A stretch of 61,181 nucleotides of DNA, the filler included, from Dugesia japonica (lineage: Eukaryota): the NCBI GenBank assembly GCA_001938525.1. It is 6 parts of 6 records of this genome, joined end to end, with 100 filler letters (N's around TTAATTAATTAA, not from the genome) between each part and the next. Parts side by side here need not be neighbours in the genome. Positions count along the whole stretch, not along the records: positions 51,781 to 61,181 come from MQRL01470820.1; 5 more parts are not named here. The stretch is one strand, 5' to 3'. The position numbers and the translations under genes are program-made. This document shows, one piece after another, positions 1 through 61,181 of this stretch. The stretch's first letter is position 1, and each line of letters starts with the position of its first letter. The notes beneath the pieces are model-generated. The model was not told the origin of the DNA. It worked only from the letters and a program-made list of their open reading frames with translations, and ran no database searches.

Positions 1-1704
1 ATTTATTTCTATAATTTAAATTAAACCAGACAATTTAGAATTACTAAAAATTAGAAAGCATATGTTAAGCCATCCTCAGAGAATAAGACGATGGAAACTA
101 ATTTTCAAATTAATTAGTTGTAAACTTAAAATCAGTAATTGGTAGTAATGTTGCTATAAAGCCACGCAACGTTTTTATTAATTTCTCATTCTTGATATTT
201 ACAATTAATAACGACGCTTTTNNNNNNNNNNNNNNNNNNNNNNNNNNNNNNNNNNNNNNNNNNNNNNNNNNNNNNNNNNNNNNNNNNNNNNTAAGATGTT
301 ATATTAGCAACATTATAGATTAGTGGCCCTTTCTTTACCAGTTTGAAAAAATTGGTCAAAAAAGAAAAATTATTTGTAACGTTTTGATCAAATCTTTGAC
401 AATTTTTACTTTAGAAAATTTAAAATACGATACTTTTGTGTAAATGAGTTTTTTAAAATATAATTGACTTTATTAACAAGAACTGCTGTAATAATTATTT
501 TTTATGAATAACCGTATAACATTTGAATCAAAAATTCTAAAATGACTAATATTAAATCTAATCTGAAAAATTATTGGCATCAATATACGTAATTTGCAAT
601 ATAAGTTTGTATGGCTGTAACGCTTCAGTTAAACAACATTTTTAAGTATATAAATTTTCAATTTCTTTAAAATAAAAGCTTCGAAGAAAATGTTTCTTTT
701 TATATTTTTTTTATAACTTTGATGCTGTTTCGACTTTTCTCANNNNNNNNNNNNNNNNNNNNNNNNNNNNNNNNNNNNNNNNNNNNNNNNNNNNNNNNNN
801 NNNNNNNNNNNNNNNNNNNNNNNNNNNNNNNNNNNNNNNNNTTTTGTTTAATGTTTAGATTAAAAAAAATGGTAAATGAAATGGTAAAGTTAATTTTCTT
901 ACATCTAGTTTAAAATTGATTTACAATAATACTTGAACTAATTCTCGACAATGTTCTTGATTTTTTGTGAAATTTCTAGTTATGTAATTTTGTAAGCGAT
1001 TGCGTAAATAGAATTTTAATTAGTCTAGTTTATATATATTTGTCTGCAAATGACTTATTAATCAAATTGAAATTGTTTTTGTTTTTGTAAGTAAATATAT
1101 TAAAATAGTTTAGGATTTACTTTTAAAAGCGAGTGAAATTTTCCTTTTTCTTTATTGCTAATTAGAAAACAAAAAATTTGTTAATTAAAATGAATTGAGA
1201 TTCTTCCAAGAAACAACTAAAATCGTCGAAACAATGTAATTCGTTTAAAAATAAATTATTTTTTTCTATTTCATAATTAAATGTTATTTTTACAAATAAT
1301 GCATATCTAATGAAAATTTATTTTAAAAAAAAATCTTTTTAAATATATTACAACTTTTATGAAATTAATGAAGAATGTAAATTTTTTCGATGATGTTTTT
1401 CGTAATTGAATTTCAATGGACATATTTTCTCTTCGTGTCAATTTGTAAATGCCATTAGTATTGAAAATATATTTGTTGTGGAAAAATAATACTAAAGATT
1501 TTCAATATGACATTTAAAATTTTGTTTATAAATTTTCTTTTTACAATTTTAAATGTGAAGTTGTGCCTGATATTTGATTTTAATTACTGTAGAACTATTT
1601 TTTTGGAAACAATTTCTTTTGTTTGAATAACTGAATCAGAAAAATAGTAATAAATTATTGCTTATTAAAATAATCCTAATATATACAAACATAAATTATA
1701 TACA

Positions 1705-1800
1705 TCAAAATGTTCTGATCGAAGCCATTATTTCAATGAAATCTCAAATGCGATCAATGGTTAAGCCCAACAATTACTCTCGCAATAATATCAATTGTAA
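1705..1800 (+). repeat. Penelope 3'-terminal (pLTR) fragment, one of about a dozen short copies (others near 650-740, 2410-2500, 23650-23760, 30200-30275, 31545-31750, 33930-34053, 34790-34875, 35970-36015, 40205-40271, 45810-45870, 49450-49535)
   Basis: Shared consensus GATCGAAGCTTTTATTT..GATCAATGGTTA(T/A)GTCCAACAATTATTCTCGCAATAATTGTAATTGTAA; the same sequence lies 3' of the GIY-YIG region at 32480-32580. Confidence 0.8.
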
Positions 1801-1839
1801 AAATTTAATAAGTTTTTTAGAAGGTTTCTAAGTGATATT

Positions 1840-1990
1840 TAAAAAAANGTAAAAGAATTTCGAAAATAAAAAAATATTTAAAAAAAAATTAAAAGAATTT
1901 CGAAAATAAAAAAATATTTAAAANTAAAAGAATTTCGAAAATAAAAAAATATTTAAAAAAAAATTAAAAGAATTTCGAAAATAAAAAAAT
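1840..1990. repeat. Tandem repeat, ~35-41 bp unit x4
   Basis: TAAAAGAATTTCGAAAATAAAAAAAT repeated four times. Confidence 0.9.
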
Positions 1991-2769
1991 TCCATTCAAT
2001 GGAACTCTGCAGTCTGCAAAACAGCCGTTCAAAGTAATTTTTATATATTTTAACTTGACATTTATTACATTTTAACAGGATTTTCTGTTGTAGACAAAAA
2101 ATGCATAATTAAAGTTTACAAAGATAGTTGAAATTTGAAATCCGTCAGTGAAATTCTAAATATGAACAAAAAATAATTATTTTTTCTAAAAAAATATACT
2201 TTTCGCGGTTTGTTGCAATATTATTTAGTAGTTGCAGTAAGAATTTACTGCTTGACGTACTTTGCTTCAAGTATTTGTATTTATATATCTATATATTCTA
2301 ATAAACATTACGTGTTTTACTCTTTAAATGAGATCATTTGACAATAACTATCTTTGAAATAATTTCTGGTTGAAAATAGTATAACAATAATAACATGTTT
2401 GTAATTTCATTAAAATAAAGAAAAGGCTTCGATCAAAAATAATAAAATTTCTTTGTATAGAAATTCAAATTTTCGACAATTGTCTTCTTCAGAAACCTGA
2501 TGACTTCTTGATAGATTCAACACAATAGATCTCTGTTACACAATTCTTTAGATTTTATCGAAATTTTATTGGTTTATTTTAATTATGAATTTTAATTTTC
2601 AATTAAATCTCAAAGTTTTTTTAATTAATTCAAAAAGTCTTTTTTGATATTTAAATTTTAGTTGTGTTTTAAATTAATTTTCAAAAATTGACATCGACCA
2701 CAAATTTATTATAAAACATTATAAAACCAATGTTCATGTACAACTGCCTTTAAAGCGGCATAAATACAG

Positions 2770-3215
2770 TTATATTATGCACTATTTATTCAAACAAATT
2801 GTTACCTGCGAAACAACGTCACCACATGAACTCAAACAAGTAGCTGCCTAACATACTTTTAGCTGTACCAAAGTGTCTTCTGTTCCTGCTTTTGGCGTAG
2901 TTCCATGAGATTTCAATATTCTGCGTATGATAACCTGTCATGGGATCAACAAAATTTTGAGAATGGTTGACAGTTAGATGTTTGTAGCCAAAGTTTTGAA
3001 TACCACTATAGGATGGTCACATATCCGATATAATAGTTGTTACTGGAAAAATTGCATTCTGTATAATTGATAACAATATTGCTGCAGATCTATCGGATAC
3101 TGTATATAAAAAACATTGTTTGGTTTCTCGGCAAATTCCTTCAAAAACCTATTGAGTTGGGAATACTTGACCAACATTGTTTTTTTGACAGCTAAACATG
3201 CTTTCATCTATCTAT
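2770..3215 (-). mobile_element. Merlin / ISXO2 (IS1595-like) DDE transposase remnant
   Basis: Manual translation: IDESMFS..VFEGICRETKQCFLYTVSDRSAAILLSIIQNAIFPVTTIISDM*PSY..HLTVNHSQNFVDPMTGYHTQNIEISWNYAKSRNRRHFGT..SYLFEFMW; internal stops. Confidence 0.9.
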
Positions 3216-4739
3216 ACCCATGTACCTATGTGCATATGTAGTAGTACCTATCTAGTAAGTGCATTAACCTATTTTTAACTGGCTAATTGCTGTTCCAAAT
3301 ATGTAGCTAGTGTGTGTTACCAATTATTGAGTTATTTGAGATTAATTAATAATTTTCAAAAAAATTGCGGGGAAAAAGTGGATAAGCACCGGAAATTTTG
3401 TAGAAGTTATATTAGACAGTTTCTTACAAATCAATATTATATAATTCCCATAATATTTCATTACTGTACTAATCTATTTATTAAAAAGTTTCGCAACAAT
3501 TCAAAAAATATTTTTGTGGATGCCCATGATTTGTAAACCTCTGTAATCATAACATATCATTTGATTTTTATTATTAATAAAATCAATTTAATTAAGATTT
3601 TATTAAAGAAAAATCCCATAGAAGTATTTCTCAAAATTATGGCTTCAAGAAGAGAATATTTTTTATTTGTAGAAAATTTAAAGTAAAATAATTGAAAAAA
3701 ATAGTTTATTTTCATTTAATCAAAAATCATGTAAATATATTTTTCAAATAAAATAAAAAATATATTATTATAATAATTGTTCAGTCATGTTTTTGGTTGA
3801 TATTTGACTGGATTTTTTAGTTACAAAAAATGCTAGACAAAATTTTAATCTATTCTTTTTCAATTTCACAAATATGAAATATTACCGATCGGTAAAATTT
3901 TGAAAAACGATATTCTAATTTAAAGTGAAAAGTTATTTATTTAAAAATATCTAGTTGTAATTGACATTCGCTCTACCAGAAAATTTATTGATTTATTTAT
4001 GGCCAAATTATTCTTATTAATTACCTTATTGATTTATATTGATTTTTCAATAATTATTTTTTGAATAAGTATGTTTGCATGTAAGGTTTTATCTTTCTTT
4101 ATTATTACTTGAATTATAATTTATAATTTGATGTACTACTGTTGACAAAAAGTAAATGGACTTTTTATTTTAAACTCGAAAGTCGTAGTCAAAAATGTTT
4201 CAGCCTTTAGTTAAATTTGCTATTAATATCAATTTAATTTATACATACCTTTGATATTGTTTCTTTGTTCATTCGAATAAATTTTTGACATTCGATTTTT
4301 TAAATGGGTTATATATAGTACTAGTGCGAGAATCTTATTCACGAGTCTGCGCGCTTTCACTACTCACCTTATTATTTTTCGATGTTTTGTTACTTATTAT
4401 CCACTTATCATTATAGTAAATAGCAGTAAGTTTTAGCATTAATCCATTTTTGTTAACAACTGCAAAATTAATTTCAAAGAGTTTCTCTGTTTAAGTTTTA
4501 AGTGTTTCATTATAATTTATGTAAATAATGTATTAATCGGATTGATGCCATGGCGCTTGCCTGTGGCTTAGACTTTGAAGACCCGCTTACGCCGGTTCTG
4601 TTTATATATTTAAGAACACTAAATTTTGTGTAAAATAAAATTAATTAAATACACTTTAAAATTATGCAGAAAGCATTTGGTAATTTATCACTATTGAGAA
4701 AAAACTACATTCAATTGATATAAGCTCGTCAGAGAAGAT

Positions 4740-5170
4740 CGTTGATCAATTTAAATCCACATTGTTCTGTTCATTCATCAACATTAATAATTGAAGAAAA
4801 TGTCAAAGAAATTAAAAGCAAAGTAATGGTAAATCGTTATTTGATGGTAAGAGAGCTTGCTAAAGATGTTGAAATATCAAGAGATTCAACAGACTTAATT
4901 TTATAGACAGATAATTTAAGGGTTTTGCATCATGATAGCGCACCTGTTCAATTAGCATTCGTATGATTCTCGCTAAACATTCAAAAGATATTGCTCCACA
5001 GGCGCTGTATTCTCCTGTAATGTTGCTATGTAATTTGTTCCTATACGATCGACTAAAGAAACCACTTTGAAGAACCCAATGTGAGTTAGTAAAATCAATA
5101 AAACAAATATTGAAAGATGTGCTTATGAATACAAAAATTATTTTGAAGCTTGAATTAAACGATGACATTT
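4740..5170 (+). mobile_element. Mariner transposase remnant, internally deleted
   Basis: HTH-like NRYLMVRELAKDVEISRDS joined almost directly to LHHDSAP...QALYSPVMLLCNLFLYDRLKKPL (HDNAP / YSPDLAPCD-like motifs). Confidence 0.8.
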
Positions 5171-5199
5171 GTAGTTTGTTCTTAATATAAATCTCTTTA

Positions 5200-7020
5200 A
5201 ATACAGATATTGCTTGAACTTTACAAATATGTGTACCGCTAATAGTATTGACTTGTCACACAGTACCTTTTTTCATGAGCTATCAAATATCTGGATCTAT
5301 ACGCTATTATCACTTTCTTTTCATTTTCGCATTGACTGCGCCGATGGCTCTAAAACTAGCGGCTTGTCTAACATCCACATCAGATTTTCCCATGGATATT
5401 CTAATACTGGAGCACTACATAATGAATCAAAACTGTTCTGGCATGCTTCTATCCAAACCAATAGTTTGCTGCAACCTCAAGTTGCTTCATATAAAAAACC
5501 TCCTATCTTTGAATAATCTTTTATGAAACTCTATGGTAGTTTGTTAGTCCGAGAAACAAAAGACGTTTAGAAGAACATTCTGAAATTATATCATTCGTAA
5601 TTTGCTGAATCTTAACTTCATTAGTACGTATATCAGCTGCACTCACTGTATGTTCCAAGAACAACACTTCGTTCTGTAAAACTTACATTTTTACGGGTTT
5701 ATTCTTAATCCCGAATCCATGATCCTGTTATCTCTAACATTTTGTCGTGATCTTCTAAGGTTTTTCAGTACTGCAGAATGTTGTCCAGATATACAATAAC
5801 TACAATGAAAATTAATCTCTTCAATAACTCATGCTTTAACCTTTGAAAAGTTGTTATAATTTGTTACGCTCTCATCTTCTTCTTTTGAATTTTCTATTTC
5901 TCCAGAATACACCAAGATTTAGTGTTCCTTCTACCAGACCAACTCTATAACATTGAACAAAATCTAAAATTATTAATTAAATATTAATTAAGTAAACATT
6001 TATTAATTAAACACAAATTAAACATCTGTCTTTTAACGGGCATTGATAATTTTTATGCAAATGTTATCCACAGCAATAACGTAGTCTCTTCTGGAGTTTC
6101 TCCTCACGAGGTTCAGAAAATCCTTTCTGTCTATTAAAATAATATCATGTCAAATATTTCATCGATACTGTTGGTTTAGGCCTCCTAGTCTTTATCTTAT
6201 TTTCCGACATCGCTGGTTGGATGTTACTCTTATATACTCTTTTTAGTAGCAAATTATTTATACGTATTTTCTGTTTACCCTGTCATACAGTACTATTTTT
6301 CATAAGCTAATAAATATCTGGATTTATGTCTGCTTATGTATAGTTTCACTACATTTTTATAACTCATCTCTTTTTGAATCATACAGATGTTTTACTTTTC
6401 AGCCATTCGTTGAAAATGTTCCTTATCCTTGTAAATCTTTATTAGTGATTTCATTTAATTTCGATATCAAGACGCGTTGTCAATGTTTCTCTCAACTTTG
6501 TATTTTTCATTATCTTTGAGTGTTTGTCCTTAATCATTTCATCTTTACTTAATCCCGATTTCATTATCTATCAGATTTCATATTCTGATTTTAAAGGTTG
6601 CAAATTTTTCTCTAGTCTCTAGTTTCGTCATTGAAAATTCTAAAATCAGCTCTGAAAATGATTTTTTATCATAAATGTGTCTGTGAACAATCAAATAGCT
6701 TCCTCCGTTTTAACCTCAATCATTTCGAGATCTTTTCAAAGAATCCTTGCTTCTTCTGACTATAGTAAATTTGAAATATCCAACAAACTGAAATCATTAA
6801 TGATAGTTCATTGCTCGATATCCTCGAAAAATTTGGAAATTTCTTCTGCGCCTTTACCATAATATTTTCTGACATTGAAATTGATCAATTTTTGTACTTT
6901 TTTGGTAATGTAATAAAATATATTTCTGTTGGCGCTGTTCTCTTGTTACTACAGTTCATAGTCCTGACGAGATTGCCAGTTACAATATCCCTGTCATCTA
7001 TTATAATTGAACAATAACCA
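5200..7020 (-). mobile_element. Degraded Gypsy LTR retrotransposon: gag (~6030-7000) with zinc knuckle, and RT/RNaseH remnant (~5200-5810)
   Basis: KYYGKGAEEISKFFEDIE gag-like start; decayed CCHC knuckle RYCCG*HLHKNYQCP at ~6037-6081; VIVYLDNIL (YxDD-like), FIKDYSKI, WIEACQNSFDSLCSAPVLEYP. Confidence 0.75.
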
Positions 7021-7200
7021 AATACTTAGAATATTTATTAAATATAAATTGTAACCTTAATTCTTATTATTGAAACAATGTTATTTTAAATATCCATAAC
7101 ATTATTAAAATAATGAAAAACATTAATTTTATTAAGGGTTTTATTTAAATTAATATAGAATTTTGAAACATTTCAAAGACAGACGGATAAGTGTTTAAAC

Positions 7201-8690
7201 CATGGGTATCTAACCTTTGACTGTTTGTGGGCCAAATTGCAAACAAAAAAAATTTCTATGCCACACATAAAATTTATTAGGGAAAAATAAAAAAGGATTT
7301 GTGTATTTCTATTAAAATTAAAAGGTTTGTATATAGTTCTTTAATTTGAGCAATGTATGCATAGATACGTACATATAAGTTTTAAAATAATAAAGGTTTC
7401 GTTTTATTTAATTTGGTTTTCATAAAAAATGGGAAAAATCACTTTAATGAGAAGGATGTATTTTTTTGCACAAGTAATTCAATATCGGGTTCAATAGACG
7501 AATTTGCTATTATTAATGCATATTCAAGATGTTTGTCAGTGAATTTTATCCTATTTTTGCTTTTTGCATGTTTCATTTTTGAAAATAATTGTTCACAAAT
7601 ATAGGTACTGCCAAAAGCTGAGAACATTCATAAAGTATGATTATGAAAATTAGGATATTTGTCGCGTGGTATTTAATCCTTTAAAATTCTAGTAATGAAA
7701 TATTTCCAAATTTGTCTTTCAGTTGAATGTCACTTTGCAGTTCAATGCATTCCATTTGAAGATACGTTATTTATATTAAGAGAAAATGGGGTAGAAAATG
7801 TTTTAAAATACTCTTCATTTTTATGAAAATCTTGGAATCTACTTTTAAACTCTTGAATTAAATTAAAAATTAATACAACATTTTTTTCATAATAATTAGA
7901 ATCCATAGGCTGACGTGCAGCCAAAGTACTGAAATGTGTAAAATCGTTTATTTTTATCTGATTGCGCAAAAAAAATTTACTTTTTTCAAATTTTATTACT
8001 GTCTGAAACAAATTGTTTACAAATTGATTTTTTTCGTTGAAGTCTCAAATTAAAATCATTCAAATTTTCTGTAATGTCCACTAAAAAACCTAAATCTAAA
8101 ACCCAATCTCTGTCTTCAAATTCAGTAACAGCTTTTCCTTTTGTATTTATATCTATTTTATTTCAGTTCTCAAATTGTAAATTCTTTTGAGCAATTTTCC
8201 TTTACTGAGCCATCTTACTTCTGTAAAATAAATAACATCTGCAAATTCAGTGTCCATTGCTTTAAAAATTCCTGGAATTGTCTATGATGAAATCTTTTTG
8301 ATCTTATAAATTTAATGGTTTTTATAATAACGCTTACACACTTTCCATTTTTAAAAATTTTCCACATGATTGCTCTGACGTATAATACAATGATGGATCA
8401 TCAAGATTATATTCCCGGTAGCAACAGCTTCATTATGAACCATTTTAATGAGTCCTCCTTTTTACCAACCATTGCAGGTGCTCTATTGGTTATGATAGCT
8501 GATAAATATTTTATAGACAAGGAAAGCATTTGCATGGTCGTTTTTAATGCATCAAATAAATCTGTAGACGTGGTTGTGTTTTCTAAAGATTCTAAAGCAA
8601 CCATTTCTTTAGTGATGTTATAATTTTCATCAATTCCTGGGATAAAATTCCTAATTGTGCCGTATCGGAAGCATCAGTACTGTCGTCTAA
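7201..8690 (-). mobile_element. hAT Buster/SPIN-type (GTF2IRD2-like) transposase remnant with one terminus
   Basis: LDDSTDASDTAQL, TNRAPAMVG, YFTEVRWLSKGK, FGSTYICEQLFSKMK motifs; terminus CATGGGTATCTAACCTTT..GTGGGCCA at 7201 preceded by nnnTAnnn-type target GTTTAAAC (7193-7200). Confidence 0.92.
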
Positions 8691-9299
8691 GTCTTAGACG
8701 ATTTAGACTTTGCATTTTCATGTTCAGTCTGGCATTTTGAACAATAACTAAAGTCAGTTTTGACATACCATCAGCATAAGAATGATGTTACCCTTTTCTA
8801 TATATTCAATACAAAATCATATTCTAATAAATCGTTAATCAAAGTCTGAAACTGCAGCATAATTGGTTTTTTGAATTCTTTATAAATTCTAGAGCTTTGT
8901 AATCGGTTTTCGCGACAAAACTTTTCTCATAAAGATAATGCCGAAAATATCGAATAAATTCATAAAAAGCCAAAAACTCATTCCTGGTCACGCAATATCC
9001 TTTTTCATGAGCGTTTTACTACCTTGATTCATATACAATAACGACTTTCATACCGTTTTGTGATTTGCTCAGTACAGCACCAATTCCCGGAAAAACTGGC
9101 ATCAGTATCCAGCATGAATTGACCTTCTGAATTAGGATACCCCAGTACAGGAGAGTTACAAATGGCTGGCTTGATTTTCTCAAAACTCGTCTTGCATTCC
9201 TTTGTCCACATTATTATGTGCTTTTGACTTTCGGTAGCAGCATATAAAGATGTAGCAAGTTGCTAAAATTCTTTATAAATTTTCTGTAACAATTTTCAA
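8691..9299 (-). mobile_element. Gypsy RT-connection/RNaseH remnant abutting the truncated hAT element
   Basis: WTKECKTSFEKIKPAICNSPVLGYPNSEGQFMLDTDAS, then HSYADGMS (NADxxS-like) motif. Confidence 0.9.
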
Positions 9300-9399
9300 N
9301 NNNNNNNNNNNNNNNNNNNNNNNNNNNNNNNNNNNNNNNNNNNTTAATTAATTAANNNNNNNNNNNNNNNNNNNNNNNNNNNNNNNNNNNNNNNNNNNN
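9300..9399. other. Artificial contig-joining spacer (44 N + TTAATTAATTAA + 44 N)
   Basis: Six-frame-stop 12-mer at 9344-9355 inside a 100-nt N block; identical block recurs four more times. Confidence 0.97.
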
Positions 9400-10125
9400 A
9401 AATTATATTTTGTATTTTTGAAATAATTAATAATAATCAATAATAAAACTAATAATAATAATCAAAAATAATAAACAATAAAAATAATCAAGAAACATAA
9501 TCAATAATAATAATAAATAAAATTATGAATAATAATAATAATCAATAATAATAAATAATATTAATAATAATAATAATCATCAATAATCGATAGTGTAGCA
9601 CCTTCGTAGTGATTTTATTATTATATTACAATGAATTTAATCAAATATCAAAATAATAATATCAAAAAATAATTTCTAACTATTGATAACGAAACTCACC
9701 AAGTCATATCGTAATTTNNNNNNNNNNNNNNNNNNNNNNNNNNNNNNNNNNNNNNNNNNNNNNNNNNAAATTTGAAAATTGTATTGAAAAAATGATTTTA
9801 TCAATTAAATAATTTGAAAATTATTTGTAAAAATTCAACAAAATATTTTAATAAATTTAGAATTTTACATTTAAACAAAAATTATTATTCCAATTAAATT
9901 ATGAATTTTATTTTCAAAAATAATTTCTAACTATTGATAACGAAACTCACCAAGTCATATCGTAATTTAATCATTTCAGACAACTCCNNNNNNNNNNNNN
10001 NNNNNNNNNNNNNNNNNNNNNNNNNNNNNNNNNNNNNNNNNNNNNNNNNNNNNNNNNNNNNNNNNNNNNNNNNNNNNNNNNNNTCTATTAATTTATAATC
10101 GATTGCTATCAATAATTTTTCATAA

Positions 10126-10392
10126 TCAGGAATTTTGGAAATATAATGATATGCGCTGGAATATTTCTAGAAAACGATTTTTATGAATTGAAAAAAAATT
10201 TATAACCCGAATAGGATAAATTTTAAAAATTTCAAAATCTTTCAAAAGGTTAATATGGATTTGTGCCAGACATCTATAACCTTCAATATATAATTCAAGT
10301 TCTTCAGGCTTGTATTCATTAAAATGCTTGTTAAAATCATTCCAATCTATTTTCTTTTCACTCCAAACTAATATTTTATTTTTTTCTTCCAT
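10126..10392 (-). CDS. Short orphan ORF (88 aa) in the virus-like cassette
   Basis: ATG-started, uninterrupted ORF with globular-looking composition, co-oriented with neighbouring ORFs; no family recognised. Confidence 0.35.
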   Translation of the reverse strand: MEEKNKILVWSEKKIDWNDFNKHFNEYKPEELELYIEGYRCLAQIHINLLKDFEIFKIYPIRVINFFSIHKNRFLEIFQRISLYFQNS

Positions 10393-10937
10393 CTTTTCAT
10401 AAAAGTTTTCAACACACTTAATGAATAAAATAATATTTTAAAAGTAAATAATTTCTATAGAAAATTAATTTATAATAAAAAATTTTAATTACAACACAGG
10501 TAGGATCCTTGAGCAAATCTAGAAAATTGCTTTTAAGACTATCTTTTAAATCACTATCCATTCAACAAATGTGAATATTTTATATCCGAAAATGTTTTAA
10601 ATATTTGCAGTTTTTTAAAAATATTCAAGTATTTTAAACAAAACAAAAAATAACCTTGAAAAAATATTTAATTTTAATTATATTTAGCTCAAAATTTTGT
10701 GCAATATTTAGTAAGGTAAATATATATTAACTTTCAATATTATGCTCTATTATGTCTATCAGTATTTTTCAGTCAAATTACNNNNNNNNNNNNNNNNNNN
10801 NNNNNNNNNNNNNNNNNNNNNNNNNNNNNNNNNNNNNNNNNNNNNNNNNNNNNNNNNNNNNNNNNNNTATCAAGTAATGCATATTTAAAGTTAATGATAA
10901 TTTTCAAAATTTTCAAAATGATGAGTTTTTGTTGGAT

Positions 10938-11165
10938 TTAGATGCAAGTTGGTTTCTTGGAAAGAGGGTGAGTGGGGGAAAATAATATACCTAATAGGGG
11001 AATCATGAAGGAAATAATTCCTCCAGAATGTCCTTCAGAATAACTAAAAACAATACTGGTATTAATAATAAAATAAATATCACTGTTTTCGTCTAGGAAT
11101 ACGCCCTCTTCTTGTTTAATAACAACTTCTTCATAATCGGAAATTATAATAACTTTTTCAGTCAT
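10938..11165 (-). CDS. Short orphan ORF (75 aa) in the virus-like cassette
   Basis: ATG-started ORF, acidic N-half and hydrophobic C-half; no family recognised. Confidence 0.35.
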   Translation of the reverse strand: MTEKVIIISDYEEVVIKQEEGVFLDENSDIYFIINTSIVFSYSEGHSGGIISFMIPLLGILFSPTHPLSKKPTCI

Positions 11166-11340
11166 AATTTTTTAATAATAATAATTCAAAAGAAAATGAA
11201 TAAGGATTGCAATATATAATATATGTATAATAAAATACTGCAACGTAATATTTCAGTTATTTGAAAATTAAATAACTAAATTTAAATTGATATTTTTTGT
11301 ACTTAAATTGTCCTTGTTTTGCCTCCGCGTTGCGAATTTT

Positions 11341-11791
11341 CTAAGTATTTTCAAGTAAATTAAAGAAATCTGAAGTAATATTATTCACATATCCCTGAAA
11401 ATACAAATTTTTAGTCCAAGTGTTACTNNNNNNNNNNNNNNNNNNNNNNNNNNNNNNNNNNNNNNNNNNNNNNNNNNNNNNNNNNAGGAAATAACCCTGG
11501 TTTGAACAATCAGTTGACTATTCTTGCTAATTTATACAAATTTATTAAAACTCCCATATTTACGATAATTTTTAATGATTGTAATTGTAAATTCTTTATA
11601 TCATAGGGTTTCAAATCATGCAGTTCCAATGGTTTCTTACAACCCATTATTCCGCATTTTCCTGATCTGAAGAATATAATTGTATATTTGTCACTTTTGA
11701 CTTTGAATTGACATGGTTTGGCAATAGGTAAACTCATTTTCTTTGTTACTTCTTGCGTCACTTTACCTCGGTAATTAATATTGGTTATCAT
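11341..11791 (-). pseudogene. Compact TATA-binding-protein-like gene (~150 aa, two TBP repeats), disrupted
   Basis: MITNINYRGK..YTIIFFRSGKCGIMGCK (TBP LIFxSGKxxxTGAK)..LQLQSLKIIVNMGVLINLYKLARIVN*LFKPGLFP (YEPELFP), 58-nt gap, then VTLGLK; in-frame TGA at 11510 and a probable frameshift near 11410. Confidence 0.8.
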
Positions 11792-12277
11792 AATTAATGA
11801 ATTTGCTGAGATACTTTTGGGGATTATTATCACAATAAATCATCAGTGCGTGAGTTTGAAACAATTGATTTTAATAAACATAATAATCCCAGTATATTAT
11901 CGTTATAATTTTTCATCTTATATATCTTAATATGTTTACTATAAATAAAATTATATTAATAAATATGCTGGGTTGCTAGGCTTTTTTATGTTGTTTTAAT
12001 ATTCGATTTTATTGCTTTTAATTTCATTCTCTTAATCATAACTGCTTTCTCTTTCGATTATTTGTACTGTCCGGGGGATGACACCTAACAACCACAGAAA
12101 TTTTTGGTACTCTCTCTAGTAACACGATCCCCCTTTTCCCGGTTCCAGTGGGACTACGCGGTATCCAGTCTTAGTTTTCAATTTCGTTGAAGTCTGACTC
12201 TCAAATTGTGGATGTTATTGTTCAATAATATACTCTTTGAATACAACACTTTATGAATAAACTTTATTTCATAACAA

Positions 12278-12649
12278 TCATTCGTTGATATTAATAATGT
12301 CTTTTTCTTGGTTGATTTCTTTGACTGATTTAGATACTTGGGTAAATGTGCGAACGGTGGATATCAGCACTCCTTCCCGATCAGCATACGTCTTGATAAT
12401 ATCGGCCAAAGCCCGGCATGTATGCGTTAGTGCCAGCTCTCTTTCTTTCATCTTGTCCATTTTATCCCTGAGCTGTAAATTTCTTTGCTGTAACTCCACG
12501 ATCTCACTTTTTAATTTTCGCTGTATGGCGAACCGTTTGGCTTTAATGTCGGTCATAGATGTATCAGTGAGATATAGCATTTGATAAGTATTCTTAGATA
12601 AATAATTTATTAAGATGTAAAATCGTTCATTAGTTAACCAGAACTTCAT
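12278..12649 (-). CDS. Coiled-coil orphan ORF (123 aa)
   Basis: Open ORF, raised GC, basic stretch plus heptads (KAKRFAIQRKLKSEIVELQQRNLQLRDKMDKMKERELAL). Confidence 0.55.
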   Translation of the reverse strand: MKFWLTNERFYILINYLSKNTYQMLYLTDTSMTDIKAKRFAIQRKLKSEIVELQQRNLQLRDKMDKMKERELALTHTCRALADIIKTYADREGVLISTVRTFTQVSKSVKEINQEKDIININE

Positions 12650-12786
12650 AAGTTAACTCATTATAGCTTAAGGTGAAATTTATCTCTAATACTTTAAACA
12701 GAAAATTAAGACCATAAATTTATTAACTAAAATTATATTGCTGATTTCACAAAGATCACACTATTGTTTCCACAATATCTACTGTC

Positions 12787-13184
12787 TATTCCAAAGGTGT
12801 AAGCACTTGCTGGAGCACTGTTTCAACCATACATGCTAGTCTTTCCGCCTCGCGTTGTGTTGTTCTCATGGACTGAATAACTATTTGCTGCTGCTTGGCG
12901 AGTTCTGTTACTCTTATTAACAATGTTACTAGTTCCTTTTCACGCTCCTACTTCCATCTAGTAATCTCTGTCACTTGTAATTGATGTTGGCTTTCCTGGT
13001 GTTCGACGTGTATCTGCAGAGCATTAATCCTCTTTATCTGTTCGGCGAATTGCTGTCGTTGACTCAATATCTCCTCTCGCATCTCCGTTATCTTGTCCTC
13101 CTTGACCTGTAGCTGTGCCTGAGTAATCCACCAAAGTTCGACGTCGGTTCCCTCCGTGGTCACCGAATCCCACAACGGTGGCAT
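12787..13184 (-). pseudogene. Coiled-coil orphan ORF with one internal stop
   Basis: Frame continues past the TAG at 12948 as EREKELVTLLIRVTELAKQQQIVIQSMRTTQREAERLACMVETVLQQVLTPLE*; Q/E-rich heptads, GC well above background. Confidence 0.55.
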
Positions 13185-14336
13185 ATTGTTACATGGTGTT
13201 GTCTCGAATGTATATCCGGCNNNNNNNNNNNNNNNNNNNNNNNNNNNNNNNNNNNNNNNNNNNNNNNNNNNNNNNNNNNNNNNNNNNNNNNNNNNNNNNN
13301 NNNNNNNNNNNNNNNNNNCTCAACATAAATATCTCTATTCAATTTATTTTAATTTTAAAGAATGAAATGGGTGTTACCACGAGCTCTGATCGATTAAAAA
13401 TCACTCGTCATTACGGATGAGGTTGGGCTCCCGATTTCCAATCACAATTCATAAGCAATTCATCTCATATGCCGCTTAATATATCTCATTGATTGATATG
13501 CTGCATCTTGATGACCATGTTTGTATTCATATATTATTTGTGGAGATAACCATCCTCCTCCGAATAACGAATGATCCATCGGCCAGCTCAAACTATTATA
13601 AAATTTTAGTTGCATAAATCTATAAAACAAAACTAATCATTATAAAATTAAAGTGATAATATTTTCATAAACATTTGCAATAATTATAGACAGATAAATC
13701 GTTAAATATAGAATAATTAGACAAGAACATGTAATAGTATGTCAGGTCGAATTCAACCACCACCCTCTCAATCAAACTACTAGTCTCTCAGTATCATAAC
13801 GGTTACATTAACACTTCATTACCAAATTACCAAATTATTACAAATCGCTTTCTACGTTTTCACCATCAATTCATCATTCATATATCATGATATCATCTCT
13901 CATCTCTCATTATCATTGTCATTATTAGGAATCGATAACATCTCTTCTCATAATCATTGTCATCTTTCGTAATCATTAATATCTTTAGTAATTTAATGGC
14001 GTAATGGTGGATGATCTCGAAATGAAATTACATTCGGATCTCTGAGTACTGATGTCCATCGTTGCCTGCGTGACCAGTCAACGAGGAACACCGTCTTAGT
14101 CTTCTGATCATTTAGAAATACAAATAAAATTACTTTGTTTTCGTTTGATAATCACTTTCTTAAAATGGCTTCTAGGTTCTTTCAACTATAAGAAAACTAG
14201 CGCTCAACGTTTTAAGAGATTGAGTTTTTTGTGTGTTTTTTTGTCTAAAATCGTTTGCTTTTATACTGAATTTTAATGTCACATTTTGACAGCTACTNNN
14301 NNNTGCCACTTGAAATTTTTAGAAAACGCAGCGAAT

Positions 14337-14600
14337 CGTGCGGTGCTCACTCGCAGATTCTGTTACTGTGTCCAAATTTGGTCGTGCTTTTTTATTCATA
14401 TGGTTACTCGCATTTGATATATAAAAATTTTTATCGTTATCTATGATCACCGGTGCTCACTCGGCATCATATGCTATAACAAACCTCACATTCACTGTAG
14501 ATAATGTGCGGTGCCTACCCGACACATATATTATTTACTTAACGATGTGCGGAGCTCACCCGTCACATATCAATTTAATTTCTATACATAATGTGCGGTA
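14337..14600. repeat. Five spaced copies of a GC-rich imperfect hairpin motif, consensus TGTGCGGTGCTCACYCG(ACACA)
   Basis: Copies at ~14337, 14450, 14504, 14545 and 14591 (partial), with unrelated AT-rich spacers. Confidence 0.75.
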
Positions 14601-16072
14601 AAAATAATGTAGGTTCCAACGTGCAACGGTGCCGATGAAATCCATGATCATCGGACAGGCACGGAAAAAAAATAATAATATTTATTACAAATAATAATAA
14701 TTTTCAAAGTCTGTTTTTGACTTTATAAATAATGATAATTACATGAATATTTATAAANATTTTATATAATTTAAATTTTTTCATTTAACTTTTTATCATC
14801 TTTCATCTCATATAAATTTCATTTTAGAATTCCACTTTTTTCTATATAAATAATAATATTTATACGATAATAATAATTTTTATTATATTTATCTTATAAT
14901 AATAATAATTTTACATAGTAATTATTTAAATACTTTTATAATAATAATACGATTTTCCAACTCATTATAATAATTTTTATACCTATTTTAATTACAAATA
15001 TAATACTGATCTATTTTATATTTCTTTTCTATAATAATTCTAATTAATTTGCCGAAAATTTTTTATGAAAGTATTTTTGTTTTAATCTTACTTTTTTCAT
15101 TAATTACTTATTATATTCNNNNNATCCCTTTTTTAATATATTGATACTTTTATAACATTCATATAATTATACATAATAATATATCGCATATTCCGAAGCT
15201 TTTTGATTTCCTTTCTTCGTTTATCTCTTTTTATCATTTGTGGCAAAATTCAGATTTTAGTTCTATTTTCTTTTTATTTCGTGAACCGTAGTTTATTTAA
15301 TTATTATTTCTTTATTTCTACCTTTATCATTTGAGCATTCATGCTTTAATTCTTTGATTATCCTCTTCTCTTTTACTACTACTATTTTCTTTATTACTTC
15401 ATTTCTACTTGGCGACATTATCTCTTGTCTTTGCTAGTTCCTTTTTATTTTACACATAAATTTCAATAACTGGTCTGTTTCAGCCCAACATATATGTTGG
15501 GTTTTCACGAATTTAAAATGATGTTATTACTGTAGGGGCACACTCGTGAAAACCACAAGCATTTTAACGTCGTGTGTCCCTTACACGCTCTCGGTTTGGT
15601 TCCGGTGACTTTTTCCGGTGCAATTTCGTATCATTTATCACTTTGTCTTTCATATTTATCATCTTTACAAATTTAAACTTGAATAAAAATTTCTGATAAA
15701 TCAGTATTTTATATAATTTATTATTCAATTCATTTATAATTAATAACAAAATAATAACTCAGTTTGATATTCAAAAACTTTATTACTTTCAAAGCAGTAC
15801 CATACAAATAAAATACTCTATTTTATTAACAACAAAAGAAGAAATTGCATGAAGATTTACGTAAAAAATCTCATAACCCCCTCCCATCCCACTCATCAGT
15901 ACACTCTGACATCCTCTGATTCTTCTCATAACACTTTGTAAGATTTAATTGATCATCATCGAAATTTTTATCGTAAGATTTATTATTATTTTATTTCAAA
16001 GGGTTTATTTTTTTTATTTTTAATTTTAATTTAATACATTAAGATTCATTTTAATTTCATCTGATTCTTCAT

Positions 16073-16605
16073 TCAAAATTTTAATGTTAAAATGTCATTC
16101 GTGATTGATTCCATCTCATATTCCAAATAATTGATAAAATCTAACAATGATTTAGTACGATAACAAATCTCTTTACAAAGATGATCTTTCATTATATCAT
16201 TAAACACTTTGTTGATCATATATCCCATTTCAAAATATGGACAACTTGTCGGATTCTTGTCACATGTTCTCATGTGATTTTCTATCAAACCCAACTTATC
16301 TGTGAATTCACAATATTTACTTCAACATTTCGCAACAATTTCTGAAAATCCAATGTTAGTTGGATAATTAATAACACCATCTTTAATTTTGACCAATGTA
16401 TGCAACTGCAAAAAGCATTACAAATTTTCCAAATCATCTAATTATTAACTTTATTCATTAATTGAAATTTATTTTCTTTGAAATAAATTTCCACATAGTC
16501 TCAAATATTTCATTTGTCATAAATAAATGATGTCTGAAAAAACAAATCATCGGAAATGCAAACAGTTTTCACAAAATTTCATCATATTATCAGTGTAATC
16601 AATCA
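16073..16605 (-). pseudogene. TRAF/SINA-type zinc finger gene with probable decayed RING
   Basis: KC*SKYCEFTDKLGLIENHMRTCDKNPTSCPYFEMG..MKDHL followed by a helical tail; upstream FCENCLH..LCGNLF resembles a frameshifted RING. Confidence 0.6.
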
Positions 16606-16874
16606 TTTTAAAATTATTTAAATATTAAATATTTGTAATAATATCATTATTATTATATAATACTAATAAATTAATAAATACCTGGGATTTATTTTCGTTA
16701 TCACTTTTATCGATTTCCGATACACTTTCTACTGTGAAATCATTCTCATCAATTACTAAAATTTCATCTCTNNNNNNNNTTAAATAAAACCAAATTTCGT
16801 TCTGATTGATATATTTCCATAATTTATTCCTTTTATAGATTTCGTTAATAGATTTCAAATTTTTTTTATTTTTT

Positions 16875-17120
16875 TAAACTCCTTTTTATCAATATAAATA
16901 AAATCTTTTCAACTCCTTTTTATCAATATAAATCTTTCAACTCCTTTTCATCAATATAAATAAAATCTTTCAACTCCTTTTTATCAATATAAATAAAATC
17001 TTTCAACTCCTTTTTATCAATGTAAATAAAATCTTTCCAANTTTTTTTTATCAATTAATAAAATCAATATAAATAAAATCCTTTCGAACTCCTATTAATC
17101 AATATAAATAAAATCTTTTC
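16875..17120 (-). repeat. Tandem repeat, ~32-33 bp unit x~7
   Basis: CAACTCCTTTTTATCAATATAAATAAAATCTTT units; minus strand reads KDFIYIDKKEL. Confidence 0.88.
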
Positions 17121-17322
17121 AAAATGTTTTCAATTTTCTTTGTCATCATTGAACAATGTATATGCATCGTTCGATTTTATACCGAACGATGCACACATCT
17201 ACACACCAGCACATTTACTGGCCTCGTTTAAGGATNNNNNNNNNNNNNNNNNNNNNNNNNNNNNNNNNNNNNNNNNNNNNNNNNNNNNNNNNNNNNNNNN
17301 NNNNNNNNNNNNNNNNNNNNNN

Positions 17323-17376
<54 letters not shown>

Positions 17377-17556
17377 TCACTTCTACTAATAATAATATAA
17401 CTCATCATATAATATTTGTTTTCCAAGCTCATTTCAAAATTAATAAATCTGTACAACCATAACTCATAATCATCACACCNNNNNATACCATTATCTACAT
17501 GATCTGCTCGATTTTAATTTTATTAATATTTGTGTACTAGCCCAACATCATATATA

Positions 17557-20120
17557 TGTTACGGTGAAACAACCGGTTATTTAAAAGGAAAAAGGAGACG
17601 GGAAATTGGAATCACAAAATAACACCGAAAGAGCCGGAGAAAAACGAATTAACCAAATATATAGAACAAAATCGATAAGCTACTATAATACATAGGGTAA
17701 AGGTAAAACCAAGAAAAAAATGCAGGCCATCAGAAGAAATAATTGAATCCAACTCAATCATGATAATTAAAGGAAAAATCAAATTTATATTGTTAAAACA
17801 AACTAATTTATTATTTCAAAATAATTAATTAGGAATGAAATATCAATTAATTTCATTAAAAAAATAAATGCAAATTAGGTCAAAATCAGTTGTTCATGAA
17901 TAACTCCACTCTGGTTAGTCCCAGAATCTTGTGGTAAAAAAAACTGGAAAGAGTTGTTACCTGGTCAATGGGATTTTGCAATTGGAAAACGCTATTATCA
18001 TCAGAGGGACTACCACAGGGGTTGGAAGATTGGGCCAATAATAACCCAAAAAATAAAATAAAAACAAAGACTTAAGCATCACATGGGGGTTTAAAAATAG
18101 ACGCCAATGACATAACAAAAAATGGTAAAAAATTCTCAGAAATCTATCAGAAGTCTATGCCAATAGAAAACTAGAAATCGGAATTAAAAATAGCGGGCCA
18201 ATGCTGATAAAATCTGGTTGCATTCAGAAAGCAATTTAAACCCCATGAAAACTTAGTAAATTAATCAATTTAATCAGCATTTTCTAACACAAAAACTCTA
18301 TTAATTCAGTATAAAGCGTGAACCTTGAGTATTATAAACGAAATCTGTGGAATCATCAACAAGAAATTCGATACCTCCAGTGGTTTAATTATTATAAAAT
18401 TAACAAGTGAAATTATTGAAGATTTTAGAAAAGAAAATCGGTAGATACCAAAAATCCGGAGAAAACATTTCTAAATCAAAATTCTTCTCTTTATTACTCT
18501 TGTTGCAGCCAAGAGAAAATTAATAATAAGTAAGCATGCTTCTACTTAATTATTATTTGTTCATAAATGTTGTTTGTTATAATTGTTAATAAATCTTATT
18601 AGATTAAATTTTAGTTATTAGTGTGGAAATTGCTTATTCCCATTAAATTAAAATAATTATATCGATCTTACTCAGGATTTGTCATCCCATAATATCACGA
18701 TCCAATTGTGAAATAATCTAGGTATTCATTCCTGTATTTTTATGGGAATAAAATTCAAACTAAAACAACAAACTAACCAGGAAATTTTGCATGCAAATCT
18801 AATCAGAAAATTTTATAGCAGTATACCACAAATCTAACACTTAAAACAATCATGCAATCACATTCACATCCTTTTAATGAGTCGATAGTTCCACACATTG
18901 CCTGTTGACACACATAAATCAACAAAATGCGAACAAGTAGAGATACATACATCGTCATCACACCGATCTCGATACACGCATTTCGGTAACTAGATAGATG
19001 GAATATTTTCACTGTTGTATCCAACGCTATTTGTTGACTTACACAATTAAATGATTTTCGTCTATGAATCAGCCACATACTCGATTAACATGAATACCAC
19101 TGAGGTCAGTGGCGTCCTTATTATGGCTGTGTTAACATCATTACTGTTTATCAAATCAATGTCAGCCACATAGTTCAACAATTTTTTTTCTTCGCTCAGG
19201 TTGTTATCACCTATGCAAATTGAACATGCCAATTAATATTAATTTTAGACGGATTATTTCGGAGATGATCATTACTACTAGTATCACTAACTCTATCATT
19301 GCATTACTATCCTCATAACTATTAATATGATTAATACCGTCATCAAAATTATACTTTAACAATTAGTATTTCTATTAATGGTCATATTATTGTCATAACT
19401 TTCATCACCCTAACTGATAGTATTAATATTTTGATTTTCCAATAGAATTATGGTATAATCATTAAGCAAACTGATTTTATTTGATAATTATTATCACTAA
19501 ACTTAGTATCGATATCCGGTGCATTATACATTATTAATTGTTACTGCTATCTTATTATTACTAACCATCCTATATTTATTCCCCGATTATTAAGTATTAC
19601 TATTAACATCTTTAATATTATTATTATTCCTGATGTATTAGAAGTATTATTAATGACAGTTAAAAGATGAATCTTGCTGATACCATCAATTTGATGAAAT
19701 CATTGACTCCATAACTTTCCTTATTGAGAACATCATTAATATTAAATTCTAAATCGGGTTGTTAGAATCAATTTTGTTTTCGTCGTAACTCGTAATTCCG
19801 GACAATGATTTCAATAACGTAAATATTAAGAGCTATCATCCTCATCGGAATTGGGTAGGTTATAGTCACCAACCCTAATGCGGTGGTCCCAAATTCATTA
19901 ATATGTAAAATTAAATTTTAAAATTCTATTTAGAAATATGTCTGCGAAACTGTACTACTTTACTCTTAATTCGAAAGGCTCGGAAATCCGCACGGCTGAA
20001 ACAACTTATCGGACATAGATTATTTCCTAATCTAATAGAACATCCCGACGAAACCGATTTAGCCTACTTCGTTGTAATGTTCCCCCTACCATTTCCAGTG
20101 GACCTTGATGAAGTGTGACA
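17557..20120 (+). mobile_element. Long (~2.56 kb) LTR-like sequence related to the 42417-44731 solo LTR
   Basis: Starts TGTTACGGTGAAAC after (TA)n, ends GTGACA; colinear blocks (start, CCAAT boxes, TATA, GTTGCAG..AATAAGTAA, IVTxP ORF end) shared with the reverse complement of 42417-44731; no TSD seen. Confidence 0.6.
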
Positions 20121-20222
20121 ACCGCCTGCAAAACAAAATAACTGACATGCTTGATTTAAATAAAAATAGTTTAATCATCATTTATTTTATCATAATAGGT
20201 TTTTTTTGTCATTTTATTATCA

Positions 20223-20558
20223 ATGATTTTTATCATAATTATGTCTTTTTTTCTTACGTTGATCATCACTGTAGAAATTAATAATAATAGGATGGAGCAC
20301 AAGTGGGAAGTATTATTGAACAGGCGCACAGGATGTACAGTATTTAAGAAATACATTAACCCTCATGACTGTAATGCGGGCATCTTTGCTGACTACTCGA
20401 ATCTGTCTAGTGAAGATGCAGATAATGAGAGAGAATGGGCTGCGGCGGAGCGCCAAGCTTTTTATCAGTGGAGCTGCCCAAATGAATTTGGAAAGATTAT
20501 TATCCGAAATATTGAATGGTTAAAGAATTATAAGGAGGGGAATGTGAGATGTGATTAA
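20223..20558 (+). CDS. Orphan ORF (111 aa) with hydrophobic signal-peptide-like N-terminus
   Basis: Uninterrupted, GC-elevated, complex sequence with 4 Cys and 4 Trp. Confidence 0.5.
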   Translation: MIFIIIMSFFLTLIITVEINNNRMEHKWEVLLNRRTGCTVFKKYINPHDCNAGIFADYSNLSSEDADNEREWAAAERQAFYQWSCPNEFGKIIIRNIEWLKNYKEGNVRCD

Positions 20559-20637
20559 TTATAAAAATGATAATTAAATATTTTATGTTATGTAATTGTA
20601 TGTTTGCATGTATGCCTGAAAAATCTGATATGTTTGA

Positions 20638-20737
20638 NNNNNNNNNNNNNNNNNNNNNNNNNNNNNNNNNNNNNNNNNNNNTTAATTAATTAANNNNNNN
20701 NNNNNNNNNNNNNNNNNNNNNNNNNNNNNNNNNNNNN
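20638..20737. other. Artificial contig-joining spacer
   Basis: TTAATTAATTAA at 20682-20693 flanked by N runs. Confidence 0.97.
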
Positions 20738-20850
20738 TATACACCCAAATATTTACCAGTGATATGGTCTAGATCACGGACAGAGTTTACTGTTTCATTT
20801 TTATGAAGGTATCAGGTTCTAATTAATACATAGAAGAAAACGTCTTTCTT
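20738..20850 (-). mobile_element. Endonuclease-VII-like fragment of a Polinton/adintovirus-type PolB
   Basis: VRDLDHITGKYLGV, paralogous to VRDYDHFTGQYLGT at ~25280-25320. Confidence 0.6.
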
Positions 20851-20925
20851 CTTCGATTGATAACATTTCTATTGGTTTTGTATCTTCATTTATAATAGTA
20901 ATAATAATATTATAATACTAATTAT

Positions 20926-20985
<60 letters not shown>

Positions 20986-22353
20986 NNNNNNNNNNNNNNN
21001 NNNNNNNNNNNNNNNNNNNNNNNNNNNNNNNNNNNATAATAATAATAATAATAATAATAATTTTGAATCAATTCAATATTTCGATAATTGTTTTATACGT
21101 TTGATAGTAATAATCTTAATAATATCAATAACAAACTATTAAAACTTATTAATAAACGAAACATTTACATATTAATGTTTCAATTTATTGCATCCAGTTG
21201 ACTTATTTCTTTGTTATAGTAATCAATATTTGATAGCAAAATGTTATCAATGATAATTCTATAGATATCAGCTAAGTTAATTTTATTATATACCCTAATC
21301 ATTCTTATTTCATTATCAATTATCTATGCTGCATTTTCGACAAAGTAATTAGTAATTATTATTTTAATTTGCACGCAATAAGCGGTGCGTTTTCTTATGT
21401 ATATATATGATTTACATATTTTATATTTAATTATTTTATTTGATAAGGAATTTTGTTGATCCCGGAAGCGTCTCCTGTCTCAATGTTGAGACAACCGGGA
21501 TGTATGTTGTGTTGGTTTATGAAACACAGATAGTAATTTGATGATTTAATAAAAATATAAAACTAAAAAAATTCCTATAAATTAACAAAACATGTAACCG
21601 AAAATTTTATTTAACAAAACTATAAAATGTTGCTGTTTTTTTGTGTATGTAATAATCGCACTTGGATTTGTTTTTTGTAGAAACGTTTCTTTAGCTTTCA
21701 GAGGTTCTTCTTTATTATCGTAGTTTGGGGAAAATTTAACTTTATTACCAGTTTTTGTTGGCGGTAGCCAAATCTATACAGAGGGGCGACTGTATTTAGT
21801 TAATTAATATATTTGGCGGTTGTCAAGAATCAGTTTATTGTTTATATTGTTTTTGAATTTGGATTCAGTTCTATTTCTGGTGGTTGCCAAAGGAATTCAT
21901 TTTATTTTCAAAGTTTTAATTTCCATTTTTTATTAATTTTCTCTTTGTCATTTTTCGCCGNNNNNNNNNNNNNNNNNNNNNNNNNNNNNNNNNNNNNNNN
22001 NNNNNNNTTTTTGTCAATACTATTTTATTGACGTCTTTATAATTTCTAATTTTTTATATTATAGGATATACATACATACATTCATGTATGTGTGTATATA
22101 GATGCATTTTGTAAAAAAACAATAACATTAAATAAAACTTTCCCCTTTAAGACCAGAGGTTTAAACAATGATTAAAATAAATATTATCAGATATTTACAT
22201 GCAACTATTCACATCCTGAAATACTTACACAGCATATTTGACAGAATATAAAAAAATGTACAAGTTAGAACGAAAAATTATTAGTATTTAAATTACAGTA
22301 TGTTTGTTTTATTTTTTTGTTTTAATTATTGTTTGTCTATGTTATCTGCGTGT

Positions 22354-22635
22354 TTAAATGAAGATTTTTGAGTGATTTTGTGTGCTGAATGTAACATGTT
22401 TTGTTTCTTTGGATAAATGGTATGGTTTGGTTCTTCTCAGGTTGACTTTTGTTTCTTTTTCATCAATAATTAAAGTTGCGACATCTTTTTCAACTTTGAT
22501 TAATTTATATGGGCCTGAGTATTTTGATTCAAAGCCTTTTGCGAAAGATTTTTTTACTAATGCATAGTCTGTACTGAGTACTATTTTATTATGGGGTTGT
22601 GATTTGTTTTTCTTTAGGATACTCTTCATTTCCAA
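22354..22635 (-). mobile_element. Gypsy integrase C-terminal GPY/F module remnant
   Basis: FESKYSGPYKLIKV...VNLRRTKPY. Confidence 0.75.
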
Positions 22636-23649
22636 TGTTTTCGTTTTGCTATTCTTGTTTACTGTCTTTCCTGTGTCTGTTCTTTTATTTCCTTTTATTT
22701 TTGGAATTATTGTTTGTTTACCCCATATTATTTGGCTTGGCCTTTGGTTATTGGTTGAATTTGGGAATATTTGCTTTGTTCATCGTTTTTAATTGGCTTA
22801 ACGTCTACTCAAATTATTTTAATTAATTTTATACACCTAGTTAGTTTAATTTATTTTCTTATTCATCTTTCTTTTTTAGCTTTATAGATTATTTTCTTTA
22901 AAATATTCTCTCATAAATTATTCTTTTCATAAATTCTCTTCATTTTTAAATCAGTGTTTCTATTTTTTACTGTTTATTATTAGTTGTATTCTATGAATGC
23001 TTGTCATACATTCCCTCCTCAAATAATTTCGTTTTCTTTCTATGGCTCTAATTTGACCAAGAGATTGAGAGGCATTCTATTTATTCAGGTTTCAGAATCA
23101 TAATTTATTTGATACATTTGTTTGTACATCATTGGAAATTCAGTTATTTTATTTAAGATTTATTTAAGTAGATATATAATAGTGCTCTGTGTTACATAAT
23201 AACCACATTATAGTTGCGTAATCAATACATAATGATTATGTAATAATCACATAACCACATAATTATGAAACACCTGTTACGTTTTATTATGTAAACATCG
23301 GTACGTAGCGATGCTACAGCATTACACAATCATCGATTTATTACTCAATCACAGCGTGTCAATAACACAGTCACTGTGTAGTAATCACGTTATTATGTAA
23401 TTACAGTTTACCGATGAAGTAATCACGGGGGGTTTATTTTANCACCATTTTTTGATTAAATAATCATATCACCTGTATTCACCTGATGTTTACGTAATCA
23501 ATGCAAGTAAATAGATGTGAGCGCATAAGATCGCCCCCACCCTAGCGAAAAAACATAACTGATCTGAAAATGTGAGCTAATGGTTATCGTGGATTTTGAA
23601 TTTTAAGATTTTTGATCGGATCAAAAAATTTTATTTTTTTTAATGTTTT

Positions 23650-24900
23650 TTTTACAATTGCAAGTATTACGAGAATAATTGTTGGACGTAACCATTGACC
23701 GTTTTTCGGAATTCATTTAAAATAAAAGCTTCGATCAAAATTTGTTTGATTTAATATTACAATAGTAATTTATTTTTATTAAATTTTAATTGGTTAATTT
23801 TAATTTTTATTCAAATTTAATTATTTAATAATTATAAATTACATTGATTTTAGGATTGTCTTTAATAAGTAATTCTTCGTGTATTTTTCTATGAAGTGTA
23901 GAAATATAGNNNNNNNNNNNNNNNNNNNNNNNNNNNNNNNNNNNNNNNNNNNNNNNNNNNNNNNNNNNNNNNNNNNNNNNNNNNNNNNNNNNNNNNNNNN
24001 NNNNNNNNNNNNNNNNNNNNNNNNNNNNNNNNNNNNNNNNNNNNNNNNNNNNNNNNNNNNNNNNNNNNNNNNNNNNNNNNNNNNNNNAGTGACATTTTTC
24101 TTATTGTATATATTTTTACCATCACAAATGCATTTGAGACCACAAAAATTCTGTCTTAGTTTTTGTAATTGGATACCTAAAGGTATTTGCTTTTTAAATA
24201 TAATTCTTGGATGTTGTTTGAGTTTTGATTTTTTTTATTATATTTTGCATAATTTGGTTACATTTCTCATTAATAAAAGGTAATTTAATTACTGTGTTTG
24301 TCTTTTGTTTGATTATATTTAATTTTGTATTCGTGGATAAATACTTCTTTAATTACACCAATTATCTGGCTGATGGTAGTATTACTACTCCAAGGTAATA
24401 TATTTCCACTGTAAAATGGTTGCATATATAACTGGGTAGTTAATATTTCACCAGGTTTCTTTTGGATTAAAGTGTCCAAAAAAGGAATCTGAAAGTCAAT
24501 TGATTTCTCCAAAATAAATGTAATGTTATAATTTATTCTGTTCGCTAATTCTAAAATGTTCTCTAGAAGAGAATTAGTTACAAAGAAAATCTAAACTATA
24601 GATGAATTTTCTTGTTTGATTTAAAAATTATTTCATTTTCAATGAAGGTCATAAAAATTATCGCTATAATTGGAGATAAATTAAAAAAAGGTTTTTAAAC
24701 AAAAAGCTGGTCTAGCAATTGGTAATAATTTTTACTGCTGAATCAAGTTATGAGTTTATAAATTGATAGGAATCTATAAATTTGATAGCTGGTAATTTAG
24801 TTTTATGCTCTATTAAGCAAAGAGACCTTTCCATTGTTGTTATAATGCAATTCAGACTCAATTGTGGGAATTTATTTATTCCATGTGAGGCATACATACT
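23650..24900 (-). mobile_element. Penelope-like element, 5'-truncated: RT C-terminus, linker, (gap), 3' terminal repeat
   Basis: LSPIIAIIFM, IPFLDTLI..TTQLYMQPFYSGNILPWSS; sequence matches the copies at 31945-32580 and 37555-38030. Confidence 0.9.
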
Positions 24901-25099
24901 TCTGGTAAAGAAAAATCTTCTTTTATCATGAATATTTATTAAATAAACAATTCGATAACACAGTTTCTAAATAAATTTACAATCATAACTTTAGAATAAT
25001 TTCAATAAATTTACAACGGAAATAAAACTTAGTAAAATGGCCAATATTCCAAAATAAAGTAATTATGGCTAAAAGTTTTTACCAAGCTTTCTTTTTCAA

Positions 25100-38458: not shown

Positions 38459-39907
38459 CAGGGTAGCGCAAAAGTCACGCATCATAGGAAATTTTAAGAA
38501 AAAAGATAAATTTTATGTTTTTTGATGGTTTACCTTACTGTTATCTTTAAAGTTTTGAAAATTTAAATTGATTATTAATGTTATACTGTAATAATATTAA
38601 TTCTGTTAAATGTAGATCAAATTATGGAAGCTTAATTAACAAAAAATGGAAATGTTGAATTAGTTGTAATGTGTGGTCGGCCAGGTTCTTCCAATTGATC
38701 AAAAGTTGTTGATTTTGGTTAAAAATATTCATAGAAAAACCAGATTAACCAGACAACTGTTGCCAGGCTAATAAAACGATTCAAAAAAACACGAAGTGTT
38801 GGAAATAAATCTTAAATAAATGATGAAGAAAATGCGAAAATTGTTTGAAAGAAGTTGCTATAACTTCAAAAAAGTTTACGAAAACTTGTTCAGACGACAA
38901 GTATTAACAGGAAGTCTATCCAGAAAAATCTTAAAAACATCATGTTCATACATACAAAGTACATGTCGCTCAAGAATTGTATGGTGATGATACCGATTGT
39001 CATGTGGAATTCTTTCAATGGTTTTTGAAACAGAGAAACATTATTCCAAACATTTTCTTTAGTAACGAAGTGGCATTTCACATCAGTGGTCAAGTCACTA
39101 GGCATATTGCACGTTATTTGTCTGATGTGAATCTTTATTGGATGAAGGCAACTCATTTACAACATAAAACCACAGTAAAGAATGAACAGTTTATCGTCCC
39201 ATACTTCTTTAAAATTAATGTCACAGGAGAAAGATATTTGCATATGTTACAGAAATTCTTAATGATTATTTTGAACAGATGTTAAGTGCAAAAATCAACA
39301 CATGTATGGTTCATGCCTGATGATGCACCCCTTATATTTTTCTTCAATCGTTAGCAAATCTGTTAATGTTTCATTTTTGAACAAGAAGGTAGTGTGGCGT
39401 GGTGCTGTAGAATAGTCACCTTGGTTTCCAGAGTTTTCTCTCGAATTATTTCTGTGGGGTTATTTGAAATCCGTTGTGTATGTAAACCAACCCAAGATAC
39501 CTCTAAGATTTTAAAAAAAGAATAATATTGAAATGTGCAAAGATCAAAGTCCAAGTGTTGCAAAATATTCAGACTTCTTGTGTACACCAAATTTAAAAGT
39601 GTTTAGAAGTTTAAGGTCACCAGTTTGAAAATTTATTTTAAAAAAACTACTATTTTTATCATTAAGAAAAATTTCTTATGGTGCACGACTTTTCATTTAA
39701 TTTTTTTGTTAATTTAGCTTCCATAATTTAATTTACATTTAACAGAATTAATATTATTACAGTATAACATTAATAATCAACTAAAGTTTTCAAAAATTTT
39801 ATAATAAATGCAAAAGAAAACAATAAATATGATAAAAAAATGAAAAAACATAAAATTTATCTTTTTACTTAAAATTTCTTACGGTGCGCAACCTTTGCGC
39901 CATCCTG
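38459..39907 (+). mobile_element. Tc1/mariner (Tc3-like) DNA transposon with both ends, TA TSD, ~190-bp inverted termini and decayed transposase
   Basis: TA|CAGGGTAGCGCAAAAG...CTTTGCGCCATCCTG|TA; IFFSNEVAFHISGQVTRH, VTGERYLHML, WFMPDDAP. Confidence 0.92.
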
Positions 39908-40271
39908 TATATGATATCAATTTTCTTTGCAATACTATTTTCTAAATTATCTTTTTTTTTAAATATTTTTTTTATATTAATATTTTTTATTTACAATATT
40001 TTATAATCTTCTGGTAATTTTTTTTTTTAATTTAATTATTTTCATAACCATTTATTTTTTTATTCCTCTAACTATTAGTTGTAGAGCCATTTATTTTAAA
40101 TTTAGGTCTTTTTTGCAATATATAAATTAACATTTCAATAAATTTGAAAATTAATGATAAACTCTGCTGTTTTAAAATTATAAATAAATAAATATAAAAA
40201 TTATTTCATAATTACAATTATTGTGAGAATAATTGTTGGACTTAACCATTGATCGGATTTGAGATTTCATT

Positions 40272-40370
40272 NNNNNNNNNNNNNNNNNNNNNNNNNNNNN
40301 NNNNNNNNNNNNNNNTTAATTAATTAANNNNNNNNNNNNNNNNNNNNNNNNNNNNNNNNNNNNNNNNNNN
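40272..40370. other. Artificial contig-joining spacer
   Basis: TTAATTAATTAA at 40316-40327 flanked by N runs. Confidence 0.97.
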
Positions 40371-41992
40371 NAATATCCTCCTTTCTACTAGTATTATGGG
40401 GGAAAATTCCTCTCAGCTTTCTAGCAATTGATTACTTGAATATTTCGATTCGATTTTTGTGATATTTGAGTTATAAATGTGTATATTCAATGAATATCAA
40501 TATTTTTATTCTAATTAATATTAATTTTTGTTCTATATGTAGCGGCACCTCGTGATTATACAAATAGGTGGGGCTAAGCAGAAAAAAACTTGAATAGTAG
40601 TTTTTAACAGACATTTTTCATAAAGCATTACAATTTACAAACAACATACGCTTATAAAAACATGAGAAAAAGCACATTTATACAAATACTCAGCTTTTCT
40701 ATTTTCTATCTGCCCAAATCTCAAAAAATCTATCATTGGTTTTCAAAAAAATTTATATTTGCTTATCTTAAAGCTTAGATTGTGCAAAAATATTGGTATA
40801 ATGCAGGATATGTCCGTCATAATCAGCTAACGTTCGGAAATATATCNCTAGTTGACTAATCTAATATTTTAGACATTTTATATTTGATAATTAACAAACA
40901 AATTGCCAATTTTGTATCGTATTTATTAAATATTCTTCGAAATGGCAAAAAATCCGATTAAGAATAGAGAAGTTCCGGGAATAATGTTTTTGTTTTGTTT
41001 TAAATATATAAATATTGCTGTAAGAAAATACAACTTTTCTTCTAATATAGTTTGTGATCAGGTCGCAACACCACTAAATATATAAGCTGAGATTTCAGCA
41101 CGAAGACTGTAACTATTGGGTAAAATTTTACTTTATTCCTATTAAATTATCGGATTCTAAATCTCAAATGATGGTTCATTTTAGGATAATAATAAATTTT
41201 AAGTAATATAACTACTAATATTTTCAAAAAGCGTTATTTCACGACAACTAAAATTTATACTGTTTACCGATGTACTAAATTTGTTATGCATTACTATCAT
41301 TGTGAGAAAAAGTTAAAAAGTATGTTTCAATTTTATCAGAGACAATTAATTTAATGAAATTAAAAAATACGCTATTTAAATATCCAACTTAGTTTTTCAG
41401 TTTCAATTTTTGGTTGACATTGTGTTGTAAATAAGAGCTATTTGAATTAAAGAGAATATTTACTGTAAGCGCATATTGAGTTGCTTTAGGATTGTATTTG
41501 GTATTAATAATTTATTTGTATATTTGTGCTATTAAATTTTAAAGAATAATCTGTAATATCTACATCTATTATTTGTGATTTATTAGTAGTATTTTCCATT
41601 ATTTTAAATTCTGAATTAAGCACATATTTCAGTATAAAGTGAAGTTTCTGGTTATTACAAATTTTTGGATCTATCAATATTATAAATAAAAGTTTGTATT
41701 GGTAATTTGTATTGAGTGTTAACATACGTCACATCATATGGTCACGTCATATTCGACAGTAACATATTACAGTAACAAAACTTTTAACGCAAAATTTTAT
41801 TTAAATGAAGTACTGCCACTCTTAGAGATTGGAATCTTCAATAATTATTTTCGTTCAAAAATAAACTAAATCAAATCAGTATTTATACTGATTTTACATA
41901 CGCCCTCAACCACACAATTTAATTACTCACATAAAAGAATACACAAAGTTTCATATAAACAAAATCATTTTGTTTAAACATATTCCAGAATT

Positions 41993-42060
<68 letters not shown>

Positions 42061-42110
42061 NNNNNNNNNNNNNNNNNNNNNNNNNNNNNNNNNNNNNNNN
42101 NNNNNNNNNN

Positions 42111-42177
<67 letters not shown>

Positions 42178-42416
42178 TATTCATTCTGTTATATATAATA
42201 ACCTTCTTTATATACGGTTACATATACTTTATAAGTGTTTAGCGCAGTCGTGTAGCTACGGGGAAGAAATTGGAAGCAACGCTTCTGGGCCCCGGGCTCT
42301 AGGGGCCCCTTTAAATATTTATTTGGATTATATATTATTTTTATTATTATATATTATTATTATATATTATGTATTATTTATATATAAAAAAAATCATATA
42401 TTATATATTATTTATA

Positions 42417-44731
42417 TGTTGGGGTTCTACCTGAGTTTGGAAAAAGGTGACTGGGGAAAAGCAGTCCTCAGGGGAACCCTTTCAAGAATTTAACCCTACC
42501 GTCCCTATGGTAGGTTTTCAGTTTATTGNGGTTGACCTTACCCTTGATGGAAGGTGCACACCAATAAACCTTTTGTTCGGGTTCTATATTTTCCCTATGG
42601 TTATTTTGTGGTAATTAAAAGTCTTTACTATTCTAATCAAAATGTTTATTTGACAATACATAGTTATAATAAATTCAAGGCTTCTGGATCTAGCCATTAG
42701 TCAGGGGATGTGACGATAAGGTTAAAGGTCGCAATATCTTCGTCATCATCCCACTGAGTCGTATTTGGATTTCCCAGTTGACGGGACAAGTCGAAGATGT
42801 ACTGTTTGAGGAACTCTATCTTACGTTGAAGGAGGAGTTTGTTTTCGGTTTCTAGAGCCTTAGTTTGGGTGGCTAAATCGAATTGCTTCTTTACGACCAG
42901 ATCGAGTTTTTTAATTAATCGATCGCGTTGTGCTATCATTATCAATACTAAGGTCGTCGAAGTTAATCGTGGTTGTACGGGTAATGATGAAATGTTAGTC
43001 ATCAGTATTATGATACGAAAACTAGTAATAATAAGAATAATCTTAAACTGATTAAGGTCGATGTCATCACGAATAATCATAATTTTAAACTTTATCATTA
43101 TTTTCTCTGAGTATAATAGATAATCATTTTATTAATAAAATTAATATAATATCACTAATTGTTAGATTCAAATTGGTTGCAACGCGGGGTTTCCTTAGCA
43201 ACGAATATATCGCTATATCAGTTATATTGACTACCTTGTGTGTGAAAATTGTATGTTGCTGTTGTGTTAGTGTGTGAGTAGACATTTCCGCAGATCAACT
43301 ATACTCCTGACAGATTTTCATGTTCTACTGGTTAGAAATATGCAATTCATCAACGGCTGTTAATATGCAAACTTCGTCGTTAATTTATTAAAAACTATTT
43401 NATTCTGAGGCACTCGATAATGCTTGCAGGGAAATTGGAATTTTCACTCGACATAAAAATCATGGATTATTTCTCAGTTAAGCTTGTTAGAGAATTTAAG
43501 AGTAGATTCAAAACAATTATGATCATTTTATCTAACATTGAAATTTGTGTCACCTGATTATAGTTCAGTTATAGGCATATAATAAATAAGATATAGGAAT
43601 ACAATTACCAAATTCATATTAATTTTTGTAGATCATAATTTATTAAATCTTTTAACAGTTAACAATTTCACACTGATTTTATTAAATCTAATTAAATAAC
43701 AGTTAACATATTCACATTGATTTTGTAGAACATAATTTATTGACTATCATAAAATTACAATGATTAATAATTTGAAATTAATAATTTACTTATTAATAAT
43801 GATCAACTTCTGCAACGGGTTTCCTTTTGGCAAACTTGACAATTCCGATCCTGAGACTGTTTTGAAAATTGGTGTAGAATAACTTTCTAAAGGGTAATAA
43901 TTATTTGGAATTCCGGGTGGTATTTTACCTTCTGCACCGAGAGTTCTATAACTTGTTTATCGTGAACCGACAACAATCGTGATTTAGTGATAGTTGATAT
44001 AACTGATAACTTGGTTTAATTCGCACTACTTTAGTGGTGATACTGGATGTCTATTATCTTGACTTAATTGAAATAATGATATCTATTTCTTCTAAAACTA
44101 GGGGTCCTTTTATAAGATTTTCTTGACACCCCAACTCGGTTTAGATTTACTGGTATTTTTAGACCAGCTCTTTTCTAATTTTATTGGTGTTAGCACCAAT
44201 TTTCTGAAAATCTCTGACAATTTCGGTGCCATGATTGGCAATTATTTTTAGAGCNNNNNNNNNNNNNNNNNNCTTTGTTTTATTTTTATTTTCTGGCCGC
44301 TCATTGGTCGAATCTTAGAATCCCTACCATACCCCTCTGGAAGGTGGAACGTTTTTTCTTTTTAGGGTCCTAATTGCACTTGACTATTTTCTTCTCGATT
44401 TTTCTTGTTGGAATATTTTCTGNNNNNNNNNNNNNNNNNNNNNNNNNNNNNNNNNNNNNNNNNNNNNNNNNNGAAAAACAGATTTTCATCTAATTTTGTT
44501 TGATTTTTTGTTTGAAATTAATTAATTTTCCATATTAATTAATTATCTTCCATAATATTTTTCCTTGTTAATTCTTTTTGTTTATTAATTTTTCCTTAAT
44601 TATGGATCATATGTTGCTTCTATTTACCTTGCATTTTCTTTATTTTAACTTCATATCCTTTTATGGCCTTTTTTGGTGCTTTATTTCTCCTTTGTTTTAT
44701 TCTCTACTTTAGTGGGTGTTTCACCCCAACA
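42417..44731 (-). mobile_element. Solo LTR, ~2.3 kb
   Basis: TGTTGGGG...CCCCAACA 8-bp terminal inverted repeat, TATA 4-bp TSD on both sides; CCAAT boxes and TATAAAA (~44108-44114) on the minus strand. Confidence 0.8.
42697..43098 (-). CDS. Coiled-coil ORF (133 aa) encoded inside the solo LTR
   Basis: Open ORF; heptads RDRLIKKLDLVVKKQFDLATQTKALETENKLLLQRKIEFLKQYIFDL; acidic tail WDDDED. Confidence 0.5.
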   Translation of the reverse strand: MIKFKIMIIRDDIDLNQFKIILIITSFRIIILMTNISSLPVQPRLTSTTLVLIMIAQRDRLIKKLDLVVKKQFDLATQTKALETENKLLLQRKIEFLKQYIFDLSRQLGNPNTTQWDDDEDIATFNLIVTSPD

Positions 44732-47051
44732 TATATATAAAAAAAGGATTTATTTAATTAAATTTTTTTACTTTTTTGTTTATAAATATCGTTTATAAAT
44801 ACTAAAATATCATTTACATTTTTTNATTTAAAATTAAATTATAACTACAAAACAACATTATTAAATAATCATCCACGTAACGTCATCTATTGGTTTCTGA
44901 ATAAATGAAAAATGTTAGTAGGGCCCCGTAGTTTGAAATTGCTTATGGGCCTAAAATATCTAGTTTAGCGTTATTGAATTATGGTTGGATTCATTAATAA
45001 CCTTAGAAGAATTTCAGCTTAAAGAAAAATATACCAAGGACTATAAATGTGCAACCAGAAGAATGTCTTGATACATTTCAAATAGGAAAATTGAAAATAA
45101 ATAATTAACTTTCGATAACAGCAGAAGTTGGAAAACATTAGCTGAAACAGTCATTAAAAGCGGAAATTTTGGTGGAAATGGAGGTTGTACGGGAAAATGG
45201 AAAAATAATGAATTAAAGAGAGTGACAGAATCGGAGGATTATACGATCGAAAAAGAATTTGGAAGAATGGTGATAAACCTACCGTTAGCTGTCGCTAAAT
45301 TATCCATTTCGTTTTCCATAAAAAGAGATCGTAAAAATAATTGAATTAATTGGTAAAATTTATTAATATACTCTTGTTTGTTTTTCAATTCTGAATAATA
45401 AAACAAATACAGTGAATAATAATTGAAAAAATATATCTCTCTTTTCAGTGTTTCTTTACAAGGTCAACAAATATTGATATATATTTTCTCGAATAGTTCA
45501 TTTATCAGTCCAACTTTAGTTTAACTTTTTTACCTTTATCGACAACATCTTTATTTTCGGACATAAATCAAATCCTAATATAATTCTTTTCATTTCAGCT
45601 ACCAAATTCTTCATATCAAAATTATTTTGTATTCTTTTGTTTGAATATTCATTATTTTAACTTTTGTAAAATTAGTGAATAAATTTGGGATGAAAACTTG
45701 TGATTGTGCTAATTTAATTAATATAGATAATTGTCGAAAATTCGAATTACTAACAACAGAACTAAAACAACAAAACAACATTTTGATTTAAGATTTTTAA
45801 TTTATAGAAACTTGAAAAATGCGATTGACGGTTAAGTCCAATAATTATTCTCGCAATCATTGTAATTATATGACCTTCATTAATCAATAGATTTTCAATA
45901 AAAATAGAAATAAATGTACTATTTGTTTAATTAGACCAAAAAATATTCGAAAAAAGACGTCTACAGGAAACAATTTCACGATCTTACTAAACTAATTTTT
46001 ATTGCAAAATAAATTCAATAAAATTAGATTAAATCAATTAATATGCTGATATTACAATATAAATAATTAATGAGAAACAACTATAAATTTTGGCTCAAGT
46101 TTATAATGCTAGTAATTTGGAAGAATACAAAGAAATTAATTTTTATAATTGAATTTTTCCCATTAAATTTGTAATTTTTACGCTATCCTTNNNNNNNNNN
46201 NNNNNNNNNNNNNNNNNNNNNNNNNNNNNNNNNNNNNNNNNNNNNNNNNNNNNNNNNNNCTTTCTCTTTATTTAATTCACTTGAAAAGGAAATTTGTTTT
46301 TAATTTAGTTATTTGTTAATAGTTTCACAATAAACAGCCCACTCACGTATAGAAATTTCAATTTTGCAATAAATTATATATTACTCACTAACTATAAACC
46401 AAAAAAAAAATTTACATTCTATTCTTTTTCAATTTTCATACATCTCTCTTTAATATTGAAATTGAAACTCCAATAAATATTTGACATCTATAATTTTCAC
46501 TCCCAGTAATTCGAAATTTGCAACAAAATTACTAGATTGCATCGAAAAATAAATTATAAATTACGGATTGAATCTCTTATCTTAATTTTTCAGAGAAAAA
46601 AACGTAGAAAAACTGCATGTATGTACATAAGCATAAAATAAAAGTGATAAAATAACCATTTTGAATAACTGCTTGTGCCATTCGCGTTTCCAATGTCTTT
46701 TTAATATTAAGAAATACACACTATTCCTTTAAATGCTGTTCCAGCTGTGAGGAAGCCAATTAGCCTAACAAATGTATGCGTGTTGTGTAGTCATCTAAAA
46801 TTTTCTAGCCACGATCATGATATACACACATCCTCGCTGTTATAACTGAAATTAAGGTTGTTGTCGAAACTGAAAAATCACATTCAACTGATCTATCGAT
46901 TTAGAATCAGCTGTGTTGATTTGATGCTAATATTAGAATAACGCATTTACTATGAAATTTTGAGTGTTGCATTTTATTAAAACGGATTTATCCACTTGAG
47001 CTTGAGATTAATGATTGTTGAAATTTTTACCTTCAAATTACTGTCATATCT

Positions 47052-47177
47052 ATGACTCAATCAATCAATTCAGAGTCACCGTCAGTTTCGACATCTAACG
47101 TTATAATATCCAATGCCACTATATCTCGCCCTGCATTTAGTTGGTGTTCGAAATGCGGTCAAAGCATGGAAATTAGC
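47052..47177 (+). CDS. Candidate first coding exon of a host gene (CxxC start, possibly a LIM or other zinc finger)
   Basis: ATG, Ser-rich leader, CSKCGQSMEIS, consensus donor GTAAGT at 47178 (phase 0), then a drop to intron-like AT content; unique GC-richer upstream region 46620-47050. Confidence 0.5.
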
Positions 47178-50100
47178 GTAAGTTGTTATTTCATTTATGA
47201 TTTCTATTTAAATTTTGAAAAATATGAATGTTTCATTTTAAAATTTTTCATATTTAATTGTTGAATTTCATTGATTAAATTTGTTTTAATTTTAAAATAA
47301 TAAGGAAAAATTACCATTTTATTTTATTTTAACTGTCTAATTAAATAGAAAATCCATTTTTAAATTGAAAAATACATTAATTGTTATTATTTTCAAGTTA
47401 CAAGAGTTTTCTATCAATTTTTAATAGATAATAATATCGATTTTCGATAAGAATCTTTATAATATTAATAATGCCAAATATATACTAATCGTTGTTCATT
47501 AGATATATAATGGTACAGAATAAAAAAAAATAATCCATTTAATTCTATTTGATAAATTAAATTTGTTTATTTGAAGTTAATACAACACATTACAATTTTA
47601 TTTTTTTATGGAGTTGTTAATGGTCACATTGATTAAGAAAAATTTTATTTTTCAAAGCTAATTTATCAAATTTAAATTGTTTGTTTTAATTAATAATTTC
47701 AATAACATCGACAATAACAATTGAAAAAATTAAGTTTTTTAATGATTTAAAATTTTTTCATTCAAAGACTTCGTACATAATAAATTCTGTCGATATTTAT
47801 GGCGTTTAATAATTCATTAATAATAATAATAAATCTTTATTAAATCTCCAGACATTTTCATTATTACCAATCTTTTCATCAAATTGCATTTTTCAGCATT
47901 TCAATTAGCAGTTACGAAAATTAAAAAATACATTCTCCATCTTATGGTAGTTGTTAACATCATTATTAATAATGAATTTATCGTTGTAAAATGTAATAAA
48001 ATAATTATCTAAATCGATAAGAACGTAAAATATAACTAGATAATTGAAGTCAATTTTCATTAATATTTTCATTCATTCAACTACTAAGATTTCATAACTA
48101 GTATTATTTCAAAGTACTGTCTCGTATTTATTTATATTCTAGTATCATAGAAAACATTAATCGATTATATTTATTAGTTTTTTAATACAAATTTCATATT
48201 AAATTTTCTCCTAATTGCATTATTTGATCATTTTTCTATATTTAATAATTTATTCAATCGTTGAAATTCTACTTTTTATATTATATTTTCAGTAATTTAT
48301 CGATCTTAAATATTTCAAATATTTTAATANNNNNNNNNNNNNNNNNNNNNNNNNNNNNNNNNNNNNNNNNNNNNNNNNAAACAAAAACTAAACAAATAAT
48401 GTAGAAAGATAAATTGATCAATGCTGGAATATTTTTATCATATCAACTGTAAAGTCAAATAATTACTTTAGAAATCATTTAAATATGAAAAATGTGGTAT
48501 TGAATGTTTATTTTGATTTTGTTAAAAAAAAACTTGGAATTAATCTTTTTAAATTATAATTGAAATAATTTCTCACTATAAATTTTCAACATTTTATTTC
48601 TAGAATTTTTAATATGAAATTCAATTTGTTTAAATGATACATTGGTTTCATTTCAATTTACCATTTCTCTGATTGAGTACAACAATGTATTGATACATTG
48701 CAAATGTCATAAATACCGAGTTCGCCTACATTTCTGCTTTTTGTCTGAATCAAAATACGTTAAGACTTTTTCACNNNNNNNNNNNNNNNNNNNNNNNNNN
48801 NNNNNNNNNNNNNNNNNNNNNNNNNNNNNNNNNNNNNNNNNNNNNNNNNNNNNNNNNNNNNNNNNNNNNNNNNNNNNNNNNNNNNNNNNTTATTATTATT
48901 ATAATCATTTAATACATCAATTTTAATAAAAAACTTTTAAATAATGTTATATAATAATATATTTATATTAAATTCATTTGAAAAATTTACTTTAAAAAAA
49001 CACATTTTCAAAATAAAATTTATTTAAAAAAATCTATTATTGTTAAAAATTGAAATCGATTTCTCAAAAAAAAACAAACTCTAATTAATTTTCATATATC
49101 AATACTGAGAGTAAAGTAATTATATTTCATTACTTCTTTTGATCTTAGTGATTACAAATTTGTCAAAAAATTGAGATTAATTGTAAACTTATTTAAAATA
49201 TTTGTATGTAATACAAATCAGGAATAATGAAAGAAAAAATGTTTTCTTAATATGTTTTATATTACTTTTAATTAAATTATTTGTTTATTTGAAACAAAAT
49301 GTTATTAAATAATTTATTGTTAAGATATTATTGTTAATTAACTTTGAGTATTGGTGTCTGTCAACATTAATATTAGAATATTAAAATACAATTAATCTTT
49401 GTTTAATAAATTAAAATATTTAATTAAATTCAAAGTAACGATTAAAATGCTTTGATAAAAGTTTTTAATTCAATGAAATCTTATATACGATCAATGGTTA
49501 AGTCCAAGAATTATTATCGCAAAAATTGTAATTGTAAAATAAAAATAACACTGTAACCTCTTGCTTCTGATTGATTTCTGATTATTTTCACAATTTTTCT
49601 CATTTTGCGCTTCCTCAATTTTTGTTTTCTATTTTTGAAATTGAAAAAGAAATAAATCAATTTTATTTGTAATTAATTATAATATAATTTTATCTGTCTA
49701 TTCAGAATTCCAAATTCAGCCATTTGTTTCCTGATTTTTGTTGTACTTTTTATTCTTGATAGTACATTTGTTTTTTGATAAATGTTTTGAAATCTTAAAG
49801 GATTTGGTTTTATATCATTTTATTTTATAAATACTATATAATTTGGTAATAAACAATATAAATATTATAATAATAAGCGATCTTTTATTCAATAAGTGTA
49901 ATATTCTTGTTTTTTTATAAAAATTTATTTTCTTATACAAAAATGCATGTATATACATACATATATGCATGTATATATGCTCTATAATATATAAATAATA
50001 ATAAAATCAAATAAAATGTGAATAGTATTTATTGACACAATTATGAGATTTTACAAAATAAAACTGAAAATCCTGGCTGTAAGAATGATTCACAAGTTTT

Positions 50101-50760
50101 AAATATCTTGGAAATTTTTTTATATTTTATGTCATCAGATTTTGAGGTTCTGAAATTTTTATTGGATATATAAAAAAATATTAAGTTATAAATTAAGTTA
50201 TATAATATATAATATAATATATAATATATAATATAATATAGTAATATATATATAAATAAATTTATTTTGTACTTACCATAGAAATTATTTATTTTTTTGA
50301 AAGTGTTTATTTTTTGGCACCTCAGAATCCGGTCACATATTATATTAAAATTTACATTCAAATATTTACATTCAAAAAAAATGTACTTAAGAGATTTTTA
50401 AAAAAATTTAAAAATTTTTACAAACAAATTAATTTAAATAATTTGTATATATTATATTAAGTAAAATTATAAAAGTATAAATAATTTAAAAGAAATTATG
50501 TAGAAAAATGATTAAAAATATAAATATTTTGTAGAATTAAAAATTGATATTTTTAAAATATTTTACTCTAAATTTCTCAGATTATTTGTTTGAATACTAT
50601 GGATTGTTCTTCGTCATTTTCACTTTAATCAAAAAACTTGTGATAATAAATAAAAACTTATGGAGAGTTGTGGTGTTTTATCTTATTAATGCAATTATCT
50701 TATTATTCCAATTAATAATCAATTTTCAAATTAAATATTAAATTAACATTTAGTTTAAAA

Positions 50761-51659
50761 ATGAATCAAGCAAAAACTTCAAATAATTTCAAATAATAAT
50801 TTAAAAGTGGTAATTTCAGTGTCACAGAAAAACAAAGTCTTAGTGCTACTAGAATATGCAGCAATGAATACTTGAAACGATTACTCTTTGATAATTCGGT
50901 ACAGACACAGACGGAGCTTATAAAACAATTGGAAATAACTCATCAAACTGTTTCTATGAGTAAGATTCAAAGAGAAAGAAAATAGATCTTGTACGATCTC
51001 AATCCAACAAAAATCAACGAATAGAAACCTAATTTTCTCATCTTAATAGACAGCGTCAAAAGTCATTCTTGTGAAAAATTGTGACGGAAGATGAGAAATA
51101 GATACAATATAATAGTTAGAAACGCAAAAAATCATTGGCAAATCCCGGAAAACCATGAAAATCGACTGTAACGTCTAATGGTTTCGGAAAAGAAGTAATT
51201 CTCTGTATCTGGTGGGATATTAATAGCGTGCAGTATTATGAGCTATTGAAACTCGATGAAACAGTTACTGCTGATTGCTACAAATACCAATTAATCAAAT
51301 TATGTTAACATTTGGAGCTGAAACGTCCGTTTAGTTGAAAAGAAAAACGTCCTTTGAAATTGTTGCATGACAACGCTAGGCCACATATTGCTTCAAAGAC
51401 AAAGGATACCATAATGAAACTTGGCCGAGTAATCTTGGAGCACTCAGCGTATTTACCAGATATTGCCACAACTTATTATCTTTTGTTTCAATCGTTGCGT
51501 ACCTTGTGCGATACACACTTTCAATCAATGGATGATATCTGAAAATGGCTTGATGGCTTTATTGAGTTCAAACAACCAGAACTTTTTCAAAATTGAATTC
51601 ATCTGTTGCCTGTAAAATGGCTTAAAGTTATCAATAACCACGTCGATAACTTTGATTGA
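50761..51659 (+). mobile_element. Mos1-like mariner transposase pseudogene
   Basis: FKSGNFS, IVTEDEK*IQY, VILCIWWD..YYELL, LLHDNARPH, HSAYLPDIATTYY (YSPDLAPSDY-like), WLKVINN. Confidence 0.95.
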
Positions 51660-51681
51660 AATATTTGTGTCACTTTTTTAN

Positions 51682-51780
51682 NNNNNNNNNNNNNNNNNNN
51701 NNNNNNNNNNNNNNNNNNNNNNNNTTAATTAATTAANNNNNNNNNNNNNNNNNNNNNNNNNNNNNNNNNNNNNNNNNNNN
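51682..51780. other. Artificial contig-joining spacer
   Basis: TTAATTAATTAA at 51725-51736 flanked by N runs. Confidence 0.97.
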
Positions 51781-51836
<56 letters not shown>

Positions 51837-52236
51837 ATATTATTATGGGTGCTTACTAGATATCTGTTAAAAGTTAACGATAAAGAAGGAATCACAAAAT
51901 TAGGTTAATATATCTTAATATATCATAAAAAGCTCTTATTAATTAATAGTTCAAAATCATAAGTAGCCTCTATTTATCGGAAACGATAAATCCAAAAGTA
52001 ATTTTTTGTCCATTGTTATGTAATAAGTTTATATATGCTTTAACATAACTTTACTACTAAATGGAAATCATCCAGCATAATAGCATTTTAGAATAGTTTA
52101 CTGATAAAAGAAATTATATTACTGATAATTTTAGTATTATTGGTTAGAAATGAAATACTAATACTAAGAAACGAAAGGTTAAGTACTGCTAAACATAATA
52201 GCCGTTATAATGATAATTTACAATTTTGCTTTCAGG

Positions 52237-52842
52237 TTATGAGTATTTTGTGGTACCCGAAATTTGCTGAATTTGGCTCTTATAATATTGGTAACTTTTA
52301 TCGTATTTATTTAAATCTGAGTTTCGGTTTTTTATTTTATAATTTAATTCTAAGTATACGTTTTCTGTGTTATATTTTATCTTATGACTTGCATTTGGAC
52401 TAGAACTTTTTATTTTAGAGAATGTTATAGATATTGATTTTATTAAGTTAGTAGTAGATTTGGTTGTACTTGTTTCTGTAGGTATTTGTTTCCATAAGAT
52501 ATATTTTGGATATTCTGGAAATGTTGTTAGAGTAATAGTTTCCAAAACGCAAGCTACCCAATCAAAACCGCCAATCCAGTTGGCAGTGATGTAATATTTT
52601 ATATTGGGTTCTAACCCATAAAGTTCAACAAATCTTGTTTTATTGCTGATTTTAGTCCCTACTACTACGAATAAGTAGGTAGGTCCATAAAACCTTTTAT
52701 GCGAAGGAATTTTAAATGTGAATTGGCGTGGATATATGCCTATTTCTACTATATGCCAAGATAACGTTCTATGGGATAGATACGTAAATCTGCTAAACAA
52801 CTTGTTATGATTGCTAATAATATTACTAACATGATTGTCCAT
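52237..52842 (-). CDS. Accessory ORF downstream of integrase: FN3-like domain plus Ser/Thr-rich stalk
   Basis: Longest ORF in the window (201 aa); TLSW...VELYGLEPNIKYYITA resembles the FN3 LxGLxPxxxY signature. Confidence 0.55.
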   Translation of the reverse strand: MDNHVSNIISNHNKLFSRFTYLSHRTLSWHIVEIGIYPRQFTFKIPSHKRFYGPTYLFVVVGTKISNKTRFVELYGLEPNIKYYITANWIGGFDWVACVLETITLTTFPEYPKYILWKQIPTETSTTKSTTNLIKSISITFSKIKSSSPNASHKIKYNTENVYLELNYKIKNRNSDLNKYDKSYQYYKSQIQQISGTTKYS

Positions 52843-52868
52843 GAATTTTGTGATTGTGATCTGAGATT

Positions 52869-55800
52869 CTATCTATGTGGTTTCTGAGTTATTGGCTCTG
52901 TTTCTGCTAGTTTACATCTATTGATTACAAATATAGTAGGATCATTATTTTTATTTTTAACTATTTGTAAATTCGTGTCCGTTACTTTTACTACATCAAA
53001 GCGTCCTTTAAAATATCTAGCTAGATTGTTTGTTAGACCTTTCTTTGAATTCGGAGTCTTTATTCGCACTTTATCTCCAACTTTAAATTGATGTGGTTTT
53101 GCATTTCTGTCGTAGTAATCTTTATACTGTTCTTGTTTGAATTTTATTCTCAATCCAGTTTGTTTATACACTTCCTGTAGTCTTTCCTGAATTTTCGTAA
53201 CATATTCCGGATTGTCCGTATATTGTAACACAATAAGTTTGAATGTGACACATCGGATTATGATTCTCTCTCAAGTACATTAAATAGAATGGTGAATATC
53301 CAGTAGCTTCATTTTCTGTCGTGTTGTTGGAAAATAATGCTGGTTTAAGGAACAAGTCCCAATCATTTTTATTTTTGTTTACAAATACTGATAATCTGTT
53401 ACATAATGTGCGGTTGAATCTTTCCACAAGACCGTCTGACTGTGGGTGGTATGCTGAAATGTTTATTTTTTAGATGTTAAACATTTCATTAACTCTTTTA
53501 ACTGTTTCGCTTAAGAAATTTCTACCTCTGTTTGATAGCAATTTTTTGAGTGCGCCATATTTAAAAATAATTTTTTATACCAACAATTTTGCGATTACTT
53601 CTGCAGATTCGTCTTTTGTGGGAAATGCTTAGGCCCACTTTGTAAAATAATCGCTGAATACCCAAATATGTTTGTTAAATTTTATTGTAGTTGGTAATTT
53701 GCTTAAGAAATCCAGAGCGCATATTTCCATTGGTGGGCTTGGTACTGGCATTGGATGAAGTGGCACTTTTGTTTTTGTCCCAGTATTTTTTCTAGTTGCG
53801 CATATTGAACAAGCTCTACACCATTGCTTTACATCATCTTGCAAATTTTGCCAAAAATATTTTTGTAATATTCTAGATGCTGTTTTACTACTTGATAACG
53901 TCCACCAAGAGCACCATGATGATATTGAAGAAGTAACATCTGTTTTAAGGAATCAGGTACAACCCATAAGTTTCTCCCATGTTATCATATACAAGTAAAT
54001 CCTTATATATTTTATACTTTGTATTTTTGTTAAGGTGGTTTCGTATTGATTTGATGTTTTTATCTTTCTTTTATACATCCGAGAAAGTTTTATCATTTAT
54101 GCCTTCAGTTATTATAGGCATTGATTTTGTTGTTTCCACCTCTTTTATGTTAGGAATTCTTGATAGTGCATCGGCATTTCTGTTGGCTCTTCCAGGTTTG
54201 TATTTAATTTTTATATTCATATCTTAGATTTTCATAGCCCATTTTAATATTCGGCTGGATGTATCCTTGTTTTTCCATAAGCCTTCAAGTGGTTTATGGT
54301 CTGTTTGTATAGTGACCTCTGTTCCATAAATGGTCGGTCTAAATTGTATAAACGCATAAATGTATTGCGCAACACTCCTTTTCTATTGTTGAATATCTAG
54401 GTTCTGCTTCTTTTAACGTTTTACTTGCGTATGCAGTTACGTTATCTTTGTTTTTCTCTTCATGTCCAAGAACTGCTCCGACTGCATATTCACTTGCATC
54501 TGTCATGATTATAAATGCTTTGTCAAAATCTGGGTATCTCAATATTGGCGCTGTTATTAATTTTTCAATTAACGTATTGAAAGCGTTTTGCTGATTGTTT
54601 CCCCATAATTTTTGTAATTTTAATGAATTTTCATTGATTTCTCGGTAATTATTACGCCTTTACTTTCTTCTTTAGTTTTCAAACCTTTTGTCAGTTTCAC
54701 TAGTGAGGCAGATATATTACCAAAATCCTTTATAAATCGTCTATAATAATCGACTAGTCCTTTATAACTTAGGAGTTGTTGTACTGTTTCTTGTATTGGC
54801 AAAGTTTTTATTGCTTCTATTTTATCTGGATTTGGTTGCAAACCTTTTGAGGAAACTATACGACCTAGAAATATTACCTGTTCTTCCGCCCATTTGAATT
54901 TTGTTGGCTTTAGTTTTATATTTGGGTTTTTGTAATCTACACTTCATAGTTTATTAAATGTTACTCGAATGATTCTGATGCGATCAAAATGGCATCCATA
55001 TAGATAATTACATGTTTTACATCTATCAAAACTGTGTTCATTAATCTCTTAAATGAAGCTGGTGCGTTTGTTAAATCGAATAGCATTCTTGTAAACTCGT
55101 ATAAACCATCTTCTGTTACAAATGCAGTCTTTTCTCTATCCTGTAATAACACATTTAGACCATAGAAATGTTTGCTGGCGTCGAATATAGCAAACCATAA
55201 TGCTTTACTTAATTTGTTAAATTGCTCCTTGTATCTTGCTTAGTAACATCATTTAATTTTCGATAATCTACGCACATTCTGATATCTCGATCTTTTTTCT
55301 ATGCTGGTACTACTGGTGATGCCCATGGAGAGAAAATTTGTACTATTATTCCATTATCTTTTAATTCTTTTATTTGTCACTTGACTTCCTCTCTTAATTT
55401 ATATGATGCAACATATGGCCTTTTCCTGACAGGTTTGGCGTTACCAGTGTCACTGGCATGTTGTATTATATCTGCTTCACCAATATCGAATTCATGTTTT
55501 GCTAAAACATCCTAATATTTATCTATTACTGCTTGTAATTGTTTTCGCTCATGCGCTGTTAGATTGCTATTAGTTATTTTAGTCTTATCTGTTTGTTTAA
55601 TTCTGTTTGTTTAGGTTTAATTTGATCGTAAATTAGTGTTTCCTTTACTATTTGCTTTTGTTTTATTGGATTATTTTTATTAAATGTAATTTCATTTATC
55701 TCACATTTCTCGTTTTTTACATGTAGTTTACCTAATTTCATACCTTAGAAAAGATTAACATCTTGATTATTATAATTGGCGATTCTAATAGGCATGGTTT

Positions 55801-56350
55801 CCTTTTTTGGAACAAAACATTCGAGTACTATTGATATATTAAATTTTTTCACTAATTGATTATTTGGTTCAAAAAAATAGATATTTACGCTACGGAACCC
55901 TAATTTTACAGGCATTATACATTCACGTGAATATTCTATTTTTGTATTTGACTTTAAGTATAAATCATTTTTTGCTTTTTCATCATTTGTGGGGGGTGAT
56001 TTTGATAATTTATTATTTTGTAAATATATAACATATCCTGATAATTTTGACAGTAAATCCATTCCCAAAATTTAGTCTTGTACCTCTTGGTCTACGACTT
56101 GGAATGAGTGTTGTATATTTTCATTTTCTAAGGTAATATTGCAATATATTATATCCTTTATGGCTCGTGAATGATTTTAATTCCTCTGATAGGCTAGGAT
56201 CAAGATTATCTTTTTTTTTTGTTAAGAAATGTCTTTAATTATTAAGCATGCTGATCCGGTGTCTATTAATGAAGGTATATTATATTCATTTATTGATATT
56301 ATCATTGTGGGTGTGGGAGTATCTCCATTTATTACATATATCTCGTTTGA
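52869..56350 (-). mobile_element. pol: Gypsy pol pseudogene (protease - RT - RNaseH - integrase)
   Basis: LIDTGSA (56252-56263), SPWASPVV, RMCVDYRKLN, EKTAFVT..LYEFTRM, YMDA (mutated YxDD), TDASEYAVGAVL, NADALSR, CRACSIC, HPQSDGLVERFNRTL, FKGRF. Confidence 0.97.
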
Positions 56351-56499
56351 TTTTTGAGGTGTGGTATTTCTTATTAATTTTTCGTTTTCAAGGTTTGATT
56401 TTAATTTATTGACTTTATCTGTTTCTGATATATAAGGTTTTATTGTCGTAATTATTCAGTTCTATATTCTCATCTCTATTTGATAGATCGATTGTATAT

Positions 56500-57440
56500 G
56501 TTTGATTTTGTCTTTCTAATTTTCTGATTTTATCATGGTGTTTTTGCATGATTAGATGTTTTACAATAAATGTACATATGCATGCTGCTAGTTTTCATGT
56601 TGTACCAAATACTGAATGCAATTTTCTTAATGATAATAATTGATGGCATGCTAATTTTAACAAAATAAACAAATAATGTATTAACAAAAAAACGAAAATA
56701 CACTGCCTATTGCTTACGCTTTGCCTAAACATTTATCGATAAAACTTTGTATGACTCTTTTGCAGTGATCTACGTGCAATAATTACTCGAAGTTGAAATC
56801 GTCTGCTTGGCTTCCTTTATGAATTCTATCGATCATTATTGATATTATTTTTTTTATTACTATAGGAAACAGAACATGCTTTCTGGATTTTTCTTTCTTT
56901 CTGAGTAAATATGCCGGTATTTTCCATGTTGTATTGTCTGTCAAATACCATTTTCCTTCAGAGTTCCATCATCTCTAATGTTACTGATTTTTGTGCTGTT
57001 TCACAATCCGAAGCGGTAATCCAAACGTTGTCGTTTATTTTGTATAATGGGTCGAGAAGATTACTACGTTTGTTCATTTCTTTGGGTTTATAATTTTCAT
57101 CTGTTAGAATTCGTGTTACTGGTAATAAAAAGACCTTTTTATTATTATGTATCACTGGCAGTTCATTTGTACATTCCGGATGATCTGTTAAAGTAACTAT
57201 TGCTAATTTACATTTGAAAGTTACCAATGCTTCACCCACAATTCTTCCAAAGGTTCCTGCTTCTTCGAATAATAATGGTGTCATCTCGAATAGTAGCAGC
57301 TAATGCCATTTTTGTACTTAACCGTTCTCTATTTATTTTACAGTCACTTGATATTGTTTCATCATATAATTTTTCCATTTGATATATCAAATTGTGATAT
57401 GCAAAATCAAGTTTATTGTTTAAATATGAAACTTATTTGA
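56500..57440 (-). pseudogene. env: Class III fusion glycoprotein (herpes gB / chuvirus G-like) envelope, C-terminal half, located between gag and protease
   Basis: YLNNKLDFAY..DCKINRERLSTKMALAA..GTFGRIVGEALVTFKCKLAIVTLTDHPECTNELPVIHNNKKVFLLPVTRIL..PLYKINDNVW..NTGIFT..LFP, then a hydrophobic AIGSVFSFF membrane region. Confidence 0.8.
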
Positions 57441-57499
57441 TGTCCAATTTTTTCTGCTTGATCTTTAGAGCCTTTGATGAGTTCATTAGATATATTTAA

Positions 57500-59617
57500 A
57501 CCGTTAAAGTTGGTTTTCTTTACTGCGCCTGGTGGTCTACCTCTTGATCGTCTTGTAGTTTTCTCATTTGAAGGTCCTGGTTCATCTGTATGTCTTGATT
57601 TCTTTGGTTCTGTATTTCCGTTATATTTTTTAATTGAACTGATTGACTTGTATTACCATTTCTTATTTGAGCTTGTTGATTATCTACTGGAGATTCTGGT
57701 TCTCTAGATATTTTCTTCGGTGGAATATGTATCTTTTCGTTTTCATCTTTTATATCCTCTAATATATCTTGATCCAGAAGATCGATTATTCCATTCATCG
57801 CTTCCTGCTGTCCCTCAGATAATTTATTTACTATCTTGAATTTCACTTGGTTATCGTTTTCAGGGATAATTCCGTATTCCATTATTCTTTTATTTTCAAT
57901 TAACTCCTGATTATAGAAATACAATTTTATCTCGTCGTCTTCTACTAATGTTATCGGTCACTTTGCTCTTATTATCTTTCGTAGTTTTTCCGTTTTAGTA
58001 AGCGCATATGTGCTTATTATTAGAGCTTTTATATTACAACTAACTGTGGATGCTTGTATTATTATGGGTTTCTGCCACTGTGTTGGCTTTAACAAATTCG
58101 CTATAATTCTTTATTAATTCATTTATTAATTTATGACTCTCATCGAATTCTCTTCTGCCTTTTACTTTTACTAAGGAAATTATTAATGTTTTCAGTTCGC
58201 GATAGCTTATGAGATATTCAATTATATCATTTAGGTATTGTATCAATCTAAGTGCGTTTATATTCTGTTTAGTCATTTCATGCTTTAAAATTTTCCAACA
58301 TCGACTTTTGTTTGCTTTCATCTACTTCCTCACCTAAATCTACTTTAATTGATTCGTAAGTGTTTATCTCATATTTACTTTTATTTTGTTGTCTTTCCTG
58401 CATTCTTTCACATCTGATGCGTAATTCTTGTAATTCCGCTCTCATACTTTCGTATTCATCGTTTTGAGCTACTTCAATAACATTTAAGCTTTTTGTCTCA
58501 GATTCAAATGATACTTCTTTCTTTATTATACTTCTGGGATCTCGCAGCTGGATTCGGCACACTCTGGCTAAGTGTCCACATTTGTTGCAGTTATAAAATG
58601 TTATCTGTTCTCTGTTATTTACTTGATCTCTCCGTTCGTTTGAGTAGTTACTGTTATTTCTGTCATTATAGTTCAACGTGGACTTATATTATATCTATAG
58701 TTTGATTCAGATTCTCTTTTAGGTCTATATCCCTTATTTTTAAATCTAGGGCTAGAGTTTTTGTAACCTCTATTATTATTCCAGATTTTCCTTTGACTGG
58801 AATTTCTATTCATATAACCTTTCCCCGGCGTATTTGTATATTCATAATAACTCGTTGGACTTAAATTTCTATTATATTAATTTTTTTTATCCATATAATT
58901 ATTTTTGCTATTATCTTAGTGAATGTGATATGCTCGTTTTATATAACCCCATTATGTCGGTTTTCTATCAGTCGGCATGCTTGTTTCTATGGCATAAATT
59001 AGTTTATCTTTAGTTTTATGATTATAATTTGTCTCAATCCTTCTGGCTTTTGTCATCAACTGTTCAATATTTTTGTACTCCACTGTTATCAGAACAGATT
59101 TTATTTTTCTAAGTTTTCTTCTCAGGAATTAATCTTCTATAACATTTTCAATATTACCGCCTTCTCCAAAGGTCATTTAAGATAATTTTTTTAAAATCGT
59201 ATAAATATTCACCTAAAATTTCTGTAGTTCCTTGCATCCTGTTTTGAAATTTTTGTGTACATATTCTTTCTACTTCTATGGGAACTTTTATAAGCTTTCT
59301 GAGCTCTTTTATTAGTTCGTTAAAATTCTTCGATGGATCTGTTAAATTTTTATAACTTTGCAGTGCAAAGCCCTTTAAATACAATGGTACCATTTAGCCA
59401 ATTCCTCATTTGTCCAATTGCATTTTATTAAACAGATGGACATTTCTTCAAAATATTCATCGAACTCTTCGGGTTTCCTGGAATACTTTTGTAATAGTAA
59501 ATAGTTCATTTTATTTCGATCACCAAATCCAAATAAAGGAGTAATATTAAAACCATTTTCTTGTTCATTTATATTTTCGCTATCTTTACGTCCAATTACT
59601 ATGTCTCTGCTTCTCAA
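57500..59617 (-). pseudogene. gag: Gypsy gag (capsid-like, zinc knuckle, long coiled-coil/disordered extension with AT-hook-like RGRPP)
   Basis: KYSRKPEEFDEYFEE..W..LYLKGFALQSY..FQNRMQGTTEILGEY; FYNCNKCGHLARVC; RSRGRPPG near 57525-57550. Confidence 0.85.
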
Positions 59618-60113
59618 TTTATATATAATATTATCGTTTGTATCAATTGTTTGTATTCTATATTATGTTCAATTTATTTTAACTATTTGTGTTTGTGTAA
59701 GATTTTATATATTTGTAAAATTATTAAACACACAACTATATGAAGAATTTAAAATCTTTATCAAATGGAAAATATTTACCCGTCATTTTAGGTTCTCAAA
59801 GTTTCCGCAGGTTTGTATTCTTTTATTTAAACTTTATACGTTGGGTTAGGAACTATCTGTGAATTTCGTTTCAATTCACAATTAAAAATGTTTTTTCAAA
59901 ATTCAGGTTTCGTTTCAACCCTTTAAAACTGTATTACTTTTAAAGAATTTACTCGTAACTTATACAAAAGGTTTTTATCTTATCTCTTTTTATCTTATCT
60001 TATCCTTATTTTTTTTAAAATTTTATTCAAAAATCTTATATGGGAATTTTGTTTTAACTCTGAATACTCAAATACTTTTATCGAATTAATTTATAAATTT
60101 TTATAAATTGGTT

Positions 60114-60130
60114 CCTCACTTGGGGCACCA
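60114..60130 (-). promoter_or_regulatory. Primer-binding site complementary to an elongator tRNA-Met 3' end
   Basis: TGGTGCCCCAAGTGAGG lies 4 nt after the LTR end ...TCAACA; resembles the complement of CCUCAC...GGGGCACCA. Confidence 0.75.
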
Positions 60131-60134
60131 ATTT

Positions 60135-60800
60135 TGTTGAGATGAATTCGGGATTATAGCGAACCCAAGTCAACAGTTGTGTGAGCGTTTTAGTTTTGAT
60201 AAGATTTTATGATAATCCCAGAAGAAGTATAATAACTGATATGATTTTCTATGTAACCTTAATATAGTTAATATATATGAATGAGATCAATACAAATATA
60301 CTATATAGTCAGCCATTTAATAAATAATGAATGAATTACTTTTAAAATTTTATTGGTAACTCAAATTAAAATTATACAGCGGAATTATCAGTTCAAGTAA
60401 ACTTCGACTTCACTTGAGATATCTAAAAGTTGGGTGAAAAAATGTATTTTACCACTCTATTTATACTTTTTCCAGAACATGCAATTACCTTGGAGAAATA
60501 ATATATTTTATAAAAATAACTAATTTTACAAAATAAATATAAACATGTGTTTTAAAAATAACATATTTTATTAAATAAATAAAAATTGTTTTATTTAGAA
60601 AAATCCATAATTATTATAAAATTTACCAAAAATAAAGTTTAGAATAGTAAATAAATAAATTCCTTTTTACATTGATTTATAAGTAAATAAACTGATTCTT
60701 CATAATAAATCAAACCAATTGGTTTCTTTACAGTTGAAAATTGATTTTTTTACAATCGACTATTTTTGCATAATAGATCAAACAAATTGATTTCTCTACA
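60135..60800 (-). repeat. 5' LTR of the env-bearing Gypsy element (outer boundary uncertain)
   Basis: CA end adjacent to the PBS; TATAAATA at ~60458-60465 and AATAAA at ~60349-60354 on the minus strand. Confidence 0.65.
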
Positions 60801-60879
60801 ATCAAATATTGGTTGAAATAAATAAATTGAAGCTGGTTGTTTGAAGAGAACTCACTAAGATGAGGAGAGAAGAAATTAT

Positions 60880-61098
60880 ACTTTAAAGATTTTCTGAGAT
60901 AACGACAATAAATGTTTATTTCACCTTATTCAGAAATTCGGTGGTATATTTATAGCGTCGAGGTATATTTATGGACACACAAAGAAAATGGTATATGAAC
61001 TAAAAGTGGTAGGTGATCCAGTTGTACAACATTCTCGGCAACAACCAATGCATTTAGAGAGGAAATTTGAATATATGATAAAGAATCTAGTTAACATT
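60880..61098 (+). mobile_element. Second Gypsy RT N-terminal fragment, opposite orientation
   Basis: GHTKKMVYELKVVGDPVVQHSRQQPMHLERKFEYMIKNLVNIGDISKCN. Confidence 0.75.
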
Positions 61099-61114
61099 GG
61101 TGATATCAGCAAGT

Positions 61115-61181
<67 letters not shown>
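61097..61181. repeat. (AAT)n microsatellite; others at ~17323, 20926, 26145, 27100, 41995, 51781
   Basis: Pure AAT/ATT runs, mostly adjacent to N gaps. Confidence 0.98.

Follow-up and report, generated by a model that had tools for sequence, protein, structure and literature searches.

A broken mini-TBP gene and a putative Polinton accessory region in the planarian Dugesia japonica

In a 61,181-nt stretch of joined Dugesia japonica DNA (the window), one scaffold (9400-20637) carries a broken gene of a short TBP family whose intact relatives lie beside Polinton core genes. With confidence somewhat above even, we favour the reading that ~10.9-13.7 kb is a decayed fragment from the accessory region of a TBP-carrying Polinton, lying beside a spliced gene, and that a TRAF gene farther along probably represents a separate copy of a repeat family. 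In intact Polinton relatives, the mini-TBP is likely to act as an early-to-late switch. The features discussed are:

10084..10601, minus: 5' portion of a low-copy gene that is spliced and transcribed, no family assigned (RNA reads, splicing)
10782-10867, 11428-11485 and 13221-13318: N gaps inside the interval
10941..11165, minus: intact 75-aa ORF just downstream of the TBP gene, probably one of the accessory genes of this element
11341..11791, minus: broken mini-TBP gene of ~150 codons, with a stop at 11510-11512, the gap at 11428-11485 and a 3' frame change
12278..12649, minus: intact 123-aa coiled-coil ORF, probably accessory
12786..13220, minus: second coiled-coil-like ORF (GC 0.46), interrupted by one stop and reaching a gap at its 5' end
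13370..13620, minus: frame-broken ORF relic, no family found
14338..14562: 16-nt GC-rich motif, four copies, in a high-copy non-coding stretch
16040..16520, minus: broken TRAF-type zinc-finger gene, its RING part degenerate (Pfam, Atlas)
16873..17065: 33-bp tandem repeat, six copies, with almost no RNA
20638..20737: artificial linker, a six-frame stop with 44 N on either side, closing scaffold 9400-20637
25168..25786, minus: broken pPolB relic with an EndoVII-like domain (Pfam Endonuclease_7), on a different scaffold

A patchwork of genes and relics

The original prediction read 10126-17240 as a virus-like cassette of short, co-oriented ORFs without visible introns. The positions of these ORFs and their minus-strand orientation were confirmed. 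That strand holds eight ATG-started ORFs of at least 50 aa, against 1.1 ± 1.0 expected from 200 local shuffles, none of which reached eight, and the plus strand holds three, against 2.2 by shuffling. The TBP-like gene was likewise borne out as a member of a mini-TBP family of ~150 aa, and, as predicted, no transposase or RT was found in the scaffold, nor was any Polinton core gene.

The absence of introns, in contrast, does not hold. ORF 10126 lies within a spliced minus-strand gene with an ATG at 10561 and exons at 10561-10493, 10416-10207 and from 10166 onward into a gap. RNA reads in X12, X15 and X11 skip the intron at 10417-10492 (151, 33 and 24 reads, respectively) and that at 10167-10206 (79, 29 and 15 reads, together with one RNA-like X9 contig). 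Both introns are GT..AG and in phase 0, the exons stay open, RNA 5' ends lie near 10601, and the introns are retained in DNA contigs at a depth of 6-12. The first ORF of the supposed cassette thus consists of exons of an expressed gene, an outcome that the prediction itself had named as speaking against a cassette. In our best reading, the gene at 10084-10601 lies outside the virus-like piece, as a host gene beside it.

Nor are the ORFs separated by short AT-rich spacers only, as had been described: the interval also contains long N gaps and ~2 kb of mostly non-coding DNA (~13700-15800), and stops, frame changes or both interrupt three of the genes (TBP, TRAF and the second coiled-coil ORF). 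Rfam and tRNA scans of the DNA gave no match, NCBIfam and PHROGs gave weak matches that fell under any cut-off, and a sequence-run search returned no RNA dataset among the matches listed.

PolB relics in neighbouring DNA had been taken to fit a viral element. The relic at 25168-25786 is 43-45% identical (E 6e-31) to the PolB of two metagenome loci that carry intact mini-TBP relatives (L007 and L010), and is of the same Polinton type. However, it sits behind the artificial linker, and since the linker joins two separate scaffolds the relic gives no linkage; no protein-primed PolB was found in 9400-20637 itself. We consider it scarcely credible that a single intronless viral cassette fills 10126-17240 and is linked to this relic: co-orientation, the ORF excess and the matching type of the relic would suit it, but its first ORF is spliced and low-copy, which refutes it at the left end unless the element has many copies of this spliced gene, and its PolB lies on another scaffold. 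The interval is a patchwork, not a single intron-free virus cassette.

The mini-TBP gene and its Polinton relatives

The window copy is 74% identical over 102 residues to the intact relative P0001, with its 3' piece in another frame. No full-length TBP is possible from it, and the copy is most likely inert. The gene shows little RNA, coming from both strands, and 12474-13907 shows almost none, which is consistent with silence without proving it. The relatives of the gene pass Pfam PF00352. The model of P0001 shows the TBP fold over its whole length (pLDDT 96.7; TM 0.70-0.80 against cellular TBP, PDB 2z8u, 1tbp and 1cdw), and the mini-TBP keeps the saddle positions Asn, Phe and PELFP, which we take to be the DNA-binding positions. 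A quick tree grouped the window copy with short TBPs, including rows linked to core genes, and apart from seven cellular-type two-repeat TBPs (99 SH-aLRT).

The five closest relatives of the window copy (P0001-P0005) lie on short contigs. Polinton core genes (ATPase or protease cluster) are present in 13 of the 32 metagenome loci of the family, and the same clusters in 9 of the 13 loci of 3 kb or more. Pfam identified Pox_A32, rve, Peptidase_C5 and Endonuclease_7 among their members, and such genes occur together within one locus: ATPase, rve and EndoVII-PolB in L007 and in L010, and ATPase, integrase and protease in L028. A 408-aa ORF, a candidate double jelly-roll major capsid protein without a sequence match, gave a mostly beta model at pLDDT 60.6; the labels hexon, penton and pX in these loci are our presumption from position and size. 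No RNA polymerase gene was seen in the mini-TBP loci. IMG/VR scans with the TBP and its alignment, with both coiled-coil ORFs and with the TRAF piece listed no locus, and one of them counted seven relatives.

In the window scaffold, tblastn and profiles from the related loci gave no match for rve integrase, packaging ATPase or protease, hexon-like and penton-like cluster profiles for a jelly-roll capsid gave nothing under E 0.2, and Pfam six-frame scans were blank for the parts scanned. No long inverted pair indicating a terminal inverted repeat was present among the matches listed, and a second end may fall outside the scaffold. A 49-nt match of 18553-18600 to two of the loci (L012/L027) was rejected as AT-rich low-complexity sequence. 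As neither a core gene nor a terminal inverted repeat was found in the scaffold, the Polinton assignment rests on one gene, and because it is 11 kb long with gaps, we describe the piece as derived from a Polinton, not as being one. The earlier idea of a Polinton/adintovirus-like element therefore survives for the TBP segment, whose family is Polinton-borne, but fails for a whole cassette that begins with a spliced gene.

We infer that the ORFs around the TBP gene belong to the same element. DNA contigs from other copies show joints at 11251-11348, 11391-11519 and 12185-12324, and one contig spans 12150-12433. This contig and the last joint tie the 123-aa ORF to DNA upstream of the TBP gene, while the join of 11251 to 11348 ties the TBP gene to the 10941 side. 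Beyond the TBP gene, no window ORF matched any ORF of the 32 loci. The 75-aa ORF has no family, with matches only at E 0.06, a protein search with the 123-aa ORF was empty at E 0.001, the 90-aa first part of the second coiled-coil-like ORF has no relative, and the 16-nt GC-rich motif is missing from all 32 loci.

Summed DNA depth inside the TBP gene (7,000-15,000) is ten- to hundredfold that at most listed places in 11833-15962 (~100-2,300), so the TBP gene may also travel without its window neighbours. Bin depths of 1e5 over the gene were rejected as a copy number, single places giving 7,000-19,000, and 350-440 at 11833. It could be argued that the mini-TBP piece, although Polinton-derived, owes its amplification to a non-autonomous derivative or to some other element, the flanking ORFs being unrelated decayed repeats, an explanation that we find quite doubtful. 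The high depth inside and just upstream of the gene, the lack of a Polinton relative for any other ORF, and a short AG-rich tract at 12110-12117, which we take to resemble a Polinton end, all fit it. However, contigs in other copies tie DNA upstream of the gene to the 123-aa ORF and the gene itself to the 10941 side, and summed contig depth is not copy number, as a conserved gene gathers contigs from many subfamilies. Our preferred reading remains a decayed accessory-region piece with its own ORFs.

An ATAAAC box and a proposed late switch

In the related loci, ATAAAC lies no more than 70 nt upstream of the start of 11 of 11 ATPase genes, 3 of 4 hexon-like genes and 3 of 5 penton-like genes, against none of 28 TBP genes, none of 6 integrase genes and a background of 4%; these counts include near-identical pairs and take the first ATG as the ORF start. 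The presence of the box before all of the ATPases and none of the TBP genes makes a viral early-to-late switch likely. The mini-TBP gene, having no box of its own, would be made early by host machinery. Once produced, its protein would occupy the ATAAAC boxes in front of the packaging ATPase and the genes of the capsid module, where it would recruit host RNA polymerase II and turn early expression into late. To our knowledge, Polintons have no RNA polymerase of their own.

ATAAAC is absent within 80 nt of all nine window ATGs inspected, and the window alone, a broken copy without core genes, adds little to the case for the switch. Its value is that it reveals a TBP-bearing Polinton type highly repeated in a planarian host, probably a model species. 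For the timing of Polinton capsid genes, a widespread Polinton-borne mini-TBP and a matching ATAAAC box before the packaging gene offer a directly testable answer, and the available part of PMC8532177 indicates that piRNA knock-down data with de-repressed Polintons, which could test the switch, exist for this planarian. Our literature search for a Polinton mini-TBP with an ATAAAC box gave nothing beyond a figure-legend mention. In the accessible portions of PMC8502044, TBP and TRAF are named only in figure legends, within a section on non-animal datasets, and one legend places both among MELD virus genes; a late promoter driven by TBP was not described in the accessible main text.

The TRAF-type gene and comparison with known systems

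A RING/TRAF gene had been predicted near the right end of the interval. A TRAF-type zinc finger is supported there (Pfam E 0.097, below the cut-off; Atlas 0.93, 197 of 256 features, with 17 of 30 matches to zf-TRAF), but Pfam detected no RING in three frames of 15901-16640, and neither RING nor MATH domains in 15901-16640 or 13319-15900. A protein search with the piece was empty at E 0.001, no TRAF appeared among PDB sequence matches, and a likeness to arenavirus glycoprotein (PDB, E 0.05-0.7) was rejected as chance. Genes closely related to the piece are transcribed at other genomic sites, and related minus-strand transcripts map to it only in part. The 11-aa repeat predicted upstream does exist as a six-copy DNA repeat; since its unit is open in two of six frames, finding an open frame at this place does not indicate coding.

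No zf-TRAF relative was present among the ORFs of the 32 TBP-bearing loci; together with the related genes transcribed elsewhere, this leaves an element shared with the TBP gene unproven. A dip in depth (16-128 at 13857-13868) and the ~2 kb of mostly non-coding DNA separate the TRAF gene from the coiled-coil ORFs. We conclude that it is a pseudogene and probably a separate repeat-family copy. One longer Polinton accessory arm of ~10.9-17.2 kb, with the mini-TBP and a captured TRAF ubiquitin-signalling gene and only the left spliced gene foreign, is unlikely in our view, though a serious contender. The ORFs are in excess, and from 10941 to 16.5 kb they share one orientation and have broadly similar depth, RNA reads show no intron joint inside 16077-16520, a RING gene occurs in TBP-bearing locus L030 and a ubiquitin-conjugating enzyme in L007, and MELD viruses are listed with both TBP and TRAF. 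Yet no piece among the matches listed bridges 13730-14066 or 14863-15694, and the depth dip, the missing zf-TRAF relative and the planarian TRAF families described below count against it. We regard as rather improbable the further idea that one accessory arm of a planarian Polinton lineage holds its own mini-TBP, acting as an early-to-late switch on ATAAAC promoters, together with a TRAF-zinc-finger gene acquired by capture, and that such elements helped spread the expanded and expressed planarian TRAF-like family.

Planarians have a much enlarged set of TRAF-like genes, which are expressed, and TRAF-related ORFs occur in their giant Burro LTR elements, according to the portions available of PMC6109357, PMC7586133 and PMC6431247. 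The window gene differs from these in having no MATH or detectable RING, and no Burro gag/pol is present in its scaffold; it shares with them the TRAF-type zinc finger, its multi-copy nature and the transcription of related genes. Compared with cellular TBP, the mini-TBP is short (~150 aa), lacks an N-terminal tail, has a first repeat that is degenerate, and is only 16-24% identical, but has the same fold and belongs to PF00352. Compared with Polintons, Mavericks and adintoviruses, as treated in the available parts of PMC8502044 and bioRxiv 10.1101/697771, the window scaffold has no core gene or terminal repeat that we could find, whereas intact relatives of its TBP gene adjoin an A32/FtsK ATPase, an rve integrase, an adenovirus-type protease, an EndoVII-bearing PolB and capsid-sized ORFs.

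The mini-TBP family and its proposed late-promoter box

The TBP gene of the window is a member of a Polinton-borne family of about 150 aa (mini-TBP). A protein search with it gave six matches of 147–158 aa, the best at 76%, a profile search collected 207 proteins at E 1e-10, and a metagenome scan found 32 TBP-bearing loci. An ATPase or protease cluster was present in 13 of these 32, including 9 of the 13 loci of at least 3 kb; the remaining four, without core genes, measure 3–5 kb and carry accessory-type ORFs. Pfam returned Pox_A32, rve, Peptidase_C5 and Endonuclease_7 on 32 chosen locus ORFs. Hexon, penton and pX are labels that we presume from position and size, and the predicted structure of a 408-aa hexon-like ORF was mostly beta (pLDDT 60.6).

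A quick 96-row tree placed the window entry (the N-terminal 93 residues) with its closest relatives P0001–P0005 (support 99). This group lies inside a short-TBP branch that holds all 12 core-linked rows of the tree and is separated from 7 TBPs of cellular type (99 SH-aLRT); most inner branches were weak. The model of the intact relative P0001 has a TBP fold (pLDDT 96.7; Foldseek E 3.5e-9). The loci also carry a ubiquitin-conjugating enzyme (L007:225-719), a dual-specificity phosphatase (L009:4008-4316) and a RING protein (L030:1710-2168), and L007:5616-7684 holds, within one element, two penton-sized ORFs in tandem that belong to the same cluster. The commonest mini-TBP neighbour (17/32 loci; L010:1788-2135 and relatives) is a conserved domain some 115 aa long to which no family could be assigned; it had no match in scaffold 9400-20637.

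ORF starts at the TBP-bearing loci were scored for ATAAAC over the preceding 70 nt; rows whose upstream DNA was short, duplicate or non-ATG (1/12 ATPase, 5/33 TBP) were left out. The box preceded 11/11 ATPases, 5/8 ATPase-adjacent ORFs, 3/4 hexon-like and 3/5 penton-like ORFs, 1/4 pX and 1/2 proteases, but 0/6 integrases and 0/28 TBPs, against 4% of random windows; these counts come from kindred loci and are not independent. The distribution fits a scheme in which mini-TBP would be made early and would then open late promoters for host polymerase II, with the box as its putative binding site. Within 80 nt of the nine window ATGs inspected the box was absent (0/9), as expected for an early or accessory region, or for decay.

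Genes and damage in the interval 10126-17240

The genes concerned are:
10084–10601 (−): spliced first gene (ORF 10126)
11341–11791 (−): mini-TBP gene, broken
12278–12649 (−): first coiled-coil ORF
12786–13220 (−): second coiled-coil ORF
16040–16520 (−): TRAF-like gene

The six small scaffolds of the window are joined by 100-base linkers (44 N, six-frame stop, 44 N) starting at 9300, 20638, 29366, 40272 and 51681. The DNA is rich in AT and contains (AAT)n tracts, and three long gaps of scaffold 9400-20637 lie within the interval. The original prediction had read the interval as an intronless, virus-like cassette of co-oriented ORFs. Its ORF positions were borne out, as was the minus-strand excess, with 8 ATG ORFs of at least 50 aa against 1.1 ± 1.0 expected (200 shuffles); the plus strand showed no excess over shuffles. 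Damage is seen in most of the minus-strand ORFs. A stop at 11510-11512, a gap and a frame change interrupt the TBP gene, the second coiled-coil ORF contains an internal stop, and the TRAF-like gene carries both stops and frame changes. The proposed 11-aa repeat is unsupported as coding, because its 33-bp unit is open in 2/6 frames and has almost no RNA.

The absence of introns did not hold for ORF 10126, which consists of spliced exons, an outcome that the prediction itself had named as counting against it. Intron 10417-10492 was skipped by 151 (X12), 33 (X15) and 24 (X11) reads of these RNA runs, and intron 10167-10206 by 79, 29 and 15, respectively, and by one RNA-like contig from X9. First mates of X12 lay nearly all on the plus strand and the introns have GT..AG ends on the minus strand, which points to a minus-strand RNA. 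Its 5' ends cluster at 10601, both introns are phase 0, and three exons are open from the ATG at 10561. DNA contigs retain the introns (depth 6–12, 0–2 differences). The X11, X12 and X15 reads differ from the window at 16 or more places, so their source is another allele or a paralogue; at all 4 listed places that it covers, the X9 contig equals the window. The gene runs on into the gap 9988-10083 and has no family in Pfam or NCBIfam. Overall, the original observation is partly confirmed and its interpretation partly supported.

Reach of the element and the TRAF-like gene

With tblastn and 26 locus-derived profiles, TBP alone was found in scaffold 9400-20637; the rest of the window gave a gypsy integrase and, in the scaffold that follows, PolB at 25168-25786. 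No long inverted pair was seen among the pairs listed. DNA contigs of other copies join 11251-11348, 11391-11519 and 12185-12324, and one (organism B) covers 12150-12433, which links TBP to the 10941 side and to the first coiled-coil ORF. Among the pieces listed, none bridges 13730-14066 or 14863-15694. Summed DNA depth, which does not equal copy number, was about 100–2,300 across most of 11833-15962, 7,000–19,000 within TBP and immediately upstream of it, and 16–128 at 13857-13868 (places listed); at the spliced gene it was 30–130 (bin means) against 4–13 for single contigs. Clearly, the region occurs in multiple copies and its depth is uneven. A 16-nt GC-rich motif occurs four times at 14338-14562, within a high-depth stretch that may be a repeat's regulatory or terminal region.

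A TRAF-type zinc finger in the TRAF-like gene is supported by the Atlas (0.93) and lies below the Pfam cut-off, and Pfam detected no RING or MATH in the gene. That it belongs to the same Polinton as mini-TBP seems unlikely to us, even though ubiquitin genes occur in TBP-bearing loci (RING in L030, E2 in L007) and PMC8502044 lists TRAF among MELD virus genes. X12 reads at the gene (depth 401 vs 21 by strand) often fit only in part, so related genes are transcribed elsewhere. TRAF-like genes are strongly expanded in planarians (PMC6109357, PMC7586133), and TRAF-related ORFs are carried by Burro elements (PMC6431247).

Several other features lie outside the interval. A broken Polinton pPolB with an EndoVII-like domain (24751-25786) adjoins an apparent RT relic (24288-24590, by eye). 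Two intact ORFs have no family: one of 111 aa at 20223-20558 (+), at its scaffold end (summed DNA depth 28,000–36,000 over 20275-20637), and one of 133 aa with a coiled coil at 42697-43098 (−), on a separate scaffold. Dispersed repeat families of 50–120 nt (D7, D12, D16, D19) have many window copies (positions 660, 1700, 23647, 30115, 31543, 32476, 34792, 35966, 40201, 45817 and 49437).

Comparison with known elements

The last scaffold (51781-61181) is a gypsy element in decay, in which a fusion glycoprotein of mononegavirus type (Pfam E 2e-13) is flanked by a gag zinc knuckle and a protease motif, both read by eye. PMC6431247 reports the same arrangement in planarian Burro elements, which makes a planarian the probable host; the length of the window's element is far below that of Burro1. 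For the TBP, the parts of PMC8502044 and its preprint consulted name it only in figure legends, and nothing on a Polinton TBP switch was found in the literature surveyed. The TBP segment appears to work like a Polinton/adintovirus and to derive from one, whereas scaffold 9400-20637 lacks those membership features that were testable; because of this, the mini-TBP segment is filed as a putative Polinton-derived relic.

Follow-up and report, generated by a model that had tools for sequence, protein, structure and literature searches.

The stretch of Dugesia japonica DNA analysed here (61,181 nt; hereafter the window) carries the remains of a gene for a miniature TATA-binding protein (mini-TBP). 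Its intact relatives, placed in Maverick/Polinton elements by their neighbouring genes, probably serve the element as a late-gene initiation factor of its own; they are predicted to bind the upstream word YATAAACR and to bring in TFIIB and RNA polymerase II (Pol II) of the host. The chances are slightly better than even that a widespread Maverick group runs a two-stage transcription programme by this means, combining one minimal, regulator-proof TBP with a private YATAAACR word and the TFIIB of the host. A dedicated TBP paired with a promoter word makes late-gene control in integrated Mavericks, the switching on of their capsid genes included, directly testable.

The mini-TBP pseudogene occupies positions 11341..11791 on the minus strand of the window, from an ATG at 11791 to a stop codon at 11341-11343, the family length being about 150 aa. 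All four TBP motifs quoted in the first-pass annotation were recovered on the minus strand, and its interval of 11341..11833 held at the stop codon but not at the start, as it is the ATG at 11791, not position 11833, that lines up with the initial Met of the intact relatives. The open 5′ piece (11513..11791, minus strand) consists of 93 codons and covers a shortened N-lobe together with strand S1′ and helix H1′ of the C-lobe. It is followed by the in-frame TGA that had been reported, found at 11510..11512 on the same strand, where relatives are open at the same site. A run of 58 N (11428..11485) covers strands S3′-S4′ of the C-lobe; the earlier remark that this 58-nt gap fits about 20 residues agrees with the 20 residues that relatives have there, but the gap is a run of unread letters. 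The C-terminal piece (11341..11427, minus strand) lies in two frames, encoding VTLGL and then helix H2′. Because 59 nt separate FP and VTLG in this copy, VTLGL is out of frame, a frame difference that holds only if the length of the N run, whether assembly gap or mask, is exact. A second frame change comes directly after VTLGL, and the C-terminal helix resumes in the other frame with 16 matches over 29 codons to P0002, the closest intact relative of the window copy (150 aa). With a TGA and two frame changes, the window copy is an inactive fossil that cannot make the protein.

The window copy is identical to P0002 at 75 of 102 residues. When 111 intact relatives were combined into a profile, it matched the copy at E 1.1e-32, whereas the best of five shuffled windows reached 0.62. 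The open 5′ piece by itself matches archaeal TBP (1mp9) at E 3.4e-4 and the Pfam family PF00352 at E 8.9e-4 (19.5 bits, under the cut-off of 22.9). In its readable part the copy deviates at 4 of 19 conserved family positions, both acidic positions of the TFIIB-binding stirrup among them, while its 13 nearest intact relatives deviate at 0-1 of those 19; four or more deviations at conserved positions also occur in 37 of 273 family members. The absence of an N-terminal extension and the shortened first repeat, both noted in the first pass, are traits of the whole mini-TBP family.

Intact relatives are numerous. A search with the 5′ piece of the window copy gave six candidates, all at 47-76% identity and five of them 148-150 aa long, and a five-sequence profile then gave 919 matches at E<=1e-5 among 2124 candidates, of which the best 120 of 919 were inspected. 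At E<=1e-10 the same profile found 239 cluster representatives, the lower ranks of which include cellular TBPs. P0002 matches 35 solved TBP sequences (best E 1.2e-10), and its predicted model (pLDDT 95.4) superposes on TBP with Z 13.6 and an rmsd of 2.5 Å over 148 residues; in a Foldseek search with this model the top 44 matches at E<=1e-3 were all TBP among the matches listed. Intact locus proteins score 56-65 bits against PF00352, above the 22.9 gathering cut-off, and intact family members share about 20% structural identity with cellular TBP. The intact relative is thus modelled as a two-lobed TBP saddle, in line with the TBP homology first proposed from motifs, and this fold excludes the alternative that there is no TBP fold at all. 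The 273 full-length members have a median length of 154 aa and carry no extra domain. Across 38 non-independent pairs of intact genes the median dN/dS was 0.175, pointing to purifying selection on intact mini-TBP genes.

Residue counts refer to the 273 full-length members among 348 collected, with yeast numbering transferred through an alignment to 1rm1 and profile alignments. Three of the DNA-intercalating Phe residues that the first-pass annotation had singled out are kept, at the equivalents of yeast F116, F190 and F207 (272, 271 and 273 of 273, respectively), but ungapped alignment puts another residue than Phe at the F99 equivalent; a Phe lies 3-4 residues earlier in 208 of 273 members. 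In the acidic E-x-E stirrup of the C-lobe, position E186 is Glu in 256 members and Asp in a further 12, and E188 is Glu in 271; these two glutamates are described as TFIIB contacts in excerpts of PMC7221094. The same excerpts place the binding of TFIIA, TAF1, Mot1 and Brf1 on helix H2 of the TBP N-lobe (PMC7221094). In the P0002 model the N-lobe has no strand S2 and no helix of at least four residues between S5 and S1′, and the S5-to-S1′ linker, the seat of H2, has a median of 21 residues in the family versus 33-34 in six cellular TBPs. The N-lobe of the family is shortened and has lost most of helix H2, the helix that in eukaryotic TBP bears a basic patch for these four partners.

Other positions hold conserved, non-canonical residues. 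Asn stands at the V71 position in 241 of 273 members (V71 being aligned by eye), Arg at V122 in 271, Met at T124 in 273 and Asn at or beside L205 in 270 (L205 shifts by one between aligners). The N159 and V161 positions are each occupied by Ser or Thr, the I194 position is Arg in 242 members, and the T215 position also holds a conserved non-canonical residue. We take the side chains at these positions, partly from TBP-DNA structures, to face the DNA. Judged by its residues, then, the DNA-reading face of the family is more polar than usual and altered yet conserved, not decayed. The three positions mutated in the altered-specificity variant TBPm3 include I194 and L205 (PMC1636458, in excerpt). 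As a predicted natural form with altered specificity and independence from regulators, mini-TBP would be of use in work on DNA recognition by TBP.

A metagenome scan yielded 78 loci, of which 72, all partial contigs, are family members. The genes neighbouring TBP include a protein-primed family B polymerase (pPolB; PF03175 with Endonuclease_7), an rve-chromo integrase (PF00665), an A32-type ATPase (Pox_A32), an adenain protease (Peptidase_C5) and a PLA2-like gene. For example, locus L057 carries both PF03175 and PF00665, while across the 72 family loci pPolB was found in 7 and integrase in 15. A neighbouring gene of 410 aa is a lead for a capsid-like protein, since the double-jelly-roll family PF21738 is found in 22-30% of the members of the Atlas clusters closest to it (score 0.98; recognition 2287); a single-sequence fold gave no usable model (pLDDT 30.3), and comparison with PDB and PHROGs gave no match. 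At least one Maverick hallmark gene was present in 33 of 72 loci, rising to 24 of 32 when only loci of >=3 kb are counted and to 12 of 15 for those of >=5 kb; no hallmark gene was found in the other 39, which are mostly short but include 3 of the 15 long ones. Conversely, L084, recovered through its ATPase alone, also encodes a TBP. Because these neighbours make up the gene set of Mavericks/Polintons, the intact relatives of the window copy are assigned by gene content to such elements. The divergent, element-borne TBP proposed in the first pass is supported, with a Maverick/Polinton and not a large DNA virus as the carrier. No TFIIB was found among the 69 locus proteins scanned with Pfam.

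Several other features of these loci merit mention. The fragment L084:1-3823 (PLA2, TBP, ATPase, zinc finger and rve integrase) is filed in a Bacteroidota MAG, likely as eukaryotic or viral contamination. Two unannotated gene clusters, C2 (22 loci) and C14 (7 loci), usually adjoin TBP and have no YATAAACR (e.g. L014:1788-2135 and L029:2934-3512); they share a C-terminal strand pattern by eye and could be single-strand binding proteins or cofactors. A leucine-rich-repeat cargo gene occurs in five loci (e.g. L011:1918-3327 and L036:2303-3109), each time with ATAAAC upstream.

In the window itself, the Maverick context is limited to a fragmented relic of a Maverick-type pPolB (24718..25878, minus strand; endonuclease VII and exonuclease region), no Maverick ATPase, capsid or integrase gene and no terminal inverted repeat enclosing the TBP copy having been found there. 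The relic matches the pPolB of L007 (tblastn E 6e-31), with profile matches in three frames and a Pfam Endonuclease_7 match at E 4.8e-4. As counted along the window, it lies 13 kb upstream of the TBP copy, with which it shares the strand, and the two may or may not stem from one insertion. The ORFs flanking the TBP copy (10941-11171, 10129-10437 and 50 ORFs in 10.9-29.9 kb) gave no informative Pfam match and no match to a locus cluster. The window is AT-rich (~25% G+C), with many decayed transposon fragments and N runs. Among them, 52869-59662 (minus strand) is a decayed gypsy-type LTR retroelement with RNase H and an integrase zinc finger, whose env-like ORF at 56958-57299 matches Monjiviricetes_fusion (PF24664, E 1.5e-13). 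Fragments at 7742-8673 (minus strand) resemble a hAT-type transposase, with no Pfam support, and a Cys/His-rich ORF at 16076-16321 (minus strand) resembles a TRAF-type zinc finger by eye, with no Pfam match. Paired runs of 44 N with 12 bases between them recur every ~10-11 kb (9300-9399, 20638-20737, 29366-29465, 40272-40371 and 51681-51780).

The coding part of the window copy is highly repeated in the host. In two host DNA runs, 3585 and 3296 contigs fell on the tested 1735-nt stretch around the TBP copy, and summed contig depth, which is not a copy number, reached 0.8-2.8 x 10^5 over the coding part versus 67-402 just upstream; this pile-up on the coding part shows mini-TBP to be a large, divergent, multi-copy family in the host. 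At window position 11803, 31 contigs (run X3) and 11 reads (run X22) depart from the window sequence, so that many other copies differ in their 5′ flank just upstream of the ATG. The poly(A) RNA run X22 placed 119 reads on 11486-11833, one of them at >=99% identity and 117 under 95%, and RNA run X21 placed three reads on the TBP copy stretch. The RNA reads on the window copy thus stem almost entirely from other copies, and related copies appear to be transcribed at a low level, mostly in sense if the library is stranded. The immediate 5′ neighbour of the TBP copy (12040-13220, minus strand) is another, distinct repeated element; its ORFs look coiled-coil and gag-like by eye and have no Pfam match, and within it 12066-12181 has very high summed contig depth.

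A quick tree of 71 rows (with just two NCLDV rows among them, and with two eukaryote rows poorly trimmed) grouped the window piece with P0002 and P0003 (SH-aLRT 98), and these together fell within the group that holds L001, L007 and L014, all from Maverick contexts; the 49 family rows made up one side of a separate branch (SH-aLRT 94). The immediate flanks of the window copy hold no other recognisable Maverick gene and TRF2/TBPL1 sequences were left out of this tree, both of which favour a host origin, be it as a TRF/TBPL paralogue or as a processed pseudogene derived from the TBP gene. Such an origin is nevertheless extremely unlikely, as the window copy is nested among Maverick-context sequences, thousands of divergent contigs cover its coding part in the two host DNA runs, and it shares 76% identity with intact element-type proteins that are themselves only ~20% structurally identical to cellular TBP. 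Furthermore, the N-lobe TATA-contacting position, where Trp is the signature of TBPL1 according to excerpts of PMC7221094, holds Phe in 272 of 273 members and in the window copy. A single-copy host paralogue or a processed host pseudogene is therefore excluded or unlikely, and the reading of the first pass as a divergent TBP borne by an element gains from all three lines: Maverick genes around its relatives, many copies in the host and its nested place in the tree.

The candidate binding site of mini-TBP is a recurring word, ATAAAC, that was first noticed by eye and then put to an unbiased scan of 224 de-duplicated upstream segments of 150 nt. It was the top 6-mer, occurring in 111 of 224 segments versus 20 expected, and preceded 18/18 ATPase, 9/9 capsid, 11/13 integrase and 6/7 PLA2 genes but only 6/50 TBP genes (4 expected). 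Its flanks are constrained as well, with Y before it in 84 of 90 sites and R after it in 87 of 90. The extended word YATAAACR, whose distance to the ATG peaks at 30-49 nt, stands before 86/101 virion/integrase genes, 0/50 TBP genes and 11/73 others, a contrast that is inflated because the 'late' gene set was chosen after the motif had been seen. The word is strongly strand-biased, with 14/14 sites on one strand in L057 (3.35 expected) and 12/13 in L007, and is nearly absent from pPolB coding sequence (one site in 23.5 kb). L084 has three sites, which precede its PLA2, C8-like and integrase genes by 36-76 nt. TBP genes differ from virion/integrase genes in other upstream words too, namely a canonical TATA (29/50 versus 31/101), CCAAT (13/50 versus 2/101) and TCA[GT]T (32/50 versus 33/101), words which tend towards a host-type early promoter. 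Since TBP genes have no YATAAACR and more often have a canonical TATA, two promoter classes are suggested. The window shows no enrichment of YATAAACR, with 7 sites on each strand, and the TBP copy has no site close by.

The motif resembles AATAAA and often overlaps the upstream stop codon, and 45/95 sites lie within coding sequence, all of which could suit a 3′-end signal (polyadenylation or termination) or a by-product of conserved amino acids with no tie to TBP. Such an account is very unlikely when set against where the sites fall. A precedes ATAAAC in only 2/90 sites and the other 50/95 sites are intergenic. Moreover, YATAAACR is tied to the downstream ATG rather than to the upstream stop; before ATPase genes, for example, the distance to the ATG is tight (17-50 nt) and that to the end of the upstream gene loose (-1 to 329 nt). 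Downstream of TBP genes, the presence of the motif depends on the next gene, being found in 10/10 cases if ATPase follows but in 1/6 if C14 follows. Motif codons inside upstream genes are kept (17/17 versus 8/42, and 6/6 versus 15/122), and the coding sites fall in two frames with synonymous codons fixed, though only in 3/6 at the capsid C-terminus.

With YATAAACR as a promoter word, the following mechanism is proposed for the intact protein. Host TBP would transcribe the mini-TBP gene from its ordinary TATA promoter, and mini-TBP would then bind YATAAACR through its altered, more polar DNA face, preferring this word over TATAAAAG. Through its conserved stirrup it would recruit host TFIIB, and hence Pol II. 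Because the helix bound by TFIIA, TAF1, Mot1 and Brf1 is lost, mini-TBP would escape all four; it would not respond to Mot1 or TAF1 and would have no need of TFIIA. The outcome would be a cascade from early to late genes and, if so, a likely switch for virion gene expression in integrated Mavericks. The first-pass annotation had suggested that the protein could redirect or antagonise host Pol II initiation; redirection to the element's genes fits the promoter motif, while antagonism of host genes finds no support.

Part of that earlier suggestion reappears if host TBP/TFIID reads YATAAACR as a variant TATA box and mini-TBP is a decoy or antagonist that sequesters TFIIB or occupies host promoters. 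TATAAAC is one position off a canonical TATA box, and a decoy too would need the near-invariant TFIIB stirrup. Scans of viral_contigs found no family member and no element of its kind, four distant TBPs at most, and no TBP-less Maverick; with none found for comparison, the motif could be read by host TBP. A decoy role is nonetheless unlikely, in that 32/90 sites start with C and position 7 is C, that the TBP gene itself never has the motif and more often a canonical TATA, and that the DNA face of mini-TBP is conserved rather than decayed. According to excerpts of PMC1636458, selection in yeast with TBPm3 went against C at positions 6-8.

A different reader of the motif, such as an element zinc-finger protein, the product of an unannotated gene or the machinery of a helper giant virus, would leave mini-TBP with a secondary or early-gene role. 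Virophages use helper-virus machinery, and family loci hold several conserved unannotated genes. The herpesvirus vTBP requires five more viral proteins (PMC12529657, in excerpt). However, the motif is TATA-like and keeps a distance from the ATG, mostly 30-40 nt, that suits a TBP site, and mini-TBP is present in all sampled subgroups (all loci but L084 having been chosen by TBP), whereas the zinc-finger and other neighbours are subgroup-specific. A different reader is therefore quite unlikely, and mini-TBP itself is the favoured reader of YATAAACR, which would also provide a simple marker for annotating Maverick transcription units.

Mini-TBP can be set beside several known systems. Like cellular and archaeal TBP (PF00352), it is a two-lobed saddle with an E-x-E stirrup in the C-lobe and with Phe at three of the four intercalating positions, but it is ~30 residues shorter, with an N-lobe that has neither S2 nor most of H2. 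Nucleocytoviricota TBP-like proteins likewise keep the DNA-binding Phe and have lost the N-lobe regulatory patch; in these viruses, however, the first TFIIB glutamate is ~40% conserved and most encode their own TFIIB (excerpts of PMC7221094), compared with 256/273 for that glutamate in mini-TBP. Mavericks/Polintons, adintoviruses and MELD viruses share pPolB, an rve-chromo integrase and an A32-type ATPase, as well as adenain protease, PLA2X and a double-jelly-roll-like capsid gene (PMC8502044 and PMC8097293, both in excerpt), and Maverick particles have not been observed according to the portion of PMC8097293 consulted. Figure legends in the accessible part of PMC8502044, and in its preprint, mark one gene as TBP-like in MELD viruses from outside the animals and in elements akin to them; the text supplement of PMC8502044 has no TBP, and no TBP or TATA was found in the accessible portions of other Maverick/Polinton literature, including PMC8097293. 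In the literature covered, which lies outside Repbase and subscription journals, neither the mini-TBP family nor YATAAACR was found described, and TATAAAC had no occurrence among the literature matches listed.

The closest parallel is KSHV ORF24, the vTBP of beta/gammaherpesviruses, which resembles mini-TBP in its viral TBP fold, conserved Phe and more polar DNA face; the herpesvirus late promoter TATTWAA, like YATAAACR, is a modified TATA word that stands ahead of virion genes (PMC12529657, in excerpt). Use of host Pol II is a presumed further likeness. The two nevertheless differ in construction: ORF24 is a large multi-domain protein that works in a six-protein complex, does not have the TFIIB glutamates and binds Pol II directly (same excerpts), whereas mini-TBP consists of the saddle alone, at 150 aa, retains the glutamates and has no Pol II-binding domain. 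Herpesvirus vTBP and mini-TBP give weak fold matches only, and the likeness drawn here is one of function, not of sequence kinship. By analogy, mini-TBP is rather likely to work in the manner of herpesvirus vTBP rather than as a host antagonist. A virus-encoded TBP with its own late promoter is known; the novelty, in our judgement, probably lies in finding such a pairing in Mavericks. If borne out, it would represent a third viral solution, distinct both from herpesvirus vTBP and from the TBP-TFIIB pairs of giant viruses.

Follow-up and report, generated by a model that had tools for sequence, protein, structure and literature searches.

A dead Ty3/gypsy element of Dugesia japonica with a gB-type envelope segment between gag and protease

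Organization and state of the element

The window analysed here is a 61,181-nucleotide stretch of joined records from the Dugesia japonica assembly GCA_001938525.1, and at 52237..60800 it holds an element of ~8.5 kb (~7.4 kb from gag to the extra ORF). Read along the minus strand, its parts follow in the order PBS-like site, gag (CCHC), env segment, protease, RT (YMDA), RNase H, integrase and an extra ORF. Motif reading and Pfam matches on this strand confirm the gag-env-pol order, and the motifs named for it, of an initial annotation made from the sequence alone. The features are as follows.

60131..60800, minus strand: candidate 5' LTR region, immediately 5' of the PBS-like site and without a 3' counterpart in the window
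60119..60130, minus strand: PBS-like site, starting TGG and beginning at 60130
58280..59660, minus strand: gag remnant with a capsid-like part, an Asn/Arg-rich linker and one CCHC knuckle at ~58590; stops and frame changes
57829..58074, minus strand: segment separating gag from env, likely a ubiquitin-like domain (profile built on P0017, P0009 and P0007)
57520..57545, minus strand: likely internal deletion break at ~57526, just past an RGRP motif
56436..57526, minus strand: C-terminal half of a gB-type (class III) env glycoprotein, with stops and frame changes
55721..56314, minus strand: aspartic protease (DTGS), then a spacer domain with a homologous counterpart in relatives
54155..55580, minus strand: reverse transcriptase (YMDA) and RNase H, broken (RVT_1, E 3.3e-11; RT_RNaseH_2, E 3.3e-28)
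52870..53980, minus strand: integrase (H2C2, core and C-terminal part), broken (Integrase_H2C2, E 1.6e-8)
52237..52872, minus strand: extra ORF with a signal-like hydrophobic stretch, possibly an FN3-like domain, and an S/T-rich stretch

There are 19 stops in the 10 aligned pieces of the element, along with many frame changes and the YMDA variant, so that the copy is dead, as had been supposed, and itself makes none of the products proposed below. The pol region retains the PR-RT-RH-IN order of Ty3/gypsy elements (Metaviridae), and Ty3 Gag-Pol is the best of 33 PDB matches to the integrase (E 3.5e-18), which bears out the earlier assignment of pol to this group; the colinear relative P0009 likewise has a Ty3 match in the PDB, at E 4.9e-119. 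Integrase identity to P0005, P0009, P0153 and P0154 is 46-52%. Pfam aspartyl protease families match the protease at E 0.008-0.015, and the protease-spacer region as a whole aligns with residues 1083-1282 of P0009 (E 2e-11).

Upstream of env, a profile built from relatives detects gag homology at 59390-58900 (i-E 5e-6 and 0.007), and the gag remnant matches residues 68-135 of P0010. The CCHC knuckle lies ~350 aa from the env remnant, an interval that includes the likely ubiquitin-like domain, and the earlier impression that the genes abut without a gap therefore fails between gag and env. The ubiquitin-like segment is the best match to its profile in a six-frame search of the whole 61 kb (i-E 0.025, best reversed-sequence control 3.6). 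We count this match as modest because a reversed-sequence control for a Bcl-2-like profile reached an equally strong i-E of 0.029; that profile had no match in the element itself in the window search. The ubiquitin-like segment has no direct Pfam or PDB match, and ubiquitin-like and Bcl-2-like Pfam matches are weak in the relatives P0017, P0003 and P0023 (for ubiquitin in P0017, E 0.031, below the cut-off).

At the 5' end of the element, the first 9 nt of the PBS-like site complement the 3' ends of tRNAs that supplement 1 of Chary & Hayashi (eLife 2026, PMC13524379) lists as Met_CAU or 'others', and the full 12-nt site has no match among the ends listed there. Contig depth summed across 60162-61050 is 143-533, compared with 13-21 in the final 3' bin. 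The LTR of the initial annotation did not find its pair: blastn of both ends and a direct-repeat search of the window returned just short AT-rich matches and no second LTR copy. The 3' end of the element meets an (AAT)n run and an N gap at ~51680-51780, and no polypurine tract, sought as a purine run of at least 11, lies between 52900 and 51780.

The envelope segment

Judged by its sequence, the env segment is a member of the class III (gB-type) fusogen family, as first proposed. The Pfam family PF24664 (Monjiviricetes_fusion) matches it at E 4.2e-24 and 84.9 bits (cut-off 27) over profile positions 360-626 of 653, in one of the three minus-strand frames scanned over 56100-59700. The motifs read include the central-helix Cys, G..GE...FKC and EC..ELPV...FL.P.TRIL, and the segment is 42-47% identical to residues 368-554 of P0001, its closest full env relative. 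The initial annotation had placed the segment at 56500-57440; the segment stands and its upstream limit moves, to 57495 by tblastn and to ~57520 by eye. This copy shows a weak membrane segment, its hydropathy peaking at 1.64 and 1.78 in two frames.

A structural comparison of the AlphaFold and Foldseek type, from which a herpesvirus gB or chuvirus G match had been anticipated, was carried out on the env of the intact relative P0003. All PDB matches listed by Foldseek for its predicted model (pLDDT 83) are herpesvirus gB, the best at E 4.9e-14 with a TM of ~0.35. The gB-like fold is thus seen on a model of P0003, a relative 29-48% identical to the window pieces.

Relatives and the single reading frame

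The element belongs to a repeated family. In run X1, contigs sum to a depth of 5000-7300 over env and of 1700-9700 across the body from gag to IN, compared with 21 in the 3' flank bin, and no listed contig spans the whole element. No intact copy of exactly this family appeared among the sequences searched. The closest polyprotein relatives are just 46-52% identical in IN, no related DNA loci were found in the viral or metagenome contigs searched, and of 513 RNA reads in run X9 none is at least 99% alike and 3 are at 95-99%, nearly all coming from diverged relatives. First mates of X9 fall mostly on the minus strand, which would mean antisense RNA in most stranded libraries, the orientation here being uncalibrated. 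Among the runs listed as containing the stretch, none is recorded as RNA, which is not taken as evidence.

The initial annotation suggested a single gag-env-pol polyprotein. Such an ORF is unreadable in the window copy because of its 19 stops and many frame changes, and the question turns on 17 relatives picked from the top 26 matches, long ones being favoured. Among these, env and protease share one ORF in 11 and env and RT in five; P0022 encodes CCHC-env-PR-RT-RH-IN as a single ORF, and in P0009 a CCHC pattern at residue 31 precedes env-PR-RT-RH-IN in the same ORF. In P0022 and P0009 a single ORF thus covers gag, env and pol, and the polyprotein idea is therefore right for relatives. P0005 and P0009 align colinearly with the window between env and IN, and the window's distance of ~136 aa from env anchor to protease compares with 117-207 aa in all 11 relatives measured. 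Hydrophobic stretches occur on both sides of env in relatives.

It could be argued instead that env is an ORF of its own, expressed from a spliced or frameshifted message and sitting between gag and pol outside any one polyprotein. The frame relations of the window copy, unreadable from decay, leave room for such an arrangement, and PMC13524379 treats GAG, ENV and POL as three ORFs, with the word 'polyprotein' absent from its main text. We consider it unlikely, however, given the shared env-protease ORF in 11 of the 17 picked relatives, an env-protease spacing in the window that fits the relatives' range, and the in-frame env of Burro elements (PMC6431247, section 7).

Loss of the front half of env

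A profile of the front half of env, built from relatives, has no match in the window, and the complete ectodomain, with signal and fusion-loop domains, is absent from this copy and present in relatives. By eye, the front half of P0001 resembles the domain I-II rows of the Platyhelminthes C1a group in PMC13524379, and the window env starts where those rows end. The RGRP motif (585) and a TN[YF].G motif (1073) are 488 aa apart in P0017 and a few residues apart in the window, from which the missing front half is likely to reflect a deletion of ~490 aa at 57526. The loss itself had been recognized in the initial annotation; its position, given there as 57450-57500, is better set at ~57526.

Rather than arising by a one-off deletion in this copy, the half-env might be fixed in a subfamily that spreads, as a non-autonomous or non-infectious lineage, with a truncated fusogen. 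In its favour, one reading frame is kept across the 57526 junction and no close full-length copy was recovered. Nevertheless, eight X9 RNA reads from relatives diverge from the window at 57526 (median loose length 86), most long relatives also cover the front half of env, and the remaining half is without domains I-II, where PMC13524379 places the fusion loops; we regard a fixed half-env as rather improbable. That env was separately inserted as a chuvirus-type EVE or BEL/Pao fragment, or chimerically joined, inside an env-less gypsy element is very improbable and, as a nested insertion, rejected: the assembly is gappy and repeat-rich, env starts abruptly and no listed contig spans the whole stretch, but the env relatives that match best are colinear gypsy polyproteins with this order and spacing, and the single named chuvirus glycoprotein is much more remote (21% to P0001). 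Env and pol also have similar depth, and no flanking repeats were found.

We therefore read 52237..60800, with good confidence, as one dead member of a repeated Ty3/gypsy family in which a gB-type env lies between gag and protease; the env front half of this copy was likely lost by internal deletion, and intact members likely make one polyprotein. The data show the gene order and the env type, that this copy is broken, that the family is repeated across env and pol equally, and that natural relatives have single gag-env-pol ORFs.

Proposed expression and a candidate second surface protein

In intact members, capsid, envelope and enzymes would all be cleaved from one polyprotein. Gag and the ubiquitin-like domain, in some relatives with a Bcl-2-like domain, would stay in the cytosol, while an internal hydrophobic signal just before env would target the ectodomain to the ER, to be freed there by host signal peptidase. 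The env membrane anchor would bring the chain back to the cytosol, and the element protease would release PR, RT-RH and IN. A gB-type trimer would then fuse particle and target-cell membranes and so permit cell-to-cell spread.

The extra ORF after integrase has its signal-like stretch at 52850-52770, in another frame (hydropathy 2.33). Atlas places it with FN3 clusters at 0.85-0.87 with low recognition, which we take as a lead only; it has no FN3 Pfam match and no PDB match, none of 52 candidates scored as a homolog, and a single-sequence prediction (pLDDT 33.5) gave no usable fold. In P0009 and P0005 the same ORF continues past IN into a signal-like stretch, an L.P.T.Y.I-like motif (by eye) and a terminal membrane segment, and a two-sequence profile of these tails does not match the window ORF. 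It is tempting to suggest, tentatively and as a reading less likely than not, that in compact gypsy proviruses with the gag-env-pol layout the part after IN codes for a second surface protein, with an internal signal, FN3-like ectodomain, S/T stalk and membrane anchor, acting as attachment partner of the gB-type fusogen or as receptor decoy, which would make them two-glycoprotein retroelements. Our literature search, including the main text of PMC13524379, found no description of such a protein in these retroelements. Should an FN3-like membrane protein after IN prove genuine and common to these elements, it would point to the way in which their lone gB-type fusogen finds its target cell.

Comparison with known elements

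Peptidase_A17, DUF1759 and DUF5641 are protein families of BEL-type gag, protease and integrase. None of them is matched in any of the six frame translations at E up to 1 and the pol is of Ty3/gypsy type; membership of BEL/Pao (Belpaoviridae) is rejected. Dezordi et al. reportedly described, in 2020, BEL/Pao elements with a chuvirus-like glycoprotein; these share the fusogen class with the window element, which differs in its Ty3/gypsy pol and in having env before pol. A reversal of env and pol in nematode elements is attributed to Sacco et al. (2022) in PMC13524379; gene order and env class there are the same as in the window element.

The layout looked surprising because the initial annotation took gB-type env as mainly a BEL/Pao feature, a premise that finds no support: the gag-env-pol gypsy layout is already in print (PMC6431247; PMC13524379). 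GAG-ENV-POL 'ancient errantiviruses' with HSV/gB-type ENV occur in flatworms, nematodes and bryozoans, among them six Schmidtea elements of the Platyhelminthes C1a group (Smed_errantivirus_1-6) with 1-215 copies (Chary & Hayashi, eLife 2026, PMC13524379). Like the window element, these have a Ty3/gypsy pol, a gB-type env between gag and pol and a multicopy family; unlike them, the window copy is dead and without env domains I-II. The main text of that study mentions no ubiquitin, Bcl-2 or fibronectin domains. The arrangement with a gB-like env being thus published for elements of all three groups, the window adds one decayed copy.

Arkhipova & Yushenova (2019, PMC6431247) describe Burro/GYPSM1, giant planarian gypsy elements of >30 kb, as ordered gag, ubiquitin/SUMO-like, BCL2, env and PR, with env in frame between gag and pol and matching mononegavirus glycoproteins. 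The order is shared by P0017, with weak Pfam matches, and partly by the window element, which in contrast to Burro is compact, has one CCHC knuckle, no MATH, BIR or ankyrin match in Pfam and no Bcl-2-like part that we could find. At ~8.5 kb and without the MATH/BIR/ankyrin cargo, it is not Burro proper. The compact single-ORF gag-env-pol polyproteins of its relatives, with their Burro-like cargo order, form a link between the giant Burro group and the smaller errantiviruses of flatworms.

Element structure and decay

The element lies on the minus strand, where the following features could be placed.

60130, minus strand: PBS-like site
59390-58900, minus strand: gag homology
~58590, minus strand: CCHC knuckle of gag
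between the CCHC knuckle and the env remnant, minus strand: additional coding sequence, ~350 aa
next in order, minus strand: env remnant, then protease (DTGS), RT (YMDA), RNase H and integrase
52872-52237, minus strand: extra ORF beyond integrase

The gene layout had been read well in the initial annotation, each part of which (gag CCHC, env, DTGS, YMDA, RNase H, integrase and extra ORF) was found again, and its view that the copy is dead is borne out by 19 stops across the 10 pieces that align to the related polyprotein P0009, with frame shifts between most pieces. Sequence similarity assigns pol to Ty3/gypsy, Ty3 Gag-Pol being the best of 33 PDB matches to the integrase core (E 3.5e-18); no BEL/Pao family matched in any of the six frames. 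In the sequence present in the window neither an LTR pair nor a polypurine tract was found, the element's 3' end passing into a microsatellite and then a gap in the assembly.

The window is AT-rich (GC per kb 0.15-0.36) and holds (AAT)n runs and N gaps along with the remains of transposons; public runs containing the stretch (7 rows, 3 studies) carry a single species label throughout. A decayed mariner-type transposase lies just past an N gap at 50900-51660 on the plus strand (PF01359, E 2.9e-15), and further decayed gypsy RT/RNase H fragments were detected with the relatives as queries at 8719-9288 and 5248-5854 (minus). Three other minus-strand ORFs were noted: 11510-11839, possibly a fragment of a virus-like DNA element, has a weak TBP-family match below cut-off (E 0.00094); 25165-25494 has a weak Endonuclease_7 match (E 0.00048) and by eye resembles a Polinton/Maverick-type polymerase segment; and 22354-22779, which has no Pfam match, looks by eye like the C-terminus of a gypsy integrase. 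A short dispersed repeat family (1700-1821, 31652-31773, 32476-32597, 45817-45870 and 49437-49558, also on the opposite strand) is probably a MITE or similar.

A gB-type envelope belonging to the element

One env frame matches positions 360-626 of the 653-position PF24664 profile (Monjiviricetes_fusion; E 4.2e-24). Among 120 candidates the window env matched only P0001, in an alignment that begins at P0001 residue 368. A search seeded with P0001 brought up 876 proteins with E no higher than 0.001, 150 of them listed; for the best, P0003, an AlphaFold model was built from a 111-sequence alignment (pLDDT 83), and Foldseek returned herpesvirus gB in every row listed (best E 4.9e-14, TM about 0.35). 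The gB/chuvirus-like identity proposed initially is upheld by the profile match in the window itself, and its predicted gB-like fold by a model of the relative P0003 rather than of the window fragment. P0099 is a chuvirus-type glycoprotein ORF that reads straight on into the RNase H domain of a gypsy element.

The env could alternatively be a nested insert, which the initial annotation had named as grounds for abandoning its reading. Against this, summed contig depth in sequencing run X1, a measure distinct from copy number, is body-like over env (4969-7344, with 1735-9692 from gag to IN and 21 in the 3' flank bin), no listed contig spanning the whole stretch; P0005 and P0009 align colinearly to the window all the way from env to IN; the env anchor lies ~136 aa from protease, as compared with 117-207 aa in 11/11 relatives measured; and a search of the window found no repeats flanking env. 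We conclude that env is part of the element.

Loss of the front of env

The proposed absence of the N-terminal half likewise stands: in the window, a profile built from env relatives aligns through its rear half and nowhere else. In the relative P0017, 488 aa separate an RGRP motif from the counterpart of the motif with which the env remnant starts; in the window the two are a few residues apart. As to position, 8 RNA reads of related copies depart from the window at 57526 (median loose length 86). Most simply read, an internal deletion of ~1.5 kb, a size taken from a distant relative, took away the signal together with domains I-II and perhaps a Bcl-2-like domain.

P0017 has weak ubiquitin (E 0.031) and Bcl-2 (E 0.055) matches ahead of env, and P0003 and P0023 weak Bcl-2 matches, all below Pfam cut-offs. 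A ubiquitin-like profile from three relatives has its top window match at 58074-57829 (i-E 0.025). A Bcl-2 profile found no match in the element, and since one of its reversed controls scored 0.029, the ubiquitin-like match amounts to a modest candidate for such a domain.

Polyprotein organization in relatives

Seventeen relatives were chosen from the top 26 matches, favouring long ones. Env and protease share a single ORF in 11 of the 17 (P0010 on a weak match) and env and RT in 5/17, while a Pfam gag marker precedes env in 4/17; P0022 reads CCHC-env-PR-RT-RH-IN, P0009 additionally has a CCHC pattern, and P0153 is an env-pol polyprotein of 4844 aa. The suggestion of a single polyprotein finds its support in relatives, the window copy being too decayed to bear on it. 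Because hydrophobic stretches both precede and follow env in these relatives, we suggest that an internal signal would start env translocation, that the ectodomain would reside in the ER ahead of a stop-transfer anchor, and that the element's protease would release the enzymes.

Several aspartic-protease domains per polyprotein occur in P0005, P0006, P0007, P0014, P0015 and P0153 (up to 7 stretches in P0153), with one beyond integrase in P0005 and P0153. P0009 (HBK71150.1, 2627 aa) is a gypsy env-pol polyprotein whose database entry names it a hypothetical protein from a Flavobacteriaceae MAG; its source is likely animal DNA that ended up in a bacterial bin.

The extra ORF and expression

After integrase, the frame that carries the integrase C-terminal part continues past an in-frame stop into a signal-like stretch. 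The 211-aa extra ORF, in another frame, falls with FN3 clusters of the Atlas (0.85-0.87, low recognition), a lead only towards an FN3-like domain. Beyond IN, P0009 and P0005 show segments of both kinds, signal-like and membrane, with a motif similar by eye. Against this lead, the ORF had neither a PDB nor an FN3 Pfam match, no homologue among 52 candidates, and no match to a profile of the relatives' post-integrase tails. Contig depth over the ORF (180-930) is under the element body and over the flank. The literature searched yielded no description of an FN3 protein in such elements, though one may already be in print.

About a quarter of each of two RNA runs was examined. X9 gave 513 reads (0 at identity >=99%, 3 at 95-99, 60 at 90-95, 450 at <90) and X12 gave 70 (1, 1, 4 and 64, respectively); these derive from diverged relatives and need not stem from the window copy. 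Most first mates map to the minus strand; if the libraries are oriented as stranded ones usually are, this would be antisense RNA.

Relation to published elements

Novelty was overrated in the initial annotation; its remark that similar elements may already be reported proved apt. PMC13524379 describes errantiviruses of Nematoda, Bryozoa and Platyhelminthes as having gB-type ENV only, in the order GAG-ENV-POL, including six Schmidtea mediterranea elements (45, 215, 3, 8, 1 and 1 copies), and P0001 is alike by eye to their C1a rows. According to PMC6431247, env in planarian Burro elements sits in frame, flanked by gag and pol, a case termed there the first of its kind, and comes after ubiquitin/SUMO-like and BCL2 domains; the weak matches in P0017 would correspond to this order, as would the candidate ubiquitin-like domain here. 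The likeness of P0001 to the C1a rows and the Burro-like order suggest a flatworm host. The element is a real, decayed member of this published class.

Follow-up and report, generated by a model that had tools for sequence, protein, structure and literature searches.

The window analysed is a stretch of 61,181 nucleotides from Dugesia japonica (assembly GCA_001938525.1; six parts joined end to end, filler included) and consists of AT-rich, repeat-laden animal-type DNA (GC 17–34%). Its last part (positions 51,781 to 61,181, from MQRL01470820.1) carries on the minus strand a decayed LTR retrotransposon extending from about 60,130 to 52,216, or about 8 kb as it stands. The element is a Ty3/gypsy retrotransposon with the order GAG-ENV(gB-like)-POL. 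The order of its pol domains is that of gypsy elements, gag lies upstream together with a primer-binding-site-like sequence (the gag match being weak and the latter likeness covering nine bases), and a class III env lies between gag and pol, as in GAG-ENV-POL errantiviruses of the gB type (PF24664, E=1.5e-13). The copy is a dead member, probably 3'-truncated, of a high-copy GAG-ENV-POL gypsy family.

A probable 5' LTR remnant (60131–60450, minus strand) was recognised by multi-copy depth upstream of the primer-binding-site-like sequence, with a summed depth of 877 in 60138–60433 and 196 beyond; its outer limit is approximate. The primer-binding-site-like sequence itself (60114–60130, minus strand) was read from the sequence, and its first nine bases correspond to 3' ends of tRNAs that PMC13524379 (supplement 1) gives as Met_CAU or "others". 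The gag gene (58280–59662, minus strand) lies in pieces. It was located by open frames, by a Pfam Retrotrans_gag match that falls short of the curated cut-off (E=0.0056) and, near 58,570, by a CCHC knuckle recognised visually. A family-shared coding stretch (57530–58320, minus strand) separates gag from env; it was defined by a multi-copy depth of 2440–4143, and Pfam and PDB searches with it gave no match. Within this interval a broken frame at 57793–58068 (minus strand) appeared ubiquitin-like by eye, with no support from Pfam or PDB, and an AT-hook-like RGRP occurs near 57,540. Burro elements contain a Ubi2/SUMO-like domain, according to the portion of PMC6431247 consulted.

The env remnant (56640–57520, minus strand) comprises the C-terminal half of a gB-like (class III) protein and a transmembrane-like hydrophobic window at 56702. 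It was matched to PF24664 at profile positions 309–459 with E=1.5e-13 (57299–56961) and 3.4e-5. The N-terminal half, including the domain I-II part that bears the fusion loops, is missing from this copy. By eye, the start of the remnant resembles the last part of the domain I-II block in the six Schmidtea elements of PMC13524379, supplement 2. A probable deletion junction was noted at 57450–57530, where DNA and RNA reads diverge from the copy within 57450–57526 and the N-terminal half of env is gone.

The pol region (52872–56450, minus strand) encodes protease, reverse transcriptase, RNase H and integrase. Its domains were identified with Pfam (RVT_1, RT_RNaseH, Integrase_H2C2) and by blastx against four full-length Pol proteins, and the protease motif was recognised by eye only. 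Over 898 codons, pol is interrupted by 14 breaks (8 stops and 6 changes of frame), about one per 64 codons, in agreement with the original prediction, which had described the genes of the element as broken. About 170 codons (55570–56100, minus strand) separate the protease from the reverse transcriptase, and one piece of them was without Pfam match; a dUTPase-like domain occupies the interval between protease and reverse transcriptase in Burro and rotifer elements, as far as the literature consulted in part describes them.

Family-shared sequence ends at 52210–52220. Summed depth across about 52,216 is 214–276 above and 16–25 (single-copy level) below, and A-T skew changes from -0.32 in the element to +0.09 beyond. 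Because depth falls, strand skew is lost and no 3' partner of the LTR was found by blastn within the window, the copy is probably truncated near 52,216.

Behind pol, a stop-free minus-strand frame of 211 codons (52872–52240) encodes 201 aa from an ATG at 52842. As originally predicted, this ORF is uninterrupted, and no other N-free open frame in the window is as long (the second reaches 145). The TLSW and LYGLEPNIKY strings and the T/S-rich stretch for which it had been singled out are all present in the translation, with an S+T content of 38% over residues 124–165 and 48% over residues 130–160, together with two N-glycan sequons. None of 500 base-shuffles of the element reached the length of the frame (maximum 202), and the frame is therefore coding-derived. 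For its openness, the null was a decaying coding element broken at the rate of pol, rather than a base-shuffle. At one break per 64 codons the median longest open gap in the element is about 250 codons, a longest gap of at least 182 codons arises somewhere in the element with P=0.89–0.93, and two breaks within 211 codons are ordinary (P=0.36). The openness of the frame is the expected outcome of chance decay, an artefact that carries no information on domestication; the frame had been presented as exceptional for being still open in a dead element, and this does not hold.

The codon at 52869–52871 (minus strand), previously read as the integrase stop after which the ORF begins, is indeed a stop here, but it is peculiar to this copy: it differs in 22 sister contigs (8066 of 8109 summed depth) and in 10/10 RNA reads. 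Directly behind it, in the integrase frame and off the frame of the ORF, lies a Met-led signal-peptide-like stretch (52790–52832, to 52838 as a hydrophobic stretch; minus strand), of which the first ~19 codons of the ORF are an off-frame reading. The stretch was called from a hydropathy test and its in-frame ATG, and not with SignalP; it has the highest 12-residue hydropathy of the element (2.99), a value reached by nulls with p=0.0015 (0.15%) in frame and 0.012 in any frame. The signal-peptide frame and the frame that follows are separated by a break at 52780–52790 (minus strand). An indel near 52,785 was present in one sister contig per DNA run in 3/3 runs and accounted for about half of the spanning depth, which is small (42–67), and one 433-nt, 96%-alike sister contig crosses 52,785 ungapped as a counter-example. 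The break may thus be shared with close relatives. Sister copies might conceivably have a stop of their own within the 12 codons that precede the Met. The 201-aa frame is a broken gene, not an intact one.

After the break, the frame reads through a predicted FN3-like beta-sandwich of about 95 residues (52504–52788), an S/T-rich stalk-like segment (52378–52503), and, as it reads in the frame of this copy, a polar, basic tail with the stop (52237–52377; all minus strand). Hydrophobic frames at 52080–52230 had been noted as following the ORF. They lie mostly beyond about 52,216, outside family-shared sequence, and the hydrophobic window there was matched by 16% of nulls and by 20% of 182 window tiles. 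The candidate transmembrane stretch (52201–52145) reads in a different frame and lies beyond what the family shares, with a chance of 0.16–0.20. The suggestion to look for a signal peptide and a transmembrane segment was accordingly borne out for the former, in the integrase frame, and not for the latter, none being found within the family-shared sequence.

Sister copies were compared in public runs of the same organism, comprising 3 DNA runs and three RNA runs (6–25% read). Summed DNA depth, which is not copy number (single contigs are at about 10), reached thousands over pol, 614–1440 over the domain core (52582–52703) and 98–276 over stalk and tail, so that the module is several-fold to hundred-fold below pol and only some relatives align there. 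In the stalk region (52355–52506), sister contigs skipped 78 bases in 3/3 DNA runs, and 82 bases were replaced by 31 in one; such length differences are weakly compatible with the keeping of frame. A sister contig aligned to 52249–52569 had 40 differences and 6 gap letters. Sister copies contain the module region, as the original prediction required of a conserved feature, and it is a feature of the family, not a host gene.

No expression of this copy was detectable in the three RNA runs (6–25% read), where reads at least 99% alike to it numbered 1/58, 0/508 and 1/70, and the proposed expression check thus came out against the ORF as a host gene. Relatives are transcribed at a low level in one RNA run. 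In run X9, depth was 1.6 over the domain and 7.5 over pol, with a strand bias of 3.9:1 that gives no sense strand, the protocol being unstated. It was also proposed that the host had kept the ORF open, as a domesticated gene. This reading is largely refuted and we regard it as very improbable: no open frame in the window is longer than the ORF, and a region chosen beforehand would stay open for 182 codons with a probability of only 0.05–0.06 (5–6% of the time), but a longest gap of such size is expected (p 0.8–0.9), the frame is without its signal peptide, near-identical RNA reads are all but missing, and the near-fixed differences from sisters in the domain, 4 among those listed, are all at codon positions 1 or 2.

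For the fold, ESM neighbours were obtained at 0.85–0.87 with the whole frame and at 0.90–0.92 with the 95 residues after the break, and every named cluster was fn3. This evidence is moderate, with shared-feature counts of 144–159 where 170 is typical of true family members, and a value of 0.9 was reached by 4–10% of shuffles. The translation contains the strand-B Trp and the Leu-x-Pro...Tyr corner that together form the FN3 motif. Single-sequence AlphaFold models were poor (pLDDT 31 and 38), and Foldseek returned nothing with both of them. A wide structural search with the domain model gave 24 chains at Z 2.0–2.6 (best 2.6), of which 5 were titled fibronectin-type; about 10 further chains among the 24 are FN3-built receptors, and many of the weak neighbours are FN3 domains of cytokine receptors. 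The same search with the full-length model was discarded, its top matches being unrelated. Pfam gave no fn3 (PF00041) match for the frame. Against a profile built from 30 bacterial FN3 domains, the frame scored 1.6 bits (p ~0.02), aligning at the Leu-x-Pro...Tyr corner only, and the score range of the frame was reached or beaten by 61/3000 shuffles and by 3 unrelated window frames. From its sequence and models, the domain is probably FN3-like, and we do not file it as a member of Pfam fn3. Structure prediction had been named as the check on the FN3 call, and its outcome was mixed, the low model confidence and a best Z of 2.6 standing beside many FN3 chains among the 24.

Homologs outside this organism were sought in protein, viral, prokaryote and metagenome collections, and none was found. 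The whole frame had no homolog among proteins of near length, and the domain had none among longer proteins. PDB sequences gave no significant match, and PHROGs and plasmids gave nothing. A search of 1.84 billion proteins produced one match, a repetitive T-rich protein to which the stalk aligned in 20 weak pieces, and this was rejected; a 25-residue match in viral contigs and a 12-residue match in prokaryote genomes were taken as chance. Searches of viral contigs with env, and of metagenomes with the integrase tail, likewise found none. Among 194 relatives of the integrase, the best 120 (44–61% identity) are without a hydrophobic C-terminal extension. Downstream sequence of at least 1.2 kb was available for 46 of 79 metagenome gypsy loci, and 0/127 frames there matched the fn3 or fusion families; these loci are mostly chromodomain elements, too distant to bear on the module. 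One integrase relative, P0013, is 36% identical over the integrase tail and runs on for about 90 residues after a basic motif of similar kind. This continuation has a W..GIY stretch that recalls how the present domain begins, although blastp gave no significant match.

Weak or blank profile and fold searches, the lack of outside homologs found, and a module depth several-fold to hundred-fold under that of pol are what would be expected if the sequence were a lineage-specific beta-rich extension with a fold other than that of FN3, or a piece of captured host sequence that rides along as a passenger without function for the element. Fast divergence would likewise lower the depth, however; FN3 is indicated by the ESM neighbours and the structural ones alike, and signal peptide, domain and stalk are ordered as in a secreted protein. 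Such an extension or passenger is, in our estimate, quite unlikely.

Signal peptide, beta-sandwich and S/T stalk follow one another as they do in secreted or surface proteins. We judge it an even chance that the family encodes behind its integrase a module of predicted signal peptide, FN3-like domain and S/T stalk that enters the secretory pathway and serves as a surface adhesion accessory. The original prediction of a captured FN3-like surface protein is upheld to the extent that an FN3-like secretory accessory is supported, with moderate evidence for the fold, any membrane anchor being hypothetical. Working copies would read through from the integrase frame to the signal peptide, where host signal peptidase would cut the module free of Pol. 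Read-on in the Pol frame with release by signal peptidase, as against a separate ORF starting at its own Met, is given slightly better than even chances by analogy. This view draws on polyprotein-borne surface proteins, namely those of Atlas (PMC9094657) and Burro (PMC6431247), as presented in the available portions of both sources.

A separate fourth ORF, beginning at its own Met and encoding a secreted family protein without an anchor, would instead act on the host, as a decoy receptor domain or as a modulator of matrix or signalling, with no role in entry. The Met does open the hydrophobic stretch, the family-shared sequence is without a transmembrane stretch, and many of the weak structural neighbours are cytokine-receptor FN3 domains. 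Sisters, however, lack the stop at 52869–52871, and neither a splice joint nor a local RNA excess was seen over the module in the RNA runs, at low depth (X9). Stalks of S/T type are found more typically on proteins with an anchor, which also counts against an unanchored product. Planarian Burro elements carry host-modulating domains, as the consulted part of PMC6431247 describes, in keeping with such a role. A fourth ORF of this kind, with a soluble host-modulating product, is the chief alternative, though unlikely on balance.

Under release from Pol, the stalk would be O-glycosylated and would lift the domain off the membrane, any anchor would be located in the part lost from this copy, and the protein would help producing cells or particles to stick to target cells before gB-like fusion. 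An adhesion role ahead of fusion is suggested tentatively, by the architecture, and we hold it with some doubt. Further still, a two-part surface apparatus may flank pol, with the gB-like fusogen upstream and a captured attachment protein of FN3 domain and mucin stalk that signal peptidase would release from the C-terminus of Pol. Rhabdovirus G and GP64 are examples of related class III fusogens that act alone, and a partner for the gB-like env is therefore not required; we consider the two-part arrangement improbable. If it were true, the module would be the missing partner for an errantivirus gB. The mechanism of entry of gB-carrying errantiviruses is stated to be unknown, and herpes gB needs partner glycoproteins, in the part of PMC13524379 consulted. 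A secreted or surface module encoded by the family beside a gB-like env offers a concrete candidate for this question, and surveys that score gag, env and pol only would miss the module or file it inside pol.

GAG-ENV-POL errantiviruses with HSV/gB-type ENV have been described from Nematoda, Bryozoa and Platyhelminthes (Chary and Hayashi, PMC13524379, consulted in part). The present element shares with them a Ty3/gypsy pol preceded by an env of class III, gB/chuvirus-like, that lies behind gag, whereas chromodomains are the only domains named behind their integrase in the portion available, and the copy here is dead and truncated. The words "fibronectin", "FN3" and "immunoglobulin" have 0 occurrences in the main text of that article, as far as it was available. 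Giant planarian gypsy elements (Burro/GYPSM1; PMC6431247, in part) likewise have env homology between gag and pol, and Burro carries many accessory domains in its polyprotein. Burro exceeds 25 kb, unlike the element here (~8 kb), and the domains listed for it act as regulators inside the cell, with 0 occurrences of FN3 in the accessible text of the same source. In Atlas virus and nematode belpaoviruses (PMC9094657, in part), surface proteins are encoded behind pol without a change of frame, as is proposed here, and a separate pair of attachment type and fusion type has been described. These are BEL/Pao elements with a class II GN-GC envelope, unlike the present element, and the FN3-like topology in Atlas belongs to the fusogen, as its domain III, rather than to a module of its own, according to the same portion. 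Small extra membrane-linked ORFs of gypsy elements, sometimes downstream of pol, are known from sORF2 of the MDG1 group (PMC11952523) and ORF3 of rotifer Vesta (PMC5408684), both sources being consulted in part. These ORFs replace env and look fusogen-like, whereas the present element has both a gB-like env and a putatively secreted module with a predicted beta-sandwich. Elements of this type, and additional membrane ORFs in gypsy elements, are thus already known, and an FN3-like module behind the integrase is undescribed in the literature searched; no report of an FN3 module behind a gypsy integrase was found there, subscription papers, Repbase entries, eLife figures and full Pol sequences lying outside this scope.

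Several minor features were noted elsewhere in the window. Adjoining the truncated end of the element, a decayed transposase at 50750–51660 (plus strand) was recognised by eye as Tc1/mariner-like from its motifs; two pieces of it were blank in Pfam. A 141-codon frame at 22354–22779 (minus strand), without Pfam match, resembles by eye the integrase C-terminus of a second gypsy remnant. A TBP-like fragment (11510–11839, minus strand; E=0.00094) and an endonuclease VII-like fragment (25165–25494, minus strand; E=0.00048), both below the cut-off, are possibly remnants of a large DNA element. A dispersed family of ~55–120 nt is present between 1700 and 49560 in at least 9 copies and in both orientations, with one copy at 49437–49558.
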